In this document: one piece after another, positions 1 through 32,000 of the stretch
Position numbering within the stretch: the first letter of the stretch is position 1
Layout: each line of letters starts with the position of its first letter
Program-made: the position numbers and the translations under genes
The notes under the pieces: model-generated
Told to the model about the DNA's origin: nothing
Seen by the model: the letters and a program-made list of their open reading frames with translations, nothing else
Database searches by the model: none
Assembly: GCA_964543385.1 (NCBI GenBank)
Contig: CAZIYE010000004.1
Span: forward strand, 1 to 32,000
Source: an uncultured Candidatus Saccharibacteria bacterium
Lineage (GTDB): Bacteria > Patescibacteriota > UBA1384 > XYA2-FULL-43-10 > 1-14-0-10-43-13
DNA: 32,000 nucleotides
Reading direction: 5' to 3'

Positions 1-232
1 AGGCTGGAAGAGCTACACGGGTGGAACGTTGGATAGCGATGATTCGGGATTCAAGAGCTTGGCGACGCTTAAGGAGTTCTTCTTGATGGGCGTCGATATC
101 AGTCTCTTTGTGAGCGATGGCTTCAGCTTTTTGTTTATCTTCTAGCGACAAACCATCAACAGTATCCACAGTAAAATCTGTAGATTCTTCTTCGATATTG
201 AACCATTTTTTAAACGGATTAAAAGAGAACAG
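1..232 (-). CDS. Hypothetical protein, 5' part only (gene runs off the left edge); start codon unresolved
   Basis: Not in the ORF track because there is no stop in the window. The minus-strand frame is open from ~250 to position 1. It reads ...FNPFKKWFNIEEESTDFTVDTVDGLSLEDKQKAEAIAHKETDIDAHQEELLKRRQALESRIIAIQRSTRVALPA. There is no in-frame ATG. Candidate starts are CTG at 232 (GGAGGG 4 nt upstream) or GTG at 169. No family recognised. Confidence 0.3.
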   Translation of the reverse strand, partial: MFSFNPFKKWFNIEEESTDFTVDTVDGLSLEDKQKAEAIAHKETDIDAHQEELLKRRQALESRIIAIQRSTRVALPA

Positions 233-394
233 AACGCCCTCCAGAAATTTTAGTTATTGTTTACATTTTACCGAAGGAATACTCTTTAAGCAATAACTAC
301 AGTTGAGGGAAAAAGCCTTGATTTACTTTTTCCTCATCCTTATCTTCTGATTGAGGGATTTTAGTTTGTCATATATAAATAATACTATTTAGAA

Positions 395-1129
395 TTATTT
401 ATATACTCCCTTTATTATATTCTTTCTAACTCTCCAAGCATCACTTACCATGCGCAAGCCGTCCTTAAGTGGATTTACAGTAGAATGAGGATTATCGTAC
501 CAAACGATTCCAGCCTCCTTGGTTTTATATCCTAACCTCTTGGCAATTGCTAAAATTTCGATATCAAAAGAAAAGCCATTGATAGTTTGGCGTTTAAATA
601 TTTCTTTGGCAGCCTTACCATCAAATAATTTAAATCCACACTGAGTATCTTTTATACCTGATACAGCCAATAATTGTATTATTGCATTTAATCCTCTACT
701 GCCCATAATACGGATGGCTGATTGTGGCACTGCTAGTCTGCCATCTTCGCAGTAACGCGAACCAATAACTACCTCATATTTATCAATATATCTTAGCAAT
801 TTATCTGCCTGCTCAATCGGAGTGGAATTATCAGCATCTGCAAATAGAATATATTTGCCATTTGCCGATAAAATACCTTCTTTAATCGCTCCACCCTTAC
901 CTTTATTGACTTTATTATCGATGACTGTCAAACTTCTTAATTTATCACTGTATGATCTTGCTACTTCTACTGTTTTATCAGGAGAGGCATCTGCGACAAC
1001 TATTGTTTCAATCTTAAAATTCTTCGTTTTTTCGTATTTCGCGATTGCCTCCAATATAATATGGATTCTTTCTTCTTCTTTATATGCCGGAACTATTATG
1101 GAAAGATAAAAATCATTCATTAGGATCAT
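395..1129 (-). CDS. GT2 polyprenol-phosphate sugar synthase (DPM1/ALG5/GtrB-like glycosyltransferase)
   Basis: 244-aa ORF with 'IIVPAYKEEERI' and 'DADNSTP' (DxD) blocks typical of GT2 dolichyl/polyprenyl-phosphate glycosyltransferases. An AGGA-type SD fits the ATG at 1120 better than 1129. It lies 12 nt downstream of the GT-C gene. Confidence 0.85.
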   Translation of the reverse strand: MILMNDFYLSIIVPAYKEEERIHIILEAIAKYEKTKNFKIETIVVADASPDKTVEVARSYSDKLRSLTVIDNKVNKGKGGAIKEGILSANGKYILFADADNSTPIEQADKLLRYIDKYEVVIGSRYCEDGRLAVPQSAIRIMGSRGLNAIIQLLAVSGIKDTQCGFKLFDGKAAKEIFKRQTINGFSFDIEILAIAKRLGYKTKEAGIVWYDNPHSTVNPLKDGLRMVSDAWRVRKNIIKGVYK

Positions 1130-1141
1130 TCCTTTCAGAAA

Positions 1142-2992
1142 TTAGTTTTTTTGAGTATTAAATATCGGATTTCCAATTATGCTGTTTGGCGCAATTACTT
1201 TAGTTATTGGATAGGGCGAGATAGGGGGATTGTTTCTAATATCATCGATAGTAATATTAAAGACCAATATAGATCCGCCAATAATAGCTTTTGGAGTCAT
1301 CTTGTCGAGCCAATGATACGACCACTTACCTTCCTGCTTTCCAACTAGTTTCGATGACTGATAAAAGGTAGCGGAAACCGCCAGCCAGCCTGTAGTAGGA
1401 CCATATTCAGAATGCCACTCGCTTGCCTCTGGAATATAATACTTTGGAACCGATCCGCCAAAATAGTCAACCTTTATATTTTTAATATCATTTTCATCAA
1501 TATATTTTTTTAGTCTTAGTAAATCCTGACCCCAGTCTAAAGACGAATCTATTAAGCGCGTATATCTTTTATCCTTGGGGGTTGCCTCATTAAAATAAGA
1601 GATGAAGTTTGGATAGTTAGAAACAGTGGAGATAATCATATATACAATCAAAACTAAGACGGCCCAACATGAAATATTTTTATATTTACTAGCGAATAGT
1701 TTAGAAATAGTATAGCCGATCAACATAATTACAAACGGAACTGTTGGTATTAAATGGCGGATACCGATATTTAATGATCCCTTTAGAGTAAAAGCCCAAT
1801 ATACAATTATTGGAGTCAGCAGCAGAGTCAATATCCATTTATCTTTCTTGTCTTGTGGCCAAGCAAATATCAACCAAATAGTTGATATTAAAACTAGGAG
1901 AATAATCGGAATTTGTGTCTTTAAAAGCCAAGCAACTGGAAAATACCAAGAGATAGATTTATCCGATGAGTGTCCCATAATGAATGTCTTATTTCCACCT
2001 TCCACCCTGGCGACAACAAGCATAATTCCCAGCGTATAATGCCCCAAACCACGTGCAACTGGATTTGATTCAAATTTATGGGCAAAATTTCTAAGCGGTA
2101 ACGTTTTTGGATCTTGGGTAAGATTAGCCTCAATCAATTTGTGCTCGACATCAGCTGGTGTTTTCCAAACAAACGGTATATAAGCTATCCAGACAAACAG
2201 AACAGATAAGGCACAGACAAAGAAATATGATTTGAAGCCACCCAAGAAACCGGGCCCAAAACCACCTTTTTCTTTTCTATTAATTATTGCCTTAACAATC
2301 ACCATGATTAACAAAATTCCGAAGAGCAAAAACGCCGAAAACTTGAGCAGCTGTGCTAATGCAAAGGCGACGGCTGCTATTAAAATACTCTTCCAAGTAA
2401 ATTTATTTAACGCTCTATCAAAGAAGTAAATTGAAATCACATAGCCAAATGCAGCTGCGATATCTGTGGTTACAAGACGACCATGCGCTAGGACATCCGG
2501 ATAAAAAGCATAAAGAGTAAGGACAATGAGCGCGATCTTGCTGCCAAAAAGTTCTCTAGCCCATTTAAACAAAAACAAGCCAAGTCCAATCATCAGAAGC
2601 ATCATCGGTAATCTTGACCAAAAGAAAACCTCTTTCGGATTATTGCCGTTCTCATAAATCATGAACCAGCCAGCTTCCCATTGATTAATTCCGCTCCAAC
2701 TCCAGTCAGACTCTGGTCCCTTGATACCTTTTAATACCAGAGGAAAACCAGCCAAAGCTTTTGCAAGAGGTGGATGCTCTGGGTTTAATCGAAAATCCTG
2801 ATCGTTAATATAAGTGTAGCCAGAAGGTATATGGGCTATTTCATCAACAGTACCGGAATCCCCCGGATCGCCAAAAGCACCTTTTGAAGAAAAAAATGCC
2901 AAGGAGAACATAAAACCTAAAATAAATATCACCGATGAAGGTACTAGCCACTTTTTGTTTTTAATCATAAAAACATTAATTTTCTGAAACAT
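1142..2992 (-). CDS. GT-C family lipid-carrier-dependent glycosyltransferase (PMT/ArnT-like)
   Basis: 616 aa with many hydrophobic segments. The first loop carries the acidic 'DEIAHIPSGY' motif seen in GT39/GT83 enzymes. A soluble C-terminal domain follows. There is a 1-nt gap to the upstream gene. Confidence 0.8.
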   Translation of the reverse strand: MFQKINVFMIKNKKWLVPSSVIFILGFMFSLAFFSSKGAFGDPGDSGTVDEIAHIPSGYTYINDQDFRLNPEHPPLAKALAGFPLVLKGIKGPESDWSWSGINQWEAGWFMIYENGNNPKEVFFWSRLPMMLLMIGLGLFLFKWARELFGSKIALIVLTLYAFYPDVLAHGRLVTTDIAAAFGYVISIYFFDRALNKFTWKSILIAAVAFALAQLLKFSAFLLFGILLIMVIVKAIINRKEKGGFGPGFLGGFKSYFFVCALSVLFVWIAYIPFVWKTPADVEHKLIEANLTQDPKTLPLRNFAHKFESNPVARGLGHYTLGIMLVVARVEGGNKTFIMGHSSDKSISWYFPVAWLLKTQIPIILLVLISTIWLIFAWPQDKKDKWILTLLLTPIIVYWAFTLKGSLNIGIRHLIPTVPFVIMLIGYTISKLFASKYKNISCWAVLVLIVYMIISTVSNYPNFISYFNEATPKDKRYTRLIDSSLDWGQDLLRLKKYIDENDIKNIKVDYFGGSVPKYYIPEASEWHSEYGPTTGWLAVSATFYQSSKLVGKQEGKWSYHWLDKMTPKAIIGGSILVFNITIDDIRNNPPISPYPITKVIAPNSIIGNPIFNTQKN

Positions 2993-2993
2993 T

Positions 2994-4505
2994 TCATCCC
3001 TCCGATATATTTGACCTTTTTGTTGATTTTACAGTGACTCGAAAAACACCTAAATATTTTCCTGTCATCAATCTTGTCTGAGATTCTAGAGCTGGCAGAG
3101 AAGAAAATATTATGCTCGAAATTGGCATTACAATCGGTGTCATTATCCAGTCAAGGATTATTCTTGAGAAAGGTTTTTTGCCTCGTCTAGGCGGCGCCAA
3201 TAATGTTGAAATCACCAAGGTAGTTATCATGCCAATCCAAGCGATCATTACAAATCTAGTATAAACATAAGGGAAGCTATAGGCCAATATGTCGGTCTGA
3301 AATCTTTGGTCGAAGACAACGGGGACCCAGGCAGAGCTTGCTAAAATCAAAGATGTGGTTGACCAAGAGAGATGAGACTCCCATAGTATCAATGCATTTG
3401 CCCATCGATCGAAGAAAGGTATTTTGTGGTTATTAAACGTATGTTCCATAACATATGGTATATCCGATACACCCCAAGACCAACGTTTCTTTTGCAGATA
3501 TTGTTCTTTCATAGTGGAAGTAAAATCCTCGGCCAAAACCGCATCTTGATAGATTGGCGTATACATCGGAATGACCTCATGTCTACCATTAAACTTATAA
3601 TATGTCCTCCAAAATTGATGACCATCCTCGACTATTGTCTTTGTTGACCAGAAGTCAACTCTAACCAAAGCCTCTAGACTCTGCGCATGAGCAGAAAAAT
3701 TACGAAGTCGCGATGGCCTTGTGGTCACAATCAACTGCCAAAAAGATGAACCCATAGCAATAAGGCGATTCATCATCGGGACATCCCAGATATTATTAAA
3801 AAACATAGGAATGGGCTGAAAACTTTTATGAACGGGGTCGGAATCAGTGACATATTTATATGTTAGGTCAGCCAAATATTGTTTGTCGAATATATTATCA
3901 GCATCCATGGTGGTGACGATGACATTTTCGTATTTGATACCATTTTCATCAAAATACTTGACTATCTGTCTAGCGGCATAAGTAATGTTACCACCCTTGC
4001 CAATAACTTCGCCAGGGATATCTTTTGGGTGCATAATAGACTCAAAATGACCAAGCTTAGCACTAAATTCTTTCTTTAAAATTTGAGCGTATTCAGTAGC
4101 CCTCTCCTTATCACGCTCCTCTGTAGCTAAAACATATACGATGTTTTCTGAGGGAAAACTAGAATTGATTACAGACTGGACCGATGATCTTAGTATTTCT
4201 ATGTCTTCTTTATAGGTAGGAACTATAACTAGATGGTGGATTCTTTTCCATGAATTTTCGGGAGTAACTTCATTTAGTTTCTTCAGCCAATTGGTCTTAC
4301 GATCTTTTTTGTAATGTGTATATCCTACAATAAGGCGATATGACATAAAGAAAGTTTTTACCAACCAAAAACTGATAAAAAATGTCATATAAATTGCAAA
4401 CGATGAGGGAGAAATAGCGGCTAAAATAATTGGCAAAAAGATAATTAGCCAGGCTAACAGGCCAGGTAATATTTCAAATAATCTTTTATATTTCCATGGT
4501 TTCAT
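2994..4505 (-). CDS. Membrane-embedded processive GT2 beta-glycan synthase-like protein
   Basis: 503 aa. TM segments flank a GT2 core with 'VIVPTYKED', 'TTMDADN' (DxD), 'VEDG' and 'QKKRWSWG' (QxxRW). These are hallmarks of the cellulose/chitin/PNAG synthase class. ATGA overlap with the upstream small ORF. Confidence 0.8.
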   Translation of the reverse strand: MKPWKYKRLFEILPGLLAWLIIFLPIILAAISPSSFAIYMTFFISFWLVKTFFMSYRLIVGYTHYKKDRKTNWLKKLNEVTPENSWKRIHHLVIVPTYKEDIEILRSSVQSVINSSFPSENIVYVLATEERDKERATEYAQILKKEFSAKLGHFESIMHPKDIPGEVIGKGGNITYAARQIVKYFDENGIKYENVIVTTMDADNIFDKQYLADLTYKYVTDSDPVHKSFQPIPMFFNNIWDVPMMNRLIAMGSSFWQLIVTTRPSRLRNFSAHAQSLEALVRVDFWSTKTIVEDGHQFWRTYYKFNGRHEVIPMYTPIYQDAVLAEDFTSTMKEQYLQKKRWSWGVSDIPYVMEHTFNNHKIPFFDRWANALILWESHLSWSTTSLILASSAWVPVVFDQRFQTDILAYSFPYVYTRFVMIAWIGMITTLVISTLLAPPRRGKKPFSRIILDWIMTPIVMPISSIIFSSLPALESQTRLMTGKYLGVFRVTVKSTKRSNISEG

Positions 4506-4837
4506 GCTGTGTGTACTAAATAAAATATTTCTAATATAAATATTAAAATTCCAACTATTATATTGCCCATCAAGAGCAGATAACCAACTTCTTTTTCTTT
4601 ATCATGCGCAGAAATTGAGAGCAAAGTATTCAAAATCATAATAATAGCGAGGTATTTTATAGGATAAATGTCGATCCGCAAAAGCACATAGACAGTTTCT
4701 CCAACAAAAAATGATTGCCAAATAAAATAGTCAATCAGAAACAAGATAATACTGGAAATCAAAAGGTAACGGTCTAACACATCGTCAAAGAGTGCTTCCT
4801 TCAGGAAGGAGTATGAATTTGTAATATATTGTTTCAT
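4502..4837 (-). CDS. Small integral membrane protein (about 3 TM), first gene of the glycosylation operon
   Basis: 111-aa ORF, strongly hydrophobic. Its TGA stop overlaps the ATG of the next gene (ATGA). No family recognised. Confidence 0.6.
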   Translation of the reverse strand: MKQYITNSYSFLKEALFDDVLDRYLLISSIILFLIDYFIWQSFFVGETVYVLLRIDIYPIKYLAIIMILNTLLSISAHDKEKEVGYLLLMGNIIVGILIFILEIFYLVHTA

Positions 4838-4849
4838 GTAGCTTATTAT

Positions 4850-4925
4850 TGGAGCCGATAGGCGGATTCGAACCGCCGACCTCTTCTTTACGAAAGAATT
4901 GCTCTACCAGCTGAGCTATATCGGC
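4850..4925 (-). tRNA. tRNA-Thr (anticodon CGU), CCA encoded
   Basis: The reverse complement folds as a cloverleaf. Acceptor gccgata/tatcggc, D stem gctc/gagc, anticodon loop tt-CGT-aa, T arm ggcgg-ttcgaat-ccgcc, then t+cca. 76 nt. Confidence 0.9.
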
Positions 4926-4926
4926 A

Positions 4927-5000
4927 TGGAGCGGGTAACGGGAATCGAACCCGTGACTCATCCTTGGGAAGGACGCATTTTACCACTAAACCATACCCGC
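4927..5000 (-). tRNA. tRNA-Gly (anticodon CCC), CCA encoded
   Basis: Reverse complement has acceptor gcgggta/tacccgc, anticodon stem cgtcc/ggatg, loop tt-CCC-aa, T arm acggg-ttcgatt-cccgt, then t+cca. 74 nt. Only 1 nt separates it from tRNA-Thr. Confidence 0.9.
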
Positions 5001-5080
5001 AAAATAGCTCTTCTAAGAATAGAATTTACCACTTATCATGGAAAATAACAACTAATATGGCCTATTTTTAATCGATGTCC

Positions 5081-5983
5081 TCACCTTATACTATCGTTAA
5101 ATCTCTGGAAAAAACTACGATAAAAATCTGGATTTCGCAGATTACACCGCAAATTGACCATATCAGTATCTTCGGATGTCAAGATGGGATTTATAACATC
5201 CTGCTTTTCTAATAAATAGTACATTATGGAATCATCATCAAAAGCATGGTCAAGGCCTATTGCATGGCCCAGCTCATGCATAAAGACAAGTCTTAATTCC
5301 TGAGTATTGCCGAAAGTGAATATCTCAATCTTATTCTCTGCCGGCTTGTATAGTCCTTGAGTAATAATCAAATTTTTCCGATCATTAACAATATTTTCCA
5401 AATTCTTTAAATCCGAATTATAATCTTCAACATTAAGGTTGAATGTCTTCGACATCGATATCAACTGATCATTTCGCTTGTCTAGATCAATTCTGGTCTT
5501 TTCTAACTGAGAGTATATTTTATCAGGAGCGCCTCCCTGGCTATTCCAATATGATACCTGTTTATTGTACTCATTTAGATCTGATTGAAAGTCACGAAGA
5601 AGTTGGTCAAATTTACTGCTAGCAGTTTCCACTGACTTACGGTTGGTTTCGAGATTCTGTGTTGCAAGATTCAAACGATCTATTTCTGCCTGCCTCTCAT
5701 CGTATATCAGATCTATTTTAAGTTTTGACTTATCATTGTATGTTAGTAACTTTTTGCCAGCATGATCATTCCATCGGCTAGCAGCATCTTTGGCCACTTG
5801 CTCAACAGAGTCTGCAGAGATATTAAAGCGCGAGTCCACATTGCCGATGCTGAAAGTTCTAGTCTCATTGCATTTTTTACTTAAATAAAAAACAAAGGCC
5901 GATAAAGACACTAATAATATCAATATTACAGCCAGAGGAAAAAGTATAAACGCTTGTTTTTGATTATTTATCACCTTTGTCAT
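5081..5983 (-). CDS. Membrane-anchored metzincin (matrixin/M10-like zinc metalloprotease) with an internal coiled-coil segment
   Basis: 300 aa. N-terminal TM anchor. 'HELGHAIGLDH' (HExxHxxGxxH) is followed by a 'SIMYY' Met-turn. About 110 aa of heptad-like, Asn/Gln/Lys-rich sequence lies between the N-terminal sheet-like part and the active-site helix. Confidence 0.8.
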   Translation of the reverse strand: MTKVINNQKQAFILFPLAVILILLVSLSAFVFYLSKKCNETRTFSIGNVDSRFNISADSVEQVAKDAASRWNDHAGKKLLTYNDKSKLKIDLIYDERQAEIDRLNLATQNLETNRKSVETASSKFDQLLRDFQSDLNEYNKQVSYWNSQGGAPDKIYSQLEKTRIDLDKRNDQLISMSKTFNLNVEDYNSDLKNLENIVNDRKNLIITQGLYKPAENKIEIFTFGNTQELRLVFMHELGHAIGLDHAFDDDSIMYYLLEKQDVINPILTSEDTDMVNLRCNLRNPDFYRSFFQRFNDSIR

Positions 5984-6142
5984 AATCCGAATTATTACAG
6001 ATCTTATTTTTTATTATTATGCCATTAATTTTTAAATTAATCGATGCTACTGGCCTGTTCTAGATCAAAATATTAAAACAGCAAACAGATTCCGGCATTG
6101 ATTTTTGATAGTGATAGTGTTATTATATCTATGATAATTTGC

Positions 6143-6219
6143 GGGGTCGTAGTTCAGTTGGTTAGAACGCCACACTGTCACTGTGGAGGTCGCCGGTTCG
6201 AGCCCGGTCGATCCCGCCA
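6143..6219 (+). tRNA. tRNA-Asp (anticodon GUC), CCA encoded
   Basis: Acceptor ggggtcg/cgatccc, D arm gttc-agttggtta-gaac, anticodon stem ccaca/tgtgg with loop ct-GTC-ac, T arm gccgg-ttcgagc-ccggt, discriminator g, cca. 77 nt. Confidence 0.9.
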
Positions 6220-6220
6220 T

Positions 6221-6263
6221 AAAAAAACCCACTTGTGCATTCTGTGCATATGTGGGTTTTTTT
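6221..6263. terminator. Bidirectional rho-independent terminator
   Basis: A7 tract, imperfect ~12-bp stem (cccacttgtgca / tgcatatgtggg), 5-nt loop, T7 tract. It sits between tRNA-Asp (+) and the convergent 6290..6679 (-) gene. Confidence 0.7.
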
Positions 6264-6289
6264 ATATTGATGAGACAACCTGCCGTAAA

Positions 6290-6679
6290 CTATCCCAGAG
6301 AGATTTGTTTCCTATAGGTTTCCTTTGCGTCTTTCATCTCGAAATTCAGCTTGGTATCGGCAAATTTTAGATGTTCCCTATATCTCTTACGTGCCTCGAT
6401 ACGCCCACCCTTGTCCCTGGCTGTCTCTAATGCAATAGCCAAGGCGCCATTGGCTGTTGCCCTTGATTTACGATAATCGGATTTAGCTTTCTTAATTCTA
6501 GTCTTGTAGTCCTTTTCATATTCCTTTTTTGTTTTGCGCTCCATCTGAGAAGAAGCTATTTTGATTGAACCATGCGAAGCATCCGCTCTAACCGGAACAC
6601 CATAACTTAAAACTACCATTAGAAGCAGAGAGAATATAAATGCCTGAGTCTTAATTGTGCTTTTCTGCCGTTTCTTCAT
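6290..6679 (-). CDS. Small secreted lysine/arginine-rich protein
   Basis: 129 aa. N-terminal signal-like segment (KSTIKTQAFIFSLLLMVVLSYGVPVRA), then a highly basic helical sequence. AAGGAG SD upstream of the ATG at 6679. Confidence 0.6.
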   Translation of the reverse strand: MKKRQKSTIKTQAFIFSLLLMVVLSYGVPVRADASHGSIKIASSQMERKTKKEYEKDYKTRIKKAKSDYRKSRATANGALAIALETARDKGGRIEARKRYREHLKFADTKLNFEMKDAKETYRKQISLG

Positions 6680-6737
6680 TTTTCTCCTTTATTAATTATC
6701 ATTCACTATATTATACGAATGAAAGGAGGAAAATGTT

Positions 6738-7100
6738 TCAGCCCTTAAGTCTAAATATCTTCAGATATTTGCCGGTATCACAAAATTTCTTAGTAAAAAT
6801 AATATTGGACAAAATTAACAAGACAAGAATGCATAGGAATATGCCCCTATAATTGATAATGGAATGTAATAGATTTCCTATGTAGTTTTTCGACAATTCA
6901 AATTCAAGCAAGAAATACCAAAGACTGAACAGATAATCCTTATACGCTATCAGCACGATAGCGTCCCAACCTAGCAGAATTAATCCAAGAATCAAAATGG
7001 CATACCAGAAGCGTAATCTCCTCTTCAAAATTCCTACCATGATCACATAATGTAAATTATCTCTTCTTTTTGTTATCAACTTCTTCATCGTTTTTTTCAA
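6738..7100 (-). CDS. Membrane protein downstream of the ECF sigma factor (possible anti-sigma; speculative)
   Basis: 120-aa ORF with 3 hydrophobic segments. It overlaps the sigma gene by 44 nt if started at 7100. An internal ATG at 7040 lies after the sigma stop. No zinc-anti-sigma motif and no SD at either start. Confidence 0.45.
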   Translation of the reverse strand: MKKTMKKLITKRRDNLHYVIMVGILKRRLRFWYAILILGLILLGWDAIVLIAYKDYLFSLWYFLLEFELSKNYIGNLLHSIINYRGIFLCILVLLILSNIIFTKKFCDTGKYLKIFRLKG

Positions 7101-7653
7101 AATAACTTAGCAATGAATGTTTTGCACGCGAGATATAAGTTTTGACAGTATTTAATGGTATCTGCATTATTCTGCCTATCTCTTTATAATCAAAACCCTT
7201 CCAATAGAACAATTTTAGTACTTTTTCGTATTCCGGTCTAATTTTTGAGAGCGCCAAAGAAAGATCTATTTTGTTGTGAATTTCCTTCTCTGTTTTTTTA
7301 TACGCCTGGAAATCAACAGTTGTTTCAGAATTTGCTTCCAAATCATCAATATACTTCACGTGTCGAGTTTTTTTTCTCTTTCTCAGCATGTCATATATCG
7401 AATTCTTCACAATTGTGTATAACCATGTCGAAAAAGCATACTGAAAATTATATTTATTGATGTTATTAAAAACTTTCCAGAAGATCTCTTGGGTTAAATC
7501 TTCAGCATCTTCCTTGGAATTTGTATATTTTATGCAAAAATTGAATATTCTCTTTTCATAAAAATACACCAACTGTTCAAAAGCCGAAATGTCACCTTGC
7601 TGCGCTCTCCTAATCAGATCGTCATTAATAATTTCTTTTTTTTCGATTCTCAT
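7057..7653 (-). CDS. ECF-type sigma-70 family RNA polymerase sigma factor
   Basis: 198 aa. Region 2 ('AFEQLVYFYEKRIFNFCIKYT...DAEDLTQEIFWKVF') and region 4 HTH ('YKEIGRIMQIPLNTVKTYISRAK'). Confidence 0.85.
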   Translation of the reverse strand: MRIEKKEIINDDLIRRAQQGDISAFEQLVYFYEKRIFNFCIKYTNSKEDAEDLTQEIFWKVFNNINKYNFQYAFSTWLYTIVKNSIYDMLRKRKKTRHVKYIDDLEANSETTVDFQAYKKTEKEIHNKIDLSLALSKIRPEYEKVLKLFYWKGFDYKEIGRIMQIPLNTVKTYISRAKHSLLSYFEKNDEEVDNKKKR

Positions 7654-7832
7654 GTTTAAGATTATATATTATCATGGCGCTGCATCACTATACCTATTTT
7701 TAGATGATTATTTTCTGATCTTTGTATATAATATTAAGGATCATTTCAATTTAATTAGGAGGACTATGGATCAAATAATAGGAGAAAAAAATCCTGTAAA
7801 AAAAAAATAAAAGCGGCCTATCCATAATCACA

Positions 7833-8093
7833 TTGGTAATCGTTATTGTTACAGCCGTCATTGTAATCTTCTATAGCTATAATAGATCGACAACATCAGA
7901 GGATGAAGGCTCAACTAGCCAAAATAAAACTTTTGATAATTCAATAAATGATACAAAGGCAAAAAATTCTGCTGTTGATATCAGTAAGATAGAAAATGAT
8001 CTGAAGGCTGTGGACACTGATATATCATCGGCTGATGAAGAATTAAAAAATGTCGATATTGGGTTAAATGATCAACCTGTCGATCTGAATTAA
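7833..8093 (+). CDS. Membrane-anchored acidic Ser/Asp-rich protein; the probable true start (ATG 7766) is out of frame across an A10 tract
   Basis: The track ORF starts at TTG inside a hydrophobic helix with no SD. AGGAGG plus ATG at 7766 opens a 14-codon ORF that ends in the A10 run (7798-7807). Removing one A fuses the two into MDQIIGEKNPVKKNKSGLSIITLVIVIVTAVIVIFY... Confidence 0.5.
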   Translation: MVIVIVTAVIVIFYSYNRSTTSEDEGSTSQNKTFDNSINDTKAKNSAVDISKIENDLKAVDTDISSADEELKNVDIGLNDQPVDLN

Positions 8094-8105
8094 TTAAAGG
8101 AACCA

Positions 8106-8876
8106 ATGAAAAAGAATATCTATATTATAAAAGAAATACTGCTTTCTCTATTATTAACCATTTTGTTAATATTACCGGCTTATACTTTCGCTGCTCCAAA
8201 AGATAATTCTAATGCCGAAAAGCAAAGAGTTGACAATTTGAAAGAAAGAGCAAACCGTGAAATAGATCGAAGAGTTGCTTCTCTGAGTAAACTAACCTCA
8301 AGAATAAATTTGATCGTTAGAATTACAAGCGAGCAAAAAACATCCCTAATTTCCGAGATTTCAAAGAATATTACAGAGCTAACAGCTTTAAAAAACAAGG
8401 TAACTAGTGATACCGACCTGGCAACTCTGAAGGGTAATGTAAAATCGATAGTTGATTCATATAAGATATACGGAGTATTTGTACCCAAAATTCACCTACT
8501 TATCACTATTAATAAAACAGATCAGGCTCAAATAAAGTTATCAGATATTGCCCTAAAACTAGAGGATAGAATAAAAACACTCAAAGACGGCGGGAAGAAT
8601 GTGACGAGCCTTGAGGCAGATCTAATAGATATGAAAACAAACTTGGCCAATGCAAAAACAAAAATAGATGCTCTGCAAGAGAAAATTTTTGCAGTTATTC
8701 CAGCTGACTATCCGGGTAACAAGGGTATTTTAGTTGACGGAAAAAATGCCATGGCCTCAATAAGAAAAGATCTGGCTACTGCAAGACAGGATGCAGGGAA
8801 AATAGTTGAAGTAATAAAGGCAATGGATCAGGAAAGATCAACGATCAACAACACAGAAGAAGCTTCGAAAAAGTAG
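8106..8876 (+). CDS. Secreted all-helical/coiled-coil protein, unknown function
   Basis: 256 aa. Signal peptide ending in ...AYTFA/AP. The rest is a Lys/Glu/Leu-rich helical repeat-like sequence. Begins 12 nt after the preceding ORF. Confidence 0.7.
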   Translation: MKKNIYIIKEILLSLLLTILLILPAYTFAAPKDNSNAEKQRVDNLKERANREIDRRVASLSKLTSRINLIVRITSEQKTSLISEISKNITELTALKNKVTSDTDLATLKGNVKSIVDSYKIYGVFVPKIHLLITINKTDQAQIKLSDIALKLEDRIKTLKDGGKNVTSLEADLIDMKTNLANAKTKIDALQEKIFAVIPADYPGNKGILVDGKNAMASIRKDLATARQDAGKIVEVIKAMDQERSTINNTEEASKK

Positions 8877-8881
8877 TTTTC

Positions 8882-9079
8882 TTAAGATTCTTCCTCATCC
8901 AAGATTCCCTCAGCCACAGATGGTATTTCAAGCAAATGGCATGAAGGTTCCCCACCTTCCTCCATATCCACCTCCACAACAGAATGTCCATGTCTCATGT
9001 GAGCATGCTCGAAGGCGTCCTCCTCATCAGATGTGCAAAAAGCGCAATCATCCTGCATGCAAATGTATTTTTTTGACAT
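8882..9079 (-). CDS. Small acidic Cys/His protein with C2H2 zinc-finger-like spacing
   Basis: 65 aa. GGAG SD about 6 nt upstream of the ATG. Y5-x-C7-x4-C12-x12-H25-x4-H30, followed by an acidic tail. Local GC ~45% (hand count 89/198). Confidence 0.55.
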   Translation of the reverse strand: MSKKYICMQDDCAFCTSDEEDAFEHAHMRHGHSVVEVDMEEGGEPSCHLLEIPSVAEGILDEEES

Positions 9080-9171
9080 AAATTCTCCGTTTGTTTTATT
9101 TGCAACAATTCTAAGCGTTTTGTCCAGACTATTTCTTCATATAGTTTCACAAACCTGACCTAGACCAGAGC

Positions 9172-9201
9172 TTGAAAAATACATCTAAAAAGTGATAAGT
9201 T
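9172..9201 (+). promoter_or_regulatory. Candidate sigma-70 promoter for eno-gpmI
   Basis: TTGAAA (9172-9177), 17-18 nt spacer, TG-a-TAAGTT / ATAAGT (9193-9201). About 35 nt upstream of the eno ATG. Confidence 0.3.
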
Positions 9202-9233
9202 ATGGACTGATTATAAATTATTTTAGGAGAAAA

Positions 9234-10529
9234 ATGTCAAAAATTGCACAGATTGTGGCTAGAGAAATTTTAGATTCTCGAGGCAATCCTACAGTAGAAG
9301 TAGATTTAACACTGGATGATGGCTCTTTCGGCCGATCTGCAGTTCCATCAGGTGCTTCAACTGGAAGTTACGAAGCAGTCGAATTACGTGATGGCGGAAC
9401 AAGATACATGGGCAAAGGAGTAGAGACTGCCATAAATAATGTAAATAATATTCTAAAACAAGAATTGGTCGGCAAGGAATTCAATCAGGAATTGATCGAT
9501 GAAACTATGATTGCAATTGACGGGACTGAGAACAAGGGCAGACTAGGAGCAAACGCAATCTTGGGGGTTTCCATGGCCTTTTCACACGCCCAAGCAAAAA
9601 GCCAAGGCATTTCATTATATAAGTATTTTGAGAAAATAGCCGAGACTGGCAAGGAAATCAGATTGCCGGTGCCAATGATGAATATATTAAACGGCGGAAA
9701 ACATGCGGAGAATTCAACCGACCTACAGGAATTCATGATTATGCCTGCCGGAGCACCATCTTTTAAGGAAGCGCTTAGATATGGCACTGAGGTATTTCAT
9801 AATTTGAAAAAAATTCTAGCAGCTAAAGGCCTAAACACATCAGTCGGCGACGAAGGCGGTTTTGCACCAGCTCTTCCTTCTAACGAAGCTGCTCTAGAAG
9901 TTATTGTCGAAGCCATAACGAAAGCTGGTTATGTACCAGGCAAGGATATTTATATTGCTATCGACGGTGCTGCGACAGAGCTTTACGAGGATGGGAAATA
10001 TAACCTGGCGACCGAAGGCAAAAAGCTTACAAGTGAGGAAATGATTGATTTATACGCATCATGGCTTCAAAAATATCCGATTATCTCCATTGAAGATGGC
10101 TTGTCAGAGGATGACTGGGCTGGGTATGAATTATTCACACAAAGACTTGGTGACAAAGTTCAAATCGTTGGTGATGATCTATTCGTTACGAATATTAAAA
10201 GACTTCAAGATGGCATTAAAAGAAACGCTGCAAACTCAATCCTTATCAAACTAAACCAGATTGGCACAGTCTCAGAAACTATTAAGGCTATAAAGATGGC
10301 AAATGAGGCCGGTTTTACATCAATTGTTTCTCATCGTTCCGGCGAGACCGAAGATCCAACAATCGCTGATTTTGTAGTAGGACTTGCCAGTGGACAGATA
10401 AAAACTGGATCGCTTTGCCGATCAGAAAGAATCTGCAAATATAATCAACTCTTAAGAATCGAAGAAGAACTGGGAGATAAAGCTATTTATCCTGGTTTGA
10501 ATGCTTTTAATTTTTCCAAAATCAATTAA
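9234..10529 (+). CDS. eno: Enolase (phosphopyruvate hydratase)
   Basis: [23 protein letters not shown]..., SHRSGETED and the rest align with canonical enolase. AGGAG SD at 9225-9229 supports ATG 9234 rather than the track start at 9192. Confidence 0.95.
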
Positions 10530-10540
10530 AAAATAAATCT

Positions 10541-12061
10541 ATGAATAAAGACAGGAATAAGGTTATTTTAATTGTGCTCGATGGTTGGGGATATCAGGAA
10601 GAAAAAGAACACAATGCAATCGCCGAGGCAAAAACGCCATATTTTGATAATCTATGGAACAATTACCCTCATGCACTCTTAGAAGCAAGTGGCGAAGCAG
10701 TAGGATTACCAGATGGACAAATGGGCAACAGTGAAGTCGGCCATACTATAATTGGTGCAGGAAAAGTGGTCTATACAGATTTTGCAAAGATATCTAAAGC
10801 TGTAAAAGAAAATGATTTCGAGAATAATGCCTCTTTTATTGATTTATTTAACCATGTAAAACAACATGATTCTGTCCTTCATATTAAGGGCCTGGTAAGT
10901 CCTGGTGGGGTGCATAGTCATAGCCAACATCTCTACGCGTTTCTAAAAGCAGCTAAAAAATTTGGGGTCGAGAAAGTTGCAATACACGCCTTTACCGATG
11001 GTCGAGATACTCCACCCAAAAGTGCACATGAATATCTAAAAGAACTAGAAGATATCATAGAACATATAGGGATCGGTTTTATAGCAACCGCTTCCGGACG
11101 CTTCTACGCAATGGACAGAGATAACAATTGGGATAGATTGAAAAAGGTCGAAGACGCAATTTTTGAAGGTAAAGGTAAGAGCTCTAAGGGCCAGAAGCCA
11201 TCAGATGTTGTCAAGGGGTTACACAGTGAAGGTATCGTTGATGAACATATAGAACCAATTATATTCTTGGATGATCTAGGCAATAGTTACCAAGTCAGAG
11301 ATAATGACGGCATATTCTTTTTCAATTTTAGAAAAGATCGATCAAGGATGATGACCCAGAGAATAATCGAAAGAAAAGATCAGCAAAATCTTTTTCTTGT
11401 TACCATGACTCAGTATGATAACAATTTTAATTGCTCTATTGCTTTTTCTCCCGAAGAAATCACAACAACTCTAGGCAATGAAATCTCCAAATCTGGCCTA
11501 AAACAGGCTCATATCGCAGAAACAGAAAAGTTTGCTCATTGTACATATTACCTAAACGGCGGCAGACAAGAGCCATATGATGGCGAGAAACAAATATTAG
11601 TTGAAAGTCGAAAAGATATTAGCACCCATGACCAGGCACCCGAGATGAGGGCAAAAGAAATTACTGAGGAAATATTGCATTCTATTGCCGACAGCACCGA
11701 CTTCATTTTTGTCAATTATGCAAATCCAGATATGATCGGACATACCGGCAACAAGAATGCGATTATAAAAGCCATAGAATGTGTTGATTGTGAGATCAAT
11801 AAAGTAGTAAATGCTGCGTTAAAAAATGACTTTGATATTATTATCACCGCTGATCACGGCAACGCCGAGGTAAATTTTGATAAGATCTCAAATCAAAATC
11901 ATACTGCTCATACCATAAACCCTGTCCCAATTATCTATATCAGCAGAAAAAACTCAAAGATCTCGAACGGAGCACTTTATGATATAGCACCAACAGTCTT
12001 GAAACTCCTACATATAGAAAAACCAGAATCTATGACTGGAGAAAATATAATCAAACACTAA
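10541..12061 (+). CDS. gpmI: 2,3-bisphosphoglycerate-independent phosphoglycerate mutase
   Basis: 506 aa. 'LIVLDGWG', 'GNSEVGH', 'TADHGNAE' motifs of iPGM. 11 nt after eno. Confidence 0.95.
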   Translation: MNKDRNKVILIVLDGWGYQEEKEHNAIAEAKTPYFDNLWNNYPHALLEASGEAVGLPDGQMGNSEVGHTIIGAGKVVYTDFAKISKAVKENDFENNASFIDLFNHVKQHDSVLHIKGLVSPGGVHSHSQHLYAFLKAAKKFGVEKVAIHAFTDGRDTPPKSAHEYLKELEDIIEHIGIGFIATASGRFYAMDRDNNWDRLKKVEDAIFEGKGKSSKGQKPSDVVKGLHSEGIVDEHIEPIIFLDDLGNSYQVRDNDGIFFFNFRKDRSRMMTQRIIERKDQQNLFLVTMTQYDNNFNCSIAFSPEEITTTLGNEISKSGLKQAHIAETEKFAHCTYYLNGGRQEPYDGEKQILVESRKDISTHDQAPEMRAKEITEEILHSIADSTDFIFVNYANPDMIGHTGNKNAIIKAIECVDCEINKVVNAALKNDFDIIITADHGNAEVNFDKISNQNHTAHTINPVPIIYISRKNSKISNGALYDIAPTVLKLLHIEKPESMTGENIIKH

Positions 12062-12072
12062 AAAGCGTACAT

Positions 12073-12105
12073 AAAAAAGAGGCTCTACAAGAGCCTCTTT
12101 TTTTA
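12073..12105. terminator. Bidirectional rho-independent terminator
   Basis: A6 tract, perfect 9-bp stem aagaggctc/gagcctctt, 5-nt loop, T7 tract. Lies between convergent gpmI (+) and minus-strand genes. Confidence 0.75.
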
Positions 12106-12118
12106 TATCGTAATGTAG

Positions 12119-12247
12119 TTAGCGAATCTCTTTTTCCTGTCTCGACGGCTCAGTATCTCCGCTATTTTGCCAATTCCATACGCCCCATAAAGCCGCTACA
12201 ATTGCTATGATCGCAAGCACAAATATTAGTAGCTTTTTATAATTCAT
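12119..12247 (-). CDS. Possible 42-aa single-TM micro-protein
   Basis: Below the ORF-track cutoff. MNYKKLLIFVLAIIAIVAALWGVWNWQNSGDTEPSRQEKEIR. Its ATG lies within the last codons of the PPIase gene (ATGAATTATAA, 11-nt overlap). It ends just before the terminator. No SD. Confidence 0.3.
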   Translation of the reverse strand: MNYKKLLIFVLAIIAIVAALWGVWNWQNSGDTEPSRQEKEIR

Positions 12248-13253
12248 AAAATTTCAGAATTAAACTTTTTGCCTTGATACCTTCCATCCAATCCGTGAAT
12301 TTTTCCTCTATACTGCCAGTTTTAGATTCTACTTTGATAATATGCCAGCCAAATTCGCTTCTTACCGAAGAAGATATTTCGCCAACTTTTGTCTTAAAGG
12401 CTTCTTCAGAGAATTCATCTACCATATCCCCCTTAGCAAAGGGTTCTAAAGTTCCTCCCTGTTCGGCGCTACCAGTATCCTCTGAATATTTCTTTGCAGC
12501 TTCGGCAAAATCAAGTCCTGCTTTAATTTCGGTTAATATCCCCTCTATCTTTGTTTTGGCGGCGTCCACAGTCTCTTGATTAGCATCTTTGTCCACACGG
12601 ATAAGGATATGTTTGGCCTGAATCTTGGCGATAGATGTTTCGTTTAGCTTATCTCGTAAAAGCTGAATTTTCACAAGCTTGGTAAACTCTTTCAAAGTTA
12701 ATCCATATAATTCCTGCAGAACCTTCTCGACTTTTTCCTTGCCGCCATTTTGTTCCACTATAGCATTAATAGTAGAGTCAACATCTTTTTTATCAACTTT
12801 TATCCCATCATTCATTGCTCTGAATTTGATAATCTTGTTTTCAATAAGCTGGTCTATAATCTGACTATCAATTTCCTTAAAATTTACCTCTTCTTGCTTA
12901 GTGGCGTCATAAAAATGATGAATATAATTTCTCTCATTGAGATAATCGTTATAAGTAATAAAGTCATAATTAACAACAGCAATTGGGAGAGGTATTATCT
13001 TTGCAGCTATCTGTGTGGCTTTATTGTCAATCTTAAAACCATAAACCATGACCGCAAAGACAGCTTCTACGATAGCGATCGCAATAAAGATAATTACTAT
13101 AGGCAAAGACAGCTTCCGCCAATTTATCTTACTTGTTATGAATTTTGATTTAGACGAACAAGACTTAAAACAATTTTTGGTCTTGACGGACAAGGACTTA
13201 AAAAACGATATTATAGATTTAATATCGAAATTAACTTTTAATTTATTCTTCAT
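12237..13253 (-). CDS. Membrane-anchored parvulin-type peptidyl-prolyl isomerase (PrsA/SurA-like)
   Basis: 338 aa. N-terminal TM. C-terminal PpiC domain: 'AKHILIRV...FAEAAKKYSEDTGSAEQGGTLEPFAKGDMVDEFSEEAF...SEFGWHIIKVE'. Confidence 0.85.
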   Translation of the reverse strand: MKNKLKVNFDIKSIISFFKSLSVKTKNCFKSCSSKSKFITSKINWRKLSLPIVIIFIAIAIVEAVFAVMVYGFKIDNKATQIAAKIIPLPIAVVNYDFITYNDYLNERNYIHHFYDATKQEEVNFKEIDSQIIDQLIENKIIKFRAMNDGIKVDKKDVDSTINAIVEQNGGKEKVEKVLQELYGLTLKEFTKLVKIQLLRDKLNETSIAKIQAKHILIRVDKDANQETVDAAKTKIEGILTEIKAGLDFAEAAKKYSEDTGSAEQGGTLEPFAKGDMVDEFSEEAFKTKVGEISSSVRSEFGWHIIKVESKTGSIEEKFTDWMEGIKAKSLILKFYEL

Positions 13254-13294
13254 ATATCTCCAATTTTTATCTCATTATATAAGAGGTTATGTTA

Positions 13295-13867
13295 TTAGAC
13301 AAGACCACCCCAGGTTGATGTAAGAAAAACCAATATAATCGCCAAGGTAGTTATTATTACATATGTTAAAAAATTATTATCCATATGTTTAGCCAAAATA
13401 GTATAACAATATCCAACAAATAGATAGCTTATTGAAGCAATAATTAAACTCTGGTTGATAGGACTAATGGCAAAATAGCTCAAAGCCAAAAAGGCCTGCA
13501 AGATTATAAGACTAAATAAGACTAGATATATTAGTCGTTTATTCCCTAATATTCCGATCTTTTGCTCAGTATAAGTAAAAAGATAGCCGAATATAATAAC
13601 AACCCCTATCATTATAAGCCAGAGGGGTATGCTCAACTGAAACATAAATACACTAAAAGCATATGTAGAAGTAAAAGAGAGTAGGATAAGGGTAAATATT
13701 GTTGATTTCTCCGTCCAGATGAAGATTAGACCTAGCAAGGAAATAAAAATGATCAGCCAAGATAATACCGAGCTATCCTGATTGGTCAAATAAAAAGATA
13801 GGTTACTCCATGTAAGTATGAGCGTTAGTAGTATTTTCCGGGCCAGCTGGTTGTGCAAAAACGCCAT
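13295..13867 (-). CDS. Polytopic membrane protein, unknown function
   Basis: 190 aa, 5-6 hydrophobic segments. Begins 3 nt after the LCP gene stop. Confidence 0.6.
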   Translation of the reverse strand: MAFLHNQLARKILLTLILTWSNLSFYLTNQDSSVLSWLIIFISLLGLIFIWTEKSTIFTLILLSFTSTYAFSVFMFQLSIPLWLIMIGVVIIFGYLFTYTEQKIGILGNKRLIYLVLFSLIILQAFLALSYFAISPINQSLIIASISYLFVGYCYTILAKHMDNNFLTYVIITTLAIILVFLTSTWGGLV

Positions 13868-13870
13868 AAA

Positions 13871-15259
13871 TTAACTCTTCGAAGAATTGTAGTCATCACC
13901 GATGATTATCCTAATATCGGTTGTTTCTCCGTCCTTTTTATCAGCAGTCTTTATTTCTGCATTTAGCCTATTTTTTAAGAATTCTAGAGTATTTTTTTTG
14001 CTTTGTCCACTTAAATCATAAATAACCGTATTGGCTGTTTTTTGTTTTGCAACTGAAATAGAGGATATTGTATAACCGCTTTTTTGCAGCTCCTCCGCTA
14101 ATATACCACCAAGACCGGATTTAGCAGAACCATTCTGAATCTCAATTCTGGCCGATTCTTTTTTCTTATAGTCAAAGATATTTTCAGCCAGATTCTGGAT
14201 TTCCTTAAAATTTCCTGATTTTGGTTTTAGATAATAGAGTCCATTGTTGTGGTCGACAAGAAGTCCATTGGGACCATTTGATAGAACTTCTGTTATCGCG
14301 CCGTCCATAGATATGCCGCTTATTAGCTCTAGGAAAGATTTGGTTTCGCTTGGCGTAAGACTGAGTCTTATGCTATTTCCAAGAGTCGCCGTGACATCAG
14401 CAATTTTTTTAGGATTTGCCAAGAAACCAGCCTTCATTGCCCGTTCCTTTACTGCCGAAACTATCTTTTGTTGTCTAGCAGCACGATCAAAATCAGATGT
14501 CGTCTCTCTAGAACGAGCATATTTCAGAGCCGTTTTGCCATCCAGGTGATGCTGTCCTGCTTTTATTTTAAATGGTGCATAACCCTTCATTGCATCATCA
14601 GGAAAGAGCGGATCATAGATTGTCTTTTCGACGTAAACATCCACTCCCCCTAATTGATCAATGACTTTCTCGAATCCCTTGAAATCAGCTGTAATATAGT
14701 AATGTATCGGAATATCCAGAACGCCCGAAACAACATCAACGGATTGTCTTGCTCCGGCCGTCAAAGCAAGCTCCTGACAAGCAGAGGCATTTTTTTTGTT
14801 GCACTGCTTAGTATAATAATCGTTATATCCAGCATAAAAGGCAGAATTTATTTTGTCATCTCCTCTACCAGGAACTTTTACCTGAAGATCGCGCGGAATT
14901 GACAAAATGGCAACCTTTTTGTCACTCGGTCTAATGCTTAAAACCATAATACTATCAGTCAGTAAACCCCCGGGATGATTAACCCCGCCCATACCCATTA
15001 GTAATACATTTATACGGTCCTGATCTTCACCCTTTAGTTTTTCCTTGCCATAAAAAGTCTTGATTAGTGACTGACCGCCGAGTCCTTGCTCAAAGACTTT
15101 TGAGCCAGAGGCGACTAAAAATGCAGCATAGGAGATAACAAGGATTAGAAGTAAAGACAAAGCCATAATGACAATCCGCCAGATCTTCTTCTTTGGAGGT
15201 TTATTAGACTGCTTTAAATTATGTCTAGGATTTTGTTTTTTCTTTAAGAAAAATGACAT
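13871..15259 (-). CDS. LytR-CpsA-Psr (LCP) family cell-envelope phosphotransferase with LytR_C domain
   Basis: 462 aa. N-terminal TM. 'RINVLLMGMGG...TDSIMVLSIRP...ILSIPRDL' LCP core. C-terminal 'ARIEIQNGS...IIIGDDY' LytR_C-like domain. Confidence 0.85.
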   Translation of the reverse strand: MSFFLKKKQNPRHNLKQSNKPPKKKIWRIVIMALSLLLILVISYAAFLVASGSKVFEQGLGGQSLIKTFYGKEKLKGEDQDRINVLLMGMGGVNHPGGLLTDSIMVLSIRPSDKKVAILSIPRDLQVKVPGRGDDKINSAFYAGYNDYYTKQCNKKNASACQELALTAGARQSVDVVSGVLDIPIHYYITADFKGFEKVIDQLGGVDVYVEKTIYDPLFPDDAMKGYAPFKIKAGQHHLDGKTALKYARSRETTSDFDRAARQQKIVSAVKERAMKAGFLANPKKIADVTATLGNSIRLSLTPSETKSFLELISGISMDGAITEVLSNGPNGLLVDHNNGLYYLKPKSGNFKEIQNLAENIFDYKKKESARIEIQNGSAKSGLGGILAEELQKSGYTISSISVAKQKTANTVIYDLSGQSKKNTLEFLKNRLNAEIKTADKKDGETTDIRIIIGDDYNSSKS

Positions 15260-15309
15260 TTTTATATTAGAAAATTAATTAACTACAAAGATCATCTTAT
15301 CAAATAACC

Positions 15310-15681
15310 CTATTTGAGTCTAGATTTCTCCTTGGTGATAAACGGTTCTTTCAGATATCTAGCTGACACAGGTCGTTTAAAATTATCGTTTTCGTCCACA
15401 TCTCCCGCACAGACAACCGGAATATTGAGACCAAAAGCGAGAAAATTTGCTGTGGTAATACCAACTCTAATGCCAGTATATGAACCAGGCCCGCAGTTAA
15501 CCACAATCTTGTCTATAGATTTTTTAGAGAAATTATTCTTTTTTAGTAATTCGTCTATAACCTGTAATAATTTCTCGCTCTGGCTGAAACGTAGACTATC
15601 TCGATATTGATCGATAATCTTGCCATTATCATCATTCAGGGCCATAATTGTATCATCACTTGTATCAATATATAATTGCAT
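15310..15681 (-). CDS. tsaB: Short TsaB-like protein (t6A biosynthesis, N-terminal half only)
   Basis: 123 aa. 'LYIDTS...' and 'GPGSYTGIRVGITTANFLAFGLNIPV' match the TsaB/YeaZ N-terminal domain. Immediately downstream of tsaE. Confidence 0.7.
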   Translation of the reverse strand: MQLYIDTSDDTIMALNDDNGKIIDQYRDSLRFSQSEKLLQVIDELLKKNNFSKKSIDKIVVNCGPGSYTGIRVGITTANFLAFGLNIPVVCAGDVDENDNFKRPVSARYLKEPFITKEKSRLK

Positions 15682-15687
15682 TTTTTC

Positions 15688-16107
15688 CTAGTAGCTAATT
15701 TGTCTAGAATTTTTATCAATAAACAGAAATTTTATTGATTTAGACTTATTTTTTATTATCGGCCAGACATTTTCAGGCCACTCTATCAAGACAACATTTT
15801 CCTTATTATCAATTACCTCGGAAAGTCCGATAGAATCTGCATCAGCCAAAGAAGTCAAACGATATGCATCAATATGGACTAAATACTTTATTTCATTATG
15901 GTCAGTCGGATAAATTTTCATAATGTTGAAAGTCGGACTTTTTATAGTCTTTTGTATCCCCAAGGACTTGGCCAAACCCTTCACAAATGTTGTTTTGCCA
16001 GCGCCAAGATCGCCGAACAGGGCGAAAACCTTGCCTCCCTTTAGATCTGCTGCCAATTTGGCACCCAGGCCAAACGTCTCTTTCTCACTTTTTGAAATAA
16101 TATCCAT
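15688..16107 (-). CDS. tsaE: tRNA t6A37 biosynthesis ATPase TsaE
   Basis: 139 aa. Walker A 'GDLGAGKTTFVKG', 'SPTF' and 'HIDAYRL' blocks of YjeE/TsaE. Confidence 0.9.
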   Translation of the reverse strand: MDIISKSEKETFGLGAKLAADLKGGKVFALFGDLGAGKTTFVKGLAKSLGIQKTIKSPTFNIMKIYPTDHNEIKYLVHIDAYRLTSLADADSIGLSEVIDNKENVVLIEWPENVWPIIKNKSKSIKFLFIDKNSRQISY

Positions 16108-17342
16108 AATGTATAAATAATTGTACCAAAAATTAAACTAAGTATCTCGCTCGGCCCAGCCATAGGCAGGTGATCAGAAGTCAATACTTTAACATCTTCT
16201 TGCTTTGTTGGCAATATTCTATATTCGCCTTTGTATTCCGATACAATACCAGCAATCTCTACCTTGTCCCCTTTTCTCATCTTCGGCTTATCGATATTCG
16301 CCGAATCACGAATGTTAACTTTGATTTTTTCATCAGAGTTTTTCGTCCCAACCACAAAATTGTCACCGCTAGTCTCAATGACTAGTCCGGTTATTTTAAT
16401 ATATTCCCCTTCATATTTTTCACTAATTTCTGAGACTTCAACTCGCACTGGAATAATTTCGGCTACATTTTCCAAGATACGAATATTAGTAATATCTGCA
16501 ATCTTAATTCTCCTCTCGCCCGAGACACTAGATAATTCACCGCTAATTAAAATTTTGTCCCCGAGCTTTAATATGGGAAATAGTTTGTGATAATTATAGA
16601 CTTGCATACCACCAGTCTTATCCTCAATATAGAAGTATTGAGTAGACAGTACGCCAGGCAAAACCGTAACTATGCCAGAAACCGTAGTTTTATCACCATC
16701 TTGATCTTCTCGAGCTATAGCAATATCTACGATAATATCTTCTGTCTTAATTTCCTCTGGCTCAACAATAGGAAGAGGTCCAGAGCCAGGGGAAGGTTTT
16801 ATATTCATAATAAACTGACCATCAATAGGCGCTCTCTCTATCGACTGTCCATCATCTATAACCAAATCCTTGTAGTCAGTTGAGTTCCAAATAACTTCAT
16901 TTATAATGTTTTTGTCGCCATCCAAAATAGTCAAAGTATCGTTTGAATTGCTCAATCCATTTCCGATTACATGCTCCAAGTAAATTACTTTTGCTCCTAG
17001 ATCAACGTCAGGGAAATTTATTAGAAAAAATTCCTTGTAAGCAGCTATTACAAGAAAACTATCAGGCTCGACCACATAGGAAATGTTTGAGATAATAACG
17101 CTATCCATATTGTCCTTAAGCGACCAATTTATTATGTCAACTGGCTCGTCTGTATTGTTATAGAGTTCGACCCATTCATATTTTGTATCAGTTCCTGCTT
17201 GGATCGGGTTGTAATAAACCTCAGAAATCAACAGTGAGCCCACGGGACGAGTATCGTCAGCCGCCTTAACAAACTCAGGCAAAAAATATGTTGCCGAGAA
17301 ACAAATAACGAACAATAAAGTTTTTACTATTTTTCCCCTCAT
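16041..17342 (-). CDS. Secreted lamin-tail-domain (LTD) protein with two OB-fold-like modules and an LPxxG-type C-terminal sorting signal
   Basis: 433 aa. Signal peptide. LTD block 'LLISEVYYNP...YEWVELYNNTDEPVDIINWSL'. Two 'xVxGIVT...' OB-like segments. C-terminus is LPMAG + 20 hydrophobic residues + KVRKRR (LPMAG at nt 16155-16169). The last 67 nt overlap tsaE. Confidence 0.75.
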   Translation of the reverse strand: MRGKIVKTLLFVICFSATYFLPEFVKAADDTRPVGSLLISEVYYNPIQAGTDTKYEWVELYNNTDEPVDIINWSLKDNMDSVIISNISYVVEPDSFLVIAAYKEFFLINFPDVDLGAKVIYLEHVIGNGLSNSNDTLTILDGDKNIINEVIWNSTDYKDLVIDDGQSIERAPIDGQFIMNIKPSPGSGPLPIVEPEEIKTEDIIVDIAIAREDQDGDKTTVSGIVTVLPGVLSTQYFYIEDKTGGMQVYNYHKLFPILKLGDKILISGELSSVSGERRIKIADITNIRILENVAEIIPVRVEVSEISEKYEGEYIKITGLVIETSGDNFVVGTKNSDEKIKVNIRDSANIDKPKMRKGDKVEIAGIVSEYKGEYRILPTKQEDVKVLTSDHLPMAGPSEILSLIFGTIIYTLWILFQKVRKRRLAWVPNWQQI

Positions 17343-17362
17343 AAAGCTATCTTTATTTTCCC

Positions 17363-18421
17363 CTATTCCATATTTACAAACATAGCATCGCCATAAGAAT
17401 AGAAACGATAATTATGCTTTATTGCCTCGTCATACGCGTGTAAAACATTTTTTCTGCCGGCAAGAGCCGAGACTAAAAACAAGAGGGAAGAAGCCGGAAG
17501 GTGAAAGTTTGTTATAAGGCTATCAACAAATTTGAATTTATAACCAGGATAAATGTATATATCGGTCCAGCCACTCAGCGATGGTAATGGTCGAACATCA
17601 TTAGACAGCGACTCGGTGAATATTGTTTCCAATACACGGGTAGTTGTTGTTCCAACAGCGATAATCCTATGTCCGTTTTTTTTCAGCTCGAGCAAGCTAT
17701 TATAAGAATCCTGGGAAATCGAATAAAATTCCTGGTGGATTTTATGATCCTCAACTTCTTTCGCCTCAACATGAGCAAAAGTCCCCAGACCGACATGTAA
17801 TGTTAATTCTAAGGTTTTTACACCCTTGATTCTTATTTGGTCCAAAAGACTTGCGCTGAAATGCAAACCTGCCGTTGGCGCAGCAATGCTTCCTCTCTTT
17901 TTTGCATAAATTGTTTGATATCTTTCTTTATCTTTTTCATACAAAGTATGATTTATTTTTCTCTTTGCCTCTATATACGGTGGCAAAGGGATGAGACCAA
18001 TTTTTTCTAGCTCAGAAAAGAATTCTTCTTCCTTAAAATTAAAATCCAAAACGAAAGTTTTATCATTCCTAGAGATAACATTGGCTTTCAAATCCGAGTT
18101 CTCAAAGATAATACTTTGATTGATACTTAAATTCTTGCCGATAACTTCCCAATAATTACCATCAATTTGGTGATTCAATAAAATTTCGACCCTACCTCCA
18201 GTGCTCTCCTTTTTTCCTATCAACCTTGCTGGAAAGACTTTTGTATTATTGAATACAAGGACATCTTTATCTGACAGGAGTGAAAGAAGATCGGAGAATT
18301 TCCGATGACTAATATGGCCCATGCTATCTAGAACTAGCAGTTTTGATTCATCACGTTTATCAGTTGGTTTCTCCGCAATTAATTCGCTTGGCAGATTGAA
18401 ATTATAATCAGACACTTTCAT
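17363..18421 (-). CDS. queA: S-adenosylmethionine:tRNA ribosyltransferase-isomerase
   Basis: 352 aa. 'DYNFNLPSELIAEKP', 'PLPPYI', 'AAPTAGLHF', 'VGTTTTRVLE' are canonical QueA blocks. Confidence 0.95.
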   Translation of the reverse strand: MKVSDYNFNLPSELIAEKPTDKRDESKLLVLDSMGHISHRKFSDLLSLLSDKDVLVFNNTKVFPARLIGKKESTGGRVEILLNHQIDGNYWEVIGKNLSINQSIIFENSDLKANVISRNDKTFVLDFNFKEEEFFSELEKIGLIPLPPYIEAKRKINHTLYEKDKERYQTIYAKKRGSIAAPTAGLHFSASLLDQIRIKGVKTLELTLHVGLGTFAHVEAKEVEDHKIHQEFYSISQDSYNSLLELKKNGHRIIAVGTTTTRVLETIFTESLSNDVRPLPSLSGWTDIYIYPGYKFKFVDSLITNFHLPASSLLFLVSALAGRKNVLHAYDEAIKHNYRFYSYGDAMFVNME

Positions 18422-19266
18422 GGCGTTAGATCTATTTCCCTTCCTTCGGTTAATTCACCTTGACTATCTGATACTTTTTTATTCACTTTTGAATCATTCT
18501 TTGTATTAGAATCCGTAGCTACTAAAATCTTGTTATTTTGAGCAAGCTTTTTAATATTATCTTTCTCTGTCCTATCCTCCTGCGTTATTACCATCCCTCC
18601 GTATTTCACACGATCAATGAATCGTGATTCACCGAGAACGTTTTTTGCCTGTCTTTCTAATTCTCCAAAAGGTAATTCAGCTTCACTATCTCTAGCTCTT
18701 TCTCCCAGACCAACATCTCTTCTGTTAGATCTTCTATTCGTCCTCTCAATATGTGCTTCATGGAGACTAATTATTTGTTTGGCGACTAAATAAGGATGTG
18801 GAATTGACTTGAAAACAAAATTCTCTCTTTCTCCGGCGGTTTGGATATGGACATCTCCAAAATGCAGTAATGTCTGCCAGATACCCTCAACTCGAGCATT
18901 TACATCCTGTACTTGGTGTAAATGCAATTCAGATATTTGTCGTTTGAAATAACCTTCTTGACTGATATCGACAATTCTTTGATCAGTGACTATGTAAACA
19001 TCAAGATAGTAGTCAACGAAGCCATAGAGCTGGGCAGCTAGTACAACTAAAACAAAAATAGCAAGAAAAATTACTAAGATTTGTCCGCCAACTGGCGTTA
19101 TAAGTGTTGGGTTATTTACCCAGACAAAAAGAGCTATAAGCACAGGGATTACTGCAAGAAAATCCAGAAAGAAAAAGATCACATAGTTAAACCAGTGCTT
19201 TCTAATAAGAAGAAATATTCGCTCTTCTTGTGATTGATTTGGAAATAATTTTTCTCTTACTGACAT
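18418..19266 (-). CDS. Membrane protein with bacterial PH-like (YdbS/YdbT, DUF304-like) domain and charged C-terminal tail
   Basis: 282 aa. 'FLLIRKHWFNYV' followed by 2 TM, then a 'YIVTDQRIVD...' PH-like segment. ATGA overlap with queA. Confidence 0.55.
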   Translation of the reverse strand: MSVREKLFPNQSQEERIFLLIRKHWFNYVIFFFLDFLAVIPVLIALFVWVNNPTLITPVGGQILVIFLAIFVLVVLAAQLYGFVDYYLDVYIVTDQRIVDISQEGYFKRQISELHLHQVQDVNARVEGIWQTLLHFGDVHIQTAGERENFVFKSIPHPYLVAKQIISLHEAHIERTNRRSNRRDVGLGERARDSEAELPFGELERQAKNVLGESRFIDRVKYGGMVITQEDRTEKDNIKKLAQNNKILVATDSNTKNDSKVNKKVSDSQGELTEGREIDLTP

Positions 19267-19267
19267 A

Positions 19268-19474
19268 TTATGCTCCCGTTTCTAAAGCCGTTAAAATCAA
19301 TACTGAGGACATGATTATCACTATGGAAATAACTGAATATAAAATAATAATAACTTTTGATAAATCGCCAGAATACCCAAATCTCCAGAGATGGTAGATA
19401 CCGAAAAGGCTGAAGATTATATAGGCGAATAGAAATAGTCCGTAAAAGAAGAAAAGGAGATTAAATGAATTCAT
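19268..19474 (-). CDS. Small 2-TM membrane protein
   Basis: 68 aa, hydrophobic. ATGA overlap with the queH stop. 1 nt before the next gene. Confidence 0.5.
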   Translation of the reverse strand: MNSFNLLFFFYGLFLFAYIIFSLFGIYHLWRFGYSGDLSKVIIILYSVISIVIIMSSVLILTALETGA

Positions 19475-20073
19475 TCCAGCCTCCTCTCTTTTAGGGATTC
19501 AAGACATCCACAATATGCTGGCAATGATACGCCATGATTTCTAGCATAATTTCTTCCCATCCAATAGCCCTTACGAAAGTCTTGATAATAGAAATTTACC
19601 CCGTAGTCTAAAGCAATTTCATTGCTAATCTCGACTATCTCATCATGATTTTTATATGGGGAACAAAGCAATGTGGTAGTAAAATATTTGATCCTTCTTT
19701 TTTTTGCCTGTTCAATTGTTTTTTGCATTACCATCGAATTGCAGAGAAAACAACGTTTTCTTCGATACCGCTCCTTATCACTGATATACTTCATCGAGGC
19801 AGGATCTTTAAAGGGATTGGTCAAATTAGAAAAATCGCTTGGGTCATAGTTTGCTTCGACGAATTCTATTTTGTTATTTAGGCAGTATTCTATTAGTCCT
19901 TGCTTGCGCTGGTTATATTCTTGCGCCTCATCGATCTCTGGATTGTAAAAAAAGGCTACTACTTTAAAACCAACTTTTTCTAGCTCCGAAAAAACATGAC
20001 TGGCACAAGCTGTGCAGCAACTATGTACAAAAATTTTTTTGCTCATAGCCGATATCCTTATATTAATTGGCAC
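19471..20073 (-). CDS. queH: Epoxyqueuosine reductase QueH (DUF208 family)
   Basis: 200 aa. 'HSCCTACAS', 'FFYNPEI', 'RCFLC', '[14 protein letters not shown]', 'YCGC' match the QueH Cys motifs. Confidence 0.8.
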
Positions 20074-21104
20074 TGATCTACTGGCTTTTGTATTCTGAGG
20101 TGTTTATAAGCCAGAAGTGTGGCGATTCTACCACGATTAGTACGATTAATAAACCCCAGCTGTAGAAGATATGGCTCTATAACGTCCTCTATTGTGTCTT
20201 TGTCTTCGGAAATTGCCGCGGAGATAGTCTCTAACCCAACTGGACCGCCACTAAATTTATTGATTATAGTATCCAGATAAAAACGATCATTTCTATCCAG
20301 ACCTAATTCATCAATATCTAACTTATTGATTGCTTCAAAAGCTACAGCCTTATTCACAACACCATTATGCTTTACTTCTGCATAGTCTCTCACTCTCTTG
20401 AGAAGACGATTAGCTATACGTGGAGTCTTCCTTGATCTTTTGGCAATTTCTAGAATACCGCTATCATCTATCTTTATCCCAAGTATCTGTGCCGACCTTC
20501 TGATAATTTCTGAAAGTTCTTTATCTTCATAAAATTCAAGTCTATGTACAAAACCAAAGCGATCACGCAAAGGAGATGAAAGCGAACCAAACTTTGTAGT
20601 AGCACCGATTAAGGTAAACTTTGGAAGATTCATTCTCATTGCTTTTGCAGAAGGCCCCTTACCTAATATTAGGTCAACGGCGTAATCCTCCATGGCAGAA
20701 TACAAAATTTCCTCGACTGTGGTATTGAGACGATGAATCTCATCGATGAAAAGAATATCGCTCTCAGATAAATTCGTCAGCAGAGACACCAGATCTCCTG
20801 ATCTTTGGATGGCTGGACCTGACGTTATTCTAATATTTACTCCCATCTCAGAGGCAATAATATTTGCAAGAGTAGTTTTGCCAAGCCCTGGAGGACCATA
20901 AAAAAGCATATGTTCAACTGGTTCGCTTCTTTTTCTGGCGGCTTCTATAAATATAACTAGATTTTCTTTGATTTGATTTTGTCCGACGTATTCTGCAATT
21001 TTTTTAGGCCGCAAAGAAAAATCGAGCACTTCATCATCATTAGTAAAAGAAGTGGAGGTTAAATCAGACTCGAAATTTTCGCTATCACTTTTTTTCATAT
21101 ACAA
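20058..21104 (-). CDS. ruvB: Holliday junction branch migration helicase RuvB
   Basis: 348 aa. '[12 protein letters not shown]', Walker A 'GPPGLGKTT', 'FIDEIHRL', C-terminal winged helix. Alternative ATG at 21098. Confidence 0.95.
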
Positions 21105-21173
21105 AATAATAAGTCATTGGAGATCTTAGGCTTATTATAGATAGTCTGTCTGGATATGTAAAATAATAAATAA

Positions 21174-21758
21174 TTACTTCGCTGATAAGTTTTTTAAACA
21201 CCACCGAACTCTTTCTTCGGTGGAGATTATATCGGATGGGATTTTACTAACCAACCCCTGTATTTCTGATTTTTTATAGCCCAAAGATTGCATTGCATCC
21301 ATTAAATCATCTGCTTCATCAATTTTCCCGATGACGTTAATGCTTTTATCAGAAGATATTTTTGATTTAAGATCAAGGATTATTTTGGCTGCTACTTTCT
21401 TACCTATTCCAGAAATTGCAGTAAAGAAACTCATGTCATCGCTGATTATTGCATGAAGAATTTTATCTGTCCCCGCATAGCTCATAATATTTAAACCAGC
21501 TTTTGGACCGACACCATTAACAGAAATCAATTTCTCAAATAACTCTAATTCTTGGTAGCTCAAAAAACCATAAAAATCATCGGCATCCTCCCTGATATGC
21601 TCATAGATATATAGCTCTACATCTTCTCGCGTATCGACGATGTTATTCTTTATTTTGATTTGCGGATTGACAAAAACTTTATAACCGACTCCTCTAGTTT
21701 CCAGGATAATAAGACCCCATTTAAATAAAACTACTCTACCTTTTAGATAAGAAATCAT
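21174..21758 (-). CDS. ruvA: Holliday junction DNA-binding protein RuvA
   Basis: 194 aa. 'MISYLKGRV...GVGYKV', HhH 'LISVNGVGPKAGLNIMS' and 'ISGIGKKVAAKII'. Its ATG directly abuts the upstream stop (TAAATG). Confidence 0.9.
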   Translation of the reverse strand: MISYLKGRVVLFKWGLIILETRGVGYKVFVNPQIKIKNNIVDTREDVELYIYEHIREDADDFYGFLSYQELELFEKLISVNGVGPKAGLNIMSYAGTDKILHAIISDDMSFFTAISGIGKKVAAKIILDLKSKISSDKSINVIGKIDEADDLMDAMQSLGYKKSEIQGLVSKIPSDIISTEERVRWCLKNLSAK

Positions 21759-22763
21759 TTATTTGTCCTTCTTGGTTTCAGGAAAAGCAATATCTAGTAT
21801 ATCTCCTGCGACATTTCGAGACTCACCCTCGTAAGGGAAATGATGCATAAATATTCCAGGACTTGAGTTTATCTCCACAATAATGTGATTGTCGGGTGTT
21901 TGCTCTACTGTAATATCCCTTGAAAGAAAATCCATGCCGCCATAGGCAAGGCCGGGGATTGCCTTAATTACTTTTACTGCAATTTCGTGCACTGAAGGAT
22001 GAACCTTATCGGTAAAATCGATGCTGTCACCCCCAGTTGAAAGATTGGAATTTTCACGCAGGAATACTTGTTCGCCAGCTTGCGGCTTATAATTGATGTC
22101 TCTGTTAGACTTTTTTAATGTTTCAATAACAATGTCATCTATATCAATTTTTACGAGGCATTTTTTAAAATCCTTATATGAGTCATCACCTCTTCTGGGA
22201 TCAGAATTTTTAATCTCCACTAATTCTTTTATTGTGTGGATGCCATCGCCGATCACATTAGCAGGAACACGATTAGTAATTCCCAGTACTTTGTCCTGAC
22301 TAGCAACTACTCGATACTCCGTACCGCCATCAAAATAGCGCTCGACAAGAATATTATTGAATTTAATTGATACTTTCTGCCAGTGTTTAATAAAATCATC
22401 CTCGTCGGCAATATTTGCAAAAACACAATTTCCATGACTTGAATTTGTCGGTTTAATAACAACCGGATATCCTATTTTCTTTGCAAAGGCCAGCGCTTCA
22501 TCTAACTGCATTTTGGTAAATTTTTCGCCTTCGGCTATTGATAGGCCAGCCTCTTTTAGAACCTGCTTCGTCAAATTCTTATTGTTAACTAACTCATAAG
22601 CAACCGATGTTGTTTTGGAAATAAATTGGCAACACAGGTATTCTTCATGACCTCCATAGCTTAGTTTGGCAACTTTTCCTGGGCATAAGTCATCTACCTT
22701 GACACCACGTTTATTTGCTTCATTAACAATGATCTGAGTTGAGATTGTATAATTTTCTTTCAT
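21759..22763 (-). CDS. Stand-alone ATP-grasp ligase, GshF C-terminal / cyanophycin synthetase G-domain type (paralog B)
   Basis: 334 aa. 'YPVVIKPTNSSHGNCVF', 'RVPANVIGDGIHTIKELVEIKNSDPRRG', 'FLRENSNLSTGGDSIDFTDKVHPS', 'GGMDFL', 'VEINSSPGIFMHHFP'. Confidence 0.8.
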   Translation of the reverse strand: MKENYTISTQIIVNEANKRGVKVDDLCPGKVAKLSYGGHEEYLCCQFISKTTSVAYELVNNKNLTKQVLKEAGLSIAEGEKFTKMQLDEALAFAKKIGYPVVIKPTNSSHGNCVFANIADEDDFIKHWQKVSIKFNNILVERYFDGGTEYRVVASQDKVLGITNRVPANVIGDGIHTIKELVEIKNSDPRRGDDSYKDFKKCLVKIDIDDIVIETLKKSNRDINYKPQAGEQVFLRENSNLSTGGDSIDFTDKVHPSVHEIAVKVIKAIPGLAYGGMDFLSRDITVEQTPDNHIIVEINSSPGIFMHHFPYEGESRNVAGDILDIAFPETKKDK

Positions 22764-22770
22764 TCTTTAC

Positions 22771-23751
22771 CTATTTAATTGTTTCTGGAAAATTGACATC
22801 GATAATTGCTGACGCAATATCAACCGGTTTGCCAATCGTTGGCTGATGGTGCAAAGCAATTCCAGGAATAGAATTTACTTCGATCACAACATAATTATCT
22901 TTATTCTGAAGTTTGGTGATATCTTTTGTCATAAAATCAACCCCGCCATATTGCAAACCTGGTATTGCCTCAATAGCTTTCCTGGATATCTCTAAAACTG
23001 AAGGGTGTGCAATTTCATTACAGTCAAGACTTTCACCCCCTGTAGCAATATTAGAGTTTTCACGTAAGAATATTTGTTCATCCTTTTTTGGGATATAGTC
23101 TAAATCGTGTCCTTCTTTCTTAATCGTTCCGCGCACAACATCATCAATTACAATTTGTGCTAGTGGTGTAAGACCGGGGCCTCGTCTAGGATCCTGATTT
23201 TTTATGCCGATAAGTTCGCGCAGATTGTGAGTACCGTCACCAACTACATTAGCAGGAATTCGGTGTATGACAGATAGAGATTTATCTCTGGTAGCGAATA
23301 CGCGGTATTCTTTGCCAATAAACATCTTTTCAACAATAATTTCGCTATATTTTTGGCCAATTTTTTTCCAGGCAGATAAAAACTGCTCCTTGTCCGATAT
23401 GTTTGGAAACACAAGATCACCTTCCATGCCGGTAGTTGGCTTTACCACAACTGGCCAACCATTTTTTTCCACGTATGACAAAGCTTCATAGATTTGATCA
23501 TTTAAGAAATTCATGCCTTTAGGGACTTCAACCCCTGCTTCCTCGAGCAACATTTTTGTAAAATTTTTGTTCAGGCAAAACTTCGAAGCAAGTGCAGTCG
23601 TTTTAGATGAAAGAGTTTCATTGAAATACTCTTTATGTCCTTGATACTCCAAAACAAAGTAGTCCCTATGGTAAAATCTGACACTTATTCCCCGCTTTAT
23701 TGCTTCATCTGTGACATATTTGACTGCCAAACGCATGACTTTGTGACTCAT
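22771..23751 (-). CDS. Stand-alone ATP-grasp ligase, GshF C-terminal / cyanophycin synthetase G-domain type (paralog A)
   Basis: 326 aa. Alignable end-to-end with paralog B ('RIPANVVGDGTHNLRELIGIKNQDPRRG', 'FLRENSNIATGGESLD', 'GGVDFM', 'EVNSIPGIALHH', 'FPET'). AAGGAG SD upstream of the ATG at 23751. Confidence 0.8.
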   Translation of the reverse strand: MSHKVMRLAVKYVTDEAIKRGISVRFYHRDYFVLEYQGHKEYFNETLSSKTTALASKFCLNKNFTKMLLEEAGVEVPKGMNFLNDQIYEALSYVEKNGWPVVVKPTTGMEGDLVFPNISDKEQFLSAWKKIGQKYSEIIVEKMFIGKEYRVFATRDKSLSVIHRIPANVVGDGTHNLRELIGIKNQDPRRGPGLTPLAQIVIDDVVRGTIKKEGHDLDYIPKKDEQIFLRENSNIATGGESLDCNEIAHPSVLEISRKAIEAIPGLQYGGVDFMTKDITKLQNKDNYVVIEVNSIPGIALHHQPTIGKPVDIASAIIDVNFPETIK

Positions 23752-23839
23752 CAGTACTCCTTTTTGTTGTCTTATTTCTCTCTTATCAAGATAACGGTAA
23801 TGACCGCTTAAATCAAGTGATTTATCTTATTGCTTAGGG

Positions 23840-23868
23840 TTGAAAAAGTTAGGAAAATATTGTATAGT
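23840..23868 (+). promoter_or_regulatory. Candidate sigma-70 promoter for the PGM1-like ligase gene
   Basis: TTGAAA (23840-23845), 17-nt spacer, TATAGT (23863-23868) preceded by TG. Located in the divergent intergenic region. Confidence 0.4.
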
Positions 23869-23928
23869 TTTGGCTTACTCTATATCAAAAAGCTTGCCCT
23901 TAAGGGCCAAATAGTGGACAATACAATT

Positions 23929-25488
23929 ATGAAAACCGAAGAGCAGATAATCTTTTCGAATCTTCAAAAAAGATTGAAAAAAAATAAGAAGCTTTCTAAC
24001 TACAATTATCGTGGCGAAAGAACTTTTGTAGTTGTCTCGGGCTTAAATTCTGACAAATTTAACCTTTCAAAAGTTAAGGGCTTAAGATTTTATGAAGAGA
24101 GAATGTTGTTTATCCTTTTTCTTCTCAAATATAAGAATACGAAGATTGTATATGTAACTTCTGATAATTTTGACACCACTCTATTCGATTATTATCTAGG
24201 CTTGATATCAGGCAAGCCAAAAGAGATTGCCGATATGAAATCAAGATTGACCCATATTCAGGTAAAAGACAGCCAGCACCTGAGTCTTACCGAAAAGCTA
24301 TACAATTCTCATGCCGCTCTCAAAAGAATTGCTAAGGCTATTACAAATGAAAAGACCACCGTTTTACGTTGCTATAATCCAACTATTCTTGAAAGAAAAT
24401 TAGCAGTAAGAATTGGTATACCCCTCTTCGGATCTGCCGAGAAATTTGATTACGTTGGCAGTAAAAGTGGCGGACGCAAGGTATTTAAATTAGCCGACCT
24501 AAATGTCATCCCCGGAATTACTAGCTTGAAAAGTTTTACTGAACTTTATGGGGCAATCGCGAAATTAATGAGAGACTACCCAAAGTTCAAGAAATTGGTA
24601 ATTAAACTTGAACAGGGTGCTTCTGGTAGGGGGAATTGTCTCTTTTCTGTAGAAGATTTTTTGAATGACAATGATATCGAGATTTCTATTAGAACAGATC
24701 TGGCCAAACTCACCTCTTTAATCAAAAAGAATTTCCATAAATATTGCAGGTTAGAAGCGGATGACTTAGAGATAGAGAGATATATCAGGGAATTCAATAG
24801 GATTGGCGGCATAGTTGAGGGTTATGTCGATGGAAAAATAAAATATTCTCCTAGCGCACAGTTGTTTTTATCGACAGAAGGAAAAGTCTCTATTGCTTCT
24901 ACCCATGAGCAAATTCTCGGTGGTTCTGACGGTCAAAAATATCTTGGCTGTACATTTCCGGCTTTGGACGTTCATCGCAAGCTAGTTATTCGAGAGGCCA
25001 AAAAAGTCGGTGACTGGATGATAAAGAAGGGTATGGTTGGTCATTTCTCGATTGATTTTGTTACGGTTCAGTCAAATGAGTTAGAAATACCGAAGATATA
25101 CCCAATTGAGATAAATTTACGTAAAGGCGGCACAACTCATCCTTTTAGAATTGCTTACTATCTGACTAAATCAAAATATAATAAGCGGGACGGCATTTTA
25201 TACTGTGGCAAAACTCCAATTTATTATATGGCCAGAGATATCGTAGAATCAGAGAAATACAAAGTTTTATCATCATCCGAGCTGATTAAGATGATTGATA
25301 AGAGCAAAATTAGTTTCAATAAAAATACCAAAAAAGGCGTTATGGTCTATATGCCAGGAATGATCTCGGAGTATGGAAGATTTGGCGCATTATCGGTTGG
25401 CCATACCAAAGAGGAAGCAGAAGAATACTTTAAAAAACTTATAAAAGCTATCAACCTACACTCTAATAGAAAAATAAATAAAATTTAG
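23929..25488 (+). CDS. PGM1-type peptide ligase (pre-ATP-grasp + ATP-grasp domains)
   Basis: N-terminal 'FVVVSGLNSD...LRFYEERMLFILFLLKYKNTKIVYVTS...FDYYLGLISG' and C-terminal 'VIKLEQGASGRGN', 'GHFSIDFV', 'IEINLRKGGTTHPF' resemble the PGM1-related ligase family. The start is ATG 23929 or in-frame GTG 23914. The track start at 23830 is a TTG upstream of the predicted promoter. Confidence 0.7.
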   Translation: MKTEEQIIFSNLQKRLKKNKKLSNYNYRGERTFVVVSGLNSDKFNLSKVKGLRFYEERMLFILFLLKYKNTKIVYVTSDNFDTTLFDYYLGLISGKPKEIADMKSRLTHIQVKDSQHLSLTEKLYNSHAALKRIAKAITNEKTTVLRCYNPTILERKLAVRIGIPLFGSAEKFDYVGSKSGGRKVFKLADLNVIPGITSLKSFTELYGAIAKLMRDYPKFKKLVIKLEQGASGRGNCLFSVEDFLNDNDIEISIRTDLAKLTSLIKKNFHKYCRLEADDLEIERYIREFNRIGGIVEGYVDGKIKYSPSAQLFLSTEGKVSIASTHEQILGGSDGQKYLGCTFPALDVHRKLVIREAKKVGDWMIKKGMVGHFSIDFVTVQSNELEIPKIYPIEINLRKGGTTHPFRIAYYLTKSKYNKRDGILYCGKTPIYYMARDIVESEKYKVLSSSELIKMIDKSKISFNKNTKKGVMVYMPGMISEYGRFGALSVGHTKEEAEEYFKKLIKAINLHSNRKINKI

Positions 25489-25519
25489 TGACTTTTCGAT
25501 AAGTGATAAGCTGCTAAGA

Positions 25520-26509
25520 CTAAGATCTCCCCTTTAAATACTCTGCGGCTTCTTCTGGCGGCATAGTATTGATGACAATATCGCTACTCAACTCAAAACC
25601 ACCGTATCTAGAGACTCTTGGCACAATTTCAATATGCCAATGGTACGAATCGGAGTTCTCGTGAATCGTTGGCAATGTATGGATGTAAAAGTTTAGAGGT
25701 GGGTTTTCTAGGGTTTTGTCGATCATTTGGAAAACAGTGGTCAAAGCATCTGCACAATCTTTCATATAAGTTTTTGAAGTATTCTCGAACTGACTTTCGT
25801 GTTTTTTGGGCATAACCCAGGTCTCAAAAGGAAATCTAGGTGCATAAAAATTGAAGGCGATGAAGTGCTCATTTTCATATACAACTCTGATTTTTTCTTT
25901 GATCTCATGATGAATAATATCGCAGTAAACACAAGCCCCATTTATGCCATAGTAGCGGTCTGCGCCCTCTAACTCTCTGCCGACTTCATTTGTTACAATT
26001 CCTGAAGCAAATATCTGAGCATGCGGATGATCGATAGATGCTCCAGCTTCGGCCCCATGATTGTAGATAGGAACAATAGAGGCAACTTTCTCATGCTCTT
26101 TCATCCATAGATATCTTTCTCTTATAACCTCAAGGACTTCATCCATGAGAGATTTACTAAACTTCAATAATGGGGTTGTGTGATCTTTTATGATAATTAC
26201 TTCGTGATCCCCCACGGAGGCACGTGCGCGATAAAAACCCTCTTCAGGATAAAAACTTCTGATTGATTTTTTGGATTCATCTTCAACAAAAGCCGGAAAA
26301 CGATTCTCAACTACATAAACATTCTCTGTTTCATATTTCATGTGAGCTTTATTCTGTTTGTATCCTACAGAATCCACACAAAATGGACAGTTATCCTTAT
26401 TAGAAACTTTCACACTTTTTGGAATAACGAAATCTTTTGGACGCTTTGCTCTTTCTGGCGCTACGACTACCCAATCACCAGTTATGATATTTTGTCTTAG
26501 TTCTGGCAT
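25520..26509 (-). CDS. galT: Galactose-1-phosphate uridylyltransferase-like (HIT superfamily, GalT type) nucleotidyltransferase
   Basis: 'CPFC' zinc motif near the N-terminus and 'HPHAQIF' (HxHxQ) active site. GGAGGG SD supports the ATG at 26509 (MPELRQN...) over the track TTG at 26524. Confidence 0.8.
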   Translation of the reverse strand: MPELRQNIITGDWVVVAPERAKRPKDFVIPKSVKVSNKDNCPFCVDSVGYKQNKAHMKYETENVYVVENRFPAFVEDESKKSIRSFYPEEGFYRARASVGDHEVIIIKDHTTPLLKFSKSLMDEVLEVIRERYLWMKEHEKVASIVPIYNHGAEAGASIDHPHAQIFASGIVTNEVGRELEGADRYYGINGACVYCDIIHHEIKEKIRVVYENEHFIAFNFYAPRFPFETWVMPKKHESQFENTSKTYMKDCADALTTVFQMIDKTLENPPLNFYIHTLPTIHENSDSYHWHIEIVPRVSRYGGFELSSDIVINTMPPEEAAEYLKGRS

Positions 26510-26541
26510 CTTCCCTCCGATCAAATTTTCAATTTTATTTT

Positions 26542-27045
26542 TTAAACTATCTTTTGATTTGTTTGGCCATGGCAGATTGCAATAGCCAATGCATCAGCAG
26601 CATCATCTGGCTTTGGACAATCTTTGAGTTTGCATGTAACCTTTACCATTTCTTGTATCTGATTTTTGTCTGCCCTGCCATAACCAGTTAAGGCCTGTTT
26701 TACCTGTAAAGGCGTATACTCGAAGACTGGCAGACTGAAATTTTTTGCGACAACGATTGCCACCCCTCTTGCCTCGGCAACCGAAATTATTGTTTTCTGG
26801 TTTTTAAAGAAAAATAGTTCTTCAATCGCAAATTCATCTATCTGGTTTGTCCTAATTATATCAGATAAGGAATTGAAAATATGCAAAAGACGCTCGCTGC
26901 GCTCGCTATTTGCCGGAGTTCTTACACAACCATATTTTATAGGGATTATTTCAGATCCCCTTTTCTCTATTATCCCCCAGCCCATTATACCAGTCCCTGG
27001 ATCAATACCAAGAATTCTAATCGAGTTATTTTTTAATTTTTCCAT
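26542..27045 (-). CDS. ruvC: Crossover junction endodeoxyribonuclease RuvC
   Basis: 167 aa. 'ILGIDPGTGIMGWGII', 'AIEELFF', 'DAADALAIAICH' are RuvC catalytic blocks. Confidence 0.9.
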   Translation of the reverse strand: MEKLKNNSIRILGIDPGTGIMGWGIIEKRGSEIIPIKYGCVRTPANSERSERLLHIFNSLSDIIRTNQIDEFAIEELFFFKNQKTIISVAEARGVAIVVAKNFSLPVFEYTPLQVKQALTGYGRADKNQIQEMVKVTCKLKDCPKPDDAADALAIAICHGQTNQKIV

Positions 27046-27776
27046 TATAGATTAGCGTTTGAGTACACATTATTTACATCATCGAGATCATCGAGCGCTT
27101 CAAGTAAGATTTCGATTGATTCCATCTTGTCAGCCGGCACATCATTGTAAACTTTTGCCATTTGTATAGCCTCAGCACTGGTGACAACCACTCCGGCTGC
27201 CTCAAGATTAGATTTAACTGAATTTATATCAGGGAATTCGCAAGTAACTACGACAAGACCATCATCAACAGAAAAATCTGTAGCGCCAGAATCAATGATT
27301 GCCATTTGCATTTCTTCGCCCTTGAGAGGATTATTTGTCTCATCAATAATGATTTGACCAACCTTATTAAAAAGATAATTAACACTGCCAGCGGAGGCCA
27401 GAGTACCACCCTTTTTATTCAGAACAGCCCTGATTTCGCCTAGTGCTCGGTTCTTTGAGTCAGTTAGACATTCAATCATAATAGCGATACCTGCTGGTCC
27501 GTAGACTTCATAGATAATCTCTTCGAGTGCCGCACCACCATCAAGTCCCCCAAGACCTTTTTTGATTGCTCTATCGATATTGTCTTTTGGCATACTTACG
27601 GATTTTGCATTGTCGATGGCAATTCGAAGTCCTGGATTCATTGCTACGTCGCCGCTTTTACCATCACGAGCCGCGATAGTAATAAGTTTGGCTGCCTTGG
27701 TAAAAACCTTGGCGCGCTTAGAATCGATAATTGCTTTTTTATGTTTAGTTGTTGCCCATTTACTATGTCCCGACAT
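27045..27776 (-). CDS. yebC: YebC/PmpR family DNA-binding regulatory protein
   Basis: 243 aa. 'MSGHSKWATTKHKKAIIDSKRAKVFTK' is the canonical YebC N-terminus. 1-nt overlap with ruvC. Confidence 0.9.
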   Translation of the reverse strand: MSGHSKWATTKHKKAIIDSKRAKVFTKAAKLITIAARDGKSGDVAMNPGLRIAIDNAKSVSMPKDNIDRAIKKGLGGLDGGAALEEIIYEVYGPAGIAIMIECLTDSKNRALGEIRAVLNKKGGTLASAGSVNYLFNKVGQIIIDETNNPLKGEEMQMAIIDSGATDFSVDDGLVVVTCEFPDINSVKSNLEAAGVVVTSAEAIQMAKVYNDVPADKMESIEILLEALDDLDDVNNVYSNANL

Positions 27777-27816
27777 GATAAATCCCTAGTTTGTTAATTT
27801 TAACTCTACTCTAGCC

Positions 27817-28713
27817 TCAAATGGACGTTTTTTCAAGCTTACTATCCTTATTTTCGATTTTATCATTGTTCAAGATAAAGTTGACGTTATCATCTGTTTT
27901 GTCCGTCCTTAGTATCTCTATCGACGCTTGATTAAAATAATCGATCACAGCCTGATGCGGATGGCCGAATTGGTTATCTTTGCCAGCCATGACTATCACT
28001 GTTTTAGGCGTAGAAATCTCGTAAAGTCTTGGAAGCAAAGCATTACTGGAGCCATGATGAGGCACTTTGATAATTTCGCTCTGAAAGATATCTATCTTGC
28101 CAACTTTTTCATAATATTCCAACATGGCTTGTTGACCGTTTTTTTCTAGATCCCCCAGAGATAAAACACAATTGTCAAAATAGCAAATTTTTGACACAAG
28201 AGAGGTATCATTAAGATTACTTGTGCTTTTACTTACAAATTGATCTCCTGGCCAAATAAAGGCAATACTGGCGTTGGCTGCAAATTGTCTTCGATCCCCT
28301 ATTTTAGGTACATTGAAGGGAATCTTCTTGATTTTTATTTTTTCGAGAAATTCGATGTATTGGGAGGAGCTAGAAATAACGCCTGTACTCAATATCTCCC
28401 CTATCTCATACCGATCCATTAGTTGATTGATTCCAATAAGGTGATCGGCATGTGGATGCGTCAATACAACTAGTTCTATCTTGCGATCCATGGGTGGCAT
28501 CAGATCGCTAATTCTCGATAAAATACTATCATCAGGTCCACCGTCAATAATGATTTGGAAGTTATCTTTCTGAACGAGAGCTGCATCACCTTGGCCGACA
28601 TTCAAGAAACTGACTGAGAGCATATCCTTTTTTGGGATACGGAAAATATTTGCCGTTAGGAAGATAGCAATGCACAGCAAGATGCTAAATAATGATATAA
28701 GATAGCGGTTCAA
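27817..28713 (-). CDS. ComEC C-terminal-type metallo-beta-lactamase domain protein with its own N-terminal TM helix
   Basis: 298 aa. TTG start. TM 'YLISLFSILLCIAIFLTANIF', then 'VSFLNVGQGDAALVQ...IIIDGGP', 'THPHADHLIG', 'VPHHGS'. Confidence 0.8.
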   Translation of the reverse strand: MNRYLISLFSILLCIAIFLTANIFRIPKKDMLSVSFLNVGQGDAALVQKDNFQIIIDGGPDDSILSRISDLMPPMDRKIELVVLTHPHADHLIGINQLMDRYEIGEILSTGVISSSSQYIEFLEKIKIKKIPFNVPKIGDRRQFAANASIAFIWPGDQFVSKSTSNLNDTSLVSKICYFDNCVLSLGDLEKNGQQAMLEYYEKVGKIDIFQSEIIKVPHHGSSNALLPRLYEISTPKTVIVMAGKDNQFGHPHQAVIDYFNQASIEILRTDKTDDNVNFILNNDKIENKDSKLEKTSI

Positions 28714-28715
28714 TA

Positions 28716-30173
28716 CTATTTCCCAAAATTAATTGATGAAAGCGGGATATTAGCAAGAAATTCAACCATCCGCAGAATATATTCAAGACCTGGCCATAAT
28801 GCTGCAACTGCAACTTTGCCAATTGGATAACAAATAATACCAAGTAAGCCAGTGGCAAATGTGGCAAGCATAATCCAAGGAACTATCCAGACTACGAGGA
28901 TATTGGCGATTGGCGAAATTATAGAAACTAAGCCAAATTGGCAGAGAATCAGTGGAGTAACCGCAAATTGTGCACCCAAAGTTTCAGATAATGCTAACCT
29001 TACATTTTCCGGTAAGAAATTTGTCCTTTTCTTCTCTAGATATCGGGCTATCACCGGAGCCAAATAAATCAATCCGGCAAAGGCCAAGAAGGATAACTGG
29101 AAGCCAATATCATATGGCAAAATGTATGGATTCATCAAGACCATAACCATTGCTGCAAGAAGTAATAAATTAGTTTGATCTGCTCTTCTTCCGATGGTTG
29201 AGCCGAATAAGATGAGTAAAGAAAATATTGCTGCTCGAACTACGCTCGCCGAACCTCCGGTCATGACAACAAAGAGTGTAACTAAAATTATGCCCAGCAA
29301 AAAAGTTTGTCGACGGCCAAGATATATGACTAAAGATTTGGCGAATATTGCGATTAGGATTGTGACGTTAAAGCCCGACAAGGCAATAATATGAGTAAGT
29401 CCTGTTTTCTGGAGATCAAGCATCAGATCGTCCGGAATATTTTTCTTGACACCCAGCAATATACCAGAAGCTAAAGATGAGTGTGGCTCTGGCAATAATC
29501 TATTGAGAGAATTTTCAAAAGTGTTTGCTATGTTGTATAGAAAACCATATACCCTATCTGTTGGATTGGCTGAAAAACCTTGGAAACTAATTTTTGTAGG
29601 GCTTTTTATCTCTCCGACAATATGCCATCTCTTGAGATAGTTTTTATAGTCAAAACCAGAAAAATTCTCTGGTTCTGAAATTTTACCCTGCAAATTTAAA
29701 TATTCACCGAAATGATATTCTGGAAATGTAGGAAGACGAACAATTACTTTTGCCCCAATCATCTCTTCTGAAGTGGCACCGTCTGCTAAGCATTTCTCGA
29801 TGCTAATAACGACCTTTTGATTTTTGTAGTTTGGCTCAGGCCTCTGAGATATCTTTCCGACTATCTCTAAATCCTTTTCAAATGTTATATTTCGCTGATT
29901 TTTCCAATCATTGTATGAATAAAATCCAGATCCCAAAAAAAGAAAAAACAGACAAAAAGAGATAAGAACCAAAATTTTTGATTTGAACAAATAGTTAAAG
30001 AGTGCGGCACAAAGTAGTGCAATAATTACATATAAAAATATCTGCCACGACACGGAAAAATTAATATTTACGAGAGAGGCAATAAAAATACCAGCAAGAA
30101 ACGATGAACAGAGGACCGTAAAAATACGGTATGGATAATAAATATCTTTAAAGATTTTAGCTAGAGAAGCCAT
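28716..30173 (-). CDS. comEC: ComEC/Rec2 DNA-uptake channel (OB-fold/DUF4131 + Competence domains), lacking the MBL domain
   Basis: 485 aa. N-terminal TMs, an OB-like 'KVVISIEKC...GAKVIVRLP...GEYLNLQGKI' segment, and a competence core 'LASGILLGVKKNIP...TGLTHIIALSGFNVTIL'. Confidence 0.85.
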   Translation of the reverse strand: MASLAKIFKDIYYPYRIFTVLCSSFLAGIFIASLVNINFSVSWQIFLYVIIALLCAALFNYLFKSKILVLISFCLFFLFLGSGFYSYNDWKNQRNITFEKDLEIVGKISQRPEPNYKNQKVVISIEKCLADGATSEEMIGAKVIVRLPTFPEYHFGEYLNLQGKISEPENFSGFDYKNYLKRWHIVGEIKSPTKISFQGFSANPTDRVYGFLYNIANTFENSLNRLLPEPHSSLASGILLGVKKNIPDDLMLDLQKTGLTHIIALSGFNVTILIAIFAKSLVIYLGRRQTFLLGIILVTLFVVMTGGSASVVRAAIFSLLILFGSTIGRRADQTNLLLLAAMVMVLMNPYILPYDIGFQLSFLAFAGLIYLAPVIARYLEKKRTNFLPENVRLALSETLGAQFAVTPLILCQFGLVSIISPIANILVVWIVPWIMLATFATGLLGIICYPIGKVAVAALWPGLEYILRMVEFLANIPLSSINFGK

Positions 30174-30298
30174 TGGCCACAGCTTATATTAGGTTAACTT
30201 CACTATATCATAAAAAGTTTTTGGCGCGGATTGCTGTTGAATATTATGGCAAGTTATACTATTAATAGATTAAGGATTATTAAATTTATTTAAAGATT

Positions 30299-30793
30299 AT
30301 GAAAAAAGAAGATAAAAAAACCGTAAAACAGGAAGAAGCTCCCGAGGTTTCTGAAAATGAGCAAAAAATCGGCGAACTAACGCTTGGATGGCAACGCTGT
30401 CAGGCTGATTTTCAAAATTACCGCCGCCAAGTTGAAGAAGACCGTAAAAAATTACTTAAACTAGCTAATGCCGACCTTATGATGGAGATATTACCGGTAT
30501 TAGACAATTTTCAGCTTGCAGCTAAACATGTGCCGACAGAATTAGAAACCAACAATTGGGCACAAGGAATCAGACAAATCGAAAAGCAACTTGAGACTAT
30601 ATTGGAGAGCGAGGGCCTGACTCGAATACAGACTGTTGGCTCTGAATTTAATCCCCATCTTCACGAAGCTATAGAACACGTTGAGTCCAATCAGCCAGAG
30701 GGTATAATTACCGAAGAAATCTCTGCCGGTTATGAATTTGATGGTACATCACTTCGACCGGCTAAAGTGAAAGTCTCATGCGGAAATAAATAA
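30299..30793 (+). CDS. grpE: Nucleotide exchange factor GrpE (short form)
   Basis: 164 aa. 'RCQADFQNYRRQVEEDR', 'ILPVLDNFQLA', 'FNPHLHEAI' are GrpE blocks. Confidence 0.9.
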   Translation: MKKEDKKTVKQEEAPEVSENEQKIGELTLGWQRCQADFQNYRRQVEEDRKKLLKLANADLMMEILPVLDNFQLAAKHVPTELETNNWAQGIRQIEKQLETILESEGLTRIQTVGSEFNPHLHEAIEHVESNQPEGIITEEISAGYEFDGTSLRPAKVKVSCGNK

Positions 30794-30911
30794 TTTGCGT
30801 AATATATAGCAGACTTAATTAGCTATCGACTTAGACAGCTTGTCTTTTTTGTGTTATAAGGAATTCAGTGCCAATCATGGCCGAAACTCCCCTTTTCAAA
30901 AGGAGCCCCAT

Positions 30912-31220
30912 ATGTTGTTTGTGGACACATCACTGCTGTCAGCAGCAGGGGCAGTGATCTTCCGTGTCGGAGGTGGATTAGAAAGCATCACCATCGATGA
31001 CGTTGCACGGATCGTTGAACTTTACAACGGCGAAAGCAAGGAGCGACTCCTTGCACTGGCCTACATCGACGCGATCAAGGCGCGTGCCGCCTCGGACGGC
31101 AACACCGGCAAATTCGCCGAAATCGCCGCTGCGCTCGATGCTGCGCTCACCCCACGCGAGAAGGACATAACTCCCCTTCTCGAATCACTCCATCTGCCCG
31201 GAATGGGTGATGAGGGATAA
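30912..31220 (+). CDS. Hypothetical Ala-rich acidic protein on a high-GC islet between grpE and dnaK
   Basis: AAGGAG SD at 30900-30905, then ATG 30912. 102 aa: MLFVDTSLLSAAGAVIFRVGGGLESITIDDVARIVELYNGESKERLLALAYIDAIKARAASDG... Hand-counted GC is 175/309 (~57%). Followed by a GC-rich terminator. No family recognised. Confidence 0.6.
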   Translation: MLFVDTSLLSAAGAVIFRVGGGLESITIDDVARIVELYNGESKERLLALAYIDAIKARAASDGNTGKFAEIAAALDAALTPREKDITPLLESLHLPGMGDEG

Positions 31221-31254
31221 CATCCTCGAAAGCAAAAAGAGAGGGATCTCCACG

Positions 31255-31283
31255 CCGCCCATGGATTGGGCGGTTTTGCTTTT
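31255..31283 (+). terminator. Rho-independent terminator after the high-GC ORF
   Basis: 7-bp GC-rich stem ccgccca/tgggcgg, 5-nt loop, then ttttgctttt. Confidence 0.6.
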
Positions 31284-31351
31284 CTGGTCTTAATTTTGTC
31301 AATTACACACAATAAAATCGGATTGTCGCTTATAAAAAATCAAAAAAGGTC

Positions 31352-31400
31352 TTGACAAAATGTAAAGTCTACTTTACATTTTATATGTATTGGTTATAAT
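31352..31400 (+). promoter_or_regulatory. Candidate tandem sigma-70 promoters for dnaK
   Basis: P1: TTGACA (31352-57), 17 nt, TACATT (31375-80). P2: TTTACA (31373-78), 16 nt, TATAAT (31395-400). About 70-90 nt upstream of the dnaK ATG. Confidence 0.5.
31357..31382. promoter_or_regulatory. Perfect 12-2-12 inverted repeat (candidate operator) overlapping the dnaK promoter
   Basis: AAAATGTAAAGT-ct-ACTTTACATTTT. The arms are exact reverse complements. It spans the P1 spacer and -10 and the P2 -35. Confidence 0.5.
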
Positions 31401-31470
31401 ATAATCAAGCAATAACAATTGCCTTCGGGCAAGATTAACAAAGAAATTAAGTAATAAATAGGAGAACGAT

Positions 31471-32000
31471 ATGTCAAAGATCATCGGTATTGACCTTGGT
31501 ACTACAAATTCAGCCGTGGCTGTAATGGAAGGTGGCGAGGCAAAGATCATTACTTCAAGCGAAGGTGGACGCACAGTACCATCGATAGTTGCAGAAACTA
31601 AAAAGGGAGATAGATTAATTGGCCAACTAGCCAAGAGACAAGCTGTCACAAATGGTGATAATACTATTTTTTCGGTCAAACGTTTTATTGGTCGCAAATT
31701 TGATGATCCAGAAGTTCAGGCAGACCTCAAGAAAATGCCTTATGAGACCAAAAAGGCCTCTGATGGCTCCGTCCGAGTAATTATGAATGGCAAGGAATAT
31801 AGTTCTCAGGAAATCTCTGCTTTCATTCTACAAAAAATTAAGGCTGATGCTGAAACCTATCTAGGTGGCAAAGTAACAGAAGCTGTTATCACTGTACCTG
31901 CGTATTTCAATGATGCACAACGCCAAGCTACCAAAGACGCCGGTAAGATTGCTGGGCTTGAGGTAAAAAGAATTATCAACGAGCCAACAGCTGCGGCTCT
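31471..32000 (+). CDS. dnaK: Molecular chaperone DnaK (Hsp70), N-terminal part; continues past the window
   Basis: AGGAG SD 6 nt upstream. [22 protein letters not shown]...VPSIVA...[37 protein letters not shown]. Not in the ORF track because there is no stop in the window. Confidence 0.95.

Follow-up and report, generated by a model that had tools for sequence, protein, structure and literature searches.

To our knowledge, the ATP-grasp module that forms the G domain of CphA1 and the C-terminal part of GshF has been characterized so far only within fused enzymes for cyanophycin, glutathione or NAGGN. The rloABC and RimK-RimB systems consist of an ATP-grasp ligase and a retropepsin-like peptidase, to which a 7TM inactive transglutaminase may be added, and RimK itself attaches residues to the C-terminal end of ribosomal protein S6. 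Bacteria of the CPR (Patescibacteria) are almost without amino-acid biosynthesis, and stand-alone CphA-G-like ligases in these bacteria were not described in the papers we searched. What is new here is a large, conserved, free-standing branch of the module, with diversified specificity pockets and wired to other amide ligases, and in related loci also to peptidases for trimming. Two of its members, ligases A and B, lie in tandem in the window, by which we mean the whole 32-kb stretch of DNA analysed. The gene order around them is yebC-ruvC-galT/HIT-(BesA-like, opposite strand)-A-B-ruvA-ruvB, with these features:

20058-21104, minus strand: ruvB, downstream backbone, after ruvA
21174..21758, minus strand: ruvA, downstream backbone; its start codon abuts the stop codon of B (0-nt gap)
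21759..22763, minus strand: ligase B, the distal and downstream copy, a G-like ATP-grasp ligase of 334 aa
22771..23751, minus strand: ligase A, the BesA-proximal and upstream copy, a G-like ATP-grasp ligase of 326 aa
23752..23829, no strand: divergent intergenic region between A and the BesA-like gene; its end moves to 23928 with the ATG start
23830..25488, plus strand: BesA/PGM1-family (Pfam ATP-grasp_IQCH) carboxylate-amine ligase, 552 aa from the TTL start
25520..26524, minus strand: GalT/HIT-like nucleotidyltransferase (DUF4921), a conserved neighbour in most loci that have a BesA-like ligase (type I)
26542-27045, minus strand: ruvC, upstream backbone
27045-27776, minus strand: yebC, upstream backbone

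The earlier note had described A and B as a co-directional pair of paralogs, and its coordinates proved exact. A 7-nt gap (22764-22770) separates the two ORFs, and their products share 46% identity and 67% positives over their full length (BLASTP, E = 3e-105). All of the blocks quoted as common to both are visible, namely PANVxGDGxH, IKNxDPRRG, FLRENSNxxTGGxSxD, HPSVxEI, IPGLxYGGxDF, E(I/V)NSxPGI and FPET. The third ATP-grasp ligase mentioned as lying nearby is the BesA-like gene, for which gene callers give 542 or 519 aa on identical contigs and which has an alternative ATG at 23929. Because the gap between the B stop and the ruvA start is 0 nt, ruvA is likely co-transcribed with A-B. Both promoters presumably lie in the stretch that separates A from the BesA-like gene; a promoter-like TTGATA-18-TACAAT lies on the minus strand at 23888..23859, from a promoter and terminator scan whose counts as a whole were not above chance (shuffled expectation). 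An Rfam E-value scan of 20800-26700 for riboswitches or regulatory RNAs gave just two chance-level matches, and such an element was therefore dropped as a clue to the ligand. PADLOC had no match for A, B or the BesA-like protein, so we rejected a role in anti-phage defence. It is uncertain whether the GalT/HIT-like gene is part of the ligase system; its place may instead be in the backbone or in a sugar-nucleotide module. Two further ORFs of the window (30840-31220 and 31374-31697) had no Pfam match.

The assignment of both proteins to the GshF-C/CphA1-G module was borne out. Matches of the A/B pair to the NCBIfam cyanophycin synthetase model TIGR02068 (267 and 309 bits) were confined to positions ~156-476 of 862, and those to GshAB (215 and 255 bits) covered the C-terminal half only; among PDB sequences, the pair matched the CphA1 G domain (E ~1e-50) and GshAB (E = 2e-49). 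The NCBIfam and PDB alignments span CphA1 residues ~156-485 only, that is, the G domain. The AlphaFold model of B (pLDDT 95.2, pTM 0.91) matched TeCphA1 7wae at TM 0.86-0.88 and GshF 3ln6 at TM 0.86 in Foldseek searches, as against about 0.5 for RimK and Ddl. A and B thus share with the CphA1 G domain (TeCphA1 7wac/7wae; SuCphA1 7lg5) the whole-domain fold of Gcore, Glid and G-omega, including the large loop (NxSTGG), at ~34% identity, and with the ATP-grasp half of GshF/GshAB (3ln6, 3ln7) the hybrid ATP-grasp module. By contrast, they are G domain only, without the N domain and the Mur-like M domain of CphA1, and their partner is a BesA-family ATP-grasp enzyme, not a Mur-type ligase; unlike in GshF, no Glu-Cys ligase is fused or adjacent. 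Indeed, every ORF of at least 430 aa in the 32-kb window was profiled, and none was Glu_cys_ligase or Mur-ligase-like, all being something else, in keeping with the view of the module as stand-alone and duplicated. No GCL or Mur-like gene was found beside the ~17 CPR loci examined either.

The top profile matches might nevertheless be taken to mean that A and B are an ordinary glutathione synthetase with gshA elsewhere, or an ordinary cyanophycin synthetase in pieces. One source labels A 'cyanophycin synthetase', and split GshF genuinely exists: in Methanobacterium (L081) and Spirochaetota (L088), Glu_cys_ligase is followed immediately by a stand-alone G-like gene. However, the scores stay far below the cutoffs of 850 bits (TIGR02068, curated for the full length) and 425 bits (GshAB), and in our trees, which were all built by neighbour joining (NJ), A and B are left out of the clade of GshF and split GshF (100% bootstrap) and of the CphA1 clade (92.5%). 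The signature residues are also unlike. CphA1 E215, H267, G456 and R458 serve in recognition of the primer Arg and the Asp alpha-carboxylate (PMC9427784); the four positions read E, H, G, R in 5 out of 5 cyanobacterial CphA1 sequences, E, H, G, F in B and K, E, G, A in A. Arg458, the binder of the Asp alpha-carboxylate, is thus replaced in both copies, and the GshF signature L/F/A/H at the four specificity positions is missing from both, so that neither cyanophycin nor glutathione is supported as the product. Together with the absence of canonical partner genes from the window and from the CPR loci examined, these scores, clades and residues refute the ordinary enzymes at the level tested, and we regard them as highly improbable. 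N-acetylglutaminylglutamine synthetase (Ngg) was rejected as well, since A and B have no N-terminal GNAT domain and score 162 and 140 bits against a cutoff of 569, as were RimK, Ddl and LysX (rimK_fam, 55 and 48 bits versus 143; Ddl, 58 and 52 versus 243; TM 0.42-0.55), RimK being a remote structural relative (TM ~0.53). A and B therefore fall in no characterized orthogroup.

Judged by their sequences, A and B are predicted to be catalytically intact, active free-standing ATP-grasp peptide ligases of the CphA1-G/GshF-C type. Aligned with TeCphA1, A keeps K62, K104, R150, R164, N234, D272 and E291, and B keeps K62, K104, R151, R165, N240, S242, D278 and E297. Both proteins thus passed the test of ATP-grasp competence, with two phosphate lysines, the Asp/Glu pair that binds Mg, and the acyl-phosphate/oxyanion Arg, and they share the ATP, Mg and acyl-phosphate residues of CphA1. 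The equivalents of K220, K261, R309, R323, N394, D431 and E450 are invariant among 139 CPR homologs, including A and B. The specificity positions of the paralogs are hypervariable (E215 to W/Y/R/K/E; R458 to S/F/D/A/R), which fits different substrates for each copy. A has K57, E110, A236, G297 and A299 at the positions of E215, H267, S396, G456 and R458, and so differs from CphA1 at 215, 267 and 396 as well as at 458; B has E57, H110, G303 and F305 at the positions of E215, H267, G456 and R458 and keeps the first two residues of CphA1.

G-like copy number is labile, at one to three per locus, and some duplications are recent and lineage-specific (a trio in L016, 59-63% identical, and a pair in L020, 59%), as would be expected if A and B were redundant or decaying duplicates without a joint function. 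Several results refute this reading and make it very improbable. No catalytic residue has decayed in either protein, and both genes are under strong purifying selection (A, pN 0.073 versus pS 0.731; B, pN 0.063 versus pS 0.769), with pN/pS about 0.09. A and B are kept as two distinct orthologs (100% and 99% bootstrap) in a relative with no more than 58% identity in the BesA-like protein, A pairing with L096_prox at 100%, and the two copies are unlike each other at the specificity positions. We also rejected a single ancient A/B split with fixed gene order, given a bootstrap of 1.7% for a deep 'proximal' class and the several recent duplications; orthologous A-like/B-like pairs are supported at moderate depth only.

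The earlier note had stated that no partner is adjacent, which holds for the canonical partners only, because a BesA/PGM1-family ligase adjoins the G-like genes. Close orthologs of the BesA-like gene have one or two G-like genes alongside in 10 out of 10 distinct type I loci, compared with 0 out of 69 loci of distant homologs. This conserved linkage shows the BesA-like ligase to be a conserved functional partner of A and B in one module. The unit is therefore a three-ligase module rather than a two-gene pathway. The BesA-like protein matches Pfam ATP-grasp_IQCH (2e-25) and, weakly, PGM1_C, and its match to the BesA/PGM1 family is full-length; residues 68-535 align with PDB 8yi6 (E = 3.9e-27), the entry named L-propargylglycine--L-glutamate ligase, which is BesA. 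It differs from BesA in carrying an N-terminal extension and in scoring far under the equivalog cutoff of NCBIfam BesA NF042917 (114.5 bits versus 750), and is therefore not a BesA equivalog; no Bes-pathway genes were found near it. According to a preprint, BesA forms gamma-Glu-propargylglycine (bioRxiv 10.1101/2025.10.10.681649). Because of the gap in score (114 versus 750 bits), gamma-glutamyl chemistry for the BesA-like ligase is an analogy only.

The A/B pair is not peculiar to one genome. A and B belong to a large CPR-wide family of stand-alone G-like ligases, defined as single-domain proteins of 316-362 aa encoded directly after yebC-ruvC and inside a multi-ATP-grasp cluster, as A and B are. 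We analysed 139 CPR sequences, and the best 120 database matches were all 316-351 aa. The CPR G-like sequences are monophyletic with respect to CphA1 and GshF (92% bootstrap), and in nearly all of the CPR loci that were examined the ligase cluster follows the yebC-ruvC backbone. Clusters of type I contain a BesA-like ligase, and those of type II a 7TM-transglutaminase and ATPgrasp_ST::RimB, with or without RimK. The gene pattern of the window recurs in L003, L006, L011, L014, L017, L096 and L101-L105. Rosetta-stone fusions place two to four G-like modules in a single chain.

Our preferred reading, which we hold tentatively and rate a little short of probable, is that the BesA-like ligase, A and B build a short, probably acidic, ribosome-independent peptide that is neither cyanophycin nor glutathione. 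If they work as their homologs do, A and B would each bind ATP-Mg between core and lid and phosphorylate the C-terminal alpha-carboxylate of the acceptor, and a specific incoming amino acid would attack the resulting acyl-phosphate, adding one residue through an alpha-peptide bond. The predicted type of chemistry is that of GshF, which joins one amino acid to the C-terminal carboxylate of a dipeptide. The BesA-like ligase would make or prime the starting amide, possibly a gamma-glutamyl-type dipeptide, as a non-homologous stand-in for GshA, and A and B, unlike at their specificity positions, would lengthen the C terminus with different residues. Successive ligations by operon-linked ATP-grasp ligases have general precedent (PMC4431377). 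The end product may be a cytoplasmic solute, an envelope component or a tail on another molecule, and the acceptor could equally be a protein C terminus or a polymer. The copy number of one to three and the changing partner sets (BesA-like versus 7TM-transglutaminase/ATPgrasp_ST-RimB) count against this reading, being unusual for a fixed small metabolite. Further genes in related loci encode RimK, a C26-type/class-I GATase (amidotransferase or peptidase) and peptidases of the MATCAP-like or RimB-like kind, and this suggests Glu-rich chains subject to trimming. We agree with the earlier assessment that the product is not predictable from sequence. None of the genes in the ligase cluster of the window encodes a peptidase, a transporter or a precursor from which the product could be defined; addition to peptidoglycan in the manner of a D-Asp ligase, also proposed there, gained no specific support.

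Were the acceptor a protein, the system would perform reversible C-terminal tailing in the RimK/RimB or TTL/MATCAP manner, with the ligases adding residues and dedicated peptidases removing them. CPR type II clusters combine G-like ligases with exactly the components of RimK/RimB and rloABC, and follow the same logic, in which amino acids are added at the C terminus and trimmed by dedicated enzymes. L017, L098 and the majority of type II loci also encode RimK; in type II loci, the RimB-like peptidase forms one chain with ATPgrasp_ST, and in P0126 it is even fused to a G-like ligase; and in L016 and L098 the ligases have MATCAP-family or MATCAP-like C-terminal carboxypeptidases as flanking genes. 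The cluster also sits among housekeeping genes, with B abutting ruvA. We nonetheless consider tailing unlikely. No candidate target protein was identified, the characterized relatives of the module (CphA1, GshF and Ngg) use small peptides or polymers rather than proteins, and the substrates of BesA and PGM1 relatives are small molecules or peptides. The type I cluster of the window has neither a peptidase nor RimK, RimB/RloA, RloB or RloC, and carries a BesA-family ligase instead.

A poly- or oligo-amino-acid polymer for envelope or storage is another reading, which we judge unlikely: either a split cyanophycin-like synthetase or the peptide of a teichuronopeptide-like acidic wall polymer. In one version, the G-like enzymes would elongate a backbone iteratively, as CphA1 does, and the BesA-like ligase would decorate side chains. 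The nearest group in the NJ tree consists of G-like::acylphosphatase arrays of Bacillaceae (H. halodurans, Evansella, Virgibacillus and Thalassobacillus), which likewise are sets of tandem paralogs, vary at the specificity positions and cluster with other ATP-grasp ligases. Their neighbours are TupA-like ATP-grasp, PGA_cap, Asp/Glu racemase, GT2 and ABC-transporter genes (putative teichuronopeptide loci); TUP is a poly-gamma-Glu/polyglucuronate wall polymer (PMC8153356). However, the bootstrap for the grouping of CPR and Bacillaceae sequences is just 48.5%, deep nodes being weak, the role of the Bacillaceae genes is itself putative, and the Bacillaceae proteins differ in having a further ~200 aa at the C terminus that include an acylphosphatase domain. 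Type II loci carry the RloB-like 7TM inactive transglutaminase and adjoin PBP1, and the rlo operon influences both envelope and osmotic phenotypes (PMC11957051); no gene for a transporter, a GT or a membrane component lies in the cluster of the window. The CphA1-like E57 and H110 are retained in B, but position 458 in both copies and 215 and 267 in A are not CphA1-like. A stand-alone CphA N-domain-like ORF (PF18921) is encoded in L011, and since no homolog of it was found in the window (tblastn E > 0.6), we rejected such a partner here. Several clusters have GT4, PGM/PMM and ManC genes beside them, which would suit a polymer; with GT5 glycogen synthase and an APH-type kinase, these may well form a separate alpha-glucan or sugar module that shares the locus.

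Beyond the single pair, it is conceivable, though doubtful, that the ancient ruvC-ruvA locus of the CPR encodes a modular assembly line, free of ribosome and NRPS, in which one to three G-like ligases join a BesA-like ligase or Rlo-like/RimK components to make a novel peptide or polymer. If so, the product could be a cyanophycin-like store of scavenged amino acids, or an envelope or osmoprotective acidic peptide for an episymbiotic lifestyle. The G-like family would then stand beside CphA1 and GshF as a third branch with a function of its own, extending to alkaliphilic Bacillaceae wall-polymer loci and to multi-module 'mega-ligases' of other phyla. Identifying the product would add a ribosome-independent peptide or polymer to bacterial biochemistry and explain what is done by one of the few anabolic gene sets still present in ultra-reduced CPR bacteria; the rloABC and TupA-locus systems may also gain light from the G-like ligases. 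G-like genes are already auto-annotated 'cyanophycin synthetase', a label that can mislead metabolic reconstructions of Patescibacteria. As stand-alone ligases with predicted single additions and varied specificity, they would be attractive biocatalysts for peptide synthesis.

A and B are part of a widespread, conserved branch of the CphA-G/GshF-C superfamily and work in a three-ligase module. The genes concerned are arranged in the window as follows:

21174-21758: ruvA, starting immediately after the stop of B and followed by ruvB
21759-22763, minus strand: G-like ligase B, 334 aa
22771-23751, minus strand: G-like ligase A, 326 aa
23830-25488, plus strand, divergent to A and B: BesA-like ligase, 552 aa

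The earlier note had described a tandem pair of paralogs, each a single ATP-grasp module without a fused second unit, and the two adjacent minus-strand ORFs were exactly as described, 7 nt apart. They share 46% identity from end to end (E = 3e-105), and each of the quoted motif blocks appeared in the pairwise comparison. Profile and structure matches were limited to the one module. In profile searches, A and B matched only positions ~156-476 of the cyanophycin synthetase model (862 positions; 267 and 309 bits), the C-terminal half of the GshAB model (215 and 255 bits, respectively) and the C-terminal half of the N-acetylglutaminylglutamine synthetase model (162 and 140 bits), with all scores far under the full-length cutoffs. 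The top sequence matches among solved structures were the CphA1 G domains 7lgn, 7wac and 7lg5 (E ~1e-50), followed by GshAB 3ln7 (2e-49) and CphA2 (1e-30). We built an AlphaFold model of B from a 94-sequence alignment (pLDDT 95.2, pTM 0.91). The predicted structure was closest to CphA1/GshF, with TM scores of 0.86-0.88 on substrate-bound TeCphA1 and 0.86 on GshF 3ln6; RimK, Ddl and LysX reached only 0.42-0.55 against the model.

Using the TeCphA1 residue roles assigned by Miyakawa et al. (PMC9427784), we found that both proteins keep the ATP-phosphate lysines, Mg ligands, acyl-phosphate/oxyanion arginines and large-loop Asn (K62, K104, R151, R165, N240, D278 and E297 in B; K62, K104, R150, R164, N234, D272 and E291 in A). 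These positions were invariant across 139 CPR homologs. Comparison with a relative 87% identical (locus L014) gave pN of 0.06-0.07 against pS of 0.73-0.77 for A and B, and selection therefore maintains both genes. Decay, which the earlier note had named as a possible refutation, is thus ruled out.

To place A and B among characterized enzymes, we constructed a neighbor-joining bootstrap tree of 92 taxa from 80 genome loci, including cyanobacterial CphA1, Firmicute and Pasteurellaceae GshF, split GshF and the Bacillaceae paralogs. A and B fell outside both the GshF clade, split forms included (100% bootstrap), and the CphA1 clade (92.5%). A smaller tree united all CPR G-like proteins as a monophyletic group with respect to CphA1 and GshF at 92%. 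At the four positions that tell the characterized enzymes apart, CphA1 has E/H/G/R and GshF has L/F/A/H; B has E/H/G/F and A has K/E/G/A, and the positions are hypervariable within the CPR family. Both A and B have lost Arg458, the residue with which CphA1 binds the incoming aspartate at its alpha-carboxylate (PMC9427784). Membership in a CHARACTERISED orthogroup was accordingly rejected, on both clade position and specificity residues.

The claim that no partner is fused or adjacent held for glutamate-cysteine ligase and Mur-like units: neither a Glu_cys_ligase nor a Mur-like gene was present among the window ORFs or beside the CPR homologs examined. By contrast, split GshF places its stand-alone module directly downstream of Glu_cys_ligase, in Methanobacterium (L081, 8412-10972, where the two genes overlap) and in a Spirochaetota MAG (L088, 8666-10960). 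Stand-alone forms in Bacteroidales (L059) adjoin a GH3-family amido synthetase, not Glu_cys_ligase.

The claim failed for the BesA-like ligase that adjoins A. Residues 68-535 of its ORF match the BesA crystal-structure sequence (E = 3.9e-27), BesA being the L-propargylglycine--L-glutamate ligase; Pfam ATP-grasp_IQCH and PGM1_C also match. The score lies far under the BesA equivalog cutoff, so the protein is a family-level relative and not an ortholog. Its start is ambiguous (23830-23929): TTG at 23830 gives 552 aa, and identical contigs carry calls of 542 aa or of 519 aa from ATG at 23929 (MKTEEQ...). An alignment of this protein served as query against metagenome contigs, with close orthologs defined by at least 46% identity and distant homologs by at most 36%. 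Next to every close ortholog with an assessable upstream flank lay one or two G-like genes in divergent orientation (10 out of 10 distinct loci, counting window/L014 and L017); the 69 loci with distant homologs had none. At L098, outside the ruv backbone, the order is BesA-like, divergent from RimK, G-like and a MATCAP-like carboxypeptidase; inherited synteny alone therefore does not account for the coupling. For A and B, linkage to a BesA-family ligase is obligate.

Nor are A and B an oddity of one genome. The window genome is CPR/Patescibacteria (~37% GC), and database relatives are labeled Patescibacteria, Parcubacteria, Falkowbacteria and Saccharibacteria. The best 120 database matches to B were all 316-351 aa long, and an exhaustive representative search placed 1,596 clusters (50% identity, E <= 1e-30) in the wider superfamily. 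Wherever the flank of a CPR locus was long enough, G-like genes directly follow yebC-ruvC within a multi-ATP-grasp cluster. Two layouts recur:

Type I (the window): GalT/HIT-like gene, 500-550-aa ligase on the opposite strand, 1-2 G-like genes; sometimes RimK, a class-I GATase/C26-type protein or sugar genes; ruvA-ruvB-queH-bPH-queA downstream
Type II: 7TM inactive transglutaminase, ATPgrasp_ST::RimB-like fusion, 1-3 G-like genes; frequently RimK and a GSH-S/YheCD-like ligase; PBP1 often next after the cluster

The type II layout parallels the rloABC operon of Pseudomonas, which has been linked to cell shape and to tolerance of hypo-osmotic conditions and includes a polyglutamate-cleaving peptidase (PMC11957051). 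Our literature search, within one searchable library, found no account of the CPR G-like family. G-like proteins from two short contigs labeled "uncultured Pseudomonadales" (L025, L035) nest within the CPR clade of the neighbor-joining tree and may be mis-binned CPR DNA or transferred genes. At least one source auto-labels stand-alone G-like genes "cyanophycin synthetase"; such calls in Patescibacteria therefore deserve a check of domain architecture. One preprint on a Saccharimonadia epibiont assigns "cyanophycin synthetase", by orthology annotation, to 5 of 21 Ca. Lutisaccharimonas MAGs (bioRxiv 10.64898/2026.09.16.751625).

The earlier reading of the pair as an amide-bond pathway is supported in part. 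Judging from homologous enzymes, each G-like protein would phosphorylate a C-terminal alpha-carboxylate and join one amino acid by an alpha-peptide bond. The BesA-like ligase would supply or prime the first amide, possibly gamma-glutamyl, and A and B would then attach differing residues. That operon-linked ATP-grasp ligases act successively is an established principle (PMC4431377), which fits this order. Sister loci repeatedly carry RimK, RimB-like, MATCAP-like and C26-type genes, which suggests Glu-rich chains that are trimmed. As acceptor we tentatively prefer a free dipeptide; a protein C-terminus and a polymer or envelope component are each less likely. Proteins of the MATCAP/DUF1704 family (tubulin tyrosine carboxypeptidase-like) flank the ligase blocks of L016 (7565-8998, 13164-14909), which also has a TTL/RimK/YheCD-like ligase, and of L098 (3480-4976), and these sets parallel the eukaryotic TTL/MATCAP tyrosination cycle.

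G-like copy number is labile (1-3). Recent duplications gave rise to the L016 trio, whose members share 59-63% identity, and to the L020 pair, at 59%. The A/B pair is older: separate orthologs of A and B, in conserved order, occur in a genome with a BesA-like protein just 58% identical (100% and 99% bootstrap). A single deep split into A and B classes was unsupported (1.7% bootstrap). Elsewhere, polypeptides carry 2-4 G-like modules, often with a terminal acylphosphatase domain (Magnetococcales, Nesterenkonia). These giant chains look like multi-module ATP-grasp "mega-ligases"; they include P0121 (1467 aa, with an additional LPG_synthase_C-like N-terminal domain), P0122 (1329 aa, Magnetococcales), P0127 (1396 aa, Nesterenkonia), P0129 (2393 aa) and P0152 (2287 aa). 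P0126 (492 aa) joins a G-like ligase, 47% identical to B, with a RimB/Zn_protease-like retropepsin peptidase domain in one protein.

The nearest neighbor-joining group, at only 48.5% support, comprised arrays of 3-5 G-like::acylphosphatase paralogs in alkaliphilic/halophilic Bacillaceae, adjoining TupA-like ATP-grasp, PGA_cap, Asp/Glu racemase, GT2 and ABC-transporter genes. The fusions are 525-594 aa long and stand in tandem; the arrays occur in Halalkalibacterium halodurans DSM 497 (L050, 23-10975), Evansella (L032, 1339-15341), L037 and L054. Loci of this type are associated with teichuronopeptide, a poly-Glu/polyglucuronate wall polymer (PMC8153356), and the arrays may be the peptide-synthesis machinery of such polymers.

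We found no riboswitch around the ligase genes, no match to defense-system profiles and no N-domain-like ORF in the window, and the promoter scan did not rise above chance. Between dnaK and grpE in L011/L012 (548-802, plus strand), an 84-aa ORF matches PF18921 (cyanophycin synthase-like N-terminal domain); that genome also holds a type I ligase module, and the ORF has no homolog in the window. The rest of the window carries three tRNA genes (4850-6219), glycolytic enolase and iPGM genes (9192-12061), and an envelope-related PMT_2 glycosyltransferase, GT2, matrixin-like M10 peptidase and LytR-CpsA-Psr ligase (1142-4505, 5081-5983, 13871-15259). At 16041-17342 (minus strand) lies a 433-aa secreted/anchored protein with a Lamin-tail domain, DUF5689, OB-fold-like regions and a C-terminal TM segment, which occupies the same place after queA in L003 and L004.

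Follow-up and report, generated by a model that had tools for sequence, protein, structure and literature searches.

A BesA/PGM1-related ATP-grasp ligase of Patescibacteria and its divergently encoded partner ligases: a candidate cassette for a small non-ribosomal peptide

Introduction

ATP-grasp carboxylate-amine ligases spend ATP on activating a carboxylate as the acyl-phosphate. Amino acids or peptides then attack this intermediate through their amino group. Patescibacteria have very small genomes, and most of their building blocks are thought to be imported. What, then, could a member of this group make with three predicted ligases of this kind, encoded around a single divergent control region? 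The question is raised by the first 32,000 nucleotides of contig CAZIYE010000004.1 (assembly GCA_964543385.1), from an uncultured Candidatus Saccharibacteria bacterium, and this stretch is called the window below. A preliminary description had assigned one of the three genes to the PGM1 family and had proposed that its product acts in one pathway with a neighbouring pair of GshF-like paralogs. Here, we compare the encoded proteins with characterised ligases, follow the locus through related genomes, and weigh the pathway against its alternatives.

The genes concerned are the following.

21759..22763, minus strand: AG2, second stand-alone ligase of the CphA-G/GshF-C type, 334 aa (NCBIfam, NJ tree)
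22771..23751, minus strand: AG1, stand-alone ATP-grasp ligase corresponding to the CphA G domain and the GshF C-terminal ligase domain, 326 aa, in the proximal slot (NCBIfam, PDB)
23929..25488, plus strand: PGM1L, BesA/PGM1-related ATP-grasp carboxylate-amine ligase, 519 aa (ORF, public gene call, Pfam, NCBIfam, AF2, Foldseek)
25520..26524, minus strand: GalT-type HIT nucleotidyltransferase with an HPHAQ motif, convergent with PGM1L (TIGR00209 galT, 123 bits, cut-off 102)

Results and Discussion

The ORF of about 520 aa that had been noted earlier is real, and all the peptide blocks quoted for it (VVVSGLNSD, FYEERMLFILFLLKY, KIVYVTS, DYYLGL, GASGRGN, GHFSIDFV and EINLRKGGTTHPF) are present in the translation of PGM1L. 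The longest frame runs from TTG 23830 to 25488 on the plus strand (552 aa), but this TTG can be rejected as the start, as it lies upstream of the promoter hexamers described below, its frame overlaps the promoter, and the homologs use ATG. Public gene calls contain the identical 519-aa protein (P0001), the N-terminus MKTEEQIIFSNLQ is identical in the related locus L003, and the homolog in locus L018 begins at the aligned ATG. For these reasons, ATG 23929 is almost certainly the true start, and position 23840, previously given as the beginning of the gene, belongs to the −35 hexamer.

The predicted protein consists of three parts.

23929..24438, plus strand: N-terminal alpha/beta domain, approximately residues 1-170, counterpart of the BesA/PGM1 pre-ATP-grasp domain (AF2 secondary structure; boundary estimated)
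24451..25182, plus strand: ATP-grasp core, residues 175-418 (Pfam envelope; K179, K226, GASGRGN, E297, D376, E394, N396, R398)
25303..25431, plus strand: C-terminal PGM1_C-like segment, residues 459-501 (PF18105, sub-threshold)

The core is matched by the Pfam model ATP-grasp_IQCH (PF24923) over positions 6-264 of 266, with 90.3 bits against a gathering threshold of 27 bits. In the AF2 model, which has a pLDDT of 93.6, the N-terminal domain is built from strands at residues 31-36, 71-78, 107-112 and 144-148 that alternate with helices, and the HMM alignment to BesA begins at residue 33-35. An HMM check for the pre-ATP-grasp and PGM1_C domains had been proposed earlier. At the level of the fold, the whole model aligns to the PGM1 structures 3wvq/3wvr; at the level of the Pfam models, PreAtp-grasp has no match in PGM1L, and PGM1_C gives 18 bits (E 0.002) against a cut-off of 22.5. 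For most homologs of PGM1L, a PGM1_C domain is on record.

Twenty-three positions are invariant in 65/65 family members, BesA included, and PGM1L keeps all of them. K179, K226, the GASGRGN loop, E297, D376, E394, N396 and R398 are likewise invariant throughout these 65, and on the basis of general ATP-grasp knowledge we take them to be the ATP-binding lysines, the Gly-rich loop, the hinge Glu, the Mg-binding D/E-E-N triad and the catalytic Arg. By prediction, PGM1L is an intact ATP-grasp carboxylate-amine ligase with the three-part architecture given above. It is important to realise that a Robbsia homolog from a secondary-metabolite cluster (amidinotransferase/aldehyde-dehydrogenase) keeps the same family-invariant residues; these are therefore a signature of the catalytic scaffold and no guide to the substrate. 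Reading the substrate of PGM1L from the residues that it has in common with BesA was accordingly given up.

Which characterised enzyme is closest to PGM1L? By the calculations it is BesA and not PGM1. The top Foldseek match of the AF2 model is BesA (E 6e-30, target-normalised TM-score, TMt, 0.88, 24% identity), followed at ~1e-17 and TMt ~0.77 by the Streptomyces peptide ligases 8ynd/8ynq and PGM1 (3wvq/3wvr), and below these by generic biotin-carboxylase and PurK folds with TM ~0.5. The alignment to PGM1 covers the whole model, with ~500 columns at 14-15% identity. When PDB sequences are searched with the single PGM1L sequence, BesA is the sole match (2.9e-27), and the family profiles retrieve it at 3e-47 and 8e-63. 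PGM1 is found among the PDB sequences neither by the single sequence (E up to 1) nor by profile A1 (E≤1) or profile A2 (E≤10), and a sequence link to PGM1 through the profiles was therefore discarded. Relatives with 35-38% identity over 97-98% of the length (E ~1e-94 to 1e-99) carry the public name 'peptide ligase PGM1-related protein', and no NCBIfam model bearing that name matched PGM1L. According to the predicted structure, PGM1L belongs with PGM1 in one fold family. In this respect, and as regards the public names, the earlier family assignment stands; it is in the choice of nearest relative that it has to be revised.

BesA, the L-propargylglycine--L-glutamate ligase of Streptomyces cattleya (PDB 8yi6), is a full-length homolog of PGM1L with 24-25% identity, the same three-part architecture and all of the family-invariant catalytic residues. 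PGM1L is, on the other hand, ~45 residues longer, and with the NCBIfam BesA model (NF042917) it reaches 114.8 bits over positions 7-427 of 432, where the cut-off is 750. The partner genes are also different: none of the bes pathway genes (halogenase, PLP enzyme, oxidase, hydroxylase) is found beside PGM1L, whose neighbours are ATP-grasp ligases, a galT-like gene, ruvA/B/C, yebC and others. The substrates therefore almost certainly differ from those of BesA, which works on free amino acids and, in an ATP-dependent ligation, couples propargylglycine to Glu through the gamma-carboxylate (bioRxiv 10.1101/2025.10.10.681649). With PGM1 and 8ynd/8ynq, PGM1L has in common the fold family and the sub-threshold PGM1_C-like segment at the C-terminus, but, in contrast to PGM1, no precursor-peptide gene lies next to it and genes for a non-proteinogenic acid are absent.

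The BesA/PGM1-related family comprises ~1,000 clusters at E≤1e-10. Members with 27-37% identity carry a fused PepT-like tripeptidase or AstE/AspA deacylase (amidohydrolases), and WD40 propellers are fused to some members of the wider family. To our knowledge, the only members that have been studied are a few Streptomyces natural-product enzymes, and our literature search found no paper on the family in Patescibacteria; the present locus offers a first functional handle on it. PADLOC has no match for PGM1L, AG1 or AG2, and an anti-phage defence role of the three ligases was set aside on this basis.

We now come to the partner ligases. AG1 and AG2 are 46% identical to each other, and both align fully with the G domain of CphA1 (1.6e-51 for AG1, to 7e-53), which is the chain-extending domain of that enzyme. 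The NCBIfam CphA model (TIGR02068) gives 267 and 309 bits for AG1 and AG2, far under its cut-off of 850, and covers the G domain only (for AG1, positions 163-473 of 862). The GshF model (NF002688) gives 215 and 255 bits, again well below its cut-off of 425, at positions 429-755 only (for AG1, 430-754 of 756) and with no GshA domain. Since the two proteins have 326 and 334 aa compared to 862-929 aa, lack the N and M domains, and score 267-309 against 850 bits, they are not cyanophycin synthetases. AG1 nevertheless bears the IMG label 'cyanophycin synthetase'. This corrects an annotation trap, and G-domain-only proteins mislabelled in this way may already enter metabolic reconstructions of Saccharimonadia.

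The ATP-grasp half of TIGR03103, the NAGGN synthetase model, also matches AG1 and AG2, with 140-162 bits. The RimK-type ligases that are found as partners in six of the related loci score 113-132 bits with TIGR00768, which is under the curated cut-off, and give weak glutathione-synthase and GSH-S_ATP matches as well. RimK-family and Ngg ligases extend small molecules or proteins by Glu or Gln at a C-terminal carboxylate. The partners resemble these systems in the models that they match; they differ in the sub-cut-off scores, in having no GNAT domain, and in the absence of an S6, F420 or methanopterin context. A further likeness is to glutathione synthesis (GshA and GshB, or GshF), in which an enzyme makes a gamma-glutamyl dipeptide and an ATP-grasp ligase then adds the C-terminal residue. 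The AG-type and RimK-type partners are counterparts of the two known glutathione-synthetase solutions, and L005 and L016, the minimal loci, encode two ligases and no more. However, the loci contain no GshA domain or gene, most of them have three ligases, and Cys or Gly substrates are not indicated.

AG2 begins 7 bp after the end of AG1, and ruvA begins directly after AG2. The AG genes are thus contiguous with ruvA and ruvB and have the same direction, and in genomes this compact operon membership therefore says little about function. On the side facing PGM1L, the following elements can be recognised.

23840..23868, plus strand: likely promoter of PGM1L, TTGAAA (23840-23845), 17 nt, TATAGT (23863-23868) (scan 10/12; conservation)
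23788..23816, minus strand: likely promoter of the divergent ligase operon, TTGATT (23816..23811), 17 nt, TATCTT (23793..23788) (conserved blocks)
23763..23757, minus strand: Shine-Dalgarno sequence AAAGGAG of the divergent ligase operon

The divergent intergenic region has the 177 bp that had been described (23752-23928). The promoter proposed there for PGM1L is found again. L003 and L018 preserve its two hexamers and the 17 nt between them, the spacer of L018 having diverged; in further loci, the equivalent place is taken by a sigma-70-like pair of their own. The number of promoter-like sites in the region, on the other hand, is 12 compared to 16.3 ± 4.1 in shuffles, i.e. not above chance, and the count gives the promoter no statistical support. 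A three-way alignment of the region contains the conserved blocks TTAAATCAAG and AAGATAAC, which on the minus strand likely represent the promoter of the ligase operon. From these two promoters, transcription is predicted to start at about 23875 (plus strand) and 23781 (minus strand).

As stated in the preliminary description, there is no plausible precursor-peptide gene in the flanking intergenic DNA: neither the divergent region nor the 31-bp gap 3' of PGM1L (25489-25519) contains a conserved ORF. The flanks hold only two small-ORF candidates, a 30-aa ORF on the minus strand and a 24-aa TTG ORF at 23840-23914. The latter overlaps the promoter, and its frame meets a stop after ~10 codons in L003, so that a precursor peptide in the flanks was rejected. 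The same applies to a regulatory RNA in the 5' UTR of PGM1L, where the consensus fold has four pairs and −0.3 kcal/mol; an Rfam scan of the window yielded three tRNAs only.

Genome and metagenome scans provided at least 13 distinct loci of the Patescibacteria clade with upstream DNA, with 50-86% identity to PGM1L. In 13/13 of those listed, ATP-grasp ligase genes are divergently adjacent to PGM1L, including four (L004, L006, L014 and L022) in which the flanks are rearranged and the cassette is intact. Within the clade, the one-pathway idea has thus passed the test of co-localisation. The proximal slot is occupied by either an AG1-type ligase or, in the six loci mentioned, a RimK-type one; AG2 is, according to the NJ tree, a conserved orthologue present in 12/13 loci; and a single ATP-grasp partner is found in two. 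The 'GshF-like pair' of the earlier description therefore holds for the window but does not generalise. Which genes lie between ruvA and the ligases is freely variable, while the ligase-PGM1L junction is invariant. In L004, the ligase operon ends with a MATCAP/QEGLA-type carboxypeptidase-like gene.

Outside the clade the situation is different. Five distinct loci sampled there (L008, L009, L011 and L012, with 35-42% identity, and L030, with 25%) are without ATP-grasp partners, and the 35-42% relatives have no common neighbourhood, so the family as such does not need these partners. It should also be noted that all 13 clade loci fall in one 50%-identity cluster, so that part of the conserved adjacency reflects shared ancestry.

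Sugar-nucleotide genes form another recurrent element. The GalT-type gene lies directly downstream of PGM1L in 10/13 loci, and also in the 5'-truncated locus L023; L006 and L022 have a ManC-type gene and L004 a small NTP_transferase, such that a gene of the sugar-1-phosphate nucleotidylyltransferase type, in one of three unrelated forms, is at or near the cassette in all 13. Whether the GalT-type gene is part of the ligase module is uncertain. GT4 glycosyltransferases are located inside the ligase operon in five loci, accompanied by PGM/PMM in four of them and by a PHP phosphoesterase-like gene in one, while the window and seven other loci have none; the GT4 of L018 is nearest to MshA (313 bits, cut-off 462). 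In L012, a PIG-L deacetylase and a sortase are encoded two genes and one gene, respectively, upstream of a 133-aa ORF that precedes the 42% relative.

Proposed pathway and alternatives

Because in the clade loci PGM1L always lies beside one or two further ATP-grasp ligases, these enzymes probably build a small non-ribosomal peptide jointly. With somewhat better than even confidence, we favour a ribosome-independent cassette of two to three ligases whose product is a small and probably acidic peptide or isopeptide, formed by a BesA-like step combined with extension by AG- or RimK-type ligases. The cassette would be transcribed from back-to-back promoters, PGM1L on one side and AG2 together with AG1 or a RimK-type ligase on the other, and the peptide or isopeptide would be assembled stepwise to ~3-4 residues, with a probably high share of Glu or Asp. 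The AG and RimK-type enzymes would extend the C-terminal alpha-carboxylate, as is known for their relatives in glutathione, cyanophycin, NAGGN, NAAG and the tails of ribosomal protein S6. PGM1L would form a non-standard bond, for example a side-chain amide of the gamma-glutamyl type that starts the chain, or a cap, by comparison with BesA and PGM1. We infer the sharing of one product by the ligases, the order of the steps and the nature of the product. Small-peptide chemistry is indicated by the matches of the partners to the CphA G, GshF ligase and NAGGN models, by the carboxypeptidase-like gene in L004, by the PepT-like and AstE/AspA fusions, and by the lack of a conserved precursor ORF. These data would also accommodate the earlier suggestion, in which PGM1L may link what the paralog pair makes to a further carboxylate or peptide.

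Several other scenarios have to be considered. A strict PGM1-type enzyme would attach either a non-proteinogenic acid or whatever the paralog pair makes to the N-terminus of ribosomal peptides, as for pheganomycin. This would fit the whole-model fold alignment, the weak PGM1_C match, the names of the relatives and the reaction of PGM1 itself, which joins a non-proteinogenic acid and a core peptide (PMC8939145). It is, however, very improbable in view of the 14-15% identity, the failure of the family profiles to retrieve PGM1, the much closer relation to BesA, which acts on free amino acids, the absence of a conserved small ORF from either flank (the flanks being what this covers), and the occurrence of non-proteinogenic-acid genes in 0/13 loci. 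Alternatively, the adjacency could be inherited gene order with no common pathway, PGM1L acting alone like its solitary relatives in Bacteroidota and Myxococcota. The partnerless 35-42% relatives, the single cluster formed by the clade, and the synteny of ruvA/B/C, yebC and comEC in most loci speak for this option. Yet the cassette is held together despite rearranged flanks, its junction never changes although the genes towards ruvA do, and a non-orthologous ligase, RimK-type or AG1-type, has been swapped in at this very place and with unchanged orientation, a sign that the presence of a ligase there is under selection. We therefore regard mere inheritance as distinctly unlikely.

The target could also be a macromolecule. 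A Glu/Asp tail might be added to, or branched on, a protein C-terminus (compare RimK on S6 and TTL on tubulin), with the carboxypeptidase as eraser, or a cyanophycin-like branched polyamide might be made, with PGM1L in place of the CphA M domain. The RimK-type partners, the relation of AG1 and AG2 to the chain-extending G domain, the MATCAP-family gene of L004, the WD40 fusions and the activation of a side-chain carboxylate by BesA (bioRxiv 10.1101/2025.10.10.681649) are all in line with this, as is the company of AG2-type genes elsewhere in Patescibacteria (see below). This scenario is unlikely all the same, considering that the CphA N and M domains are missing, that the loci contain no cyanophycinase, that no target protein or primer can be identified, and that the hydrolases fused in the wider family act on small substrates. 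Finally, with a sugar-nucleotide gene near every locus and a GT4 in five, the product might be a glycoconjugate and not a free peptide: amino acids would be put on a sugar-containing molecule, such as a glycan of the cell envelope or a glycoside resembling mycothiol or bacillithiol. The MshA-like GT4, the PGM/PMM and PHP genes, and the PIG-L deacetylase and sortase of L012 would agree with that. But in eight loci, counting the window, the cassette contains no glycosyltransferase; a flippase, a polyprenyl-phosphate transferase and an exporter are all absent; sugar-nucleotide genes are common in genomes of this group; and the conservation of GalT (67-88%) is far higher than that of PGM1L (50-86%), as one would expect of a housekeeping gene. 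Hence, a glycoconjugate is quite improbable.

Returning to the jointly built small peptide, one can formulate a more specific and speculative version of it, possible in our view but with a low probability. The product would be a new low-molecular-weight gamma-glutamyl peptide, analogous to glutathione or to a peptide osmolyte and made entirely by stand-alone ATP-grasp ligases. The BesA-like enzyme would replace glutamate-cysteine ligase, the CphA-G and RimK types would serve as interchangeable 'synthetase', and in some lineages the peptide may be linked to a sugar by an MshA-like GT4, as in mycothiol. That a tiny genome spends two or three ATP-dependent ligases on a conserved cassette points to a needed molecule; candidate roles are those of a redox buffer, osmolyte or chelator, or of a tag on proteins or the cell surface.

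Related gene arrangements exist in other Patescibacteria, where an AG2-type gene shares its operon with RimK, with a retropepsin-fused TIGR02291 ligase, and with a membrane protein of the 7TM-transglutaminase type. Multi-ATP-grasp operons with such components were reportedly predicted by Iyer and co-workers in 2009 to be peptide-synthesis systems. The PGM1L loci differ from them in having no membrane protein, TIGR02291 ligase or retropepsin; there is no sequence relationship between PGM1L and the TIGR02291 ligase, and orthology of the RimK-type partners with the RimK of those operons was rejected at only 23% identity. What the two arrangements have in common is the AG2-type ligase, the number of three ATP-grasp ligases, and a location that is again beside ruvC and yebC.

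Reading frame and family assignment

The plus-strand open reading frame runs from TTG 23830 to 25488. We take ATG 23929 as the working start of PGM1L, the BesA/PGM1-related ligase under study, which gives a protein of 519 residues. This protein occurs identically in public gene calls on three contigs, its N-terminus MKTEEQIIFSNLQ is common to PGM1L and its nearest relative (locus L003), and the homolog at locus L018 starts with an ATG aligned with ATG 23929. The start at 23840 given in the preliminary description is instead that of a −35 hexamer; every peptide block quoted there is found in the translation. The surrounding DNA has ca 37% GC and densely packed genes, among them queA, queH, ruvA/B/C, yebC, comEC and grpE. 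Logan contigs are identical to the window, and its closest genomes among the matches listed are MAGs labelled Candidatus Saccharibacteria or Patescibacteria.

Genes of the cassette in the window
23929-25488, plus strand: PGM1L
22771-23751, minus strand: AG1, equals CphA G domain (PDB CphA1, 1.6e-51)
21759-22763, minus strand: AG2, equals CphA G domain (PDB CphA1, 7e-53)

The pre-ATP-grasp plus ATP-grasp architecture described previously is recovered by profiles only in its second part: Pfam ATP-grasp_IQCH matches residues 175-418 with 90 bits, but PGM1_C stays sub-threshold (18 vs 22.5 bits) and PreAtp-grasp has no match. The only NCBIfam model found is the BesA equivalog, which aligns over nearly the full length with 115 bits, its cut-off being 750. 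Among PDB sequences, BesA (8yi6) is retrieved at 2.9e-27 with the PGM1L sequence and at 3e-47 and 8e-63 with two family profiles, while PGM1 is never retrieved, at E up to 1 with the single sequence and profile A1 or up to 10 with profile A2. AlphaFold, given 60 homologs, predicts the structure with high confidence (pLDDT 93.6, pTM 0.90). In the Foldseek comparison with the PDB, BesA ranks at the top (E 6e-30, TMt 0.88, 24% identity), followed by 8ynd/8ynq, an ‘ATP-grasp peptide ligase from Streptomyces’, and PGM1 itself (3wvq/3wvr), both at E ~1e-17, TMt ~0.77 and 13-15% identity; biotin carboxylases and PurK rank below PGM1 (TM ~0.5). These results place PGM1L in the fold family containing PGM1, as had been proposed, but with BesA as the nearest characterised relative. 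BesA ligates propargylglycine onto the γ-carboxylate of glutamate, this side-chain carboxylate being the group that is activated, and its substrates are free amino acids (bioRxiv 10.1101/2025.10.10.681649).

In an alignment of 65 sequences (the 60 homologs, BesA and four other plasmid-borne relatives), 23 positions are identical throughout. PGM1L keeps all of them, including K179, K226, G235, E297, P308-S309, H326, Q328, G340, F343-P344, D376, E394, N396 and R398, and judging from its sequence the enzyme should be active. Since one of the four plasmid-borne relatives lies in a Robbsia cluster, the invariant residues indicate the catalytic scaffold rather than any one substrate. That gene, on Robbsia andropogonis plasmid p3 (L030:7959-9431, 25% identity), is named ‘peptide ligase PGM1-related protein’; its cluster, which has the look of one for an amidino-pseudopeptide natural product, holds an aldehyde dehydrogenase, an SDR oxidoreductase and an inosamine-phosphate amidinotransferase, and past an IS5 transposase further upstream come ectB and a PurD-like ATP-grasp gene.

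Searched exhaustively with phmmer, 1.84 billion cluster representatives yield 1905 family proteins at E<=1e-3; a threshold of E<=1e-10 leaves 1011 of them, and one of E<=1e-30 leaves 296. The Patescibacteria clade forms one 50%-identity cluster, and the next relatives stand at 42% and 39%. A large group of ~520-residue proteins at 35-38% identity, from Bacteroidota, Myxococcota and others, carries the names ‘peptide ligase PGM1-related protein’ or ‘carboxylate-amine ligase’. Several family members are fusions: to hydrolases, recurrently, namely a PepT-like M20 tripeptidase (TIGR01883, 283 bits, over the cut-off) and an AstE/AspA-type deacylase, and to WD40 propellers (fused proteins P0252, P0392, P0264, P0310, P0284, P0309, P0368 and P0119, 27-37% identity).

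Linkage to other ATP-grasp ligases

Thirteen distinct clade loci include the DNA upstream of PGM1L, with PGM1L proteins 50-86% identical to that of the window. In all 13, at least one ATP-grasp ligase gene divergently adjoins PGM1L.

Partner ligases in the 13 clade loci
Two CphA-G/GshF-C-type genes: window, L003, L018, L007, L014, L022
RimK-type and one CphA-G-type: L004, L025, L026, L027
RimK-type and two CphA-G-type: L006
RimK-type only: L016
One CphA-G-type only: L005

The GshF-like pair singled out earlier is thus the partner set at six of the 13 loci, with other sets elsewhere. In a neighbor-joining tree, AG2 is the conserved orthologue, present at 12 of the loci, and the AG1-type copies are divergent paralogues in a slot filled elsewhere by a RimK-type gene (113-132 bits against TIGR00768). 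The junction between PGM1L and its partners survives rearrangement: at L006 and L022 the cassette has ruvC on one side and a sugar-nucleotide block on the other, at L014 the comEC-ruvC block is inverted, and at L004 the usual flanking genes are all absent.

Outside the clade, no ATP-grasp partner is found at the loci of three 35-38% relatives, the 42% relative and the 25% Robbsia relative, and these five loci have no common neighbourhood. The expected co-localisation with GshF/CphA-type ligases therefore holds within the clade but not at these five loci beyond it, and the association is real but clade-specific. In L012:6093-9530, the gene of the 42% relative is preceded on the same strand by a PIG-L deacetylase, a sortase and a 133-residue gene, in whose product Pfam finds nothing.

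AG1 and AG2 are 46% identical to each other. The CphA G domain to which each corresponds is also the ligase domain of GshF, and each matches the ATP-grasp half of the NAGGN synthetase model. Unlike cyanophycin synthetase they have no N and M domains, unlike GshF no GshA domain, and their scores are far under the curated cut-offs; by domain content they are neither of these enzymes. The IMG label for AG1, which consists of the G domain only, is ‘cyanophycin synthetase’. In a 2026 preprint, 5 of 21 Ca. Lutisaccharimonas MAGs (Saccharimonadia), all without cyanophycinase, are reported to carry ‘cyanophycin synthetase’, which could be the same kind of over-annotation. Such labels on G-domain-only genes need caution.

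Stand-alone AG-type proteins are widespread in Patescibacteria. At two other loci of this group (L028, 5153-10032; L029, 3997-10020), an operon adjoining yebC-ruvC encodes four proteins: a membrane protein with PKD and 7TM-transglutaminase-type (7TM_transglut) parts, a fusion of an ATPgrasp_ST/TIGR02291 ligase with a retropepsin, a RimK and, last before a PBP1 gene, an AG2-type ligase, and hence again three ATP-grasp ligases. The similarity between PGM1L and the TIGR02291 ligase is not significant, and the RimK genes of the two settings are only 23% identical. The PGM1L cassette would seem to be one lineage's variant of a multi-ligase theme that recurs.

The divergent region

The divergent intergenic region is 177 bp long (23752-23928), as noted before. 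A consensus scan matches TTGAAA-17-TATAGT at 23840-23868 on the plus strand. The region has no excess of promoter-like sites (12 vs 16.3 +/- 4.1 in shuffled sequence), but both hexamers and their 17-nt spacing are kept in the alignment of the window, L003 and L018, where the L018 spacer has diverged; conservation is the better argument for this putative promoter. On the minus strand the same alignment shows a further conserved pair, TTGATT (23816..23811) and TATCTT (23793..23788) separated by 17 nt, with the AAAGGAG ribosome-binding site of AG1 downstream. In more distant loci this place is taken by sigma-70-like pairs of their own.

Gaps of 7 and 0 bp separate AG1, AG2 and ruvA (21758-23751, minus strand), and ruvB, queH and queA follow on that strand; the ligase-side promoter may therefore also drive the Holliday-junction and queuosine genes.

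The only small frames in the region are a 24-residue TTG frame overlapping the promoter, which in the L003 sequence stops after ~10 codons, and a 30-residue minus-strand frame, in agreement with the earlier failure to find a precursor peptide here. No conserved fold is found in the PGM1L 5′ UTR, and tRNAs are the only Rfam matches in the window.

Proposed product and alternatives

We thus have three ATP-grasp ligases, intact by sequence, in fixed adjacency, with back-to-back putative promoters and no conserved precursor frame. ATP-grasp ligases phosphorylate a carboxylate, which is then attacked by an amine. CphA-G, GshF-C, Ngg and RimK-type enzymes add Asp, Gly, Gln or Glu to a C-terminal α-carboxylate, and PGM1 caps peptide N-termini. 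The reading that we favour, if only by a little over its negation, is that the cassette makes a short, probably acidic peptide or isopeptide with ~3-4 residues. The non-standard bond would be formed by PGM1L, which would start the chain as a γ-glutamyl-type dipeptide or cap it; extension at the C-terminus would fall to the AG and RimK-type enzymes. A small product is favoured because the two ligases at L005 and L016 parallel the two steps by which glutathione is made, because CphA-G-type and RimK-type ligases interchange in one slot, much as glutathione has two known non-orthologous synthetases, and because family members are fused to small-amide hydrolases and L004 has a carboxypeptidase-like gene. 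The latter (L004:4474-5970, minus strand) encodes a 498-residue MATCAP/DUF1704-type protein (PF08014 6e-22; TIGR02421 QEGLA 5e-21) and is last in the RimK-type/CphA-G-type operon divergent from PGM1L, an operon that possibly pairs ligases with a C-terminal ‘eraser’.

Sugar-related neighbours of the cassette
window:25520-26524, minus strand: GalT-type HIT gene, HPHAQ motif; at 10/13 loci and at 5′-truncated L023
L006:9645-10736 and L022:5235-6278: ManC-type nucleotidylyltransferase
L004:3738-4481: small NTP_transferase
L018:4466-5734, minus strand: GT4 glycosyltransferase in the partner-ligase operon, closest to mycothiol MshA (313 bits, cut-off 462)

A tail on a protein, or a branched polymer like cyanophycin, would also suit the RimK and CphA-G relatives, the carboxypeptidase-like gene of L004 and the 7TM operons of other Patescibacteria, but target, primer and polymer-handling domain are all absent, and we regard such a product as unlikely. 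That the adjacency is pure hitch-hiking of gene order is quite unlikely: the clade is narrow and relatives outside it are solitary, as this would have it, but the partner ligases turn over and the junction is kept through rearrangements.

A glycoconjugate we hold to be decidedly improbable. A sugar-1-phosphate nucleotidylyltransferase-type gene, in three unrelated forms, lies beside or near the cassette at 13/13 loci, in genomes where sugar-nucleotide genes are common, and GT4 genes sit inside the ligase operon at five; the window cassette, however, has no glycosyltransferase, and GalT is conserved much more strongly than PGM1L. Least likely of all is a strictly PGM1-type role on ribosomal peptides, whose precursor might be encoded elsewhere; the divergent region has no conserved precursor frame, and the family profiles miss PGM1, BesA being nearer.

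Besides L018, the GT4 genes are co-operonic with partner ligases at L005, L014, L016 and L026. PGM/PMM accompanies GT4 at four of the five loci, among them L005, L016 and L026; a PHP phosphoesterase-like gene (L016:4645-5829) is found in one such operon, and that of L014 includes a 325-residue gene of no assigned family. At L014 the GalT-type gene remains with PGM1L despite the inverted block. Between the two, in this one lineage, lies a class-I glutamine amidotransferase/Peptidase_C26-like gene (9571-10578, minus strand), whose product could supply ammonia for amidation or be a γ-glutamyl hydrolase.

As the gene family is known and a generic name already in use, the family assignment is not new. 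A literature search found no description of the conserved cassette, in which CphA-G-type and RimK-type ligases are constant companions of a BesA/PGM1-related ligase across a Saccharibacteria/Patescibacteria clade. No ribosomal precursor or natural-product genes are found at the cassette loci. With its role predicted, the cassette is a solid lead to a small molecule in organisms of minimal metabolism.

Other features of the window

A 68-residue hydrophobic frame (19268-19474, minus strand) lies between a bPH_2 membrane-protein gene and queH; counterparts of 66-69 residues occupy the same position at L014, L025 and L027, which makes a genuine small membrane protein probable. Elsewhere, a block at 395-4505 (minus strand) encodes a GT2 glycosyltransferase, a PMT_2-type membrane glycosyltransferase and a 503-residue protein of no assigned family, a matrixin-like (Peptidase_M10) protein is encoded at 5081-5983 (minus strand), and tRNA-Thr, tRNA-Gly and tRNA-Asp lie within 4850-6219.

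Follow-up and report, generated by a model that had tools for sequence, protein, structure and literature searches.

A GC-rich orphan gene cassette of probable lineage-specific origin in the grpE-dnaK slot of a Patescibacteria genome

The GC-rich islet lying between grpE and dnaK is best read, with a probability of about 0.6, as a lineage-specific, stand-alone orphan cassette that resembles a phage moron, placed in a neutral landing site and drawn from the genes of Patescibacteria or of their mobile elements. The cassette would consist of a housekeeping-type extended -10 promoter, a stem-loop leader, a strong SD, an ORF of 102 codons and its own terminator. Below, "the window" is the whole stretch of DNA that was analysed (32,000 nt), and the features of the islet and its flanks are collected in Table 1.

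Table 1. Features of the islet and of the flanking genes, in window positions
Feature	Position	Strand	Remarks
grpE, upstream neighbour, 164 aa	30299..30793	+	Pfam GrpE PF01025, E 2e-40; 41% GC, GC3 33%
Promoter-like site of the cassette (putative)	30831..30860	+	-35 TTAGAC, 18-nt spacer, extended -10 TGT-TATAAG; AT-rich DNA
Weak hairpin + T6 after grpE	30833..30850	+	folding z -0.03, at shuffle level
5' leader stem-loop GCCA-AUCA-UGGC (GCCAATCATGGC), predicted	30870..30881	+	about 10 nt past the -10
Maximal GC-rich block (leader, ORF and terminator stem)	30879..31273		395 nt, 56.7% GC
CU-rich anti-SD stretch AACTCCCCTTTT adjoining the SD	30885..30905	+	small predicted hairpin partly covers the SD
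ORF, 102 aa, ORFan by the searches used	30912..31220	+	coding statistics, AF2, homology and fold searches
Intrinsic terminator of the cassette (predicted)	31254..31284	+	8-bp stem (6 G-C), 5-nt loop, tail TTTGCTTTTC
Putative own promoter(s) of dnaK with 12-2-12 palindromic operator (31357-31382)	31352..31400	+	conserved in the family
dnaK 5' part (full length 621 aa), downstream neighbour	31471..32000	+	PF00012 HSP70

Composition, coding capacity and orphan status of the islet

The islet is compositionally foreign, synonymous sites included. The abrupt change that the sequence-only reading had placed at about 30870 to about 31290 is borne out by the maximal-scoring segment, 30879-31273, which has a score of 30.8 against at most 15.7 in base shuffles of the window. 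Among all the 309-nt windows, the richest in GC belongs to the islet (30963-31271, 57.6%, about 5 SD over the window mean), and the runner-up outside this peak reaches 48.2%. Our recount of the ORF agrees with the earlier count of 175 G+C in 309 nt, or 56.6%, against a background of 37.2% in the window and 38.3% genome-wide. The GC3 of the ORF is 60%, versus 33% in grpE and in dnaK, and the codon analysis that the first reading had proposed places the ORF more than 10 SD away from the usage of native genes.

The ORF is very probably protein-coding, because the codon statistics pick out just its frame. The codon log-likelihood of this frame is +21.2 nats, while 2,000 shuffles gave a mean of -4.3 (sd 4.2, maximum 9.3), and only one of the six frames, the ORF's own, has a positive value. 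Per codon, the LLR is +0.287 for the ORF, +0.246 for the GC-rich pool and -0.239 +/- 0.049 for the native pool.

A non-coding GC-rich element with a fortuitous ORF, be it a structured RNA or what is left of a decayed sequence, is an improbable alternative. ORF length by itself is not significant, since ORFs of at least 102 codons are found in 20% of the dinucleotide shuffles of 30840-31300, which have a GC content of this kind, and genome G006 carries in the same slot a GC-rich islet that lacks a long ORF. The GC-rich block also folds more stably than its shuffles on both strands (z -3.3 on the plus and -4.5 on the minus strand); negative folding scores are common to other GC-rich coding genes and are thus no argument against coding. 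The non-coding reading is, however, at odds with a codon signal that is frame-specific and above all the 2,000 shuffles, with an SD at ideal spacing, with the order of the codon positions (GC1 > GC3 > GC2), with a plausible amino-acid composition and predicted helices, and with the result of the Rfam search of the islet, which gave no match at E <= 1. An SD followed by an ATG-initiated ORF of at least 100 codons arose in just 0.13% of the shuffles.

The product had been described as an Ala-rich acidic protein, and the counts confirm it: 16 Ala, 16 acidic and 9 basic residues, with a pI of 4.5. The protein is rich in Ala, Leu and Gly, has neither a signal peptide nor a TM segment and is all-helical by prediction. 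The AF2 model, built from the single sequence and of moderate confidence, has six helices and a pLDDT of 61.7 (about 75 in the core, residues 29-93). The product is thus small and acidic, predicted to be helical and probably cytoplasmic.

According to the homology searches, which the first reading had suggested after failing to recognise the family, the 102-aa protein is an ORFan: family, homolog and fold are all lacking in the collections searched. No homolog was found among 1.84 billion representative proteins, and a set of about 15 billion, which takes in assemblies of the same samples, has none at any level either; word-indexed and exhaustive phmmer searches returned the protein itself and three repeat-protein artefacts, nothing more. 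GTDB genomes, JGI metagenomes and IMG/VR hold no relative, blastn against plasmids and tblastn against phages with the ORF gave no match, and tblastn within its own genome found no paralog. Among family profiles, Pfam, NCBIfam and PADLOC gave 0 hits each and PHROG a best E of 0.14, thus no match to families of defence, toxin-antitoxin or phage proteins. The PDB sequence search gave no relative, and Foldseek against PDB and BFVD no fold match (best E > 3). Nor was the ORF found in 60 relatives or in a further sample of 400 genomes of the phylum. The search of the latter gave two marginal matches, both ascribed to chance; on inspection, one of them proved to be ribosomal protein L31, with 33% identity over 60 aa, and Pfam lists no L31 for the ORF.

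That the islet is a chimera of about 430 bp from assembly or binning, the alternative kept by the first reading and one that an abrupt compositional shift within a metagenome-derived genome could suggest, is very unlikely and effectively excluded. In the Logan per-run assemblies of four runs (SRR12261223, -225, -226 and -227), the ORF stands between the same flanking genes. Three aligned contigs, 1.7-25.9 kb long, are 100% identical to the window across the stretches they span, and those from SRR12261223 and SRR12261227 cross both islet junctions. All the contigs that carry the 102-aa protein have the flanks of this genome, and binning errors do not yield an internal insert between adjacent genes of one genome.

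Expression signals and the grpE-dnaK slot

Upstream of the ORF, a match of consensus level suggests promoter activity; its last -10 base is a G, which is non-canonical, and for this reason the site is missing from the list of the consensus scan. TGTGTTATA has 11 copies in the genome, of which 4 stand 50-60 nt 5' of GC-enriched ORFs, and the remaining ones include some 5' of native genes and of a tRNA. The strict extended -10 motif is present 5' of 7/30 GC-rich ORFs versus 49/748 native ORFs. The weak hairpin with T6 that had been noticed after grpE does exist, but it is no better than shuffles and overlaps the promoter-like site; read-through from grpE is therefore plausible.

The composite TGTTATAA-N(6-12)-GCCAATCWTGGC, which joins promoter and leader, has two sites only in the genome: C4:30852-30881, in the islet, and C1:657815-657842(-). 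The second copy lies upstream of another GC-rich ORF, cassette C1:657447-657791, which is also an orphan. No match to the composite was obtained in 60 other genomes, nor in reversed controls.

The canonical SD, AAGGAG, was confirmed at 30900-30905, 6 nt ahead of the ATG. As a mark of foreign origin the SD was rejected, because native genes have one too (AGGAG in dnaK). In the MFE fold it is partly covered by a 5-bp hairpin, CCUUU/AAAGG. Compared with RNA thermometers (fourU or ROSE-like), the islet has this short hairpin over part of the SD, no Rfam match at the threshold given above and no homologs for covariation. AACTCCCCTTYTC has a 14/16 direct repeat at 31169-31184, and a 10-mer of the CU-rich stretch has just 3 occurrences in the genome; both are of uncertain significance. 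At the 3' side, the GC-rich stem terminator was confirmed as a stem-loop (31254-31274) followed by a T-rich tail, with -21.9 kcal/mol and a z of -2.2. The GC-rich block thus has roughly the same extent as the predicted transcript.

The sequence-only reading had considered grpE and dnaK a unit split by the insert, which might uncouple one gene from the other, and had proposed a comparison of the spacer in sibling genomes. This comparison, covering 21 family loci (genome G001, of the same genus, is not assembled here and breaks off 12 nt short of the dnaK region), found the slot empty or with a different cargo and supports neither idea. In 21/21 loci, the sole conserved element of the spacer is the putative dnaK promoter with its 12-2-12 palindromic operator; the same operator also stands 5' of groES-, clpB/C- and XRE-HTH-regulator-like genes, and not of grpE. 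The spacer is short, 126-264 nt, in 7/21 loci and long, from 425 nt to more than 1500 nt, in 13/21, where the cargo comprises MsrA/MsrB, GTP cyclohydrolase I, NT5C, NUDIX, an oxidoreductase or unknown ORFs. The remaining locus (1/21) has an unrelated GC-rich islet.

Judged from these loci, the slot between grpE and dnaK varies, its cargo differing from genus to genus, and dnaK has a promoter and an operator of its own that are conserved in the family. Nothing would be "uncoupled", since dnaK appears to be separately promoted and the spacer to be a variable slot. The stretch from the end of grpE to the operator-controlled dnaK would be permissive across this Patescibacteria-type family. The cassette would leave the regulation of dnaK undisturbed, and at most its terminator would properly stop the read-through transcripts of grpE.

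GC-rich genes of the genome and origin of the cassette

The islet is not unique: it is a member of a genome-wide class of GC-rich genes with shared codon usage, which counts about 25-30 genes dispersed over the whole genome. Many members seem to be furnished with promoter-like, SD and terminator signals of their own, and 8 of the 10 tested lack a Pfam match. The GC-rich ORFs fold more stably than shuffles on the two strands (mean z -3.2 and -2.8, versus -1.1 and -0.9 for native genes). This excess could partly come from heterogeneity of composition. No k-mer beyond shuffle level is common to all the 28 GC-rich cassettes, and the single 12-15-mers common to the islet and the remaining genome are at chance level; the composite of promoter and leader is the sole motif link upheld. 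A donor was also sought through the OMP decarboxylase gene of the class, a search that is uninformative because the only matches, from Lachnospiraceae, are just 39-40% identical.

A lineage-specific gain is the simplest reading of these sequences, because of the foreign composition of the islet, its absence in relatives and the other cargo, or none, at the slot. The cassette would have been gained in the lineage via recombination into a neutral landing site, as the slot appears permissive throughout the family. As the sequence-only reading had remarked, the islet has no convincing terminal direct or inverted repeats, weak AT-rich ones only, and no mobility scars (integrase, flanking repeats or a tRNA target) were found at it.

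It is possible, although unlikely, that the gene is instead an old resident, inherited and fast-evolving, whose GC content and RNA structure are kept by selection (e.g., for mRNA stability), without recent import and with homologs diverged past detection. For the GC-rich gene C1:156653-157363, four relatives have distant homologs whose GC is likewise high (53-67%), between flanks of lower GC. The stable folding of the GC-rich ORFs and the coincidence of the GC-rich block with the predicted transcript would fit as well, the former under the caveat of composition heterogeneity. On the other hand, the gene has no homolog even inside the family and the slot holds other genes or nothing in the 21 family genomes, which argues for gain or replacement at family depth.

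The earlier proposal of a horizontally acquired cassette from a high-GC donor stands in part. Composition, absence in relatives and the state of the slot support the lineage-specific gain, while no donor was found; the epibiont's host, which it had favoured as the source, finds no support in the absence of a homolog from about 15 billion proteins and from the GTDB, JGI, IMG/VR, phage and plasmid sets. Recent import from a neighbour or host of high GC, for instance an actinobacterial host, is accordingly highly doubtful. A GC content of 57% versus 37%, a codon usage far off the native one and comEC, a DNA-uptake channel gene close to the islet in the same neighbourhood, would agree with it. Genes of Actinomycetota, however, typically have a GC3 well above 60%, and the 60% of the ORF is modest for such a source. 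The searches found no homolog even in the same-run assemblies, every contig bearing the protein has the flanks of this genome, and the promoter-leader, which another cassette has too, belongs to the native extended -10 type.

For the lineage-specific cassette, we infer that the source would be the flexible gene pool of Patescibacteria or of their mobile elements, not a high-GC host; this origin is suggested by the GC-rich class, not by the 102-aa gene itself. For most of the transfers detected in Patescibacteria, the donor is another member of the group (PMC12455944). The islet shares with the acquired islets described there the atypical GC and codon usage, the patchy distribution and a small genome with competence genes; it differs from them in having no nameable donor or homolog and no island-scale structure, tRNA, integrase or flanking repeats (PMC12455944).

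Likeness to known cassettes and meaning of the islet

In the cassette we see several traits of known mobile units. A phage moron, in the concept of Hendrix and Juhala, is an additional gene of deviant composition that sits between two genes of a conserved block and brings along a promoter and a terminator of its own. The islet works like a moron: it has a single ORF with a putative promoter, an SD and an intrinsic terminator, its composition is sharply unlike that of its neighbours (in total GC as in GC3), and this accessory gene is wedged between two conserved genes, neither of which is disturbed. It is not a moron in the strict sense. It lies in a cellular chromosome, flanked by comEC, grpE and dnaK and with no prophage context, its protein has no match in IMG/VR or phage records, and it is one of many GC-rich genes scattered through the genome. 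By analogy with phage morons, the protein might well act as an accessory in interactions with a host or a phage.

Unlike integron cassettes, the islet is a single cassette between housekeeping genes, and its lone 3' hairpin appears to be a plain terminator. Arbiol, Comeau and Krisch reportedly described in 2010 the PeSL (promoter-early stem-loop) units, mobile regulatory cassettes in the hyperplastic regions of T4-type phages. As in these units, a promoter-like site directly followed by a short predicted stem-loop recurs here 5' of two unrelated orphan ORFs (the two composite sites given above); in contrast, there are just two copies, in a bacterial chromosome. Tentatively, and with low confidence, the GC-rich genes could represent an undescribed Patescibacteria class of structured orphan cassettes, in which the GC-rich block equals the transcript, which are shuffled via PeSL-like modules into permissive slots and whose composition is maintained rather than ameliorating.

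By itself, the islet is one more orphan gene, and its value lies in the context. In this family grpE and dnaK would not be an operon, dnaK would be part of a palindrome-operated heat-shock regulon, and the gap ahead of its promoter would be a recurrent landing site for new genes. The 102-aa protein, unmatched among about 15 billion sequences, thereby lends itself as a compact target to tests of expression and interaction. More generally, the islet provides a clean, junction-verified case of the dispersed GC-rich single-gene units, often orphans, of AT-rich ultra-small bacteria. Should this class prove to be a specific means of gene flow, or one of specially stabilised mRNAs, it would be relevant to how symbionts with reduced genomes come by novelty.

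Composition, recurrence and coding potential of the islet

The genome under study (902,808 bp in four contigs, 98.7% complete) is a small genome of the CPR/Patescibacteria type. In the window, 677 nt separate grpE and dnaK, and base composition changes abruptly within this distance. The GC-rich stretch described by the sequence-only reading was recovered as the top-scoring GC-rich segment of the whole 32-kb window (395 nt, 56.7% GC, score 30.8; highest score among 200 base shuffles, 15.7). Indeed, G+C accounts for 175 of the 309 nt of the islet ORF, exactly as counted by hand in that reading, versus 37.2% for the window, and among all 309-nt windows GC peaks at 57.6% inside the islet (30963-31271), the runner-up being 48.2%. 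Synonymous sites are GC-shifted too, with a GC3 of 60% in the islet ORF against 33% in both grpE and dnaK. The proposed Shine-Dalgarno (SD) site and GC-rich stem terminator were both confirmed. The hairpin with T6 reported after grpE exists, although its folding equals that of shuffled sequences (z −0.03).

Coordinates of the features in the window and in related sequences
Feature	Location	Strand	Details
comEC	window 28716-30173	-	Competence and DUF4131 domains; DNA-uptake channel gene
grpE	window 30299-30793		upstream neighbour of the islet; Pfam GrpE, E 2e-40
Promoter-leader, islet	window (C4) 30852-30881		composite motif
GC-rich segment	window 30879-31273		maximal segment
SD site	window 30900-30905		AAGGAG, 6 nt 5' of the islet ATG
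Islet ORF	window 30912-31220	+	102 aa
Intrinsic terminator	window 31254-31284		8-bp stem, 6 G-C pairs, T-rich tail, −21.9 kcal/mol
dnaK promoter/operator	window 31352-31400		TTGACA at 31352 overlaps perfect 12-2-12 palindrome 31357-31382
dnaK	window, ATG 31471		downstream neighbour of the islet
Other operator sites	C1:99348, C1:569254, C2:33751		same genome
OMP decarboxylase islet	C1:369194-370784	-	two genes, 54-58% GC
114-aa ORF cassette	C1:657447-657860	-	55% GC
Promoter-leader, 114-aa ORF	C1:657815-657842		composite motif
Second slot islet	L025:2040-2470		same-family genome G006; 57-65% GC, ~400 nt
FtrB-like match	L017:2090-2199	-	genome G017

An abrupt change of this kind could also come from an assembly or binning chimera of about 430 bp, an alternative raised together with the original description. 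Five contigs are on record with the exact islet protein, and those listed come from four sequencing runs (SRR12261223, 25.9 kb; SRR12261225, 5.1 kb; SRR12261226, 18 kb; SRR12261227, 1.7 kb), the ORF having the same flanking genes in all four. The three contigs that were aligned (SRR12261223, SRR12261225 and SRR12261227) match the window at 100% identity wherever they cover it, and two of them (SRR12261223 and SRR12261227) span both islet junctions. All the contigs listed with an identical GrpE carry the islet ORF too, and none of the contigs carrying the islet protein places it in another genomic context. Because the same islet recurs in separate assemblies with adjacent genes of one genome at both sides, a chimera is not credible, and we regard it as extremely improbable.

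Length is weak evidence for the ORF at this GC content, as 20% of dinucleotide shuffles of 30840-31300 hold an ORF of at least 102 codons; an ORF of 100 or more codons that begins with ATG behind an SD site occurs in 0.13% of shuffles. A codon model trained on the 21 other GC-rich ORFs of the genome, scored in nats over an iid background, gave +21.2 for the annotated frame, the sole positive among six (the other five, −0.9 to −39, contain two to four stops each), whereas the best of six frames in 2000 shuffles averaged −4.3 (sd 4.2, maximum 9.3). The order GC1 66% > GC3 60% > GC2 44% is also a coding pattern. We place the probability that the ORF encodes a protein at roughly 85 to 90%.

As anticipated, the product is Ala-rich and acidic (102 aa with 16 Ala, 14 Leu and 10 Gly; 16 acidic and 9 basic residues; pI 4.5), and it lacks Cys, Trp and Gln. 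From the single sequence, AlphaFold2 gave an all-helical model of six helices with a mean pLDDT of 61.7, reaching about 75 in residues 29-93 and staying below 50 in residues 1-22. The family had not been recognised, and the homology searches agree: there was no match in Pfam, NCBIfam or PADLOC, the best PHROG E-value was only 0.14, and a word-indexed search of 5.8 billion protein clusters returned the protein itself alone. An exhaustive phmmer search of 1.84 billion representatives added three long tandem-repeat proteins, which we rejected as relatives since their scores arise from repeated short stretches. Nothing was found in GTDB genome contigs, IMG/VR, JGI metagenome contigs, plasmids (blastn), phages (tblastn) or PDB sequences; Foldseek of the model against PDB and BFVD gave no fold match (best E > 3), and no known RNA family matched the islet. 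There is no paralog in the genome and no six-frame match in 60 relatives. The 400 sampled genomes of the phylum yielded two marginal matches, roughly as many as chance would give; the one inspected was ribosomal protein L31. On these sequence comparisons, the protein is classed as an ORFan.

A variable slot upstream of a conserved dnaK promoter

The sequence-only reading regarded grpE and dnaK as a co-transcribed pair split by the insert, which the family comparison does not bear out. In an all-against-all blastn of the family spacers a single element proved conserved, TTGACAAAATGTAAAGT-N-TACTTTACAT, which lies immediately 5' of dnaK. It includes an operator palindrome, TGTAAAG-N3-CTTTACA, which overlaps a TTGAC(A) −35 box and is found upstream of dnaK in 21 family genomes. 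In the genome under study the same operator also precedes a groES-like, a clpB/C-like and an XRE-type HTH gene and is absent before grpE. The palindrome resembles a heat-shock regulon operator distinct from both CIRCE and HAIR, and the XRE-type HTH gene behind it is a candidate autoregulated repressor. Across the family, dnaK thus has, and is transcribed from, a promoter of its own under operator control.

Indeed, slot contents differ across the 21 same-family genomes from which the grpE locus was retrieved. The grpE-dnaK gap is short in seven (126-264 nt) and long in 13 (425 nt to >1500 nt), with unrelated contents; in the remaining one the contig ends too early for measurement. The cargo includes MsrA with MsrB, GTP cyclohydrolase I, an NT5C-type nucleotidase (three genomes), a NUDIX protein, an NAD-binding oxidoreductase (Pfam), a membrane protein, a cupin-like fragment (by eye only; the tested fragment had no Pfam match) and, in the closest assembled relative (G015, GrpE 77% identical), a minus-strand 116-aa ORF of unknown function. 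One of the 13, G006, holds an unrelated GC-rich islet in the same slot. Its minus strand bears a strong promoter (TTGACA-17-TATATT with TG), and it contains no long ORF, just short ones (50-aa Cys-rich and 40-aa Arg-rich); it could be a unit for a small RNA or a micropeptide. The stretch from the end of grpE to the dnaK promoter is a permissive landing site in this family.

In the same-genus genome G001, a contig (C82:1-563) begins 12 nt before the dnaK-matching region, and neither grpE nor comEC was found in the assembly. The contig thus breaks at the variable slot, possibly owing to strain heterogeneity at that position. G017 shows, between the divergent comEC and grpE genes, a sub-threshold Rfam match to FtrB (Francisella sRNA B; 41 bits versus a gathering score of 66, E 5e-4), with no counterpart in the window.

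A class of GC-rich genes and a shared promoter-leader

A 300-nt window scan of the genome found dozens of stretches of at least 50% GC, and a crude gene call gave about 30 ORFs of at least 50% GC versus a median of 38%, a few of them probably rRNA-antisense artefacts. Eight of the ten most GC-rich ORFs have no Pfam match, the exceptions being an OMP decarboxylase and a weak Amidase_3, and several show, by eye, signal-peptide or lipoprotein-like N-terminal leaders. In codon usage, the per-codon log-likelihood ratio of the islet ORF (+0.287) groups it with the GC-rich pool (+0.246 ± 0.084), whereas the native genes (−0.239 ± 0.049) are over 10 SD away. GC-rich ORFs fold more stably than dinucleotide shuffles on both strands, with mean z values of −3.2 and −2.8 (n=12) against −1.1 and −0.9 for native ones (n=12), which points to dense local inverted repeats or selection on RNA/DNA structure in this class; the islet gives −3.3 and −4.5.

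Three other islet proteins of the genome were searched in the 60 relatives. One had no match; another had a homolog, 51% identical, in just one other genus, where it lies within a GC-rich block; and the third had distant homologs in four genomes. The homologous stretches are all GC-rich (53-67.5%), with clearly lower-GC flanks in 5/6. As a partial test on a different islet, this agrees with a reading in which such cassettes are long-standing residents that keep their high GC. Across the class, the GC-rich block typically extends 40-80 nt past the stop codon, thus taking in a terminator. A two-gene islet on C1 encodes the OMP decarboxylase (PF00215, E 2e-42; nearest GTDB pattern matches just 39-40% identical); its other ORF, of 279 aa, matches no Pfam family. 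The pair may represent a pyrimidine-synthesis step that a reduced genome has acquired.

With the 12-mer TTTTGTGTTATA as the starting point, TGTGTTATA was found 11 times in the genome. Since some copies precede native genes and a tRNA, it represents an extended −10 promoter of the housekeeping kind; for four copies, a GC-enriched ORF with a strong SD site follows 50-60 nt downstream. A strict extended −10 motif stands ahead of 7/30 GC-rich ORFs versus 49/748 native ORFs (Fisher p 0.004), mostly showing that the former are separate transcription units. The composite TGTTATAA-N(8-10)-GCCAATCWTGGC, in which the promoter leads into a 4-bp stem-loop where the transcript begins, occurs only twice in the genome, with no match in 60 other genomes or reversed controls. 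The second site, TGTTATAA-N8-GCCAATCTTGGC, matches that of the islet and precedes an unrelated 114-aa ORF. This ORF has neither a Pfam match nor a family relative, and the word-indexed protein search returned it alone. It lies within a 3-kb stretch (C1:657.4-660.2 kb) of several small GC-enriched minus-strand ORFs among native genes. Furthermore, AACTCCCCTTCT is found near the 3' ends of both cassettes, in different reading frames. Because isolated 12-mers occur at chance level genome-wide and no k-mer is common to all cassettes, only the promoter-leader match is treated as real. It argues that the cassettes would draw on one native-type regulatory repertoire, with which direct import from an actinobacterial host fits poorly.

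Nature and origin of the islet

The islet is a coding unit with its own SD site and terminator in a variable slot, an orphan and a member of the GC-rich class. Transcription would start near 30868, from TTAGAC-18-TGT-TATAAG, and read-through from grpE may also occur, the grpE hairpin being weak. The 5' stem-loop may stabilise the mRNA, a CU-rich stretch (30885-30896) may partially mask the SD site, and the terminator would insulate dnaK. The protein is probably cytoplasmic and accessory.

In function the islet resembles a phage moron, as a unit of putative promoter, gene and terminator with deviant composition between conserved genes; since it lies outside any phage, it works like a moron but is not one. 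An integron cassette was rejected as its identity, as was a known defence or toxin-antitoxin component (no PADLOC, Pfam or NCBIfam match). Composition and distribution are those of a horizontally acquired islet, but neither a donor nor mobility scars were found. The islet belongs to a known category, that of compositionally atypical orphan genes or islets; that the GC-rich class constitutes a separate vehicle of gene flow in Patescibacteria, so far undescribed, seems rather unlikely.

Of the proposed acquisition from a high-GC host, the gain stands and the donor does not. The islet itself is real and clean. A gain within this lineage, at family depth, is well supported; no donor emerged from the searches, and the host-donor idea is unsupported. 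We infer a source in the flexible gene pool of Patescibacteria, consistent with a published study that traced the majority of detectable incoming transfers in Patescibacteria to other members of the group (PMC12455944). The comEC gene adjoins the slot region and is found immediately upstream of grpE throughout the family; its position beside the variable slot is probably a coincidence, and its proximity bears on the route of foreign DNA into the cell.
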